Below are positions 1 to 32,000 of a DNA stretch of 32,000 bases, piece after piece. Positions within the stretch are counted from its first letter, which is position 1. Each line of letters starts with the position of its first letter. The stretch spans positions 2,040,001 to 2,072,000 of the forward strand of contig NZ_CP011034.1 in NCBI RefSeq assembly GCF_001465295.1, written 5' to 3'. Source of the stretch: Pseudoalteromonas translucida KMM 520 (GTDB lineage Bacteria > Pseudomonadota > Gammaproteobacteria > Enterobacterales > Alteromonadaceae). The notes under the pieces were generated by a model. The model was not told the origin of the DNA. It did no database searches and saw only the letters and a program-made list of their open reading frames with translations. The position numbers were made by a program, and so were the translations under genes.

Positions 1-893
1 ATGTTATTATTTCCATACTCCTTAATGACTCTATTAATGCTTTTTAAATTATTTTGCTCATTACGTGCATTAACTAATTGTTGAGAAATTTGCTCTAGCT
101 CTTTAGTAACCAGTCCGGCTATACCTTCTATATCGACTAATTGCTGCGCCTCTCGATATGCTTGTAGGCGAACTTCAGATTCATCTAATTGAATCCGCAA
201 TTGCGACAACCGTGTGTTTAACCAACTTGTTGCCTGTTGCGTGATCCCCATTTTGGCACGCATTTGGTTGTCGATATAAACTTCACCAACCGTATTTGCA
301 ACCAAGGCTGCAAGTTTAGAGTCACTTGACTCAAAACTAACTCTAACTAATTGTGTTTTATGAATTGGGGTAACAATTAATGCTTTATTAAATATACTAA
401 GCAAATCTTGCATTTGTTGCTCAACTTGATCTTCATACGAGAGCGTAGCAACTTCTTTTTTATTTAAAAAAGGCAGTAAGTCTTTAATTAATATATTTAG
501 TTCTTTAAAAATTAATATATTTAGTTCATTAAAGATTGAAGGTTTAGGAGTAAAGTCTATATGTGACTGCAAATCTAACTTAGTAATAACTTCTCGTGCA
601 ATACTGTCTGACTTTATTACTTCAAATTGAGTTAAATAATATTCTTTTTGATTTGAGTCTAAACCATATATTTCTTCAAAACTAACCGCTTTAGCCTGCT
701 CTGCTTCAATTAATAAAGTTGCACTTGCTTTATATTTAGGCGTTAAAGTTAACGTAATCATTATAGCTAATAATGTAATGATTATCGCAAAACTCAAAAT
801 TCGCCATTTTGCTTGCTTGATAACATTAAAGTGAATACCAAGATCAATAACATCATCATTATTATTATTAAATTTATCTGATTGTTTATTCAT
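1..893 (-). CDS. Polysaccharide co-polymerase / chain-length determinant (Wzz/GumC/Wzc type), N-terminal part; continues past the left window edge
   Basis: Absent from the ORF track because it runs off the window. Reverse-strand ATG at 891-893 with AAGG just upstream, open to position 1. My translation: MNKQSDKFNNNNDDVIDLGIHFNVIKQAKWRILSFAIIITLLAIMITLTLTPKYKASATLLIEAEQAKAVSFEEIYGLDSNQKEYYLTQFEVIKSDSIAREVITKL... This gives a short cytoplasmic N-terminus, one TM helix, Wzz-domain-like motifs, then a long coiled-coil-like segment. It starts 20 nt after the OPX gene stop. Confidence 0.7.
   Translation of the reverse strand, partial: MNKQSDKFNNNNDDVIDLGIHFNVIKQAKWRILSFAIIITLLAIMITLTLTPKYKASATLLIEAEQAKAVSFEEIYGLDSNQKEYYLTQFEVIKSDSIAREVITKLDLQSHIDFTPKPSIFNELNILIFKELNILIKDLLPFLNKKEVATLSYEDQVEQQMQDLLSIFNKALIVTPIHKTQLVRVSFESSDSKLAALVANTVGEVYIDNQMRAKMGITQQATSWLNTRLSQLRIQLDESEVRLQAYREAQQLVDIEGIAGLVTKELEQISQQLVNARNEQNNLKSINRVIKEYGNNN
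487..534 (-). repeat. In-frame 24-nt tandem duplication (2 copies, 22/24 identical) inside the co-polymerase gene
   Basis: attaatatatttagttctttaaaa (487-510) versus attaatatatttagttcattaaag (511-534). It encodes a duplicated octapeptide (...FNELNILI FKELNILI KD...). Confidence 0.85.
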
Positions 894-913
894 TTATCAC
901 TGCCTTTAACGGC

Positions 914-1435
914 TTAAAACAAGCGCTGTTCTATTTTAATGGTGTCGCCCGCTGCAATTTGACTGTTTAAACTGCCTCTATGTTGCTGCTCTTTGGTTTG
1001 CTCTTTAAAAATATATATTTTATCTATTGATGCTCGCTCTGTTAATCCACCACCAAGTGCAATTGCTTGATTTACTGTCATTGCCGGCTGATAAGGGTAT
1101 GCTCCTGGGTTATTAACTTCGCCGTGAATATAAAAAGGCCGATATTGTGTAACCTGAGCATACACATTGGGGTTCACTAAATAATCAGGCTGTAAACCAC
1201 GGCTTATTATTTTCTCTACCTGTGATGTATTCAGGCCAGCGAGTTTAACTTTTCCCAAAAAAGGATAATTAACTATGCCACTGTTACCTAATAATGCTGT
1301 TACATCTAAATCAGGTTGGCCAAAAACTTTTATCTCTATTTTGTCACCTGGTCCTAAAGTATAGTTTTGTGCACTTTGGCCAAAACTATTAAAACTCAAT
1401 AAAAAAGCCAGGCAAACAATCATCCTAGATTTCAT
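914..1435 (-). CDS. Short OPX-family polysaccharide export protein (Poly_export/PES motif plus one SLBB-like domain), Wza-like but only 173 aa
   Basis: Signal peptide MKSRMIVCLAFLLSFNSFGQ. PES-type motif YTLGPGDKIEIKVFGQPDLD. SLBB-like FYIHGEVNNPGAYPY...MTVNQAIALGGGL. ATGA start/stop overlap with the upstream beta-barrel gene. Confidence 0.8.
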   Translation of the reverse strand: MKSRMIVCLAFLLSFNSFGQSAQNYTLGPGDKIEIKVFGQPDLDVTALLGNSGIVNYPFLGKVKLAGLNTSQVEKIISRGLQPDYLVNPNVYAQVTQYRPFYIHGEVNNPGAYPYQPAMTVNQAIALGGGLTERASIDKIYIFKEQTKEQQHRGSLNSQIAAGDTIKIEQRLF

Positions 1436-2649
1436 CGATTAACCTTCAAAGCAAAGGTAAAATTAATCCCGATAATGACACGATCAAATGTAATCGCATC
1501 TTGATTAGAGTTTTTATCTATAAAATCCACATAGCTAGATACCATCCCAAAGTTACTAACTAAATAATTTAAACCTAATCGGGCCGCTGTTGTTTTATCT
1601 TGTCTACCAATATCACCAGTGTATTGCTCGTCTGCATAATTTAAACTTGCCAACGAACTAAAGTAATTACTCCAATTATGATCCCAGGTAATGTTATAAA
1701 CACTCTCTTTAATATAATCACCTGCTACCAAGGGATCTTTAGCTGAGCGGCTAGTTAAAACTTGTACCGATGAATAAGTAAGTGGCTGCCAAAGCACAGC
1801 GGCTTCCCAACTTAAACCGGTAAAATCTTCACGTAAGTCTGAAATAAAATCTTTGTCTTGATAACCAACTTTGAAGGTCCCTGATGTTACCGCCGTTGCC
1901 TCCCACTCTATTCCTAGTAATATTTTTCTGTCATCTGAATCTCGTGAAATACCATTAGCTTGCAAAATATCGTAGCGGTAATTTTCTTTTTTTAACTCCA
2001 AAAAAGTACGTGTCGATGAGAGCGTATTATAGTAACCGGTTATTCCCACTAAAGTTTTATCATAGTCCCGATACTGGGAAACGGGTCTAAAGTTTTGATA
2101 TTTTTTATTGAAAAAACCAGCATTAAGTGCAATCTGAGCTTTAGAGCTTTTTGCGCCATATTCATAACGCGCTGTCACATTTTGCTGTTCGTATTTCACT
2201 AATTCATTAACAATATCTCCCAAACCTTCGGTTAAACCACTTCCTCTAGGTTCATATAACCAATCTGCGTCACCTTTAATATCGAATCTATGCTGTTGGG
2301 TAAACTCTTTATGAGCACTTGCGGCAATGGTCACTTGTGTAAAGTTATCTGTGGTATCTTTATTATGAAAGGACGTACTTGACCCAAGGTTAAGCTTATA
2401 ATTGTCGGGGCCATCTTCTATTACTGCAGAAATATTTGGGGAAATACTCCATATTAACCGCGACTCCTCGTTAGTTGGTGTTCTAAATATATTATTATTA
2501 GAACTAACTCCTGTTTGCAGCGTAGGCGTTATTTCGGCACCATTTTTCGTTATAATGCTACCTGGTTTTAGATTAGCAAGTGCATAAGGGCTGGCTCCTA
2601 TGCAAACTACTAATAAGCTAGGAGTAATCACATTAATAGGCATTTTCAT
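1432..2649 (-). CDS. Outer-membrane beta-barrel protein of the EPS export operon (EpsL-like / GfcD-like partner of the short OPX)
   Basis: Signal peptide ending ...ASPYALA|N. The 405-aa sequence is rich in alternating Y/W/F-x-polar stretches typical of beta-strands (VTARYEYG, LVGITGYYN, LLGIEWEATA, FKVGYQDKD, LGLNYLVSNFG, IIGINFTFAL). It sits between the priming transferase and the OPX gene with overlapping stops and starts. The family name is inference. Confidence 0.55.
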   Translation of the reverse strand: MKMPINVITPSLLVVCIGASPYALANLKPGSIITKNGAEITPTLQTGVSSNNNIFRTPTNEESRLIWSISPNISAVIEDGPDNYKLNLGSSTSFHNKDTTDNFTQVTIAASAHKEFTQQHRFDIKGDADWLYEPRGSGLTEGLGDIVNELVKYEQQNVTARYEYGAKSSKAQIALNAGFFNKKYQNFRPVSQYRDYDKTLVGITGYYNTLSSTRTFLELKKENYRYDILQANGISRDSDDRKILLGIEWEATAVTSGTFKVGYQDKDFISDLREDFTGLSWEAAVLWQPLTYSSVQVLTSRSAKDPLVAGDYIKESVYNITWDHNWSNYFSSLASLNYADEQYTGDIGRQDKTTAARLGLNYLVSNFGMVSSYVDFIDKNSNQDAITFDRVIIGINFTFALKVNR

Positions 2650-4036
2650 TCTTAAATCCTTTGATGATAGTTATGAATATTATTTTTATATCAAACAATA
2701 ATGACCAGTTCTTAATATAGTGTAGGTCATACTCCACACGTTTCGCCATTTTTATTAATGTATCTGTTTCACCACGCCAACCGTTAATTTGCGCCCACCC
2801 TGTAATACCTGGTTTAGCTTTGTGCCTAAACATATAAAATTCTACTTTTTTTCTGTACTCTTCATTGTGCGCGACAGCATGAGGTCTTGGCCCAACAATA
2901 GACATATCACCGTCAAGCACATTCAAAAACTGGGGAAGTTCATCAAGACTTGTGCGTCGTAAAAATCGACCTAACTTTGTTATCCTTACATCATTTTTTG
3001 TAACTTGAGTTATCAAATTACTGTTTTCTGTTACTGTCATTGAACGGAATTTCCATACTTTTATTTTGCGTCCGTCTAGTCCGTAACGATCTTGCTTAAA
3101 TATTACTGGACCAGCTGATGTCAGCTTTACTGCAGTTGCAATCACTAATAATAATGGCGAAATCAATAATAATATAACTATTGAGAACACAACGTCTTCT
3201 GTACGTTTTATAAACTCATGAGCACCAATACATGGTGACTCAAATACACTTAATGTATCAACCTCACCAACATGTTCAATACGCGCATGTATTAGATTAG
3301 AAAGAAGAAAGTCGGGTATTATATGCACATCAACTGTGGTATCACCCAGCTGTAATAAAATGTCTGCAATACGTTTTTCTGCTTTCATGGGAAGAGCAAT
3401 ATATAAGACATTAACCCTACCTTCTCTTGCAGAATCAACGGCTTCTTGTATGTTGCCAGCAACATCATGAGACGCTAACTTACTAAACAAACGATCTGGA
3501 GTTCTGTCATCATAAAATCCTAAAAACTTAAAGCCTAACTCATCATTTTTTTCAATTTCATCATATAAGTACGCAGCGGTTTCTGTTGCGCCAATAATAG
3601 CCACATTACGCAAATATAAACCAAATTTACGACGATTACGCTTATACAAGTAAACAGCCAAGCGCCATAAATATAAATAAAGCATACTTAATAAAAACCA
3701 TAAACTAATGCCAATCCGAGATAAGGATTCTGAAAACTTAAAAATAAATGATATAAAAAACAAACAAGCGAATGAGACTAACAAAGCGCCCCAAACGCAC
3801 AGCATCATCACTCTAAATTTCCCTGCACGCCACGATCTATAAGTAGAAAACACTTCAGCGCAATATAGGTAAATGAGTGCAACGCTTAACACTGACACCA
3901 TATAAAAAGGGCTTAAGTTAAAGTCATAAAATAAGGCGGAACATTGAAAAGCAAAAAATAATGCAATAATATCGAAAAGTCTGTAAAAACAGCCATCTGA
4001 TGAACCTGATAGCTTAAATGTCCTTGAAGAATTCAT
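2633..4036 (-). CDS. Undecaprenyl-phosphate hexose-1-phosphate transferase (polyisoprenyl-phosphate priming glycosyltransferase, WcaJ/EpsB type)
   Basis: 467 aa. N-terminal multi-TM block, central Rossmann-like IIGATETAAYLYDEI, and a C-terminal Bac_transf domain (PVIFKQDRYGLDGRKIKVWKFRSM...DELPQFLNVLDGDMSIVGPRP...KPGITGWAQING). Confidence 0.9.
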   Translation of the reverse strand: MNSSRTFKLSGSSDGCFYRLFDIIALFFAFQCSALFYDFNLSPFYMVSVLSVALIYLYCAEVFSTYRSWRAGKFRVMMLCVWGALLVSFACLFFISFIFKFSESLSRIGISLWFLLSMLYLYLWRLAVYLYKRNRRKFGLYLRNVAIIGATETAAYLYDEIEKNDELGFKFLGFYDDRTPDRLFSKLASHDVAGNIQEAVDSAREGRVNVLYIALPMKAEKRIADILLQLGDTTVDVHIIPDFLLSNLIHARIEHVGEVDTLSVFESPCIGAHEFIKRTEDVVFSIVILLLISPLLLVIATAVKLTSAGPVIFKQDRYGLDGRKIKVWKFRSMTVTENSNLITQVTKNDVRITKLGRFLRRTSLDELPQFLNVLDGDMSIVGPRPHAVAHNEEYRKKVEFYMFRHKAKPGITGWAQINGWRGETDTLIKMAKRVEYDLHYIKNWSLLFDIKIIFITIIKGFKNENAY

Positions 4037-4783
4037 AACAATTAATCCCTATGGTAGACCATACTGAGTGAAAAAATTATCACTAGATTTCAGAATTAAT
4101 ACTAAGTTAACAACTCAAGTTGCACAATTAACATAAAGTGCGTTTACTTATAAATATCATGCTATAGTTTGTTTCAATGTATGTTGTTTATATAAAAACA
4201 AACATGAGTAAACATTACTGTAATAGCTAAACTTTTACTTTTTTATAGAGGAACACATTAAAGTACATGTTTTACTTTAGCTTAGTAATGTAAGGAACTA
4301 CTTCTCATTAACGTGAACGGAGTAGCCATAATATTATTTAATTGCAACTAAGCAGGAAGCTATTGGTTTATTTAGTTCCCCCCCTTTAATACCTACAGAG
4401 GGTTAAACACACTGCCGCTATTACTTCTTTATAGATACTTTACTATTTTGCCCGGCAGGACCATATATACAAATAACAGCGGTGTAATTTACCACCACTA
4501 CTTGGTGGGCTCGAAGACAAATAAAATTCAATTTTATTTAGAACCTATTTAATAAATTAAATAAACAAAAAAAAACGTGATAAAAACAAACGTAAACTAA
4601 TTAAAATACCATAAAAACTTCTGTTTACGATGTGTTCGCATTGTAAAAATGAATATAACTATAGCCCCTTCTTAAGTTACTAATAAATTTTATCTTTTAT
4701 ATCAAAGTTATGTATAAATTAACAACTCTCGTTAATCTAGACTAAAATATGATTATCTCCTTTTGGATTAAAGTAGGTCATCA
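4037..4783. promoter_or_regulatory. 747-bp AT-rich divergent intergenic region upstream of both the priming-transferase operon (-) and the A-PCP-AT3 gene (+); presumed promoters and long leaders
   Basis: No six-frame ORF of 60 aa or more. It is flanked by divergent start codons at 4036 (-) and 4784 (+). It contains a C7 tract (4378-4384), an A9 tract and a small hairpin ccacca-ctact-tggtgg (4492-4508). No individual promoter elements could be assigned with confidence. Confidence 0.5.
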
Positions 4784-7366
4784 ATGTTTAAGGACACTAA
4801 TAAACTCACTTCTAAACTTCGCAGCAATAGCATAGCGGCTGTAGAAAGCGATCAAAAAATAACTTATTCACTATTAATTGAAAAAGCAGAAGGCATTGCC
4901 TCAAAGTTAGGATCACAAAGAAGTCTTATTTTATTAGAGTGTACTCCAAGTATTGATTGGCTAATATCTTACGTAGCTATTTTACTAGGTAAGCATGTTG
5001 CTTTGATGCTTCCTCCTAATAATGAGGAAATGGCTTCTCGGTTAGGAGAAGCTTTCGACGCTAACTTTATAATAAAAACTACTAATGGCATCGACGTTGA
5101 GAAACTAAGTAGTAAAAAAGTAAATTTACATGAAGATCTCTGCTTACTTTTATCTACTTCTGGCTCGACTGGAAGCCCTAAATGTGTAAAATTATCCTAT
5201 GACAATATCGAGGCAAATACAGTCTCTATAATTGAATATTTAGGTATAGATAAACAAGACATTGGCATTGTTAATTTACCAACCAATTATTCATATGGCC
5301 TTTCAATTGTTAATACTCATTTATTTTGTGGTGCAACAATTGGGTTTAATACTCATGCAATTTACACAAAAGAGTTTTGGAATTTTTGTAAAGAACAAAA
5401 CGCAACAAGTTTTGCCGGTGTACCTCACAATTTCGATCTATTATCAAAAATTAATTATCAACAATTAATCCCCTCATCTATAAAGTACTTCACACAAGCT
5501 GGCGGTAAACTGGCAACGAATATTGTTTCTGAATTTGCGAGTTTTGCAAAAGCTAGAGGCTGCAAATTTTTTGTTATGTATGGACAAACAGAAGCCTCAC
5601 CGAGAATGTCTTACTTACCACCGGATATGTGTGAATCAAACCCAAATTCAATAGGTATACCAATCCCTAGAGGAGAATTCAAAGTAGTTGATGATAAAAA
5701 TAAAGAGCTCCCACCTGGAGAACAAGGCGAATTAATTTATAACGGCCCGAACGTGATGATGGGCTATGCCATAGAAAAAGATGATCTAAAAAAAGATAAA
5801 GAAACATTCGAATTAAAAACTGGTGACATTGCTAAAAAATCCTTAGATGGACTTTATTTTGTAACAGGAAGGATGAGCCGTTTTATAAAAGTATTTGGCA
5901 ACAGGATAAGTTTGGATCAAATAGAGGTTATGTGCAATGAACAGCATTTTGATGCGATTTGTACTGGAGTAGATGAAAAGCTGTTAATAGTTACTCGCCA
6001 AGAAAGTAAAATCAATCATATTAATGAATACTTTCAACAACACTTAAAGCTGCCTAAATCATCGATTAAAGTAGTGTTTAAAAAAGAGTTTCCTACCTTA
6101 GACACAGGTAAGTTCGACTATAACTCTATAAAAATGGAACTTACTCAATCTAACAAAAAAAATAACGAGCAATCGGCTTTAAGTATTAATGATACTTACA
6201 TAAGTATTTTTGGGGAGCTAGCAAAAAACAAATCGTATTCATTTTTTGATTTAGGTGGAGACTCTCTGACTTTTTTTTCAATCTCAATAGAATTAGAAGA
6301 AAAATTAGGCTACTTACCAGAAAACTGGACAAATATATCAATTGCTGGGCTAGAATCTTTACCCAAAAAGCTTATAAATAACTCTAACACTAAAAGTACT
6401 TCATTTAAAAACTTAGTGAATTTAGATTCACTAAGAGCATTTGCTTGTATATTAGTAGTTGCTTTTCATGTGTTTGGTAGCGAGCCACACTATGGCCTGG
6501 GTTATGCAATGGACTCACCGTGGCGTTCTATTTTTGATGTTTTTGATTTAATTCGAATACCTTTATTTACTGCTCTTGCAGGAATTGTGTTTATAGCAAT
6601 ACTTTCAAGTGAAAATAAAATCTTTCAGTTTTTATTTTGTAAAATAACATCTCTATTATTACCAGCCGTTGTTGTTTCAATATTATATTTTCTTTTAAGG
6701 AACATAATAGGTAAAGAAGATGGTGACTTAGGTACATACTTAATATCGGGTTATTTACATTTGTGGTATCTCTACTCACTATTTGTGATAGCAACGGTTA
6801 TAGGAACTATACACTTACGATTTAGACCAAGCTTTTATACTTACATAATAAGTATGATTTTACTTTACGCATTGAGTCTGACTATAAGCGGGCATGTTTT
6901 GTTTTGGGTTTACGCCAGTGTTGAACTAGCACCGTATTTCATTCTAGGAATGCTACTTTATAAGCACCCTCATAAGTTTTTGAATAAAACTATTTTAACA
7001 ATTGCAGCCATCCTAGCTTTATTAGGTACTTGCTTACGTGTAGCTTCATTTTTTGAAATAGTAAATAGAGATTTAATCTTGGTATATTTTACTTTTATAA
7101 CCTCAATAAGCCTTATAATTATATCTTATTTTTTCTTTCCTAAAATCAAAGTTATCCAATGGATTGGCCTATATTCATACTCCATATACCTGTGGCACCC
7201 TGCAGCAGCGAGTACAGCCAGAACAATCCTTACAACTATCGGTATTGATAATCACTTCTTACTATTTTTAGTTCTATTAATTGCAGGCATTTTAATACCT
7301 GTTGTCATGTATAAAGCAGCAAAATTTTTACCCAGATTAATTAGAATGTCTCTAGTTGGGCGGTAA
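4784..7366 (+). CDS. Tri-domain fusion: AMP-forming adenylation domain + phosphopantetheine carrier (PCP/ACP) + acyltransferase-3 (AT3, OafA/NolL-type) integral membrane domain
   Basis: Adenylation cores: ITYSLLIEKAEGIA (A1), LLLSTSGSTGSPKCVKLS (A3), YGQTEASP (A5), GELIYNGPNVMMGY (A6), KTGDIA...GRMSRFIKVFGNRISLDQIE (A7/A8), PTLDTGKFDY (A10). Carrier motif FFDLGGDSLTFFSISIELEEKLG, with Ser494 at nt 6263-6265. AT3 signature LDSLRAFACILVVAFHVFG, with His562 at nt 6467-6469, followed by about 10 hydrophobic segments to the C-terminus. Confidence 0.8.
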   Translation: MFKDTNKLTSKLRSNSIAAVESDQKITYSLLIEKAEGIASKLGSQRSLILLECTPSIDWLISYVAILLGKHVALMLPPNNEEMASRLGEAFDANFIIKTTNGIDVEKLSSKKVNLHEDLCLLLSTSGSTGSPKCVKLSYDNIEANTVSIIEYLGIDKQDIGIVNLPTNYSYGLSIVNTHLFCGATIGFNTHAIYTKEFWNFCKEQNATSFAGVPHNFDLLSKINYQQLIPSSIKYFTQAGGKLATNIVSEFASFAKARGCKFFVMYGQTEASPRMSYLPPDMCESNPNSIGIPIPRGEFKVVDDKNKELPPGEQGELIYNGPNVMMGYAIEKDDLKKDKETFELKTGDIAKKSLDGLYFVTGRMSRFIKVFGNRISLDQIEVMCNEQHFDAICTGVDEKLLIVTRQESKINHINEYFQQHLKLPKSSIKVVFKKEFPTLDTGKFDYNSIKMELTQSNKKNNEQSALSINDTYISIFGELAKNKSYSFFDLGGDSLTFFSISIELEEKLGYLPENWTNISIAGLESLPKKLINNSNTKSTSFKNLVNLDSLRAFACILVVAFHVFGSEPHYGLGYAMDSPWRSIFDVFDLIRIPLFTALAGIVFIAILSSENKIFQFLFCKITSLLLPAVVVSILYFLLRNIIGKEDGDLGTYLISGYLHLWYLYSLFVIATVIGTIHLRFRPSFYTYIISMILLYALSLTISGHVLFWVYASVELAPYFILGMLLYKHPHKFLNKTILTIAAILALLGTCLRVASFFEIVNRDLILVYFTFITSISLIIISYFFFPKIKVIQWIGLYSYSIYLWHPAAASTARTILTTIGIDNHFLLFLVLLIAGILIPVVMYKAAKFLPRLIRMSLVGR

Positions 7367-7388
7367 TTGATACACTGTGATAATGTTC

Positions 7389-7406
7389 CAGAACTGACTA
7401 GTTCTG
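7389..7406 (+). terminator. Weak hairpin downstream of the A-PCP-AT3 gene (cagaact-gact-agttctg, then aattt)
   Basis: A 7-bp perfect stem with a 4-nt loop, 23 nt after the TAA at 7364-7366. The stem is AT-rich and the U-tract is poor, so terminator function is uncertain. Confidence 0.3.
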
Positions 7407-7530
7407 AATTTACCTGTTGGCCCAAAAGTAAAGGGTTGCGTACGGGATATATTCAAACAGAACTGCTGCAGCAAAAAGTTTCTGTCGAGCCGTGCAATAA
7501 CACCGCTCGCCTCCGTTGGGTGGATTACTT

Positions 7531-8256
7531 CTAATGTACAACTAAATTGTAAAAAAATTTCGGTATACCAATTACATACCTATTAAACAAACGCTGAGGC
7601 TCTACAAGTAAGCGATAAAACCACTCTAACCCCAATGTTCTAAGTATTTCAGGGGCTCTTTTAACCTTCCCTGCTTGAAAGTCAATAATTGCCCCTCCAC
7701 AAATGATCAAGGAGGGAACATCAATGCTTGATAATATCACGGCTAACTTTTCCTGCTTGGGCATCCCCATAGCAAGCACAACGCAGTTTAAAGCTGTTTT
7801 TTCTGAGTTATTTTTAAAATTTTCTATATAGAGATTATCTTGCTCAAAACCATTCATTTTTATTACTTCTTCTGTTTTGAATAAAGTTTTCGAACCTTGA
7901 GTTAACCAAGGTTCAGTTGCCCCGTAGGCGAAAAATTTAACAGTTCGATTTGACATTTTTAGCGCGTTAACAATAGCCGGAATTACATCTGTACCATTAA
8001 AGTTATCTTTAGGATCTATTCCATATATTTTACAAGCTAATTTCACACCTATGCCATCTCTTAAAAGGTGTGTTAAGGATAGAAAGTTTTCGCGTACACT
8101 ATCATCGTCATGCATTAAATTGATACTGTGCTGGTTAACAAACCCAACTGTGTTTGATAACTCACTCTGTAGGAGGCTTGCTATAAATCCATCTAAATCA
8201 TCATAATTTAGGTAGCTAATTTTATTTAAAATTTCTTTGTTACTCATTGCTATCAT
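7531..8256 (-). CDS. WecB/TagA/CpsF-family (GT26) glycosyltransferase
   Basis: 241 aa with a typical GT26 layout: GFVNQHSINL..., DGIGVKLACKIYG..., NGTDVIP..., FFAYGA..., LAMGMPKQE..., ICGGAIIDFQAGKVKRAP...LGLEWFYRLLVEPQRLFNRY. The start could be M4 (nt 8247). Confidence 0.8.
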   Translation of the reverse strand: MIAMSNKEILNKISYLNYDDLDGFIASLLQSELSNTVGFVNQHSINLMHDDDSVRENFLSLTHLLRDGIGVKLACKIYGIDPKDNFNGTDVIPAIVNALKMSNRTVKFFAYGATEPWLTQGSKTLFKTEEVIKMNGFEQDNLYIENFKNNSEKTALNCVVLAMGMPKQEKLAVILSSIDVPSLIICGGAIIDFQAGKVKRAPEILRTLGLEWFYRLLVEPQRLFNRYVIGIPKFFYNLVVH

Positions 8257-9439
8257 CCCCTCTATCTGTCCGTATCCAAGACTTTTGCCGATTTTTAACG
8301 AATGATTTATAAATATTTATCTTAGCTAATAGATACTTATACAAAGTTCCGAAATCTTTTAAAGGTATTATCTCTCTGCCCATTACGAACCATACAAGAC
8401 CTAAACTAAGTAAAAGAATAAACAGTGAAATAATAGAAAAATAGAACGGAATAAATATATTAAAAAGCATCATTATCAAAAAAAAGAAAGAACAACAAAA
8501 AACTATAAAGAACCATAAAACAGTTGGTGGAAGCATGGCATCAAAAATCGTAAAACAGCTTTTTATTTTAAGCTGAGCTAGGCTTCTTATAAATTTTTTT
8601 GGTAACAAGGTAATTGAGCTTAAGTGACCGTGCTCCCATCTCGTACGCTGAGTGTTGTTTCCAATAACTGAAGTAGGAAAGTAACTTAACACTTGAGAAA
8701 AGCTATCATAAATTATTTTTTCTCCTTGGGCAGTTAATTTTAAACCTAGCTCTAAATCCTCAACAATACTACCTGAAGCAAACGTAATATTATTTAGAAC
8801 TCTCGCAGGAAAGGCCATACCTGATCCCTGCAGTTGACAGTTTATTTTAAAAAAAGCAAGACCTTGTGGTCGAGTAATGTTTTTTATAGCCCAAGCAAAT
8901 TGGGCCACATTTGTTGTAATTGTAGCGTGAGCATGTGACTTCATTACGTATGCGGATTGAATAACAGCGTCTTCCATAATACAACGCCGAGTTAGGGTAT
9001 AAAAACTTCCCTCTGTAAACTCACAGTCAGCGTCAAATATTATAATTACTGAAGGATTAAACGGTTTTAAATACTCTACACCGGCTTCAATTGCGTAACC
9101 TTTACCAACAAAGTCCAGACTGTTTCTAATTAAAACTTTTGCTCCAAATGATTTGGCGATTGAAGCTGTCGCGTCTGTACAGTTATCTGCTATAACAAGC
9201 ACTTTAGATAAGCTAACAATTTCTCTTTTTAGCTTTGTAAGTGTATCTTTAATTATCTTTTCTTCATTATGCGCAGGTATAACTATATAAGCATTATCAA
9301 CGTCACTGTTAATGGCCATATTTTTATTTGTACCTCGATAATAAAGGCCAATAATTAACTCAATTGATAAAAATAGTGTTGGCAAAAAGATAAATATAAA
9401 TACAATTAAACCAATGAATATATCTATAAAACTTATCAT
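8240..9439 (-). CDS. Membrane-embedded family-2 glycosyltransferase with the D, DxD, xED, QxxRW signature of processive synthase-type GT2s
   Basis: N-terminal TM helix, VIPAHNEE, FDADCEF, GSIVEDLELG, QRTRWEHG, then 3-4 C-terminal TM helices (TVLWFFIVFCCSFFFLIMMLFNIFIPFYFSIISLFILLLSLGLVWFV). Confidence 0.8.
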   Translation of the reverse strand: MISFIDIFIGLIVFIFIFLPTLFLSIELIIGLYYRGTNKNMAINSDVDNAYIVIPAHNEEKIIKDTLTKLKREIVSLSKVLVIADNCTDATASIAKSFGAKVLIRNSLDFVGKGYAIEAGVEYLKPFNPSVIIIFDADCEFTEGSFYTLTRRCIMEDAVIQSAYVMKSHAHATITTNVAQFAWAIKNITRPQGLAFFKINCQLQGSGMAFPARVLNNITFASGSIVEDLELGLKLTAQGEKIIYDSFSQVLSYFPTSVIGNNTQRTRWEHGHLSSITLLPKKFIRSLAQLKIKSCFTIFDAMLPPTVLWFFIVFCCSFFFLIMMLFNIFIPFYFSIISLFILLLSLGLVWFVMGREIIPLKDFGTLYKYLLAKINIYKSFVKNRQKSWIRTDRGDDSNE

Positions 9440-10644
9440 TTCACACCATAAATTAGAGCGGCTAGTTTACTCACTTCCTGCTCAATATCATGTTTTTCAG
9501 CTACAGCTTTATAAGCTAAGAAAACCATACTCTTAATTTCGTCATCTGACATTTTAATAAACTTGGTTATCGAGTCTTTTATAACTAATGTATCACCTGC
9601 GTGAAATAAAAGGCCTTGCTTTTCATTCGTTATAAGCTCCGGGATACCAGCAATATAAGTGGTCATCACAGGTCTGCCTACTGCCATTGCTTCCATTATG
9701 GCTACAGGTAATCCTTCTGCAAAGCTAGGTAGGATCATAGCATCTGACGCTAATAATAAATTATGTACTTCCTCAGAACTTATCCATCCAGTAATCCGAA
9801 CATTTTTTCCCAAGTTATTGGCTTTGATGAATTTTTCGATATCACCTCGCATCTCACCATCACCCGCTAAAATTAAATTGATATTATCTCCCTCATCTAA
9901 AACCATTTTTAATGCTTTAAGTAAAAGTAATTGTCCTTTTTGTTCACATAACCGACCAATACATAATAATTGTTTAATCTCGCTAGCCTGAGGTAGCAAT
10001 GGCTGTCCTTTTAAAAAGTTATCGTCAAGACCACACCGTACTATCTCAATTTTCTTCCAATCATTATAATTTGCCCATCTAAATAGCTGAGACCTACAAT
10101 AGCTAGTTATAGCAACAACAAACTTTGCATGACTAATCTTTTCTTTTAAGTGCAATCCTAATGGTTTATCAAACTCCTCAGGGCCATGCACTGTAAAACT
10201 ATAATCAACACCTGAGATCATACCCGCTAACATGGTGACTTCTGCGGAGTTTGTACCAAAGTGTGCGTGAATATGTTTGCTATCAGTTTCACAGCAATAA
10301 GCTGATAATTTACATGCTTCAACAAGGTAAATAAGGTGATATAACACGCCTCTTTCAGACATTTTTGCCATATTAACTGCTGCTATAAAAGCTGTCGTTA
10401 CTCTTTTTGGATACTTTATGAATGCTTTAAAAAATATTGGTAATAAGGGCCTAATTCCATTTTCTAAAATATAATTTGTTTTTTCCTGTTCGCAAAAATC
10501 AACTTTATCTTTTAAATCAGCATCCCAGCCTCTGAGTGCAACTCTCTGAACAATGAAACCTTTTTTTTCGAGTTCTAAAATCTCTCTTCTAATAAAAGTG
10601 TGGCTAACTTTTGGGTACTGGTTGATAAAATATGTTATGTTCAT
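9436..10644 (-). CDS. GT4 (GT-B, WcaL-like) glycosyltransferase
   Basis: 402 aa. N-terminal YFINQYPKVSHTFIRREILELEKKG resembles WcaL-type GTs. The C-terminal EX7E region is PSFAEGLPVAIMEAMAVGRPVMTT. ATGA-type 4-nt overlaps at both ends. Confidence 0.85.
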   Translation of the reverse strand: MNITYFINQYPKVSHTFIRREILELEKKGFIVQRVALRGWDADLKDKVDFCEQEKTNYILENGIRPLLPIFFKAFIKYPKRVTTAFIAAVNMAKMSERGVLYHLIYLVEACKLSAYCCETDSKHIHAHFGTNSAEVTMLAGMISGVDYSFTVHGPEEFDKPLGLHLKEKISHAKFVVAITSYCRSQLFRWANYNDWKKIEIVRCGLDDNFLKGQPLLPQASEIKQLLCIGRLCEQKGQLLLLKALKMVLDEGDNINLILAGDGEMRGDIEKFIKANNLGKNVRITGWISSEEVHNLLLASDAMILPSFAEGLPVAIMEAMAVGRPVMTTYIAGIPELITNEKQGLLFHAGDTLVIKDSITKFIKMSDDEIKSMVFLAYKAVAEKHDIEQEVSKLAALIYGVK

Positions 10645-11156
10645 TTTTTGTCACCTTTAAAAGTGATTTTTGCAGGGATCCCAACAGCTATACTATTGGC
10701 AGGTACATCTTTATTCACCAGAGTCATAGCACCTATTGTACAATTAGAGCCAATTTTAATATCTCCTAAAATCATACTATTGGCGCCAATATCAACATTA
10801 TCACCTATTTGAGGACATCCACTCCCCTCATATTTATTGCCAATAGTTATACCGTGCCTAAGCGTGCACTGCTTGCCAATGACAACGTCAGGATGAATGA
10901 AGATTTGCCCAAAATGCCATATTTTCAAGCCAGGTCCAACTTTAACTTCTTTGGGTATACTGATACCAAATAAGCTTTCAAATAACCTAAACAGAACATA
11001 ATAGGGGATATATAATATTTTTTTTATTATGTCATTATTCACAGTCTCAATACGAGCTCCTAATCTGTAAATAAAAATACAATATATTGACTGCTCTCTT
11101 AGAAATGCGCTATAGCCCCCATACCTTTTTAAATCATATTTAAAATATTTACTCAT
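10641..11156 (-). CDS. Hexapeptide-repeat (LbH) O-acetyltransferase, serine-acetyltransferase/WcaB-like
   Basis: 171 aa. Left-handed beta-helix repeats IGKQCTLRHGITIGN...IGDNVDIGANSMILGDIKIGSNCTIGAMTLV. Confidence 0.8.
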   Translation of the reverse strand: MSKYFKYDLKRYGGYSAFLREQSIYCIFIYRLGARIETVNNDIIKKILYIPYYVLFRLFESLFGISIPKEVKVGPGLKIWHFGQIFIHPDVVIGKQCTLRHGITIGNKYEGSGCPQIGDNVDIGANSMILGDIKIGSNCTIGAMTLVNKDVPANSIAVGIPAKITFKGDKK

Positions 11157-12382
11157 ACATCTTCCTTATCTAGGTTAGTACTTTGACAATTGAATTGTGA
11201 ATAAACAAAAAATATTCCTATAAAAAACCAGAAATACCAATTATATGAGAGGTAAAAAAGCAGGTTATCTGAATAACCAACAACTAAATACGATATTACT
11301 AACCCAATAATTATTGCACCGCCTTTTTTATCTACTTTAAAATACTTTATCATTCGAGCCAGTATCATAGAAAAAAGAAACAGATAAGCTATTACCCCAA
11401 AAAAACCCATATCAAAGGCAATTTGTACGTAAGTATTATGGGCATCAAAGCTAGTATCAGATTCAAGTGGGAAAAATTCTAAAAAATAGTATGAAAACGA
11501 GTTATAGCCGTGTCCAAAAAATGGTTTCTCCATTATATAGCCCCAAGCTGCACTCCAAACAACGTTCCTCCACGCATAAGAGTTTAGCTTTCCTCCCTCC
11601 TCTAAAATATCAATGCTATTTCCTGAGAAAATATCTAAAATACGCTCTTGGATAGAGGGAATTAGGAATGCTATAAATGTCAATAAAATCAAGTACACTA
11701 TATACCTACGCTCAATTAATAAGCCATAGACCAAAAACACTATAACCAGTGCAATCCAAGCACTTCTCGTTTTGGTAGCAAGTAGGCAAATGATGCAAAA
11801 CATAAATATAATTTTGGCGTGTTTTATAAATTTCACATCAAAAGCAATTAGCGTAGATTTAAAAGTAAAAAAACAAATAGACGAGATCAGCACTAAGTAA
11901 AAAGCAAAAATATTCGGGTGAGAAAAACTCCCAAAAACTCTAAAACCATCATTACCAGTACTTCCGGCTGGGAATATAAATTCAACACCAGCAAATACAA
12001 AAGGGATAATAGAGGAATAAATTATTAACTTTATTAAGACCTTCACCTCGGCCTCTTTTTTTACATAATAAAACGGGATCAAAAACCAAGAGAAATATGT
12101 AATAACAGTAAAAAAAGAACGTAGAGACGATATTTTATCCGGTGAAATACTTATAGATAAAAGTCCGATAACAATGAAAGGCGACCAGATTTTTATAATA
12201 CTTTTGGAAACTAGCATATTATTTTTAAGTATAAGGTTGCATACACATAACACTAAAATAAAATTAATTATTGCACCAAAGCCAATCCCTCCAACTCTAG
12301 TAAGATCCAAAATTGGGTCTAAAGAAGATCTCAAAAGTAATAAAATGAATATAGTTTGTGAAAAGTAAAAAAATGATTTCAT
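11153..12382 (-). CDS. O-antigen-ligase/Wzy_C-family polytopic membrane protein, probable EPS repeat-unit polymerase (Wzy)
   Basis: 409 aa with about 10-11 TM segments. Wzy_C-type motifs ATKTRSAWIAL and FDAHNTYVQIAFDMGFFG. It lies inside the GT/wzx operon with ATGA overlaps on both sides. Confidence 0.7.
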   Translation of the reverse strand: MKSFFYFSQTIFILLLLRSSLDPILDLTRVGGIGFGAIINFILVLCVCNLILKNNMLVSKSIIKIWSPFIVIGLLSISISPDKISSLRSFFTVITYFSWFLIPFYYVKKEAEVKVLIKLIIYSSIIPFVFAGVEFIFPAGSTGNDGFRVFGSFSHPNIFAFYLVLISSICFFTFKSTLIAFDVKFIKHAKIIFMFCIICLLATKTRSAWIALVIVFLVYGLLIERRYIVYLILLTFIAFLIPSIQERILDIFSGNSIDILEEGGKLNSYAWRNVVWSAAWGYIMEKPFFGHGYNSFSYYFLEFFPLESDTSFDAHNTYVQIAFDMGFFGVIAYLFLFSMILARMIKYFKVDKKGGAIIIGLVISYLVVGYSDNLLFYLSYNWYFWFFIGIFFVYSQFNCQSTNLDKEDV

Positions 12383-13233
12383 TTCTTAATCAGTTTCCAC
12401 TTAATACGACGCAGAAAAGTTTTCATTCTGAAGCCCAGTAATAAAAACAGAGCACTTTGAAAATTCATTTTTACTTGCTTATAACTCAAAAGCGTATCTG
12501 TTAACTCAACCTTTTCAATAAAGCTCAATGGCTCCAGTTTATTTTTCAATAATAAAAAAGCAAACTTTATTTTTGATGCTTTTTTATCAGAAATCCTCTC
12601 CCAACTATGAGTGGTATCAACAATATATGAATATGTATTAATATTAAAAAAAGTACCATATTGCTTAGCGACACGAATCCACATTTCCCAATCTTGCAAT
12701 GCTGGCATGTCTTCTGCAAATCCCCCTAAAGCTTTCATATAGGCTGTTTTAGTAAAAATTTGATTACCAATTAGGTTTTCTGTTCTAAGATCTCTGTAGT
12801 TCACTTTCAACGATTGATGAGTTTTTAATTTATGTGTCGCTGTTATTTCAATCATAGAATCAAACAAGCCAGCAATACTTGTAGTATCTTTAAATTCATT
12901 CCAGTAATGAACAAATTTTTCTACACGCCAACTTTCAAAATAGTCATCATCATCTAGTCCGGTTATAAAAACCCCTTCGGCTAGTGAGATTGCTTTATTA
13001 CGCCCATAACACGCCCCCTTAGATTCGCCTGATGAATTAATAGTGCTTATTAATAGCCCTTTACACTCCATTTCCTTTAGGTAGTTGTGCGTACCATCTG
13101 TAGAGCCATCGTCGGCTACCACTATTTGTATATTGTCGTAACTTTGAATCAACACGGAATTTACAGCCCGTTTTAATAACTCAACTCTATTGAACGTAGT
13201 TATATATACTGTTACTTTCATAAGATTACTCAT
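12379..13233 (-). CDS. Family-2 glycosyltransferase (soluble GT-A type)
   Basis: VTVYITTFNR...SVLIQSY...VVADDGSTDGT...GLDDDDYF are classic GT2 N-terminal motifs. Confidence 0.85.
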   Translation of the reverse strand: MSNLMKVTVYITTFNRVELLKRAVNSVLIQSYDNIQIVVADDGSTDGTHNYLKEMECKGLLISTINSSGESKGACYGRNKAISLAEGVFITGLDDDDYFESWRVEKFVHYWNEFKDTTSIAGLFDSMIEITATHKLKTHQSLKVNYRDLRTENLIGNQIFTKTAYMKALGGFAEDMPALQDWEMWIRVAKQYGTFFNINTYSYIVDTTHSWERISDKKASKIKFAFLLLKNKLEPLSFIEKVELTDTLLSYKQVKMNFQSALFLLLGFRMKTFLRRIKWKLIKK

Positions 13234-13475
13234 ACTTTATCTTCTAAGGTAAAACACAATGCACTGGCTCTACCTTATTATTAAGTAAGTTTCTTCGATG
13301 ATATTTAAATTTATTATTTTTAATATCAAAAACTCACCTCAAAATAAAATAATACCTTCGTCATGACATTTAAAAATTAATATAACTTTCTCTATTTCAG
13401 ATTTCTCTAGTGTTTTTATTGGAATTAACTTAATAACTCTGTGTTAAAAAATGCTCAGTGTTTTTATAAATAAAC

Positions 13476-14753
13476 TTAGCATAACCACGTTTTTAATTTA
13501 GTGATTTTATACACTTCTATCGACATCAATATATTCCATAATACTAAGCTAATACTTACAGCTAAAGCAGCGCCAATTGCTTTATATTCGGGAACTAAAA
13601 TAAATAACAGTACAATATTAGTTAATAAAGTAATGAGTAATGCTTTCAAAGAACGCTTTTCATTCCCAGTCATATTGAGGACTAAACCAACTGAGCCAAA
13701 ACATATATTGAGAATTTGGCCAACACTTAAAATTATAAGGATCAGATGGGAAGCTGCATATTGATCTCCAAACAAGATTCTTATAAACCTTTCACCTAGG
13801 AAAATTAAAATAATTACAATAGGTAATGAAAAAATAGCGTTTAATTTTACACTTTTTGTCAAAAGAGCCTGTGTAGAGTTCATATCACCACTACGATATA
13901 ACCTAGCTACTTTTGGCCCTATAATAAGATTCACAGAAGTAAAGCCTAAAGTAACTAATGTCACTCCTTGTAAAGCAACTTTAAAAAAACCAACTGACTC
14001 TTTATCTGCAAAATAACCTAAAAAAACACTTGCAAGCTCCGAATTCATCGTGCTGATAAGTACCATCAACGTAAAAGGTAATAACGCAAAATGCCACCTT
14101 TTAAAATAGTATTCTGCCTTAATACTTTTTAGCTTATGAGCGCGTACTTTTAATATTAGTCCTGCCCCTAACAAAAGCGTTAATGCTGATGTGATTAATT
14201 GCACTTTTATTAGTAATAAGCTGCTGAACTCTATTTGTAACGCTATAAAAATCAAGTAAATAAAAACAGCTAAAAAGGGCATTAAAATAAACTCAGGTAA
14301 TAAACCTAAAATTGGCTTTCTAAAGCCATTTAATATAGCGCCTTGATTTGTGCAGAAGCTTTTTATTGGGATCAGCAGCACCGCAAACCAAAGCAAGTTA
14401 GCAGTCTCACCTTTGATAATACCTGTGTATAAAAAAGCTAGAATAGCAAGCATCACCACAGCAGAAGTGCTAACAATAAATGCTGTTGACCACTGCAGTA
14501 AGCCTTTTAGTTCACTCCACTTACTCTCCAACTCAGCATGTGCTATTTCGCGTATTAACAACTGGGGTAAACCAGCAATAACTGGAATCGTTGCCATAGC
14601 AATTATCGATAAAATATAAGTGTATAATCCATACTGTTCTGGCCCTAAATAGCGTGCAAGAATAACACCGGCAATAACAGACAATACTCTGCTAACAACT
14701 TGTAGGCCGGCTGTACCCAAAAATTTATTTAAAATCACTGGCGATTGATTCAA
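13476..14753 (-). CDS. wzx: Wzx-type oligosaccharide flippase (MOP/PST family)
   Basis: 425 aa with about 12 TM segments. N-terminal VVSRVLSVIAGVILARYLGPEQYGLYTY is typical of polysaccharide-biosynthesis (PST) flippases. It is the first gene of the minus-strand GT operon. Confidence 0.85.
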   Translation of the reverse strand: MNQSPVILNKFLGTAGLQVVSRVLSVIAGVILARYLGPEQYGLYTYILSIIAMATIPVIAGLPQLLIREIAHAELESKWSELKGLLQWSTAFIVSTSAVVMLAILAFLYTGIIKGETANLLWFAVLLIPIKSFCTNQGAILNGFRKPILGLLPEFILMPFLAVFIYLIFIALQIEFSSLLLIKVQLITSALTLLLGAGLILKVRAHKLKSIKAEYYFKRWHFALLPFTLMVLISTMNSELASVFLGYFADKESVGFFKVALQGVTLVTLGFTSVNLIIGPKVARLYRSGDMNSTQALLTKSVKLNAIFSLPIVIILIFLGERFIRILFGDQYAASHLILIILSVGQILNICFGSVGLVLNMTGNEKRSLKALLITLLTNIVLLFILVPEYKAIGAALAVSISLVLWNILMSIEVYKITKLKTWLC

Positions 14754-14993
14754 AAAACATCCTTATAGTTATTTGTTATTGGCTAAATATAAAACAATCT
14801 ATCTTATAATAGACCAACTTATCGCAATAAACTTTTTATCTACTTAGTAAATTCAACTTCAATGTACATCACAATGTACTTTTTATTTCACGGCATTCAT
14901 TTATCATTGGGAGTACAACCTCCTATTAAGTCATTAACAGTTATTCGATCTACTTTATTGCTAGTTTTGTGTTTAATGCTAATAATATAAGAA
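14754..14993. promoter_or_regulatory. Divergent intergenic region between wzx (-) and lapG (+)
   Basis: 240 bp of AT-rich sequence with no ORF between divergent starts. It contains a direct repeat caatgtac...caatgtac (14860-14867 and 14872-14879). Promoter elements were not assigned. Confidence 0.4.
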
Positions 14994-15722
14994 GTGTCGC
15001 ATCTAAATTTTAAGGAACTACTTGTGCGTTTTGGATGCTACATTTTAATCTTGTTATCTTTTTTTGTTTGCTCACAAGACATGCTTATTTACTTGCGTCA
15101 TAGTGAAATAACTGATCGGGCGAAACAATATTACGGTGAAGAGGGTCACAGACGTATAAAGCAGTGGCTTAAGTTTATTGATGCATCTATTGATAAAAAT
15201 GAATGGCGCCAGGTACATCTGGTTAATAATTTTTTTAATAAACATATAAAATACAAAACAGATAATGAGCTTTGGAATAAAAATGATTATTGGGCTACAC
15301 CAATAGAAAGTTTGGGTGTGGGTATGGGGGATTGTGAGGACTACGTTATAGCTAAATACTTTACTTTAATTGCGCTTGGTATTCCTGAAGAAAAAATAAG
15401 GTTTATGTATGTGCGTCAACACACCATTAATCAGCCTCACATGGTACTAATATACTTTCCTGAAGCAGACCAAATTCCTTTTGTTTTGGGTAACTTTAAT
15501 ACCCAGTTACTCCCCGCAAATAAACGCAACGATTTAACACCTATATACAGTTTTAATGGCCAAGGTTTATGGTTAGCCAAAGCAAAAGGGCTTGGCAATA
15601 AAGTTAAAAATAGTAGCGGTGTGTCGGCTTGGGATACTATGCTAAAAAGAATTGAAAAAGGTGAACTTGCTCTCGTTAATAGTACTAATACAGGAGGCGC
15701 AAATAATGTATCACCCTTTTAA
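14994..15722 (+). CDS. lapG: LapG-type periplasmic Ca-dependent cysteine protease (bacterial transglutaminase-like cysteine proteinase, BTLCP)
   Basis: VNNFFNKHIKYKTDNELWNKNDYWATPIESLGVGMGDCEDYVIAKYFTLIALGIPEEKIRFMYV...QPHMVLIYF...NDLTPIYSFN closely follows the LapG C-H-D catalytic core as I remember it. The track ORF starts at GTG 14994. An internal GTG at 15024 has a better RBS (AAGGAA, 6-nt spacer) and gives a clean signal peptide, M-RFGCYILILLSFFVCSQD. Confidence 0.85.
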   Translation: MSHLNFKELLVRFGCYILILLSFFVCSQDMLIYLRHSEITDRAKQYYGEEGHRRIKQWLKFIDASIDKNEWRQVHLVNNFFNKHIKYKTDNELWNKNDYWATPIESLGVGMGDCEDYVIAKYFTLIALGIPEEKIRFMYVRQHTINQPHMVLIYFPEADQIPFVLGNFNTQLLPANKRNDLTPIYSFNGQGLWLAKAKGLGNKVKNSSGVSAWDTMLKRIEKGELALVNSTNTGGANNVSPF

Positions 15723-17712
15723 ACAAGGTATTAGTCTTAAAACACAGATCTATGGGTTAATCATTTGTATTTCAATTTTATCTTTTTTTGTAAGAGTTAT
15801 TATTGATGTAGATACAACCCGAGACTATTTACAAACGCAAATGGCAAGCCATGCAAAAGATACTGCAACAAGCTTAGGCCTTTCTATCTCCCCTTATTTG
15901 GATACAGATGGCCTTATAGTAGGGCAAACTATGGCAACCGCAATTTTTGATTCTGGTTATTATAGTAAAATACGCTTTATAAATACAAAACATGAAACGC
16001 TATTCTCATTAGAAAACCCAACTCATGTCGACTCTGTGCCTCTGTGGTTTACAAACACCGTAGAGTTAAGCGCACCCACAATGCAATCTGAAATAAATAC
16101 GGGTTGGATCATTGCTGGTACACTTGAAGTTACTAGCCACTTGGGGGAGTCATACTTAACTTTATGGCAGCACACAAAGCGTAGCTTTTATAGTTCGCTC
16201 ATACTGTTAATTGCTTCACTGCTGATCACATATTTTATTTTACAAACAATATTCAAACCTTTAAAAGCAGTTGAAAAACAAGCACTACTTGTGACTCGCA
16301 AACGCTTTACACTCAATAATAAAGTACCGTTAGCCCAAGAGTTGCGCATAGTAACCAAAGCAATTAATAATATGGTGCTTAATTTACAAAGTACATTCGA
16401 CTCTTTAGCTAAACAAACCCAAGCGCTAACAAGCGCCGTGTATAGTGACCCACTCACAGGGTTAGGTAATCGCAAATCTTTTGAAAACTATTTTAATGCT
16501 ATTACTCACTCCATTACCCCTGAGCGACCAATGACAGCAACAATGGTCACACTCCCCTCGCTAGTAAATATTAATCAAACGCTTAGTTATCAAAGTGGTG
16601 ATGAGTATGTAACCGACGTTGCTAAAATATTAAAACTCTCTTTAGCTGATCTAAATAACTATAGGTTATGCCGAATAAATGGCAGCACCTTTGTTTTTAT
16701 TGCGCCATACGACATTACGTTTTTATATAATTTACACGCTAATCTTATTGAACTGTTTAGCCAAAAACAGCACAGTTCACATAATAATGGTTATGCTCGC
16801 TTAGCCTCTATAAATGTTGAAAAAAGCTTAACACTGAGTCATTTACTTTCGTCATTAGATACAAGATGTACTATTGGAGAAAGTACGATTGACGCTAACA
16901 TTGATAACAAAATAGTCTTTAGTGTAGAAGAGTGGCAAAAAATAATTCAGAGCATAATTAACTCTGGGGAAGTGAGCTTTTCAGTACAGCCTGTGAAAAA
17001 AAGTAATACCGAGCTTACACAGTGCTACTTTGAAGTATTTGCGCACTTTATCCATAACAATGAAAAAATAAACAATAGTCACTTATTCGCTATGGCCGAA
17101 AAGTTAAACTTAACAGAAGAGCTAGATAAAAAATTAATCCGTGATTTTATTAATATTAAAGTGCAATACCCAGAGGATAAATTCGCCTTAAATATAAGTA
17201 AGTCCTCGCTATATTCACCGGAGTTTATTCAGTGGCTAGGTGCGTTTTCTCAACACTACCCCAGCCTCAAAAACAATCTTATTTTTGAGCTACATGAATT
17301 GAGCTTACTAAGTAATATACGCGTTGCTGCACTTCATATTGATGCGATAAAAGAGGTTGGTATTAGTGTATGCGTAGAGCACTTTGGCACCAGTTTAACC
17401 TCTTTTAAATATTTACATGGCCTAGATATTGAGTATGTAAAAATTGACGGTAGCTACATTCAAGATTTAGTTGATAATCCTCAAAGTCGCTTTTATATTC
17501 AAACGGTAAATAATATTTGTCATGGTTTTGGTATTAAAGTTTTAGCGTGTTTAATTGAAAAACCCGAAACATTAAACATACTCGAAAGCTTAGGTTGTGA
17601 TGGTGTTCAAGGGAATTTAATTTGCTCGACCTCACAAGTAATCAACATTATTGATAAAAACACAAATAAAAAGTTTACTTTTCATCCAAATGTATTAGAA
17701 TTTTGTAAGTAG
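15706..17712 (+). CDS. lapD: LapD-type inner-membrane c-di-GMP receptor (LapD/MoxY N-terminal periplasmic domain, HAMP, degenerate GGDEF, degenerate EAL)
   Basis: I chose the ATG at 15706, which follows AGGAGG with about an 8-nt spacer; the track ORF begins at 15652 inside lapG. Layout is TM - periplasmic domain - TM - HAMP (IFKPLKAVEKQ...INNMVLNLQSTF). The GGDEF position reads SGDEY. EAL motifs are degenerate: EVF for EAL, EHFGT for DDFGTG, ACLIE for AEGVE. NISKSSL, ELHE, KIDGSYI and QGNLI are retained. Confidence 0.85.
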   Translation: MYHPFKQGISLKTQIYGLIICISILSFFVRVIIDVDTTRDYLQTQMASHAKDTATSLGLSISPYLDTDGLIVGQTMATAIFDSGYYSKIRFINTKHETLFSLENPTHVDSVPLWFTNTVELSAPTMQSEINTGWIIAGTLEVTSHLGESYLTLWQHTKRSFYSSLILLIASLLITYFILQTIFKPLKAVEKQALLVTRKRFTLNNKVPLAQELRIVTKAINNMVLNLQSTFDSLAKQTQALTSAVYSDPLTGLGNRKSFENYFNAITHSITPERPMTATMVTLPSLVNINQTLSYQSGDEYVTDVAKILKLSLADLNNYRLCRINGSTFVFIAPYDITFLYNLHANLIELFSQKQHSSHNNGYARLASINVEKSLTLSHLLSSLDTRCTIGESTIDANIDNKIVFSVEEWQKIIQSIINSGEVSFSVQPVKKSNTELTQCYFEVFAHFIHNNEKINNSHLFAMAEKLNLTEELDKKLIRDFINIKVQYPEDKFALNISKSSLYSPEFIQWLGAFSQHYPSLKNNLIFELHELSLLSNIRVAALHIDAIKEVGISVCVEHFGTSLTSFKYLHGLDIEYVKIDGSYIQDLVDNPQSRFYIQTVNNICHGFGIKVLACLIEKPETLNILESLGCDGVQGNLICSTSQVINIIDKNTNKKFTFHPNVLEFCK

Positions 17713-17737
17713 CCTATTTTTTAAACAAGGGTCGATC

Positions 17738-18280
17738 ATGAAATCAATTATCTTATTTGGACTAATAGTAGGGCTGTGTGTACTTTATGTACCGCAAACT
17801 TATGCACAAACTAATACATCAAAATCTGTTCAGTCTGCAGGAACAGACAACTTGATTTCGATTTTAAGTAATGCACCAATAGATGTGTCTCCTGAGCAAC
17901 TACAACAAGACTTAGTTGCCGCCATTAAAATTATTTGTAAAAACAATATAAAAAACCAACTAGACAAAACCTTGCCACGAGGCAACTGTAGTAACGCTCA
18001 GGTTGATCAAATGGTTACTGCCGTTGTTGCTGCTTTTGGTGTAGACAGCCCTATGGTTGCTGCTTTATTAGCTGCACTTTCAGCATACGGAGTAGATTCT
18101 GACACTATTACACTTGCTGCAATTAATGCGGGCATAGATGCTACTATTGCTTCACAAGCCACGGCTGCAGGCCCTACCCAAGCACAACCTAATCCTCCAA
18201 TTAGCTTACCTGTATTACCTACCCCTCCTGGATCGGGTGGTACTGGTGGTGATGCTGGTATATCTGAAGTTGGTAACTAA
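17738..18280 (+). CDS. Small Sec-secreted Ala-rich protein with three degenerate internal repeats, a TAAG motif and a Pro/Gly-rich tail (hypothetical)
   Basis: AAGGG RBS, 25 nt after the lapD stop. Signal peptide MKSIILFGLIVGLCVLYVPQTYA|Q. Repeats VTAVVAAFGVDSPM / VAALLAALSAYGVDSDT / ITLAAINAGIDATI. TAAG at residues 142-145 (nt 18161-18172). Tail PTQAQPNPPISLPVLPTPPGSGGTGGDAGISEVGN. I recognise no family. Confidence 0.7.
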   Translation: MKSIILFGLIVGLCVLYVPQTYAQTNTSKSVQSAGTDNLISILSNAPIDVSPEQLQQDLVAAIKIICKNNIKNQLDKTLPRGNCSNAQVDQMVTAVVAAFGVDSPMVAALLAALSAYGVDSDTITLAAINAGIDATIASQATAAGPTQAQPNPPISLPVLPTPPGSGGTGGDAGISEVGN

Positions 18281-18287
18281 CTTTATT

Positions 18288-18323
18288 AAATATAAATGCA
18301 GCCTTAGCGCTGCGTTTATATTT
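18288..18323 (+). terminator. Rho-independent terminator after the small secreted-protein gene
   Basis: aaatataaatgcagc-cttagc-gctgcgtttatattt forms a 15-bp stem with one G-U pair and a GC-rich top (gcagc/gctgc). The 3' arm runs into a T-rich tract (gtttatattttg). Confidence 0.75.
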
Positions 18324-18333
18324 TGAGAACACT

Positions 18334-19659
18334 GTGAATCGCTTTATATTTTTTGTTATATGTTTAATTATTTTTTTACTCCCCCTCCCCCTTGGCAGTT
18401 ATCGTCCATGGGCAATATTAACTATAGGCGTGTTAATTAGCTTTACGTTTTTAGTGCATTTATTTAATAGTACTATTAAAAATAAACAACTGCTTTATCC
18501 TCCTTTATACTCTTGGCCTATATTTATTGCTCTTGGCGTTGTTGTTTTAGTATGCACAATACAGCTATTTGGCATAAGTGTTGATCCGTTTCAAACTCAG
18601 CAAATGTTAATTAAAACCTGGTTTATGATACTATTTTGCTGGTTAATTTTTATTTACTGTAACCACTCCTTACGAATTAAAAAGCTAGTTTACACTGTTA
18701 TTTTTGCTGGGGTTTTTCAGGCTTTATATGCAAGTTATTTAAGCTTATCACCCGATATTATTAGCCCATTATTTAGTTATAAACATACCGATCGTGCTAT
18801 TGGTACTTTTACTTATTCTAACTTTTTAGCCAACTATTTAGCGCTGTGCTTATGCTTAGGCATTGGTGTGTTGATCAGTGAGTTAAAACGCTCTGCTAAC
18901 GACAATACACGATCACTCGCACAAACATTACGTGACTGGGCTGGCATATTATTAAGCTCTAAAATTGTGTTACGCGTATCATTAATTATTATTATTGTTG
19001 CCTTAATATTAACTCGCAGCCGTATGGGTAACTCGGCATTTTTTATCGCTTTAATGGCTATTAGCTTATTGGCTTTATTTATTTATAGGCAAAAGCCCAA
19101 AGCGTTTAAACACCTTATTATTAGCTTTTTTATTATCGATTTAATTATTATTGGTGCAATATTTGACGTTGAAAAAGTAAAACAGCGTATTAGCGAAACC
19201 AGTATACACTCAGAAACACGTGACGAAGTGGTACGCGACTCTATACCGCTTATATTAGATAAACCATTGCTGGGATCAGGTGGGGGTACTTTTTATACTG
19301 CTTTCCCTGCGTATCAATCAGAGCCCTTTTCTGGCTACTACGATAATGCGCATAACGATTATATACAATTTGCTGTGGAGCTAGGTATCCCGGCAACATT
19401 AGCGCTTGGTTTGCTGATACTTTATTGTTTATGGCTCTGTATTGTGACCATGCGCCAACGTAAAACCGCACTTTATCAAGGAGTGGCATTTGGCTGTGCT
19501 GTGGCTATTATTACTATGCTACTGCATTCTTTAGTAGACTATTCGCTGCAAGCTGGCGCTAATTCAATGCTGTTTATGGCTATTTTATGCTTGGCCATTT
19601 TAACTAATAAATTACCCGCGCCTAAAACTATAAAAAAAAGACGTAATCAAGCTAATTAG
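18334..19659 (+). CDS. Second O-antigen-ligase/Wzy_C-family membrane protein (WaaL-, PglL- or Wzy-like; function unresolved)
   Basis: 441 aa with about 11-12 TM segments. Motifs LTRSRMGNSAFFIAL and YYDNAHNDYIQFAVELGIPATL, plus a periplasmic loop between them. GTG start 10 nt after the terminator, with a weak RBS. Confidence 0.7.
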   Translation: MNRFIFFVICLIIFLLPLPLGSYRPWAILTIGVLISFTFLVHLFNSTIKNKQLLYPPLYSWPIFIALGVVVLVCTIQLFGISVDPFQTQQMLIKTWFMILFCWLIFIYCNHSLRIKKLVYTVIFAGVFQALYASYLSLSPDIISPLFSYKHTDRAIGTFTYSNFLANYLALCLCLGIGVLISELKRSANDNTRSLAQTLRDWAGILLSSKIVLRVSLIIIIVALILTRSRMGNSAFFIALMAISLLALFIYRQKPKAFKHLIISFFIIDLIIIGAIFDVEKVKQRISETSIHSETRDEVVRDSIPLILDKPLLGSGGGTFYTAFPAYQSEPFSGYYDNAHNDYIQFAVELGIPATLALGLLILYCLWLCIVTMRQRKTALYQGVAFGCAVAIITMLLHSLVDYSLQAGANSMLFMAILCLAILTNKLPAPKTIKKRRNQAN

Positions 19660-21515
19660 TGCTGTGCTAAATCAAACTCAGTTAAGTGACCCTCGCCATG
19701 AATAAGCTGATAGCGAGCCAAATTACCTTGCTCTAGCGTTATTAAGCTAATAGCTGAATCGCTCACTAAATACTTTTGCCCATCGCCTTTAGTTTGGTGT
19801 TTATCAACCTCCATATGCCAACGTTTAGTAAAGAAATTCAGCGGACTTTTCGGGCTATATAAAATTGAATCGAGTTTATCGAGTATATTTATTAATTTAC
19901 GCGGAAATTCGTTTTTTATACCACTGGCAGTCAGCTGCCACACTCTATTAGGATGATCACCAAAACGTTTTTGCACCGAAAAACAAAAGGAGTAATGTAC
20001 ATCACCAGATAAAATTAGCGTTTCGTTTGGCGTATCATCTCTTCTAAAAGTATCGAGCAATTTTCTTGCCGAGCCTTCGTGAGCCATCCAGTTTTCTACG
20101 TCTACCGTGAGCGGTTGGCCGCACATATTAAATAGCGCTTGAATAGCTTCAATCGATTTAACGCCAAATACTGGCGCGGGCGATACAATAATAACTTGAT
20201 CATGGCTCAATAAGCTCTGCTCAAGATCAGTAAGTCGCTCCCAATCAAGTAGACCAGAGGGCTCATTAAAGTTTTGCTCATTACGCCAACGATGTGTGCG
20301 AGTGTCGAGCACCACCACTTTAGGAACCGTTGTCAGTTCATAATGCCAGTGACTAAATTCTGTTAGTGTTTTATCAAATGCTTTAAACTGCCAGGTATTA
20401 CTGCTCGCTAAGCTGTCCTTAAACGCAGCGATTAATGTGCCCGTTTTAGTGAGCGCATCATTTCCCATCCCTTGAAACAACCAATAGCTAATTAAACCAT
20501 TACTCACAATACGTTTACTCACAGGGTTTTGATTAATCGCTTGCTCCCATCCAGCGGTCAGGTTCCAGTCATCGGTTACATCATGATCGTCAAATATCAT
20601 TAATGTAGATACATTGGCAAACAACCGCTCTACATCACTCAATCCTTTTACATAATCAATCAATGCTGATTTTTCGGCGTTAAAAATAGTCTTGTTTTGC
20701 GCGTTTTGACCTGCATACGTTGTGCTTTGTATATCGACACATTGCCAAGCGGCGGCACTAAAGTTTAATAAATAAAGTGCTATATATTCTTCAAAGTGGA
20801 TAAGGTGATTGTGGGCTTTTACACTTGAAAAGTGAGGTTCATCTTTTTTCAGCCAATAACTAACACCTAACTTTGAGCGTTTTTGCCAAGGTGTTTTTGG
20901 TAAGAACAAATGGCGATTATAAAGCTGCTCATTTATATCGTTCGGTAGCTCAATTGTAAGTGGTTGCTCTTTATAAATACCTAAGGCTTCAATTAACTGA
21001 TGAATAGCTAATAACATAGGCCCTGCTACGTCATCGGCATAAACCTGATCACCGCTCAGTAATAGCAATTGTGCGCCTTGGTTGTTATTACCGCGCTGAG
21101 TATTTTGCCAATGACTTGCAGAAACTAAACTGTCTTTTGCTGGATGATGTGCATTACGACATGATCCGTGCAAAATATCACTGAGTTTATTGGGAATTAC
21201 AAATGCAGGTGTTGCTTGATTGCTATAGCACCAAGGCGATAAATCAATTGGGGTATCGTCAACTATAAGTTCGTAGCTTAATAAGCTGTCAGTAGGAAAC
21301 TTATGATTTATTGGCTTTATAATGACGAAATGCAGATATAAATGTTCGCCGAGAGAAACGCTGTGCTGATCGCCGTAACATTCATAATTTAACAGTTCAA
21401 CGCGGCAATTAGCAGGCTTAGAGGTAGCAAACTGAATGCATACACTGGTTTGCTCGGCACGGCGCACCATAGGCCCCATTAATAAAATAGGAAGTTGCGC
21501 CGTGTGAGTTTTCAT
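19656..21515 (-). CDS. PhoD-like / calcineurin-type metallophosphoesterase, cytoplasmic (no signal peptide)
   Basis: 619 aa. N-terminal beta-sandwich-like LLMGPMVRRAEQTSVCIQFATS. Metallophosphatase motifs GSCRNAHH, LLLLSGDQVYADDV, MIFDDHDVTDDWN, LILSGDVHYSF. Starts 4 nt after the ycfH stop. Confidence 0.6.
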   Translation of the reverse strand: MKTHTAQLPILLMGPMVRRAEQTSVCIQFATSKPANCRVELLNYECYGDQHSVSLGEHLYLHFVIIKPINHKFPTDSLLSYELIVDDTPIDLSPWCYSNQATPAFVIPNKLSDILHGSCRNAHHPAKDSLVSASHWQNTQRGNNNQGAQLLLLSGDQVYADDVAGPMLLAIHQLIEALGIYKEQPLTIELPNDINEQLYNRHLFLPKTPWQKRSKLGVSYWLKKDEPHFSSVKAHNHLIHFEEYIALYLLNFSAAAWQCVDIQSTTYAGQNAQNKTIFNAEKSALIDYVKGLSDVERLFANVSTLMIFDDHDVTDDWNLTAGWEQAINQNPVSKRIVSNGLISYWLFQGMGNDALTKTGTLIAAFKDSLASSNTWQFKAFDKTLTEFSHWHYELTTVPKVVVLDTRTHRWRNEQNFNEPSGLLDWERLTDLEQSLLSHDQVIIVSPAPVFGVKSIEAIQALFNMCGQPLTVDVENWMAHEGSARKLLDTFRRDDTPNETLILSGDVHYSFCFSVQKRFGDHPNRVWQLTASGIKNEFPRKLINILDKLDSILYSPKSPLNFFTKRWHMEVDKHQTKGDGQKYLVSDSAISLITLEQGNLARYQLIHGEGHLTEFDLAQH

Positions 21516-21519
21516 GTAT

Positions 21520-22299
21520 TTAGCCTTTGGCTGCTAATTTAAATAAAGTGTAAAAGTTCTCAGTAGTCGCTTTTGCCAGTTCGTTAAAGCTAATTCCCTT
21601 TAATTCACTAATGTAATAAGCCACATCTTCTACATATGCTGGTTGATTAGTTTTGCCGCGATACGGTACCGGTGCTAAATATGGAGAGTCGGTTTCTATT
21701 AACAGGCGATCGAGCGGTATTTGTTTTACCACTTCTTTTAACTCTACGGCATTTTTGAAGGTAACAATCCCCGAAATCGAAATATAAAAGCCCATATCAA
21801 TGGCTTTTTTAGCCATATCCCAATCTTCGGTAAAACAATGCAGTACACCACCGCAATTTTCGGCGTTATGCTGTTTCATTAAATTAATGGTATCGTTACG
21901 GGCGTCACGGGTATGAATAATTAGTGGTTTTTGTAATTGGTTTGCTACTTCTATATGCCCTACAAAGCTTGCCTGTTGTACGGCATGTGTGTCTTTTGCG
22001 TAGTAGTAATCAAGCCCTGTTTCGCCAATGGCGACGACTTTATCGTGCGACGCTAAATCAATTAATTGTTGCTTATTAAGCGCATCTTTTTGATCAAGTG
22101 GATGTACGCCACATGAAGCTGACACATCATCATAATGCTTAATTTTATCAAGCATATTCGGGAATTGATCAAGTGTTACGCTTACGCATAAAAAGTGTTC
22201 AACCTTTTTTGCACGCGCTTTATCAAGTACTTGGTCAAGGTTTAAATCGAGCTTATCAAAATCAAGGCGGTCTAAATGGCAATGAGAATCTACAATCAT
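21520..22299 (-). CDS. ycfH: TatD-family metal-dependent hydrolase/DNase (YcfH)
   Basis: MIVDSHCHLD..., IGETGLDYYY, LIIHTRDA, GVLHCFTEDW, ISISGIVTFKNA, LLIETDSPYLAPVPYRGK. Conserved position after holB/pilZ. Confidence 0.9.
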   Translation of the reverse strand: MIVDSHCHLDRLDFDKLDLNLDQVLDKARAKKVEHFLCVSVTLDQFPNMLDKIKHYDDVSASCGVHPLDQKDALNKQQLIDLASHDKVVAIGETGLDYYYAKDTHAVQQASFVGHIEVANQLQKPLIIHTRDARNDTINLMKQHNAENCGGVLHCFTEDWDMAKKAIDMGFYISISGIVTFKNAVELKEVVKQIPLDRLLIETDSPYLAPVPYRGKTNQPAYVEDVAYYISELKGISFNELAKATTENFYTLFKLAAKG

Positions 22300-22308
22300 G
22301 GTACTACT

Positions 22309-22635
22309 TTACATGGTATAAGTTGGATTACCGGAGTTTAACATAGTCCCCAGTAGTTTTTCGATCTTGGCGTTTAGGTTTGTTTTATCATCTAAAAAAC
22401 TAATACCTATGCCCGGCGGGTTAGAGCTTTGCGCTCCTTGTGGTGTGATCCACGACACTTTCCCGGTCACAACATCATCCTCTAACGCATCTGGAAGGGT
22501 GACTCGTAAAGCGAGTGAATGCCCTACTTCGTAACGCATATTAGTGCGTACAAATAAGCCGCCTTTTTTTAAATAAGGCATATAACAGCAATATAATTCA
22601 TCTAAATCGTCTATATCTACTAATAGCTCTTGCAT
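22309..22635 (-). CDS. pilZ: Type IV pilus assembly protein PilZ (PA2960-type, lacks the RxxxR c-di-GMP-binding motif)
   Basis: LYCCYMPYLKKGGLFVRTN...GKVSWITPQGAQSSNPPGIGISF...PTYTM matches my memory of P. aeruginosa PilZ. It has the same holB-adjacent position as in Pseudomonas. Confidence 0.85.
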   Translation of the reverse strand: MQELLVDIDDLDELYCCYMPYLKKGGLFVRTNMRYEVGHSLALRVTLPDALEDDVVTGKVSWITPQGAQSSNPPGIGISFLDDKTNLNAKIEKLLGTMLNSGNPTYTM

Positions 22636-22645
22636 GCTCAGTCCT

Positions 22646-23560
22646 TTAATTATTTCGCAGTACGGACGCTAATCTCGATACTGCTAGCGGTAAATTTAGC
22701 CCGAGTATTTTGGTATTATTTTGTAAAAACTCGTTTAGTGCATGTTGCACATTTTGATAAGCGTCAAAGCTCATGCCTTGCATAAGCTGTTGTTTTAATT
22801 GCTCGCTTAAAAATAACGTAAATATACGAATAAGCTCAGGCTGTTTATTTATTATTGCTACTAACTCAGTAAAATTATGACTTTGTTTAAACTCAGTTGC
22901 AAATTTATAAAGTGTATTTATATTTTGTAGCTGATTTTGCTCATGCCAATATTTAACTTGCAGTGGTTGGCTGTAAAACAGCGGCAACCAGGTATAATTG
23001 GTTATTTCTAGCGATTCTAACCATTGCTGAGCAAGTGCTAAGTTTGTTACTTTTACATCCGTTTTTGCACAGCGACTTAAAACAGTGGCTGGCAATTGTG
23101 TAGCTTGACTGGTTGTGAGAATTAAAAACCGGCTTTGACTTGGCTCTTCTAGCGTTTTTAATAACGCATTTGCAGCAGCGGTAGTCATTTTTTCGCAGTT
23201 TTCGATAATAGCGACTTTATTACCATTTTGCGCTGCCGAATGATGCATAAAATCACTAATACCACGTATATCGTCTACGCCAATACTCTGCCCATCAACT
23301 TGCGTTAAGCGCTTATCAGGGTGAGTACCTGCCTTTATTAATAAACAACTCTTACACTGTCCACACGCCGATAATACACTTTTTTTTGCCGCAACTTGCT
23401 CGGCTATGTTGTTACATAACAATGCATTTGCTAACTGGCTGGCAAAAGCAAACTTACCAACACCAATAGGGCCACTAAACAACTGCGCATGATGAAAGCG
23501 CTGCGCTTTAAAACTTTGTGTTAAGCGTTGCTCTATATCGTGCAGCCAAGGCAATGTCAT
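22646..23560 (-). CDS. holB: DNA polymerase III delta-prime subunit
   Basis: MTLPWLHDIEQRLTQSF...HAQLFSGPIGVGKFAFA..., Zn module CGQCKSCLLIKAGTHPD, and NALLKTLEEP. I chose the ATG at 23560 (TAAT-ATG junction with tmk) rather than the track start at 23596, which would overlap tmk by 35 nt. Confidence 0.85.
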   Translation of the reverse strand: MTLPWLHDIEQRLTQSFKAQRFHHAQLFSGPIGVGKFAFASQLANALLCNNIAEQVAAKKSVLSACGQCKSCLLIKAGTHPDKRLTQVDGQSIGVDDIRGISDFMHHSAAQNGNKVAIIENCEKMTTAAANALLKTLEEPSQSRFLILTTSQATQLPATVLSRCAKTDVKVTNLALAQQWLESLEITNYTWLPLFYSQPLQVKYWHEQNQLQNINTLYKFATEFKQSHNFTELVAIINKQPELIRIFTLFLSEQLKQQLMQGMSFDAYQNVQHALNEFLQNNTKILGLNLPLAVSRLASVLRNN

Positions 23561-23561
23561 A

Positions 23562-24188
23562 TTATTTTTGCTCTGCAAAAAATGTGCGTAATACATTCGT
23601 TATATCACGATGTACGTGCTCAATGCTTTGATTAGCGTCAACAGTTTTAATAGAGTTGTCGTCATTAGCAAGTTCTAAGTAACGCATGCGTGTACGCTGA
23701 AAAAACTCAATCGCTTCTTGTTCTATTCTGTCTAATTCACCTCGACCTTTAGCGCGTTCAAGGCCAATAACAGGATCAATATCCAAGTAAATGGTTAAAT
23801 CGGGTTTTAGCCCTTTTAATACCATTGAAGAAAGTGATGCAAGTGTATTAGCACCAATACCACGTCCGCCACCCTGATACGCCTGCGATGACAAGTCGTG
23901 ACGATCGGCAAGTACCCATTGCCCTTGCTCAAGCGCTGGGTTAATAACATTATGCATTAGCTGCGAGCGTGCTGCGTACATAATTAATAATTCAGTTTCG
24001 AATGCTATTTCTTCGTCATGTTGTGCTTTTACTAATGTACGTAACGATTCAGCAAGCGGCGTACCACCGGGTTCACGCACATTAATAAAATCAATTTTTT
24101 TGCTGTTTAAAAACGACTGGCACAAAGCAATAGCGGTAGATTTACCGGCACCTTCTAACCCTTCGATTACTATAAATTTAGGTTTCAT
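23562..24188 (-). CDS. tmk: Thymidylate kinase
   Basis: KFIVIEGLEGAGKST P-loop, DRHDLSSQAYQGGGRG, 208 aa. Confidence 0.95.
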   Translation of the reverse strand: MKPKFIVIEGLEGAGKSTAIALCQSFLNSKKIDFINVREPGGTPLAESLRTLVKAQHDEEIAFETELLIMYAARSQLMHNVINPALEQGQWVLADRHDLSSQAYQGGGRGIGANTLASLSSMVLKGLKPDLTIYLDIDPVIGLERAKGRGELDRIEQEAIEFFQRTRMRYLELANDDNSIKTVDANQSIEHVHRDITNVLRTFFAEQK

Positions 24189-24193
24189 AAAAA

Positions 24194-25180
24194 TCAGTTC
24201 TTTTTGTTTAATATATACGTTTTAACTGCCGCATTGTGCTGCTGCAATGTGGTTGAAAATTGATGACTGCCATCACCTTTTGAAACAAAGTAAACATATT
24301 CAGTTGTGGGTGGATTAACCGCGGCTAAAATAGCTGCCTTTGATGGCATGGCAATGGGTGTTGGCGGCAGGCCATTAATACGATAGGTGTTATAGGGCGT
24401 GTAGTTACGCAAGTCTTTGCGTTTAATATCGCCGTCAAAGCTCTCTCCAATGCCGTAGATTACGGTTGGATCTGTTTGTAGGCGCATATTAGTATTTAGC
24501 CTGTTTACAAACGCAGAAGCGATTAATGGCCGCTCACTGGCAAGGCCCGTTTCTTTTTCAATAATAGAGGCCATTATCAGTGCTTCGTACGCAGTGTTAT
24601 AAGGTAAATTTTGTGCGCGCTGCTGCCAAGCAGCATCAAGGGTTTGTTGCATTTTTTGGGCGGCGCGTTTTAGCACACTGCTAATCGTGTCGTTACTATG
24701 ATAGTGATAAGTTTCGGGAAATAACCAGCCTTCTAAGTGCATATCACTGCCAAGTATTTGCTGACTTAGTTGCTGCTCTTTTAAATCATTTTCTAAGTGA
24801 TTGGCATTTTTAATAGCAGCTAATACTTCGCGCAGTGCTTGGCCTTCGATAATAGTAAAACTAAAGCTAACTTGTTGGCCGTTATTTATTTTTTTTATAT
24901 TGCTAATAACGCTATCACTATTAAGTGCGTAAAGCCCCGTTTTTAAATCTGTGAGTGTTGGGTCTAGTTTAGCAAGTAGTTGGTAACGCCAGCAGTTTTC
25001 TACCCAGTTATTGGCTTGCCATTGCTTGCATAACTGATTAAAGCCAGTGCCTTTTTTCACTTCAAACTGGGTGTTATTCGCTACTTTTAATGGGCTATGG
25101 AGCGTTGCTTGTAATTGCTGATAACCAAAAACACTGGTAATTATGGCTAATAATAATACCGATAAAGTAACTTTTAACAC
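24194..25180 (-). CDS. mltG: Endolytic murein transglycosylase MltG (YceG family)
   Basis: N-terminal TM anchor. YceG motifs LASIIEKETG, VFVNRL..MRLQTDPTVIYG, YNTYRINGLPPTPIAMPS. Confidence 0.9.
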   Translation of the reverse strand: MLKVTLSVLLLAIITSVFGYQQLQATLHSPLKVANNTQFEVKKGTGFNQLCKQWQANNWVENCWRYQLLAKLDPTLTDLKTGLYALNSDSVISNIKKINNGQQVSFSFTIIEGQALREVLAAIKNANHLENDLKEQQLSQQILGSDMHLEGWLFPETYHYHSNDTISSVLKRAAQKMQQTLDAAWQQRAQNLPYNTAYEALIMASIIEKETGLASERPLIASAFVNRLNTNMRLQTDPTVIYGIGESFDGDIKRKDLRNYTPYNTYRINGLPPTPIAMPSKAAILAAVNPPTTEYVYFVSKGDGSHQFSTTLQQHNAAVKTYILNKKN

Positions 25181-25998
25181 TTAGCCTCCTTGGCTAATAA
25201 TTTATTTAATAATAACTGGCTATGCACAACATCAAAACTACGCTGCTCAAGACGATTAACAGGCACTACGCCCATTAAGCTATTACAGATAAAAACCGCA
25301 TCCGCCTCAAGCAAGTCTGTAATACTTACGCACTTAAAATCAACGGCTAATTTATCACATAATGATTGCAGATAAACCCCCTTTATCCCGCACTCATTAA
25401 GGCTTGGGGTAAATAATTTATTTTGCTTAATAGCAATAATATTTGCTGCAGAGGCTTCTATCACATTGTCGTTGTAATCAAGTACCAGTACATCGTCACA
25501 AGGTTGCGTTTGCAGCGCTTTTTTTATTAATACTTGTTCAAGGCGGTTTAGCGTTTTGAGTCCTGCAAGCAAGGGTTGTGCGGCTAGTTTAATGGGGCTG
25601 ATGTTAAGACTTATACCCTCATCTGCCAATCTGCTGTAATTTTGAGGGTAATCTAAAATACTCAATAACACGGTGATATTACACGTTTGCGGTAAACCAT
25701 AACCGCGCCCTCCCTCACCTCGCGTTATTACAATTTTAAGCACGCACAACGTATGCTCCGCTATACTTTTAGCTATGTCTGCTTCAAGTTCAGCAAAATC
25801 TACTAATGGGAAACCAAGTCGTGCAGCACATTCAATTAAACGCGCTTTATGATGTGACCAATGCTCTACTTGCCCATTTACTACTTTTGCAGTTGTAAAA
25901 AAACCATCACCATAATTTAAGCCACGATCGTACGTGCTTATAGTGCTGTTTTTAACTGTTGTAATAATAGTTTGTGTGTCTTTTTGTGTTTTTTGCAT
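25174..25998 (-). CDS. pabC: Aminodeoxychorismate lyase (class IV PLP enzyme)
   Basis: DRGLNYGDGFFTT, KTLNRLEQVL, position between fabF and mltG as in E. coli. The ATG at 25996-25998 has no visible SD (see findings). Confidence 0.8.
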   Translation of the reverse strand: MQKTQKDTQTIITTVKNSTISTYDRGLNYGDGFFTTAKVVNGQVEHWSHHKARLIECAARLGFPLVDFAELEADIAKSIAEHTLCVLKIVITRGEGGRGYGLPQTCNITVLLSILDYPQNYSRLADEGISLNISPIKLAAQPLLAGLKTLNRLEQVLIKKALQTQPCDDVLVLDYNDNVIEASAANIIAIKQNKLFTPSLNECGIKGVYLQSLCDKLAVDFKCVSITDLLEADAVFICNSLMGVVPVNRLEQRSFDVVHSQLLLNKLLAKEAKC

Positions 25999-26000
25999 AT

Positions 26001-26027
26001 AAAAAAAGCCCAGTTAAACAACTGAGC
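26001..26027 (-). terminator. Rho-independent terminator after fabF
   Basis: Minus-strand transcript reads GCUCAGUU-GUUU-AACUGGGC followed by U7. The stem is 8 bp with one G-U pair and is extendable by A-U pairs. Confidence 0.7.
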
Positions 26028-26057
26028 TCTTATAGTCTGGTCTGTTGTTAAAAAAGA

Positions 26058-27296
26058 TTATACCTTTTTAAACAGTAACGAGCCATTAGTACCACCAAAG
26101 CCAAACGAGTTGCAGAGAGCAAACTCTAATTTTGCATCTCGGGCAGTGTGCGCTACATAGTCTAAATCGCACCCTTCATCTGGGTTATCAAGATTTATTG
26201 TTGGGGTTACTTTTTGGTCGGTTAACGACAATATTGAAATAATCGACTCAACCGAACCAGCAGCACCTAATAAATGACCCATCATAGATTTAGATGAACT
26301 CACCATTACATCTTTTGCTGCACTGCCAAAAACACTTTTAACGGCCGAGGTTTCTGCTTTGTCACCTGCATGAGTCGATGTACCATGTGCGTTAATGTAA
26401 CCAATTTGGTCCGCATTTACTTGCGCATCGTTTAGCGCATTTTCCATCGCTAGCGCTGCGCCTGCACCATCTTCTGGTGGTGAAGTCATATGAAATGCAT
26501 CACCGCTCATACCAAAACCAACTAGTTCGGCATAAATTTTTGCACCACGTGCTTTTGCGTGTTCGTATTCTTCAACAACCACAACACCCGCACCGTCTGA
26601 TAATACAAAACCATCGCGGTCTTTATCCCAAGGACGCGAAGCCGCTTGTGGATCATCGTTGCGTGTTGAAAGTGCACGAGCGGCATTAAAGCCTCCCATA
26701 CCAATTGGCGTACAGGCTTTTTCAGCACCGCCGGCTACCATAGCATCTGCATCGCCGTACGCTATCATACGGGCAGCATGGCCAATATTATGCAAACCCG
26801 TAGTACAGGCTGTAACAATAGAAATATTAGGGCCACGTAGTCCATTCATTATTGATAAATGACCAGAAATCATATTAATAATAGTAGAAGGTACATAAAA
26901 TGGAGATAACTTACGCGGTCCACTATTGAGTAGTTTTATATGGTTTTCTTCAATAAGCGTTAAACCACCAATACCAGAACCCACAGCTACGCCAATACGC
27001 GTCGCGTTTTGTTCAGTTACTTCAAGGCCTGAATCTTTAAATGCTTGGATCCCCGCGGCAATGCCGTATTGAATAAATAAATCCATTTTTTTAGCATCTT
27101 TTGCTGGCATATAAGCCGATGCATCAAAATCATTAATTAGACCCGCGAAATGCGTACCAAATTTTGATGTATCAAAGTGTGTGATAGTTTGAATACCACT
27201 TTTGCCATCTAATAAGCCCTGCCAGGTTGATTGCACATCATTACCTAGCGGCGTCAACATTCCTAAGCCAGTTACGACAACTCGACGTTTAGCCAC
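26058..27296 (-). CDS. fabF: 3-oxoacyl-ACP synthase II
   Basis: [15 protein letters not shown], active-site [31 protein letters not shown] start preceded by GGAGG. Confidence 0.95.
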
Positions 27297-27468
27297 GGTT
27301 TGCCTCCAATAAGGTGTTTTATAAGGGGATAATTAATACCCAAGCAACTTCAAAGTGCTAGTCTCAAATTAGATTTAAAACGCATAATACCAATAAAATC
27401 AGTGTAAATTAGATTGATGTTTAGCTTTGCTTTGAATCATATACTTTGAAGTGGTTTGGATATAGAGA

Positions 27469-27494
27469 TTAAGGGCAGCGAATGCTGCCCTTAA
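27469..27494 (-). terminator. Hairpin (probable partial terminator/attenuator) between acpP and fabF
   Basis: ttaagggcagc-gaat-gctgcccttaa is a perfect 11-bp stem starting 12 nt after the acpP stop. The downstream tract UCUCUAUAU is only moderately U-rich. Confidence 0.55.
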
Positions 27495-27505
27495 TATGCG
27501 ATTAA

Positions 27506-27742
27506 TTACTCAGCGTGAGCTGTAACGTAATCGATAGCAGATTGTACTGTAGTGATTTTTTCAGCTTCTTCATCAGGGATCTCAGTATCAAACTCTTCTT
27601 CAAGAGCCATTACTAATTCAACTGTATCAAGAGAATCTGCACCTAAGTCATCTACGAAAGAAGATTCATTTTTCACTTCTTCTTCTTTAACACCTAGTTG
27701 TTCGATGATAATTTTCTTTACGCGTTCTTGGATATCGCTCAT
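27506..27742 (-). CDS. acpP: Acyl carrier protein
   Basis: [23 protein letters not shown]...[21 protein letters not shown] chose the ATG at 27742 (AAGGAAAG RBS). The track start at 27769 adds 9 non-homologous residues. Confidence 0.95.
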
Positions 27743-27992
27743 TCTTCTTTCCTTTATTAAAAACGCCAATGCGTTATTTTCAGATTGCGGCGTAGTTTAC
27801 GTCGCATAATTCTCTGATTCAATCTTTTGACCATAAATAATTGTCTGGTCAAACCTCTTGAGTGTACGTTTCATCTTTTATCGCTTATTTTAACCACGAT
27901 TTCAAGTATGTTTAAAGCAAGATTGCCAATAATTCAATCTTTTTTGGCAATTTAATTACTTATATTTAATTACTTTCTTTGCACATAGGCTA

Positions 27993-28739
27993 TTAAACCA
28001 TGTACATCGCACCATTTACATGCAAAGTTTCACCCGATACATACGCAGCCGCATCTGATGCTAAGTAACATACTGCAGCAGCAATTTCATTTGGTTGCCC
28101 TAAACGCCCTGCTGGTACATTTGCCAGTGTGGCTGCTTTTTGCTCATCAGTAAGACCATCGGTCATATCGGTTTGAATAAAACCAGGTGCAACTACGTTT
28201 ACCGTAATACCACGCGACGCAACTTCGCGTGCTAGTGACTTAGAAAAGCCAATAACGCCGGCTTTAGCCGCTGCGTAGTTAGCTTGCCCAGCATTACCCA
28301 TAGTGCCCACTACTGAACCAATATTGATAATACGACCATTCTTTTTCTTCATCATTGGGCGTAATACCGCCTTAGATAAACGGAATATAGAGCTTAAGTT
28401 AGTGTCGATAATATCATCCCACTCACTTTCTTTCATGCGCATTAATAAATTATCGCGGGTAATGCCGGCATTATTTACCAATACGTCAACATCGCCAAAA
28501 TCAGCTTTTATCGCCGCTAATGTCGCCTCAATAGACGCAGGATCAGTTACGTTTAACGCATAACCTTTACCATTTTCACCTAAATACTCGCTGATTTTAG
28601 CAGCGCCCGACTCACTGGTGGCCGTACCCGCTACTTTTGCGCCTTGGGCAACTAAAGTAGTTGCAATGGCTTTACCAATACCACGGCTAGCGCCCGTGAT
28701 CAGGACAACTTTGCCCGCTAATGAAAATAAATTAGTCAT
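27993..28739 (-). CDS. fabG: 3-oxoacyl-ACP reductase
   Basis: SDR motifs TGASRGIGKAIA, NNAGIT, YAAAKAG, PGFIQTDM. Confidence 0.95.
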   Translation of the reverse strand: MTNLFSLAGKVVLITGASRGIGKAIATTLVAQGAKVAGTATSESGAAKISEYLGENGKGYALNVTDPASIEATLAAIKADFGDVDVLVNNAGITRDNLLMRMKESEWDDIIDTNLSSIFRLSKAVLRPMMKKKNGRIINIGSVVGTMGNAGQANYAAAKAGVIGFSKSLAREVASRGITVNVVAPGFIQTDMTDGLTDEQKAATLANVPAGRLGQPNEIAAAVCYLASDAAAYVSGETLHVNGAMYMV

Positions 28740-28750
28740 ATTTTATACTC

Positions 28751-29677
28751 TTATTTTGCCGCATCAATTGAGGCACAGTCGTTAACTGAACCACAGATCA
28801 TTGCTTTATCAATTCGTTTTGCAAGGCCAGTTAATACTTTACCTGGGCCAAATTCGTAGCTTTGTGTTACACCTTGTGCAACTAATGCTTGTACTATTTC
28901 AGTCCAGCGTACTGGGCTGTATAACTGACGCACTAATGCGTCTTTAATTGCGTCAGCTGACGTTTCAGCTTTTACATCAACATTATTAATAACAGCGCAT
29001 TTAGGCGTGTTAAATGTTAACGCAGCTAAATCAATAGCTAGCTTTTCAGCGGCCGGCTTCATTAGCTCACAGTGCGATGGCACGCTAACAGCAAGTGGCA
29101 ATGCACGTTTTGCACCTGCATCTTTACACGCTTGTGAAGCGCGATCTACAGCCGCTTTATGGCCAGCAATAACAACTTGCCCAGGAGAATTATAATTTAC
29201 CGGAGAAACCACTTCGCCTTGTGCTGCAGCGGCGCAAGCCGCTTTGGTTTCATCATCGCCTAAACCAATAATAGCGGCCATTGAACCTACACCTGCAGGT
29301 ACGGCTTCTTGCATATATAAACCACGGTTTTCTACTAGCTTTACCGCTTCACTCAAGCTTATTACTTCGCTACATACTAATGCAGAGTACTCACCTAAGC
29401 TGTGCCCAGCCATAATAACATCTGCATCTGGGTTAGCTGCTAACCAATCACGGTAAATAGCAACACTGGCTGTTAATAATGCAGGTTGAGTGCGGTGGGT
29501 TTGATTTAGCTTTTCTTCTGGGCCATTAAGAACCAGATCTGCTAGGTCATATCCTAGCGCCGCTGACGCTTCGCTAAAAGTTGCTTTAACAATGCCTGAG
29601 CTTTGGAGTAACTCAGTTAACATGCCAACACTTTGTGAGCCTTGACCTGGAAATAGAATTGCAATTTGTTGTGCCAT
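28751..29677 (-). CDS. fabD: Malonyl-CoA:ACP transacylase
   Basis: FPGQGSQSVGM, active-site GHSLGEYSAL, 308 aa. Confidence 0.95.
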   Translation of the reverse strand: MAQQIAILFPGQGSQSVGMLTELLQSSGIVKATFSEASAALGYDLADLVLNGPEEKLNQTHRTQPALLTASVAIYRDWLAANPDADVIMAGHSLGEYSALVCSEVISLSEAVKLVENRGLYMQEAVPAGVGSMAAIIGLGDDETKAACAAAAQGEVVSPVNYNSPGQVVIAGHKAAVDRASQACKDAGAKRALPLAVSVPSHCELMKPAAEKLAIDLAALTFNTPKCAVINNVDVKAETSADAIKDALVRQLYSPVRWTEIVQALVAQGVTQSYEFGPGKVLTGLAKRIDKAMICGSVNDCASIDAAK

Positions 29678-29734
29678 ATTTTGCTCTTTTTAATTAAACA
29701 AATAAATAATGTTATAAACACGGCAACTCAATTA

Positions 29735-30772
29735 CTACTCGTTCACCGTGTCTTTAGAATGTATTTTTTCAAAAATTGCGGCTATTTTGTCGGGAAGTTG
29801 GCGTTCAACCTCCTTTACCGCTTCATCAATTGCTGCTTGAAATGCTTTAGCTGAGGCATTTCCATGGCTTTTAACCACAATACCGCGCAATCCTACCAGA
29901 CTTGCACCGTTATACTGGTCGGGGTTCACCCTTTTATAGAGTTTTTTTATTATAGGACCCAGCATAAACGCCATACATTTATAAACGAGGTGCTTTTCAA
30001 GCGCGGCGGTAAACTTATTCATTATAAGTTTTGCAATCCCTTCACAGGTTTTAAGCGCCACATTACCCACAAAGCCTTCGCATACAATAACATCGGCTTT
30101 TCCGGTAAATATATCGCTACCCTCACTGTAACCAATATAGTTGATTAAAGGGCTTTGCTGCATTAATTGTGCAGCCTGCTTAATATCTTCATGGCCTTTG
30201 ATATCTTCAGAGCCAATGTTTAATAAACTTACTTTGGGATTATCGCAGCCAAGTGCTTGCCCTGCGACTACCGACCCCATAATGCCAAATTGATATAAGG
30301 TTTGTGCATCGCAATGTACGTTAGCACCCAGGTCGAGTAAATAAACCGGGTTTTTTCGCTCTGTAGGTACCGCAGAAATAAGTGCTGGACGTTTTACACC
30401 AGGAAGCATTTTTAACACGTAATGTGCCATAAAAAATAACGCGCCAGTATTACCTGAGCTTACGCATGCTTGAGCCTCGCCCGATTTAACTAAGTTAAGG
30501 GCAACGCGCATAGATGAATCTTTTTTGGAGCGTACAGCAACACCGGGCTTACATGCATTAGTAACAACTTCGCTACAATGGCGAATAATAAGTCGAGGGT
30601 GTGCTAGTGAATCGAGTGATTCGAGTTGTTTTGATATGACTTGCTCATTACCGCATAAAATTAGCGTTAAATTAGCATGAGCATTTACCGCGTTAACGGC
30701 AGCGGGGATAGATGAACGGGGGCCGTAATCGCCCCCCATCATATCTAACGCTATGGTTAGATTATTCAGCAT
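29735..30772 (-). CDS. plsX: Phosphate acyltransferase PlsX
   Basis: [12 protein letters not shown]..., [17 protein letters not shown]. Sits 11 nt after rpmF. Confidence 0.95.
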
Positions 30773-30783
30773 AAAGAAATCTC

Positions 30784-30954
30784 TTATTTAGAAATTACTT
30801 GAACGCCTTTGTAGTAACCATCTGCAGTCACATGGTGGCGACGATGAGTCTCACCAGATGTTTGATCTACAGTTAAGCTTGGACCACTAATCGCATCGTG
30901 TGAACGGCGCATGCCGCGTCTTGCACGAGACTTTTTGCTTTTTTGTACAGCCAT
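30784..30954 (-). CDS. rpmF: 50S ribosomal protein L32
   Basis: Too short for the ORF track. My translation is [56 protein letters not shown], which closely matches E. coli L32. Confidence 0.95.
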
Positions 30955-30963
30955 AGTCTTCTC

Positions 30964-31488
30964 CTAAGAATCTTTCTTAAGTTGTTTCAAAATATCAAAT
31001 GGATTAGGTTTCTCATCTTCCGCCTTTAAAACACCAAAGCTGGCAGGCTTTGCTGAATAACTGCATGAAGCTTCGTTGTGGGTAGAGACTAATGGAACTG
31101 CCAAAATTAATTCGTCTTCAATTAAATTAAAAACGTTAATTTCACCATTTTCATCAAGCGCTACTTCATCGTAGTCTTCTGGAAAAATGTCTGACTCTGT
31201 CTCATCACCAACCGGTGAATAAACAAAATCTTGCACCAAATCCAACCCTAAATCACCATTACAACGTTGACAAGTGACAGTTACGTGTGTGGACAAATTG
31301 CCTCTAATCACAACAAAACCTTGGTCGTCGTTTTTGCAATGAATTTTTACCGCTATTTCACCTACTTCTTCCTGCACAACTTCTCGTAAACGAGTTAGTT
31401 TTTCAAGCGGTACAATGCCGTCATACTTTAAACGGTGTTGCGCTGCTTTGCCTGGATGAAGAGTGATGGGAATTTTCACCTTTTGCAT
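30964..31488 (-). CDS. yceD: YceD (DUF177) large-ribosomal-subunit accumulation protein
   Basis: MQKVKIPITLHPGKAAQHRLKYDG..., CQRC motif, acidic C-terminus. Conserved position upstream of rpmF. Confidence 0.9.
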   Translation of the reverse strand: MQKVKIPITLHPGKAAQHRLKYDGIVPLEKLTRLREVVQEEVGEIAVKIHCKNDDQGFVVIRGNLSTHVTVTCQRCNGDLGLDLVQDFVYSPVGDETESDIFPEDYDEVALDENGEINVFNLIEDELILAVPLVSTHNEASCSYSAKPASFGVLKAEDEKPNPFDILKQLKKDS

Positions 31489-31619
31489 AGGGGCTGCATC
31501 ATATAGATAGTTAGTTGGTTAGTCAAAGTAAAAAACCATATTTACGTGGTTTTTCACGTGTTTTACTTACGGATCTGATTTATCCTAACTCAATCTGATT
31601 TTGGTTAGGAAAACAATCC

Positions 31620-32000
31620 ATGAAGTACCCACTTATATTAGCCTCAAGCTCACCTTTTAGGCAGTCTTTATTACAAAAATTCAATCTGCCATTCGATACA
31701 TTTTCACCTAATGTTGACGAATCAGCATTAAACAATGAAACCCCTGCACAACTAGTTAAGCGTTTAAGTGAATTAAAAGCCCGCGCAGCTAGTAAACACT
31801 TTAGTAAAGGCTTAGTGATTGGCTCAGATCAGGTTGCTGTATTTAATGAGCAAATTTTAGGTAAACCTCATAATAAACACAATGCCGTAAAGCAGTTATC
31901 CCTTTTTAGCGGCCATAGTGTAACATTTTTAACTGGCCTGTGCGTTTACGATCTTACATCTGGGGAGAGTAAAACCTGCATTGAGCCATTTAATGTTACT
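31620..32000 (+). CDS. yceF: Maf-family nucleoside triphosphate pyrophosphatase (YceF type), N-terminal 127 codons; continues past the right edge
   Basis: My translation is MKYPLILASSSPFRQSLLQKFNLPFDTFSPNVDESALNNETPAQLVKRLSELKA...GSDQVAVFNEQILGKPHNKHNA. Divergent from yceD as in E. coli. Confidence 0.85.
   Translation, partial: MKYPLILASSSPFRQSLLQKFNLPFDTFSPNVDESALNNETPAQLVKRLSELKARAASKHFSKGLVIGSDQVAVFNEQILGKPHNKHNAVKQLSLFSGHSVTFLTGLCVYDLTSGESKTCIEPFNVT

Follow-up and report, generated by a model that had tools for sequence, protein, structure and literature searches.

A fused adenylation–carrier–AT3 protein in an exopolysaccharide locus of Pseudoalteromonas translucida: a candidate for carrier-dependent, Dlt-like acyl transfer

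Introduction

In the Dlt system of Gram-positive bacteria (DltA, DltC, the MBOAT protein DltB, and DltD), an ATP-dependent ANL enzyme loads a phosphopantetheinyl carrier, from which the acyl group is passed by a polytopic membrane acyltransferase to an extracytoplasmic polymer. Acylation of the Gram-negative envelope by an ANL enzyme and a carrier that feed a membrane acyltransferase is represented by Aas (acyl-ACP synthetase / 2-acyl-GPE acyltransferase) and by AlmEFG, which adds glycine to Vibrio lipid A.

The donor for the AT3 membrane acyltransferases is described merely as “a donor in the cytoplasm” in a 2022 review of their architecture, in which AT3-only proteins have a cytoplasmic N-terminus and fusions to SGNH and alanine-racemase domains are given, a fusion to an adenylation (A) and carrier module being absent (PMC9558356). 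In human HGSNAT, acetyl-CoA lies linear in a membrane-spanning pore that takes up its pantetheine arm, with the acyl group at the far mouth and the 3'-phosphoadenosine alone at the cytosolic mouth (PMC11199644). In the adenylating enzymes PheA and VinN, the substrate amino group is bound by an Asp, D235 and D230 respectively; the PDB entries 3wv4, 3wvn and 3wv5 are all listed as VinN, and CmiS6 as 5JJP (PMC11253843). Here we describe a gene in which an A domain, a carrier domain and an AT3 domain are joined in one polypeptide.

Genomic context

In the window, the stretch of 32,000 nucleotides analysed here, the A-carrier-AT3 gene is embedded in a complete Wzx/Wzy-type exopolysaccharide (EPS) locus (Table 1). 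Its product has the same sequence as PTRA_a2216, a protein annotated as hypothetical in Pseudoalteromonas translucida KMM 520. The gene is the sole plus-strand gene between 914 and 14753. The initial annotation had placed it between two minus-strand EPS operons, behind a 747-bp gap, and had noted a separate hexapeptide acetyltransferase in the locus; the coordinates agree with both statements. It had also regarded the gene as an inserted decoration module. This origin finds no support in base composition, as the GC content of the gene (0.328) and its GC3 (0.25) both lie within the values seen elsewhere in the locus (GC 0.31-0.37; GC3 of the flanking EPS genes 0.25-0.30).

The best sigma-70-like site upstream of the gene is located at 4719-4748 (+) and consists of TTAACA and TAAAAT with an 18-nt spacer, 36 nt from the ATG. 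Because promoter-like sites in the upstream region are no more numerous than in shuffled sequence, a promoter of its own is a plausible guess only. An Rfam scan of this region gave no match. Two copies of a 35-nt direct repeat are found in it, at 4087-4121 and 4699-4733.

Table 1. Features of the A-carrier-AT3 gene and its surroundings (positions in the window).
Feature	Position (nt)	Strand	Residues	Remarks
Priming/export operon	1-4036	-		Context of the A-carrier-AT3 gene
Wzz/Wzc-like gene, start only	within 1-4036	-		Continues beyond window edge
Poly_export/Wza-like protein	914-1435	-		In priming/export operon
BBP2_2 porin	1432-2649	-		In priming/export operon
Bac_transf priming transferase	2633-4036	-		In priming/export operon
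Divergent intergenic region	4037-4783			747 bp, GC 0.285; minus-strand priming/export operon on one side, A-carrier-AT3 gene on the other
A-carrier-AT3 gene	4784-7366	+	860 aa	Complete ORF, ATG start
ANL adenylation domain, compact N-terminal part	4784-6148	+	1-455	Pfam AMP-binding (PF00501)
A4-equivalent pocket segment Y169-S170-Y171-G172-L173-S174	5288-5305	+	169-174	Alignment to 3wvn chain
Predicted carrier (PCP/ACP-like) domain	6179-6376	+	about 466-531	Profile search, conservation, AF2 model
AT3 (Acyl_transf_3, PF01757) membrane domain	6419-7363	+	546-860	About 10 TM helices; Pfam, AF2 models
Assembly operon	7531-14753	-		Convergent on the A-carrier-AT3 gene; WecG-family GT, GT2, GT4, hexapeptide acetyltransferase, Wzy-like polymerase, GT2, Wzx-like flippase
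Hexapeptide acetyltransferase	10641-11156	-		In assembly operon

Domain organization of the protein

The initial annotation divided the protein into an adenylation domain with a complete set of ANL cores, a carrier domain with Ser494 in GGDSL, and an AT3 domain of about 10 TM helices with a His562 signature. All three were recovered. Pfam gives AMP-binding, PP-binding and Acyl_transf_3 only, and features of a modular NRPS (condensation, C/TE/R) are lacking.

The AMP-binding match covers residues 111-328 (E 4e-42, 144.8 bits against a cut-off of 29.9). Core motifs were tested with the patterns T/S-S-G-S/T-T-G-x-P-K (A3), Y-G-x-T-E (A5), x-T-G-D (A7) and G-R-x-x-x-x-x-K-x-x-G-x-R (A8) together with the A10 Lys. 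They are the P-loop TSGSTGSPK at residues 125-133 (A3), MYGQTEA at 265-271 (A5, with YGQTE at 266-270), GELIYNGPNVMMGY at 315-328 (A6), KTGD at 345-348 (A7, with TGD at 346-348), the hinge GRMSRFIKVFGNR at 362-374 (A8), and G442-K443 (A10, with Lys443 at nt 6110-6112). These motifs are invariant or nearly so across the family (87-116 homologues), and K443 is invariant in 116. A two-subdomain ANL fold is predicted by AF2 with a pLDDT >90 over most of residues 11-450, and its Foldseek matches include MenE, DltA, PltF and EntE-EntB (E 5e-23 to 1e-21). The nearest solved sequences in a PDB search are the VinN-type stand-alone A enzymes 3wvn and 3wv4 (E 9e-26 and 5e-23).

The central region is less obvious when the single sequence is used. 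Its Pfam PP-binding (PF00550) match spans residues 486-509 and, at 17.6 bits, stays below the gathering cut-off of 20.8, whereas several homologues exceed this cut-off (e.g., P0090 at 32.5 bits). A profile of the region built from 30 homologues and searched against the PDB matched the McyG PCP (E 3e-5), the type II PCP 4pwv (E 7.6e-5) and many ACPs; all 60 listed matches are carrier proteins or carrier-containing synthetases. The AF2 model of the region is a small helical bundle, for which Foldseek returns the PCP 4pxh_D with a probability of 0.90. Ser494 (nt 6263-6265), where phosphopantetheine is predicted to attach, stands in GGDSL, in keeping with the (G)GxS(L/I) motif expected at the start of helix II, and shows no variation among 116 homologues. 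Judged by the homologues and the model, the predicted carrier domain is very probably real despite the low score of the single sequence. A PPTase gene was not found in the window.

The Acyl_transf_3 match covers residues 546-843 and model positions 3-325 of 326 (E 2.4e-24, 86.4 bits against a cut-off of 31). Ten long helices lie between residues 547 and 846 according to AF2 models and a hydropathy scan. The first of them (TMH1) contains R551 (nt 6434-6436) and H562 (nt 6467-6469). These two residues, which 95% of homologues conserve, form an R-x10-H motif that, in studies of OafA/OafB, reportedly corresponds to R14/H25. Y657/H659/W661 and I801-Y-L-W-H805 are further conserved residues. Because fused ATP-dependent domains are cytoplasmic, we infer an N-in orientation, and the predicted topology, with a cytoplasmic A-carrier part at the N-terminus of a ~10-TM AT3 domain, fits the N-in layout of AT3-only proteins. 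Searched by sequence against the PDB, the AT3 part gave no match, and the sole solved fold relative returned by Foldseek is HGSNAT (probability 1.00, TM-score 0.40-0.43, with a weak E of 0.06-0.12). The full-length AF2 model has a mean pLDDT of 90.3 and a pTM of 0.56, which makes the relative placement of the domains in it unreliable.

Distribution of the fusion and a sister architecture

The A-carrier-AT3 architecture is not rare, being present in hundreds of species. Among the best 80 loci outside this species (one-genome-per-species data), 41 encode the three domains in a single ORF, in Actinomycetota and Proteobacteria, and nearly all of the best 120 protein matches are 820-970 aa long with PF00501 and PF01757. 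Selection evidently acts on the fusion as a unit. The architecture search proposed with the initial annotation thus showed it to be common. No characterised member and no description of the fusion were found in the open-access literature, the AT3 review included, an absence that does not amount to proof. A search with the AT3 part only, against a word-indexed set, gave 8 matches. A 394-aa PCP-AT3 protein (P0134/P0260) was considered as a split system and discarded; it may be a truncated derivative, as neither an A-domain remnant nor an A gene is found nearby.

A related module has a different membrane partner. In this sister architecture, a single TM helix and an SGNH domain are joined to an A-carrier module that has the same pocket residues and is 39-43% identical. 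In both loci examined, an MBOAT gene that matches the DltB model TIGR04091 (E 1.5e-50) follows within 1-3 nt. Two membrane O-acyltransferase folds unrelated to each other are therefore found coupled to the A-carrier module, which is what an acyl-S-carrier donor would predict. The sister architecture, a comparative finding, is the strongest support for a Dlt-like logic. The initial annotation had proposed that an acyl-S-phosphopantetheine donor is made in cis, which gains from this comparison, and that all Dlt steps are fused, which has to be given up because a DltD-like/SGNH partner is neither fused to the A-carrier-AT3 protein nor adjacent to it.

Proposed function

We suggest, with a probability of roughly 0.6, that the gene product is a self-contained, carrier-dependent transmembrane O-acyltransferase that works like DltA-DltC-DltB with AT3 replacing MBOAT, and that its acceptor is most likely the EPS of the locus. 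The intact catalytic motifs suggest that the cytoplasmic ANL domain would adenylate a free carboxylic acid with ATP, probably not an alpha- or beta-amino acid. The fused carrier would then receive the acyl group on its phosphopantetheine thiol at Ser494, a step that would require a PPTase from outside the window. By analogy with HGSNAT and DltC-DltB, the carrier, linked to TMH1 by about 15 residues, might enter the AT3 pore at its cytoplasmic mouth with the acyl-phosphopantetheine arm, which is chemically identical to the pantetheine portion of acyl-CoA. The AT3 domain (R551, H562, H659, H805) would acylate a hydroxyl on a glycan outside the cytoplasm, most probably the Wzx/Wzy-type EPS of the surrounding locus. 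The polymer would then bear this acyl group plus any acetyl added by the separate hexapeptide transferase.

Most homologues are orphan genes outside polysaccharide loci with heterogeneous neighbours, among them the actinobacterial homologues and the one with 49% identity in Pseudoalteromonas sp. SSM20, and EPS is for this reason a likely but not a proven acceptor. When about 235 neighbours of roughly 40 fused loci were scanned against Pfam, no universal partner gene was found. Minority patterns were a second stand-alone AT3 directly downstream (3 loci), alpha/beta-hydrolases (few loci) and an upstream ABC importer (7-11 actinobacterial loci). The same carrier-tethered chemistry could accordingly serve another envelope molecule, such as LPS/LOS, peptidoglycan, a periplasmic glucan or a glycolipid. 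The gene would then lie in the EPS locus by chance, and it is indeed a separate transcription unit on the strand opposite to the EPS operons. We nevertheless consider this unlikely, as the gene is flanked by the priming/export operon and the assembly operon of a single EPS locus and matches the locus in GC, and the homologue of Alteromonas portus adjoins GT2s, a Wzx and other AT3 genes.

As to the acyl group, the A domain might activate a long-chain fatty acid, so that the protein would acylate a membrane lipid or lipoglycan in an Aas-like remodelling or a lipidation. NCBIfam matches include a long-chain fatty-acid-CoA ligase (NF004837, E 1e-40) and Aas (NF006386, E 4e-36), and in a motif alignment Gly267 occupies what we take to be the place of the chain-length-limiting Trp of acetyl-CoA synthetase (Acs). 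These NCBIfam scores are, however, far below every family cut-off and are accompanied by similar sub-threshold matches to MenE, malonyl-CoA synthase and DltA. Enzymes that activate small acids and beta-amino acids provide the nearest solved sequences, a polar pocket is predicted (Ser/Cys170, Tyr171, Ser174, His/Tyr215, Thr237, Arg274), and the protein is without a PlsC-type domain, all of which makes a fatty acid quite improbable. A dicarboxylate was considered because of the invariant Arg274 and rejected as weak, since 3wvn keeps Lys-Arg there and the CmiS6 substrate (3-aminononanoate) is without a second carboxylate.

An amino acid such as D-alanine, esterified onto the polymer and lowering its negative charge, would make the protein a true Dlt analogue. 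This could be argued from the overall logic of an A domain, a carrier and a membrane acyltransferase, from the sister system with its DltB-like MBOAT and an SGNH domain in a DltD-like position, and from the presence of DltA among the structural matches. In the PDB sequence search, however, the DltA match is distant (E 1.6e-17). Moreover, the A4-equivalent NLPTNYSYGLS (residues 164-174), rightly described in the initial annotation as devoid of the amino-binding Asp, aligns with RMSVSWDFGLY of the VinN/CmiS6-type 3wvn chain, with Ser170 opposite the amino-group Asp. This position is S, C or T, never D, in all 93 members examined, MBOAT-linked sisters included. Since the Asp is replaced family-wide by Ser/Cys, the substrate is probably not an amino acid, and a true Dlt analogue seems very improbable.

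Scores of 210-330 bits with the fused AT3 domain are reached by many stand-alone AT3 proteins; in the 2 cases whose loci were examined, neither an A gene nor a carrier gene lies nearby. This AT3 subfamily can therefore presumably use a soluble donor as well. That the fused AT3 domain itself uses acyl-CoA while the A-carrier part serves elsewhere (as a supply for another enzyme or as a membrane anchoring), or that the ORF is an assembly or frameshift artefact, is scarcely credible, because the same single-ORF fusion with invariant carrier Ser and A10 Lys recurs in dozens of independent genomes across phyla, which excludes the artefact, and because the parallel coupling of the module to MBOAT and SGNH argues for a donor role.

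The carrier-dependent acyltransferase proposed here has a wider counterpart, to which we would give even odds: AT3 membrane acyltransferases may accept an acyl-S-phosphopantetheinyl carrier instead of acyl-CoA, and the A-carrier module may be a widespread second “Dlt-type” pathway that plugs into AT3 or into MBOAT and SGNH, adding non-acetyl, non-amino acyl groups independently of CoA to surface glycans of Proteobacteria and Actinomycetota. This bears on the open question of the acyl source and of transmembrane acyl movement for AT3 and bacterial MBOAT O-acyltransferases. By building the donor-making enzymes onto the AT3 pore itself, such a natural fusion would mark the pantetheine arm as the recognised element. 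It would also allow transmembrane acylation to be reconstituted in a tractable way from a single protein whose intermediate can be trapped covalently, and would indicate a hitherto unrecognised acyl modification of exopolysaccharides and of actinobacterial envelopes. With the sister A-carrier-SGNH/MBOAT pair, the Dlt paradigm would reach past Firmicutes and past D-alanine.

Comparison with known systems

The order of events proposed for the A-carrier-AT3 protein is that of Dlt, and the sister A-carrier-TM-SGNH protein with its DltB-like MBOAT covers all four Dlt roles. The A-carrier-AT3 protein differs in having AT3 rather than MBOAT, in the fusion of the A and carrier domains to it, in its place in a Gram-negative EPS locus, and in the absence of the amino-group Asp (Ser170), so that the substrate is probably not D-alanine. 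The annotated ORFs of 100 aa or more in the window yielded no MBOAT, a protein seen only beside the sister architecture, nor an SGNH domain, which is not fused to the gene either. The A-carrier-AT3 protein is not a member of the Dlt family.

Aas and AlmEFG lack AT3; they use PlsC- or LpxL-type acyltransferases, which work on lipids from the cytoplasmic side. VinN-type A enzymes, which load discrete ACPs, have the YGQTE core in common with the present A domain, and likewise an Arg at the position of PheA residue 331 (PMC11253843). In these enzymes the beta-amino group is held by Asp230, in contrast to Ser170 here, and they belong to macrolactam polyketide pathways rather than to envelope modification. 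The nearest stand-alone relative of the A domain is the AMP-ligase of ACP / FabG-like / AMP-ligase / LuxE / LuxC cassettes (37-41% identical, 450-520 bits with the family HMM, same pocket residues). These cassettes lie in flagellin-glycosylation and pseudaminic-acid loci (Aeromonas group II FGI; Enterobacteriaceae FGIs), and they resemble the present system in placing an AMP-ligase beside a small ACP in a context of glycan modification. Their components are, however, separate soluble proteins without AT3, and transfer is presumably carried out by a cytoplasmic GNAT onto a nucleotide sugar.

The predicted fold of the AT3 part resembles that of HGSNAT, a lysosomal transmembrane N-acetyltransferase (8vli, 8vly, 8vkj). 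At 14-16% identity, this enzyme differs in being eukaryotic, in using acetyl-CoA, in N-acetylating glucosamine and in having no carrier domain. The A-carrier-AT3 protein also resembles AT3-only O-acyltransferases of the WbaK, Oac, Lag-1, ExoZ/ExoH and OpgC type, sharing PF01757, about 10 TM helices, R-x10-H in TMH1, the lack of SGNH and a location within a polysaccharide cluster (PMC9558356). Whereas those proteins are thought to use cytoplasmic acyl-CoA, the AT3 domain described here carries an adenylation-carrier module fused to its N-terminus.

Domain organisation

The gene encodes a protein identical (100%) to PTRA_a2216 of Pseudoalteromonas translucida KMM 520, which databases label either 'Carrier domain-containing protein' or 'hypothetical protein'. 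The sequence features tested place it in the ANL adenylation (A), carrier-protein and AT3 membrane acyltransferase families, with the Pfam match of the carrier domain just short of the gathering score. Whether the domains are real and CATALYTICALLY intact was judged on 116 homologues of 800-1000 aa and then on 87 with the AT3 architecture. Invariant or nearly invariant adenylation motifs include the A3 P-loop (TSGSTGSPK, 125-133), A5 (MYGQTEA, 265-271), A6, A7 (TGD, 346-348), the A8 hinge (GRxxRFxKxxGxR, 362-374) and the A10 lysine, Lys443. The carrier serine, Ser494 (GGDSL), shows no variation across the aligned homologues. Some homologues pass the Pfam PP-binding threshold outright, and a profile built on the central part of 30 homologues gave as best matches the McyG PCP (E 3e-5), the type II PCP 4pwv (E 7.6e-5) and many ACPs in the PDB. 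The first transmembrane helix (TMH1) of the AT3 domain carries R551 and, 11 residues further on, H562, both kept in 95% of homologues; Y657/H659/W661 and the IYLWH805 motif are likewise conserved.

The full-length AlphaFold2 model has a mean pLDDT of 90.3 and a pTM of 0.56, so that the individual domains are confident and their mutual placement is not. Its N-terminal 450-600 residues align in Foldseek with MenE, DltA, PltF and the EntE-EntB and McyG A-PCP didomains. In a second model, of residues 462-860 (pLDDT 84.7, pTM 0.81), ten long helices come after a small helical bundle. Its carrier part matches the PCP 4pxh_D in the PDB (probability 0.90), and the sole PDB match of its membrane part is human HGSNAT (8vli, 8vly, 8vkj; probability 1.00, TM-score 0.40-0.43, E 0.06-0.12). 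By sequence, the AT3 part matched no solved structure in the PDB. Pfam, conservation among homologues and structure models thus confirm the three-domain frame seen in the initial annotation, which had also placed Ser494 (nt 6263-6265), His562 (nt 6467-6469) and the 747-bp upstream gap (4037-4783) correctly.

Features of the window and of homologous loci (loci with L numbers lie in other genomes or contigs)
Feature	Position	Strand	Remarks
A-carrier-AT3 gene	4784-7366	+	ATG start, 860 residues
AMP-binding	residues 111-328	+	Pfam, E 4e-42
PP-binding	residues 486-509	+	Pfam, short; 17.6 bits, slightly below the 20.8-bit gathering score
Acyl_transf_3	residues 546-843	+	Pfam, E 2.4e-24, nearly whole model covered
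Bac_transf priming transferase, BBP2_2 porin, Poly_export protein, start of Wzz/Wzc-like gene	1-4036	-	Wzz/Wzc-like part at 1-893
WecG-family GT, GT2, GT4, hexapeptide acetyltransferase, Wzy-like polymerase, GT2, Wzx-like flippase	7531-14753	-	
35-nt direct repeat	4087-4121; 4699-4733		71% identity
Top promoter-like site	4719-4748		36 nt upstream of ATG
LapG-like protease, LapD-like receptor	14994-17712		ORFs as listed overlap 71 nt (15652-15722)
180-aa ORF	17738-18280		
180-aa ORF and Wzy_C/O-antigen-ligase-like gene together	17738-19659		ligase-like gene on +
Housekeeping block	19600-32000		
Downstream stand-alone AT3 genes	L001:12587-13597; L002:12638-13753; L007:12745-13866		
ABC importer	L005:6219-9853		SBP_bac_1/11 binding protein, double permease, ATPase with TOBE_2 domain
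A-carrier-TM-SGNH (888-910 aa) and MBOAT pair	L006:10001-14087; L093:6001-10157		gammaproteobacterial MAG and metagenome contig
PseG-like, PseH-like GNAT, 79-aa ACP, FabG-like SDR, A enzyme, LuxE, LuxC	L047:7375-13519		Marinomonas atlantica
Carrier-AT3 protein	L090:8001-9185		394 aa, Alteromonas-like MAG

Distribution of the fusion

Nearly all of the best 120 database matches are proteins of 820-970 aa with PF00501 and PF01757, with hosts among the Gamma- and Alphaproteobacteria, Actinomycetota and Bacteroidota. Scanning a single genome from each species yielded at least 565 relatives of the A-domain clade, and at 41 of the 80 best of these loci all three domains lie in one ORF (hosts include Micromonospora, Mycobacterium, Rhodococcus, Nocardia, Arthrobacter, Streptomyces, Asticcacaulis, Ensifer and Kiloniella). 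The single-ORF fusion is neither an artefact nor rare; the rarity implied earlier is contradicted by these counts. The nearest relative among the matches listed is only 53% identical, so the gene is strain-specific within Pseudoalteromonas, a well-sampled genus. Many stand-alone AT3 proteins closely resemble the fused AT3 domain (210-330 bits), so this part is not a radically new subtype.

The constituent domains are known, and databases already show the architecture. A 2022 review of AT3 proteins lists fusions to SGNH and alanine-racemase domains, the A-carrier-AT3 fusion being absent (PMC9558356). Searches of open-access full texts for this fusion or its sister systems gave no paper on the fusion, and an account may exist elsewhere. 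The design is mechanistically attractive, widespread and apparently unstudied.

A 394-aa carrier-AT3 protein without an adenylation domain is also recurrent. In an Alteromonas-like MAG its locus is syntenic with that of the full-length gene of Alteromonas portus, with no A remnant upstream; the protein is either a truncated derivative or loaded in trans.

Genomic setting

The gene sits between two minus-strand operons of a single Wzx/Wzy-type EPS locus and is, as the initial annotation stated, the sole plus-strand gene of the EPS stretch. The first of these operons extends past the window, since the left edge cuts its Wzz/Wzc-like chain-length/export gene, leaving the 5' part as a 297-aa open frame. 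The EPS locus as a whole has a lower GC content than the housekeeping flank. With a GC content of 0.328 and a GC3 of 0.25, the gene falls within the range of the locus genes (GC 0.31-0.37; GC3 of the flanking EPS genes 0.25-0.30), so composition gives no mark of separate insertion and the idea of an inserted decoration module is unsupported.

In the upstream region, promoter-like sites were in no excess over shuffled sequence and no Rfam families were found. Near both ends of this intergenic region lies one copy of a 35-nt direct repeat, each overlapping a TTAACA promoter-like hexamer; the repeat may be a regulator site that the two divergent units have in common. No PPTase is encoded within the window, and the only other carrier protein there is the housekeeping AcpP of the fab cluster.

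Two genes directly adjoin the EPS locus: one encodes a LapG-like protease (Peptidase_C93), the other a LapD-like c-di-GMP receptor (LapD_MoxY_N, GGDEF, EAL). These are followed by a 180-aa ORF without significant family match and a second Wzy_C/O-antigen-ligase-like gene outside the main EPS operons. Gene GC is 0.31-0.37 throughout the polysaccharide and Lap region (1-19600) except in the 180-aa ORF, where it is 0.41 but GC3 is 0.23. In the housekeeping block (tatD, pilZ, holB, tmk, yceG, pabC-like, fabF, acpP, fabG, fabD, plsX) it is 0.38-0.44. The composition of the AT-rich region fits a variable, horizontally exchanged surface-polysaccharide island.

The acceptor and the neighbours of homologues

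The obvious acceptor candidate in the window is the EPS of the locus itself. Because most homologues are orphans with heterogeneous neighbours, some weight is left to acylation of another envelope molecule, which we consider rather improbable given the position of the gene in an EPS locus and the Alteromonas portus homologue, which likewise adjoins GT2s, a Wzx and further AT3 genes.

Two minority patterns are seen among the neighbours. In three proteobacterial genomes (Alteromonas, Sphingobium, Xylophilus) the gene is directly followed by a further AT3 gene, which stands alone and is 47% identical between Alteromonas and Sphingobium; no second AT3 gene adjoins the copy in the window. Of about 40 fused loci, 7-11 actinobacterial ones have an ABC importer upstream of the tri-domain gene, often divergent, which may serve substrate uptake or merely reflect lineage synteny.

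Substrate pocket

Pocket residues were assigned by alignment to the 3wvn chain and thence to PheA numbering. The positions of PheA D235, A236, W239, T278, I299, A301, A322, I330, C331 and K517 are occupied by Ser170, Tyr171, Ser174, His215 (H or Y in the family), Thr237, Ala239, Met265, Pro273 (A or P), Arg274 (invariant) and Lys443, respectively. The pocket is almost identical in AT3-fused (n=48), SGNH-fused (n=6) and stand-alone (n=39) sequences. The Asp that binds an alpha- or beta-amino group is absent from every one of these pockets, its position being S, C or T throughout the family, so an amino acid substrate is unlikely, in agreement with an earlier hint. The polar pocket points to a small polar acid.

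The solved structures nearest in sequence to the A domain are those of two stand-alone A enzymes, 3wvn and 3wv4, both entered under VinN; VinN-type enzymes put beta-amino acids on discrete ACPs (PMC11253843). Arg274 was considered as a carboxylate clamp and rejected, since Lys-Arg also stands here in the 3wvn chain and some enzymes of the VinN type have substrates with no second carboxylate.

Proposed mechanism

As the most likely mechanism, we suggest that a free acid would be adenylated in the cytoplasm in an ATP-dependent step and an acyl thioester formed on the phosphopantetheine of Ser494. The carrier, tethered by ~15 residues to TMH1 with its R551 and H562, would then dock where the AT3 pore opens to the cytoplasm, and the acyl group would be handed to an extracytoplasmic glycan hydroxyl. 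Docking is proposed on two analogies: DltC-DltB, a pair of carrier and membrane acyltransferase, and HGSNAT, the one fold relative with a solved structure. There, acetyl-CoA is stretched linearly through a pore spanning the whole membrane domain, the 3'-phosphoadenosine lying at its cytosolic mouth and the acetyl group at the opposite one (PMC11199644). The phosphopantetheine arm on a carrier is chemically the same group as in acetyl-CoA, minus the nucleotide.

Sister architectures and comparison with Dlt

The clade also includes stand-alone A enzymes, which score 450-520 bits with the family HMM. These are found in cassettes adjoining PseG- and PseH-like genes, in the order small ACP, FabG-like reductase, A enzyme, LuxE and LuxC. 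About 20 other loci show the gene-length pattern of the Marinomonas atlantica cassette, and such cassettes have been noted, uncharacterised, in flagellin glycosylation islands of Aeromonas and enterobacteria (PMC7874193, PMC4875605).

In 5 of the 120 best matches the A-carrier module, at 39-43% identity, carries a C-terminal SGNH domain (Lipase_GDSL_2) in place of AT3. One hydrophobic helix follows the carrier domain (about 545-563 in the homologue P0062) and would put the SGNH domain outside the cytoplasm. In both loci examined an MBOAT gene (472-473 aa) starts 1-3 nt after the SGNH-fused gene; the L006 product, the one tested against NCBIfam, matches the DltB model TIGR04091 along its entire length (E 1.5e-50), with a score under the equivalog cut-off. 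The pair, on the evidence of this one MBOAT, looks like a fused DltA-DltC-DltD-like protein beside a DltB-like protein.

Judged from these genes, one donor-making module is wired to two unrelated membrane O-acyltransferase folds, AT3 and MBOAT, a pattern to be expected if both use the acyl-S-carrier as donor. Together with the ACP cassettes, these contexts suggest that the A clade as a whole serves glycan acylation via carrier proteins. The Dlt-like logic of the initial annotation thus gains comparative support; its idea of an insertion gains none, and the rarity it implied is wrong. In the sister pair each of the four Dlt roles has its counterpart (adenylation enzyme, carrier, MBOAT and extracytoplasmic SGNH-like protein). 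The window protein would work alike but is no Dlt member, since it has no amino-binding Asp, and neither an MBOAT nor a DltD was found among the annotated ORFs of at least 100 aa in the window.

What the first reader, a model, noticed from the sequence alone, without database searches (positions are those of the whole stretch)
17738..18280. Small Sec-exported protein co-transcribed with lapGD carries a LapA-like TAAG di-alanine module: candidate non-adhesin LapG substrate
orf180 starts 25 nt after lapD and ends at a strong terminator, so lapG-lapD-orf180 looks like one transcription unit. The product has a classic signal peptide (…VPQTYA|Q) and two Cys residues (C67, C84). It also has three tandem degenerate copies of an Ala-rich helix followed by G-(V/I)-D (nt 18014-18148). 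Next comes ...AINAGIDATIASQA-TAAG-P (TAAG at nt 18161-18172, residues 142-145) and a Pro/Gly-rich tail. LapG is known to cleave P. fluorescens LapA between the two alanines of a TAAG motif about 100 residues from the N-terminus. As far as I recall, the retention modules of LapA-type adhesins have an A-I-x-x-G-x-D-P-T ... A-T-A-A-G segment very similar to the one here. Known LapG clients are giant T1SS adhesins that lack signal peptides. A 180-aa Sec-exported periplasmic protein with this module would be a different class of client, for example a decoy or competitor, a releasable fragment, or a small anchor. No adhesin or T1SS gene lies in this window.
Basis: partly seen in the sequence, partly recalled or inferred. 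Interest (0 to 1): 0.75.

Follow-up and report, generated by a model that had tools for sequence, protein, structure and literature searches.

The report
Small LapG-target protein beside polysaccharide ligase
A small exported protein with a conserved LapG protease cut site sits between the c-di-GMP switch genes lapG-lapD and a WaaL-type sugar ligase at the end of polysaccharide gene clusters in many marine bacteria, which suggests this switch, known for releasing giant adhesins, has been rewired here to control a surface polysaccharide.

Summary
ORF 17738-18280 encodes a 180-aa Sec-type secreted protein. It starts 25 nt after lapD and ends at a conserved terminator.

It belongs to an unannotated family found in Pseudoalteromonas, Colwellia, Moritella, Glaciecola and marine MAGs; an exhaustive search gave 57 clusters at 50% identity. 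About 107 of 117 complete members share this architecture:
- a signal peptide;
- Ala-rich 17-18-aa helical repeats;
- G-[VI]-D-[A/P]-T-x-A-S-x-A-TAAG;
- a low-complexity linker and a poly-Gly run;
- a C-terminal [I/V]-S tag.

TAAG is invariant in the Pseudoalteromonas/Colwellia/Alteromonadaceae alignments, where overall identity falls to 27-33%.

In 29 of 31 informative loci the gene lies directly downstream of lapG, usually lapG-lapD. In 29 it lies upstream of a WaaL-fold Wzy_C gene. Where the flanks were annotated, they hold Wzx/Wzy-type polysaccharide genes.

Similarity to LapA retention modules is motif-level only (targeting helix, D-P/A turn, TAAG, same spacing). There is no beta retention domain, no RTX repeats and no T1SS.

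Best reading: a dedicated small LapG substrate coupled to the ligase. Cleavage and glycosylation are inferred, not shown. I rate it a new variant of the Lap system. The closest precedents are CdrA and the Caulobacter capsule-controlling BTLCP HvyA.

The parts
14994..15722 (+). lapG: periplasmic Ca-dependent cysteine protease (BTLCP, Peptidase_C93)
   Evidence: PF06035 E=3.7e-18; NCBIfam LapG 214 bits, below the equivalog cutoff of 320. E=5e-45 to LapG chains 4u65_E and 4fgo; GDCED and HMVL catalytic motifs conserved.
15652..17712 (+). lapD: inner-membrane c-di-GMP receptor. The real start is probably the ATG at 15706, which overlaps the end of lapG.
   Evidence: LapD_MoxY_N E=3.2e-39, HAMP, GGDEF, EAL. 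Matches LapD structures 3pjw, 6pwj and 3pjv; the G-W of the LapG-binding loop is aligned.
17738..18280 (+). orf180: small secreted protein, member of an unannotated family; candidate dedicated LapG substrate
17738..17806 (+). Sec signal peptide (residues 1-23, cleavage after T-Y-A)
   Evidence: Read directly from the sequence. The YA|Q site is conserved. 114 of 117 family members have an N-terminal hydrophobic run.
17807..18097 (+). Helical N-terminal region (residues 24-120), including the C67/C84 pair and the first two Ala-rich helix-G-V-D-S repeats
   Evidence: AF2 helices 24-44, 52-68, 86-100 and 105-117. Repeats at G101 and G118. This is the least conserved part between genera.
18098..18172 (+). 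Putative LapG recognition segment (residues 121-145): helix TITLAAINA, turn G-I-D-A-T, IASQA, then TAAG. The predicted scissile bond A143|A144 is at nt 18164-18169.
   Evidence: Invariant D122, T125, A128, D134, A138, S139, A141, T142, A143, A144 and G145 across genera. NF033682 matches here. Same spacing as the Aeromonas and Halomonas adhesins. Matches the published helix + DP + [T/A/P]AAG rule (PMC13090378).
18173..18226 (+). Pro-rich disordered linker (residues 146-163)
   Evidence: pLDDT below 50. Length and composition vary between genera, being N/G/T-rich in Colwellia.
18227..18277 (+). Gly-rich C-terminal tag GSGGTGGDAGISEVGN, with invariant G170, I175 and S176
   Evidence: 114 of 117 members carry [ITVL]-S within the last 9 residues, and 112 of 117 have poly-Gly in the last 40.
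18288..18323 (.). Intrinsic-terminator-like hairpin with flanking A and T tracts, between orf180 and the Wzy_C gene
   Evidence: A hairpin plus T-run at the same place in nearly all related loci, with different sequences.
18334..19659 (+). WaaL-fold Wzy_C family membrane enzyme (annotated 'O-antigen ligase family'); the conserved downstream partner
   Evidence: PF04932 E=3.1e-21. AF2 pLDDT 83, and the only significant PDB fold match is WaaL 7TPG at E=2.9e-7. Invariant Arg, His and Asp positions. Adjacent to the small gene in 29 loci.
1..14753 (-). Wzx/Wzy-type exopolysaccharide locus. Wzc-like gene at the left edge, short OPX 914-1435, beta-barrel 1432-2649, priming phosphotransferase 2633-4036, glycosyl- and acyltransferases, a first Wzy_C 11153-12382, flippase 13476-14753. 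One gene, 4784-7366, is on the + strand.
   Evidence: The same layout occurs on the Pseudoalteromonas sp. THAF3 chromid. Sugar-nucleotide and GT genes flank the module in Colwellia, Moritella and MAGs.

Best explanation
orf180 is the dedicated periplasmic substrate of the LapG/LapD pair encoded just upstream. Together with the downstream WaaL-type enzyme it forms a conserved module that hangs on the end of polysaccharide (EPS/capsule) gene clusters.

Proposed mechanism:
- The protein is exported by Sec and its signal peptide is removed.
- When c-di-GMP is high, LapD holds LapG at the inner membrane.
- When c-di-GMP falls, free LapG docks on the last helix (residues 121-130) and the G-I-D-A-T turn, and cuts between A143 and A144.
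- The cut separates the helical N-domain from a flexible tail of about 37 residues. The tail ends in a poly-Gly run and an invariant G-I-S tag.
- The tail is most likely what the WaaL-type enzyme works on, with Ser176 as the acceptor for an undecaprenyl-PP-linked glycan. In this way the cut couples c-di-GMP level to whether a polysaccharide stays attached to the cell.

Shown here: the gene and family architecture, motif invariance, the identity of LapG, LapD and the WaaL fold, and synteny. Inferred: cleavage, the ligase-tail relationship, and the physiological output.
For: Synteny:
- All 21 genome loci found with the family profile have lapG-lapD-orf, and 20 also have the Wzy_C gene next; L011 is a cut contig.
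- The same order appears on a Pseudoalteromonas chromid behind a full Wzc-OPX-barrel-PGT EPS locus.
- It also appears in a stromatolite MAG and a marine metagenome reached from very distant members.
- Starting instead from the Wzy_C protein, 3 of 3 contexts examined (Moritella PE36, a Moraxellaceae MAG, P. tunicata D2) show it too.

Motif:
- T142, A143, A144 and G145 plus D134, A138, S139 and A141 are invariant while overall identity falls to 27-33%.
- About 107 of 117 complete members keep TAAG.
- The layout matches the published LapG substrate rule of targeting helix, DP turn and [T/A/P]AAG (PMC13090378). It has the same D-to-AA spacing as the Aeromonas and Halomonas lapGD-linked adhesins.
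- NF033682 retention_LapA is the only recurrent NCBIfam hit, and it falls on exactly this segment.

Location and shape:
- The Sec signal puts the protein in the periplasm, where LapG acts.
- AF2 places TAAG at the end of the last helix, at the boundary with a disordered tail.

LapG and LapD:
- The catalytic motifs and the LapD G-W loop are intact.
- Wzy_C-linked LapGs cluster apart from T1SS-linked ones.

Ligase link:
- The C-terminal [I/V]-S tag is present in 114 of 117 members.
- The EPS locus already has its own Wzy_C and flippase, so the conserved second Wzy_C is supernumerary.
- The small gene and Wzy_C stay paired even in the two distant loci without an adjacent lapG.

Other support:
- In both LapD-less loci the di-alanine is degenerate (TASG, TSAY) although LapG looks active. 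This fits selection on the motif being tied to regulated cleavage.
- Precedent: the Caulobacter BTLCP HvyA lies in a capsule locus next to an O-antigen polymerase/ligase-like gene and blocks capsulation through an unknown target (PMC4241560).
Against: - No cleavage or glycosylation data exist.
- The window protein has D-A, not the canonical D-P. Only 13 of the 110 members in which the core motif was located have DP.
- Its NF033682 score is only 8.7 bits.
- A 30-column family HMM did not significantly detect canonical adhesin cut sites. The Aeromonas adhesin ranked second of 1477 ORFs at E=0.42, and the Vibrio and Halomonas adhesins were missed.
- A conserved terminator separates orf180 from the Wzy_C gene, so they are not obligately co-transcribed.
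- Most loci come from one order, Alteromonadales, so some synteny may be inherited rather than selected.
- Two distant members have no lapG nearby.
- Neither cleavage product has an obvious membrane or wall anchor, so how cleavage changes polysaccharide retention is unexplained.
- The PDB library gave only WaaL as a significant fold match, so the fold search cannot separate ligase, polymerase and protein O-glycosyltransferase.
- I could not check whether these genomes also carry a canonical LapA-type adhesin.
Confidence: 0.5

Rival explanations
1. The small protein is a partner or regulator of the WaaL-type enzyme rather than its acceptor. Its Gly-rich Ser tail would occupy or gate the ligase site as a pseudo-acceptor or adaptor. 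LapG cleavage would then switch the ligase on or off, deciding whether polymer is fixed to the cell (for example on lipid A-core) or shed.
For: The same synteny and tail conservation as for the main explanation. The Wzy_C partner is much better conserved (47-82% identity across genera) than the small protein (27-33%), as expected for an enzyme paired with a fast-evolving regulator. HvyA blocks capsulation without changing the levels of the export proteins (PMC4241560).
Against: No evidence of any interaction. A stoichiometric regulator would not obviously need a helical repeat domain of variable copy number. The tools here cannot separate this from the acceptor model.
Confidence: 0.15
2. orf180 is not cut by LapG. 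TAAG and its surroundings are conserved for structural reasons, or for the WaaL-type enzyme, and lapGD in these genomes acts on another protein such as a LapA-type adhesin encoded elsewhere. The adjacency reflects shared regulation or inherited gene order.
For: Motif-level similarity to true substrates is statistically weak. DA replaces DP in most members. Two distant members lack an adjacent lapG. Some members have a degenerate di-alanine yet keep lapG. The terminator shows the genes are separable units.
Against: TAAG is the most conserved element of a fast-evolving protein and sits at a domain boundary. lapG is immediately upstream in 29 of 31 informative loci, spanning Pseudoalteromonas, Colwellia, Moritella, a Moraxellaceae MAG and a stromatolite MAG, while outer flanks differ. 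No T1SS gene or giant ORF lies in the window, and none appears among the annotated or Pfam-scanned genes of the related loci examined. In P. tunicata, which carries the module, the characterised adhesin BapP has no retention module (PMC12153261).
Confidence: 0.2
3. orf180 would be a small soluble substrate that titrates LapG and buffers cleavage of a giant adhesin encoded elsewhere.
For: It carries the LapG motif and is periplasmic. It is co-transcribed with lapGD.
Against: A decoy needs neither the conserved C-terminal tag nor a conserved WaaL-type neighbour nor a polysaccharide-locus position. The Wzy_C-linked LapGs form their own cluster, which suggests a dedicated system. No adhesin partner is seen in any locus.
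Confidence: 0.07

Closest known systems
LapA/LapG/LapD system of Pseudomonas fluorescens, and FrhA/CraA, BrtA and DvhA in other bacteria
   Same: The same protease and receptor families, encoded side by side. The substrate has a helix, a D-P/A turn and [T/A/P]AAG, followed by a Gly-rich flexible stretch. A bulky domain lies N-terminal to the cut site, on the periplasmic side.
   Different: The substrate is 145-350 aa rather than over 1000 aa. It is Sec-exported and has no beta-sandwich retention domain, no RTX repeats or T1SS signal, and no LapEBC genes nearby. What follows the linker is a 5-10-residue Ser tag instead of an adhesin. The conserved neighbour is a WaaL-type enzyme in a polysaccharide locus.
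CdrA/CdrB with LapG in Pseudomonas aeruginosa
   Same: CdrA is a LapG substrate outside the LapA-type T1SS adhesins, and it acts together with exopolysaccharide (PMC4694147; abstract of bioRxiv 10.64898/2026.07.13.738186). From general knowledge, CdrA is a Sec-exported two-partner-secretion substrate whose TAAG lies near the C-terminus.
   Different: CdrA is a roughly 220-kDa beta-helical fibre exported by a TpsB partner. Its periplasmic stopper is C-terminal, and no ligase gene is involved. orf180 has no TPS domain or partner.
HvyA, the BTLCP of Caulobacter crescentus
   Same: A LapG-family periplasmic protease encoded inside a capsule export locus, next to an O-antigen polymerase/ligase-like gene. 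It negatively controls capsulation through an unidentified periplasmic target (PMC4241560).
   Different: There is no LapD; HvyA is controlled by cell-cycle-regulated abundance. No small TAAG protein has been reported, and I could not inspect that locus. The relationship to this gammaproteobacterial module is by analogy only.
TfpO/PilO and PglL protein O-oligosaccharyltransferases with their pilin acceptors
   Same: A Wzy_C-family membrane enzyme encoded directly downstream of the gene for its small secreted acceptor. From general knowledge, TfpO/PilO modify a Ser at the extreme C-terminus of the pilin. Here an invariant Ser lies 3-5 residues from the C-terminus.
   Different: The acceptor is not a pilin. 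There is no evidence of glycosylation. Sequence and fold identify only the WaaL/Wzy_C superfamily.

Membership tests
LapA-type retention-module T1SS adhesin (NCBIfam NF033682) | N-terminal beta-strand retention domain that plugs the TolC-like pore | tested here: not met
   The AF2 model is all-helical up to residue 143. NF033682 matches only profile positions 72-115 or 93-114, not the N-terminal domain, and all scores are below the cutoff of 50 bits.
LapA-type retention-module T1SS adhesin (NCBIfam NF033682) | Targeting helix + DP turn + [T/A/P]AAG cut site about 80-150 residues from the N-terminus | tested here: met
   Helix 121-130, G-I-D-A-T, TAAG at 142-145. D134 and TAAG are invariant. 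Pro is replaced by Ala in the window protein, and DP is present in 13 family members. Spacing equals that of the Aeromonas and Halomonas adhesins.
LapA-type retention-module T1SS adhesin (NCBIfam NF033682) | No signal peptide; C-terminal RTX repeats and T1SS signal; more than 1000 aa; adjacent LapEBC-type T1SS genes | tested here: not met
   The Sec signal peptide is present. The protein is 180 aa. GGTGGDAGI does not fit GGxGxDxUx and is plain poly-Gly in other genera. No ABC, HlyD or TolC genes lie in the window or among the annotated or Pfam-scanned genes of related loci.
LapG substrate (functional class) | Ca-dependent cleavage between the two alanines by LapG, abolished by an AA-to-RR change | not testable with these tools
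   Needs biochemistry. The indirect support is genomic linkage and motif invariance.
LapG / BTLCP (PF06035), upstream gene | Peptidase_C93 domain with the Cys-His-Asp triad, and a signal peptide | tested here: met
   It scores below the NCBIfam equivalog cutoff (214 versus 320 bits), so it is a divergent LapG subfamily.
LapD (NF045673), upstream gene | LapD_MoxY_N periplasmic domain with the LapG-binding Trp loop, then HAMP, degenerate GGDEF and EAL | tested here: met
   It scores 302 bits against the equivalog cutoff of 1020. c-di-GMP binding itself was not tested.
WaaL / Wzy_C superfamily (PF04932), downstream gene | Wzy_C domain in a polytopic membrane protein with the WaaL fold and conserved periplasmic Arg/His residues | tested here: met
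   PF04932 E=3e-21. Foldseek match to 7TPG at E=2.9e-7 with TM 0.58-0.63. Invariant R214, R230, R285, R296 and H340.
TfpO/PglL-type protein O-oligosaccharyltransferase with acceptor pair | Transfer of an Und-PP-linked glycan to a Ser/Thr of the neighbouring gene's product | not testable with these tools
   Only the circumstantial features are met: adjacency and the invariant near-C-terminal Ser. No model or structure specific to PglL or TfpO matched.
C-terminal sorting signals (PEP-CTERM, GlyGly-CTERM and similar) | A motif followed by a transmembrane helix and a basic tail at the C-terminus | tested here: not met
   The protein ends 5 residues after G-I-S, with no hydrophobic helix. No exosortase or rhombosortase Pfam hits in the window.

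The most novel reading that the evidence does not exclude
A protein-tethered exopolysaccharide or capsule. The WaaL-type enzyme would attach the Und-PP-linked polymer made by the adjacent Wzx/Wzy locus to Ser176 in the C-terminal tag of the small protein. The polymer and flexible tail would thread through the OPX/beta-barrel translocon, while the helical N-domain stays in the periplasm as a stopper, as the LapA retention module does in LapE. When c-di-GMP drops, LapG cuts at TAAG and the cell sheds its polysaccharide coat. This would be a 'LapA whose adhesin has been replaced by a glycan'. It would also point to the class of target through which BTLCPs such as Caulobacter HvyA control capsulation.
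Probability: 0.2. Interest if true: 0.9.

Novelty: new variant of a known kind. Interest (0 to 1): 0.72.

Why it matters
The Lap system is the textbook case of inside-out c-di-GMP signalling, and its accepted outputs are giant surface adhesins. A conserved small, Sec-exported client paired with a WaaL-type ligase at the end of polysaccharide loci would add a second kind of output: post-translational, proteolytic control of a surface polysaccharide.

It would give marine biofilm formers such as Pseudoalteromonas, Colwellia and Moritella a direct route from c-di-GMP to EPS retention or shedding.

The substrate is small and easy to express and assay. It also offers a concrete candidate class for the still-unknown target of capsule-controlling BTLCPs such as Caulobacter HvyA. 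The family has no Pfam or NCBIfam model, and every named member is annotated only as 'hypothetical', 'orphan', 'signal peptide' or 'secreted' protein.

Tried and rejected
- Structure or sequence relatives of orf180. The PDB profile search gave nothing meaningful. Foldseek with the AF2 model gave no hit better than E=0.3, only generic helical repeats. Pfam hits (Atx10homo_assoc, DUF7439) are below threshold and were discarded.
- Direct statistical link to canonical adhesin cut sites. A 30-column HMM of the family motif was run against all 1477 ORFs of eight plasmid-borne loci fetched via LapG-like hits (L030-L037; L036 is not a canonical lap locus). The Aeromonas adhesin ranked second at E=0.42 and the others were missed, so I claim motif-level resemblance only.
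- tblastn of the motif and tail against plasmids gave no match. tblastn of a Marinomonas retention module found only itself.
- The exhaustive profile search found no giant adhesins through the TAAG region. The two long hits, P0087 and P0109, are eukaryote-like repeat proteins that match the N-terminal part, and I treat them as spurious.
- Lipoprotein idea rejected: there is no lipobox and the Cys is not conserved.
- RTX-nonapeptide idea for GGTGGDAGI rejected: the hydrophobic position is wrong and other genera have plain poly-Gly.
- PEP-CTERM/GlyGly-CTERM-type sorting signal rejected: there is no C-terminal TM helix.
- The disulfide 'hook' is not a general feature: the Cys pair is absent in L021 and others.
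- Literature searches linking LapG/LapD with O-antigen ligase, oligosaccharyltransferase or capsule found only the HvyA paper.
- The last word-indexed profile search added little beyond Glaciecola.
Full report
**1. What is in the window**

It starts 25 nt after the stop codon of the upstream gene.

The two upstream genes are a LapG protease and a LapD receptor.
- LapG, 14994-15722: PF06035 E=3.7e-18, and E=5e-45 to LapG chains 4u65_E and 4fgo. The GDCED and HMVL catalytic motifs are present.
- LapD, 15652-17712: LapD_MoxY_N, HAMP, GGDEF and EAL. It matches 3pjw, 6pwj and 3pjv, and the G-W of the LapG-binding loop is aligned.
- Sources.
- Both score below NCBI's equivalog cutoffs (214 of 320 bits, and 302 of 1020), so they are divergent members of their families.

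Other features of the neighbourhood:
- lapG and lapD overlap.
- A hairpin with flanking A and T tracts at 18288-18323 follows orf180.
- The next gene, 18334-19659, is a Wzy_C ('O-antigen ligase') family membrane protein.
- Everything to the left of lapG is a Wzx/Wzy-type polysaccharide locus: a Wzc-like gene at the window edge, a short OPX, a beta-barrel, a priming phosphotransferase, glycosyl- and acyltransferases, a first Wzy_C and a flippase.
- To the right of the Wzy_C gene lie a PhoD-like gene and then housekeeping genes.
- There is no T1SS gene or giant ORF.

**2. The protein and its family**

The protein has a Sec-type signal peptide (…VPQTYA|Q) that is not a lipobox. AF2 with a 25-sequence alignment gives pLDDT 59.5. 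The model has helices at 24-44, 52-68, 86-100, 105-117, 121-130 and 135-143, and a disordered tail from 146 to 180. TAAG (142-145) sits at the helix/tail boundary.

No Pfam or NCBIfam family, PDB sequence or PDB fold matches the protein as a whole.

A word-indexed search found 65 homologs. Every one that a source names comes from Pseudoalteromonas, and none has a functional annotation. An exhaustive HMM search of 1.84 billion cluster representatives found 57 hits at E<=1e-3. Nearly all are small proteins of 145-310 aa, and none is a giant adhesin matched through the TAAG region.

The shared architecture is:
- a signal peptide;
- a variable number of 17-18-residue Ala-rich repeats of the form 'h-h-x-x-A-I-x-x-x-G-x-D-S';
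- G-[VI]-D-[A/P]-[T/S]-x-A-S-x-A-T-A-A-G;
- a low-complexity linker, Pro-rich in Pseudoalteromonas and N/G/T-rich in Colwellia;
- a poly-Gly run;
- a C-terminal [G/T]-[I/V]-S-x(2-4) end.

Counts among 117 complete-looking members:

| Feature | Members |
|---|---|
| N-terminal hydrophobic run | 114 |
| TAAG | about 107 |
| [ITVL]-S within the last nine residues | 114 |
| Poly-Gly in the last 40 residues | 112 |

The median length after the predicted scissile bond is 40 residues.

In an 18-sequence alignment across Pseudoalteromonas, Colwellia and an Alteromonadaceae MAG, identity to the window protein falls to 27-33%. The invariant positions are M1, G101, L111, D122, T125, A128, D134, A138, S139, A141, T142, A143, A144, G145, G170, I175 and S176.

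A single TAAG would be weak evidence, since it appears in 2.1% of shuffles. Its invariance in a fast-evolving protein is not.

**3. Is it linked to lapGD?**

Yes, and strongly.
All have lapG, lapD and the small gene in the same order and strand. The Wzy_C gene follows in 20; L011 is a truncated contig.
- The PhoD/TatD/PilZ/HolB right flank is shared only within Pseudoalteromonas, so the four-gene block is conserved beyond simple genus synteny.
- In Colwellia piezophila the left flank is again sugar-nucleotide and glycosyltransferase genes.
- Distant family members lead to the same arrangement. A stromatolite MAG has GT genes, lapG, lapD and the small gene. A marine metagenome contig has a priming transferase, lapG, lapD, the small gene and Wzy_C.
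- A Pseudoalteromonas chromid carries a complete Wzc-OPX-barrel-PGT…VpsF/VpsD-like EPS locus ending in lapG, lapD, a small protein (TAAG…GISESNQ) and an 'O-antigen ligase family protein'.
- Starting from the Wzy_C protein, whose homologs are 47-97% identical across these taxa, all three contexts I looked at show lapG, lapD, a small TAAG or AAAG protein with a GGGG…GIS tail, and Wzy_C. These are Moritella sp. PE36, a Moraxellaceae MAG and P. tunicata D2.

In total, lapG is immediately upstream in 29 of 31 informative loci.

In a rough NJ tree the Wzy_C-linked LapGs cluster apart from T1SS-linked LapGs taken from canonical loci, with one outlier.

**4. Is the segment LapA-like beyond the tetrapeptide?**

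Partly.
- NF033682 (retention_LapA) is the only NCBIfam model that recurs across the family. It hits 14 of 18 members at E<10, while no other model hits more than two.
- The best hit is 21.9 bits at E=1.6e-4 for a DP-containing Pseudoalteromonas member. The window protein scores 8.7 bits.
- The two matches for which coordinates were reported fall on profile positions 72-115 and 93-114, which is the stretch ending in TAAG.
- I fetched genuine lapGD/T1SS loci from plasmid and chromid records and read the adhesin N-termini:
  - Aeromonas …EIAALQQSILQGVDPTKNFEASAAGGAPAAGGGGG
  - Halomonas …LDALLAALDDGEGDLLDLLDATAAGGGAGGGGGG
  - Vibrio fluvialis …IFAALEEGQDPTQIDDAEAPAAGG
- The family consensus …TLAAITAGVDATIASEATAAGP… has the same order of helix, G-x-D-(P/A)-T, [T/S]AAG and then a Gly-rich stretch. 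It has the same D-to-AA spacing as the Aeromonas and Halomonas proteins.
- This matches the published description of the optimal LapG substrate: a targeting helix of low sequence conservation, a 'DP' turn and [T/A/P]AAG (PMC13090378; bioRxiv 10.1101/198937).
- However, a 30-column HMM of the family motif did not significantly pick out the canonical cut sites. The Aeromonas adhesin ranked second of 1477 ORFs at E=0.42.
- The N-terminal domain is helical, not the beta retention domain.

So this is a LapG-type recognition motif on a different scaffold. The protein is not a member of the retention-module family.

**5. The Wzy_C partner**

- The AF2 model has pLDDT 83. Its only significant PDB fold match is the WaaL O-antigen ligase 7TPG, at E=2.9e-7.
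- Arg, His and Asp positions are invariant across the family.
- The EPS locus already contains its own Wzy_C and flippase. On the THAF3 chromid it has a VpsF-family protein plus a flippase-like protein. The Wzy_C gene that travels with the small protein is therefore an extra copy, which fits a ligase role better than a polymerase role.
- The small gene and Wzy_C remain paired in the two most distant loci, where no lapG is adjacent.
- They also remain paired in two loci that have lapG but no lapD.
- In both LapD-less loci the di-alanine is degenerate (TASG, TSAY) although the LapG catalytic motifs are intact. This is only two cases, but it is what one would expect if the motif is maintained for regulated cleavage.
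- A conserved terminator between the small gene and Wzy_C shows that the two are separable transcription units.

**6. Mechanism**

Established knowledge: LapD binds c-di-GMP and sequesters LapG, and at low c-di-GMP LapG cuts its substrates in the periplasm at the di-alanine (PMC3032545).

Shown here: a periplasm-directed protein with that motif at a domain boundary is genetically welded to lapG and lapD, and to a WaaL-fold enzyme, at polysaccharide loci.

Inferred:
- (a) LapG cuts at A143|A144.
- (b) The released or retained unit is the roughly 37-residue tail, whose invariant Ser lies 3-5 residues from the C-terminus. This tail would be the acceptor or recognition element for the WaaL-type enzyme, as in TfpO/PilO-pilin pairs.
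- (c) The output is attachment or release of a surface polysaccharide.

The layout (bulky periplasmic domain, LapG site, flexible Gly-rich linker, then 'cargo') copies LapA, with the adhesin replaced by a short Ser tag.

The Caulobacter BTLCP HvyA is an independent precedent that this protease family can control capsules. It lies in a capsule locus next to an O-antigen polymerase/ligase-like gene and blocks capsulation through an unknown target (PMC4241560). No later paper in the library names that target.

Weak points:
- There is no biochemical evidence.
- DA replaces DP in most members.
- Neither cleavage product has an obvious anchor.
- I could not check for LapA-type adhesins elsewhere in these genomes.

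**7. Novelty and verdict**

I found no paper connecting LapG or LapD with an O-antigen ligase, an oligosaccharyltransferase or such a small substrate. Every family member that a source names is labelled only 'hypothetical', 'orphan', 'signal peptide' or 'secreted' protein.

CdrA is an accepted LapG substrate (PMC4694147), and from general knowledge it is Sec-exported through two-partner secretion.

I classify the finding as a new variant of a known kind: a Lap-type c-di-GMP proteolytic switch with a new, small class of client and, probably, a polysaccharide output.

| Claim | Probability |
|---|---|
| Real secreted protein family | about 0.95 |
| LapG substrate | about 0.65 |
| Functional coupling to the WaaL-type enzyme | about 0.55 |
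| Glycan-tether model | about 0.2 |

Noticed in passing
window 1-2649: The EPS locus uses a short OPX protein (173 aa, Poly_export + SLBB, 914-1435) followed by a separate BBP2_2 outer-membrane beta-barrel (1432-2649). [quoted passage not shown] This looks like a composite OPX/beta-barrel export route rather than a classical Wza. The same trio occurs on the THAF3 chromid (L029) and directly upstream of lapG in L012.
   Followed up: partly
window 4784-7366 (+): An 860-aa fusion of an AMP-binding (adenylating) domain with an Acyl_transf_3 membrane acyltransferase. It is the only + strand gene inside the EPS locus, and may acylate the polysaccharide.
   Followed up: no
L028 2593-5365; L045 7226-10157: Two loci have lapG, the small protein and Wzy_C but no lapD. 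In both the di-alanine motif is degenerate (TASG, TSAY) while the LapG catalytic Cys, His and Asp are intact. The L028 protein and two relatives, P0103 and P0107 (whose contexts could not be determined), have basic or aromatic linkers and end in Cys (…ISHNC, …VSPNC, …ISPNC).
   Followed up: partly
L041 8001-11145; L043 1189-3222: The most distant family members keep TAAG, the Ser tail and a nearby Wzy_C gene, but have no recognisable lapG next to them. L041 instead has a VpsT-like regulator, an ABC/HlyD pair, three unannotated genes and a Wzb-like phosphatase. L043 has a CpsB phosphatase upstream.
   Followed up: partly
L038 7880-8926 (Moritella sp. PE36): The Moritella homolog is 348 aa. After the signal peptide it carries about nine tandem copies of a 19-residue unit (…NTNPVISNELAQAEPIAKD…), followed by the usual helix, GIDAT, TAAG and GGNGGISKNV end.
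   Followed up: no
L036 (Photobacterium damselae plasmid p1_508), about 8800-40400: Two BTLCP (LapG-like) genes are embedded in a run of more than 50 small same-strand hypothetical genes, with no lapD, T1SS or Wzy_C. This is a quite different and unexplained context for this protease family.
   Followed up: no
P0069 (87 aa): A fragment 97% identical to the window protein is deposited as 'hypothetical protein, partial [Escherichia coli]' on a 262-nt contig. This is almost certainly contamination or mislabelling of a Pseudoalteromonas read.
   Followed up: no
L030 9776-10375 (-) (Marinomonas algicola plasmid): A canonical T1SS/lapGD locus. Within the first 260 residues I read, its giant adhesin shows no clear [T/A/P]AAG (…LQRAIIDGQFESADGTQITLAADQQ…), and a long (PE)n linker follows. 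The cut site there may be non-canonical.
   Followed up: no
window 22309-22635 (-): A 108-aa stand-alone PilZ-domain protein lies between tatD and holB. It is highly conserved, at 90-99% identity across Pseudoalteromonas loci, and is a second c-di-GMP-related gene close to the module.
   Followed up: no
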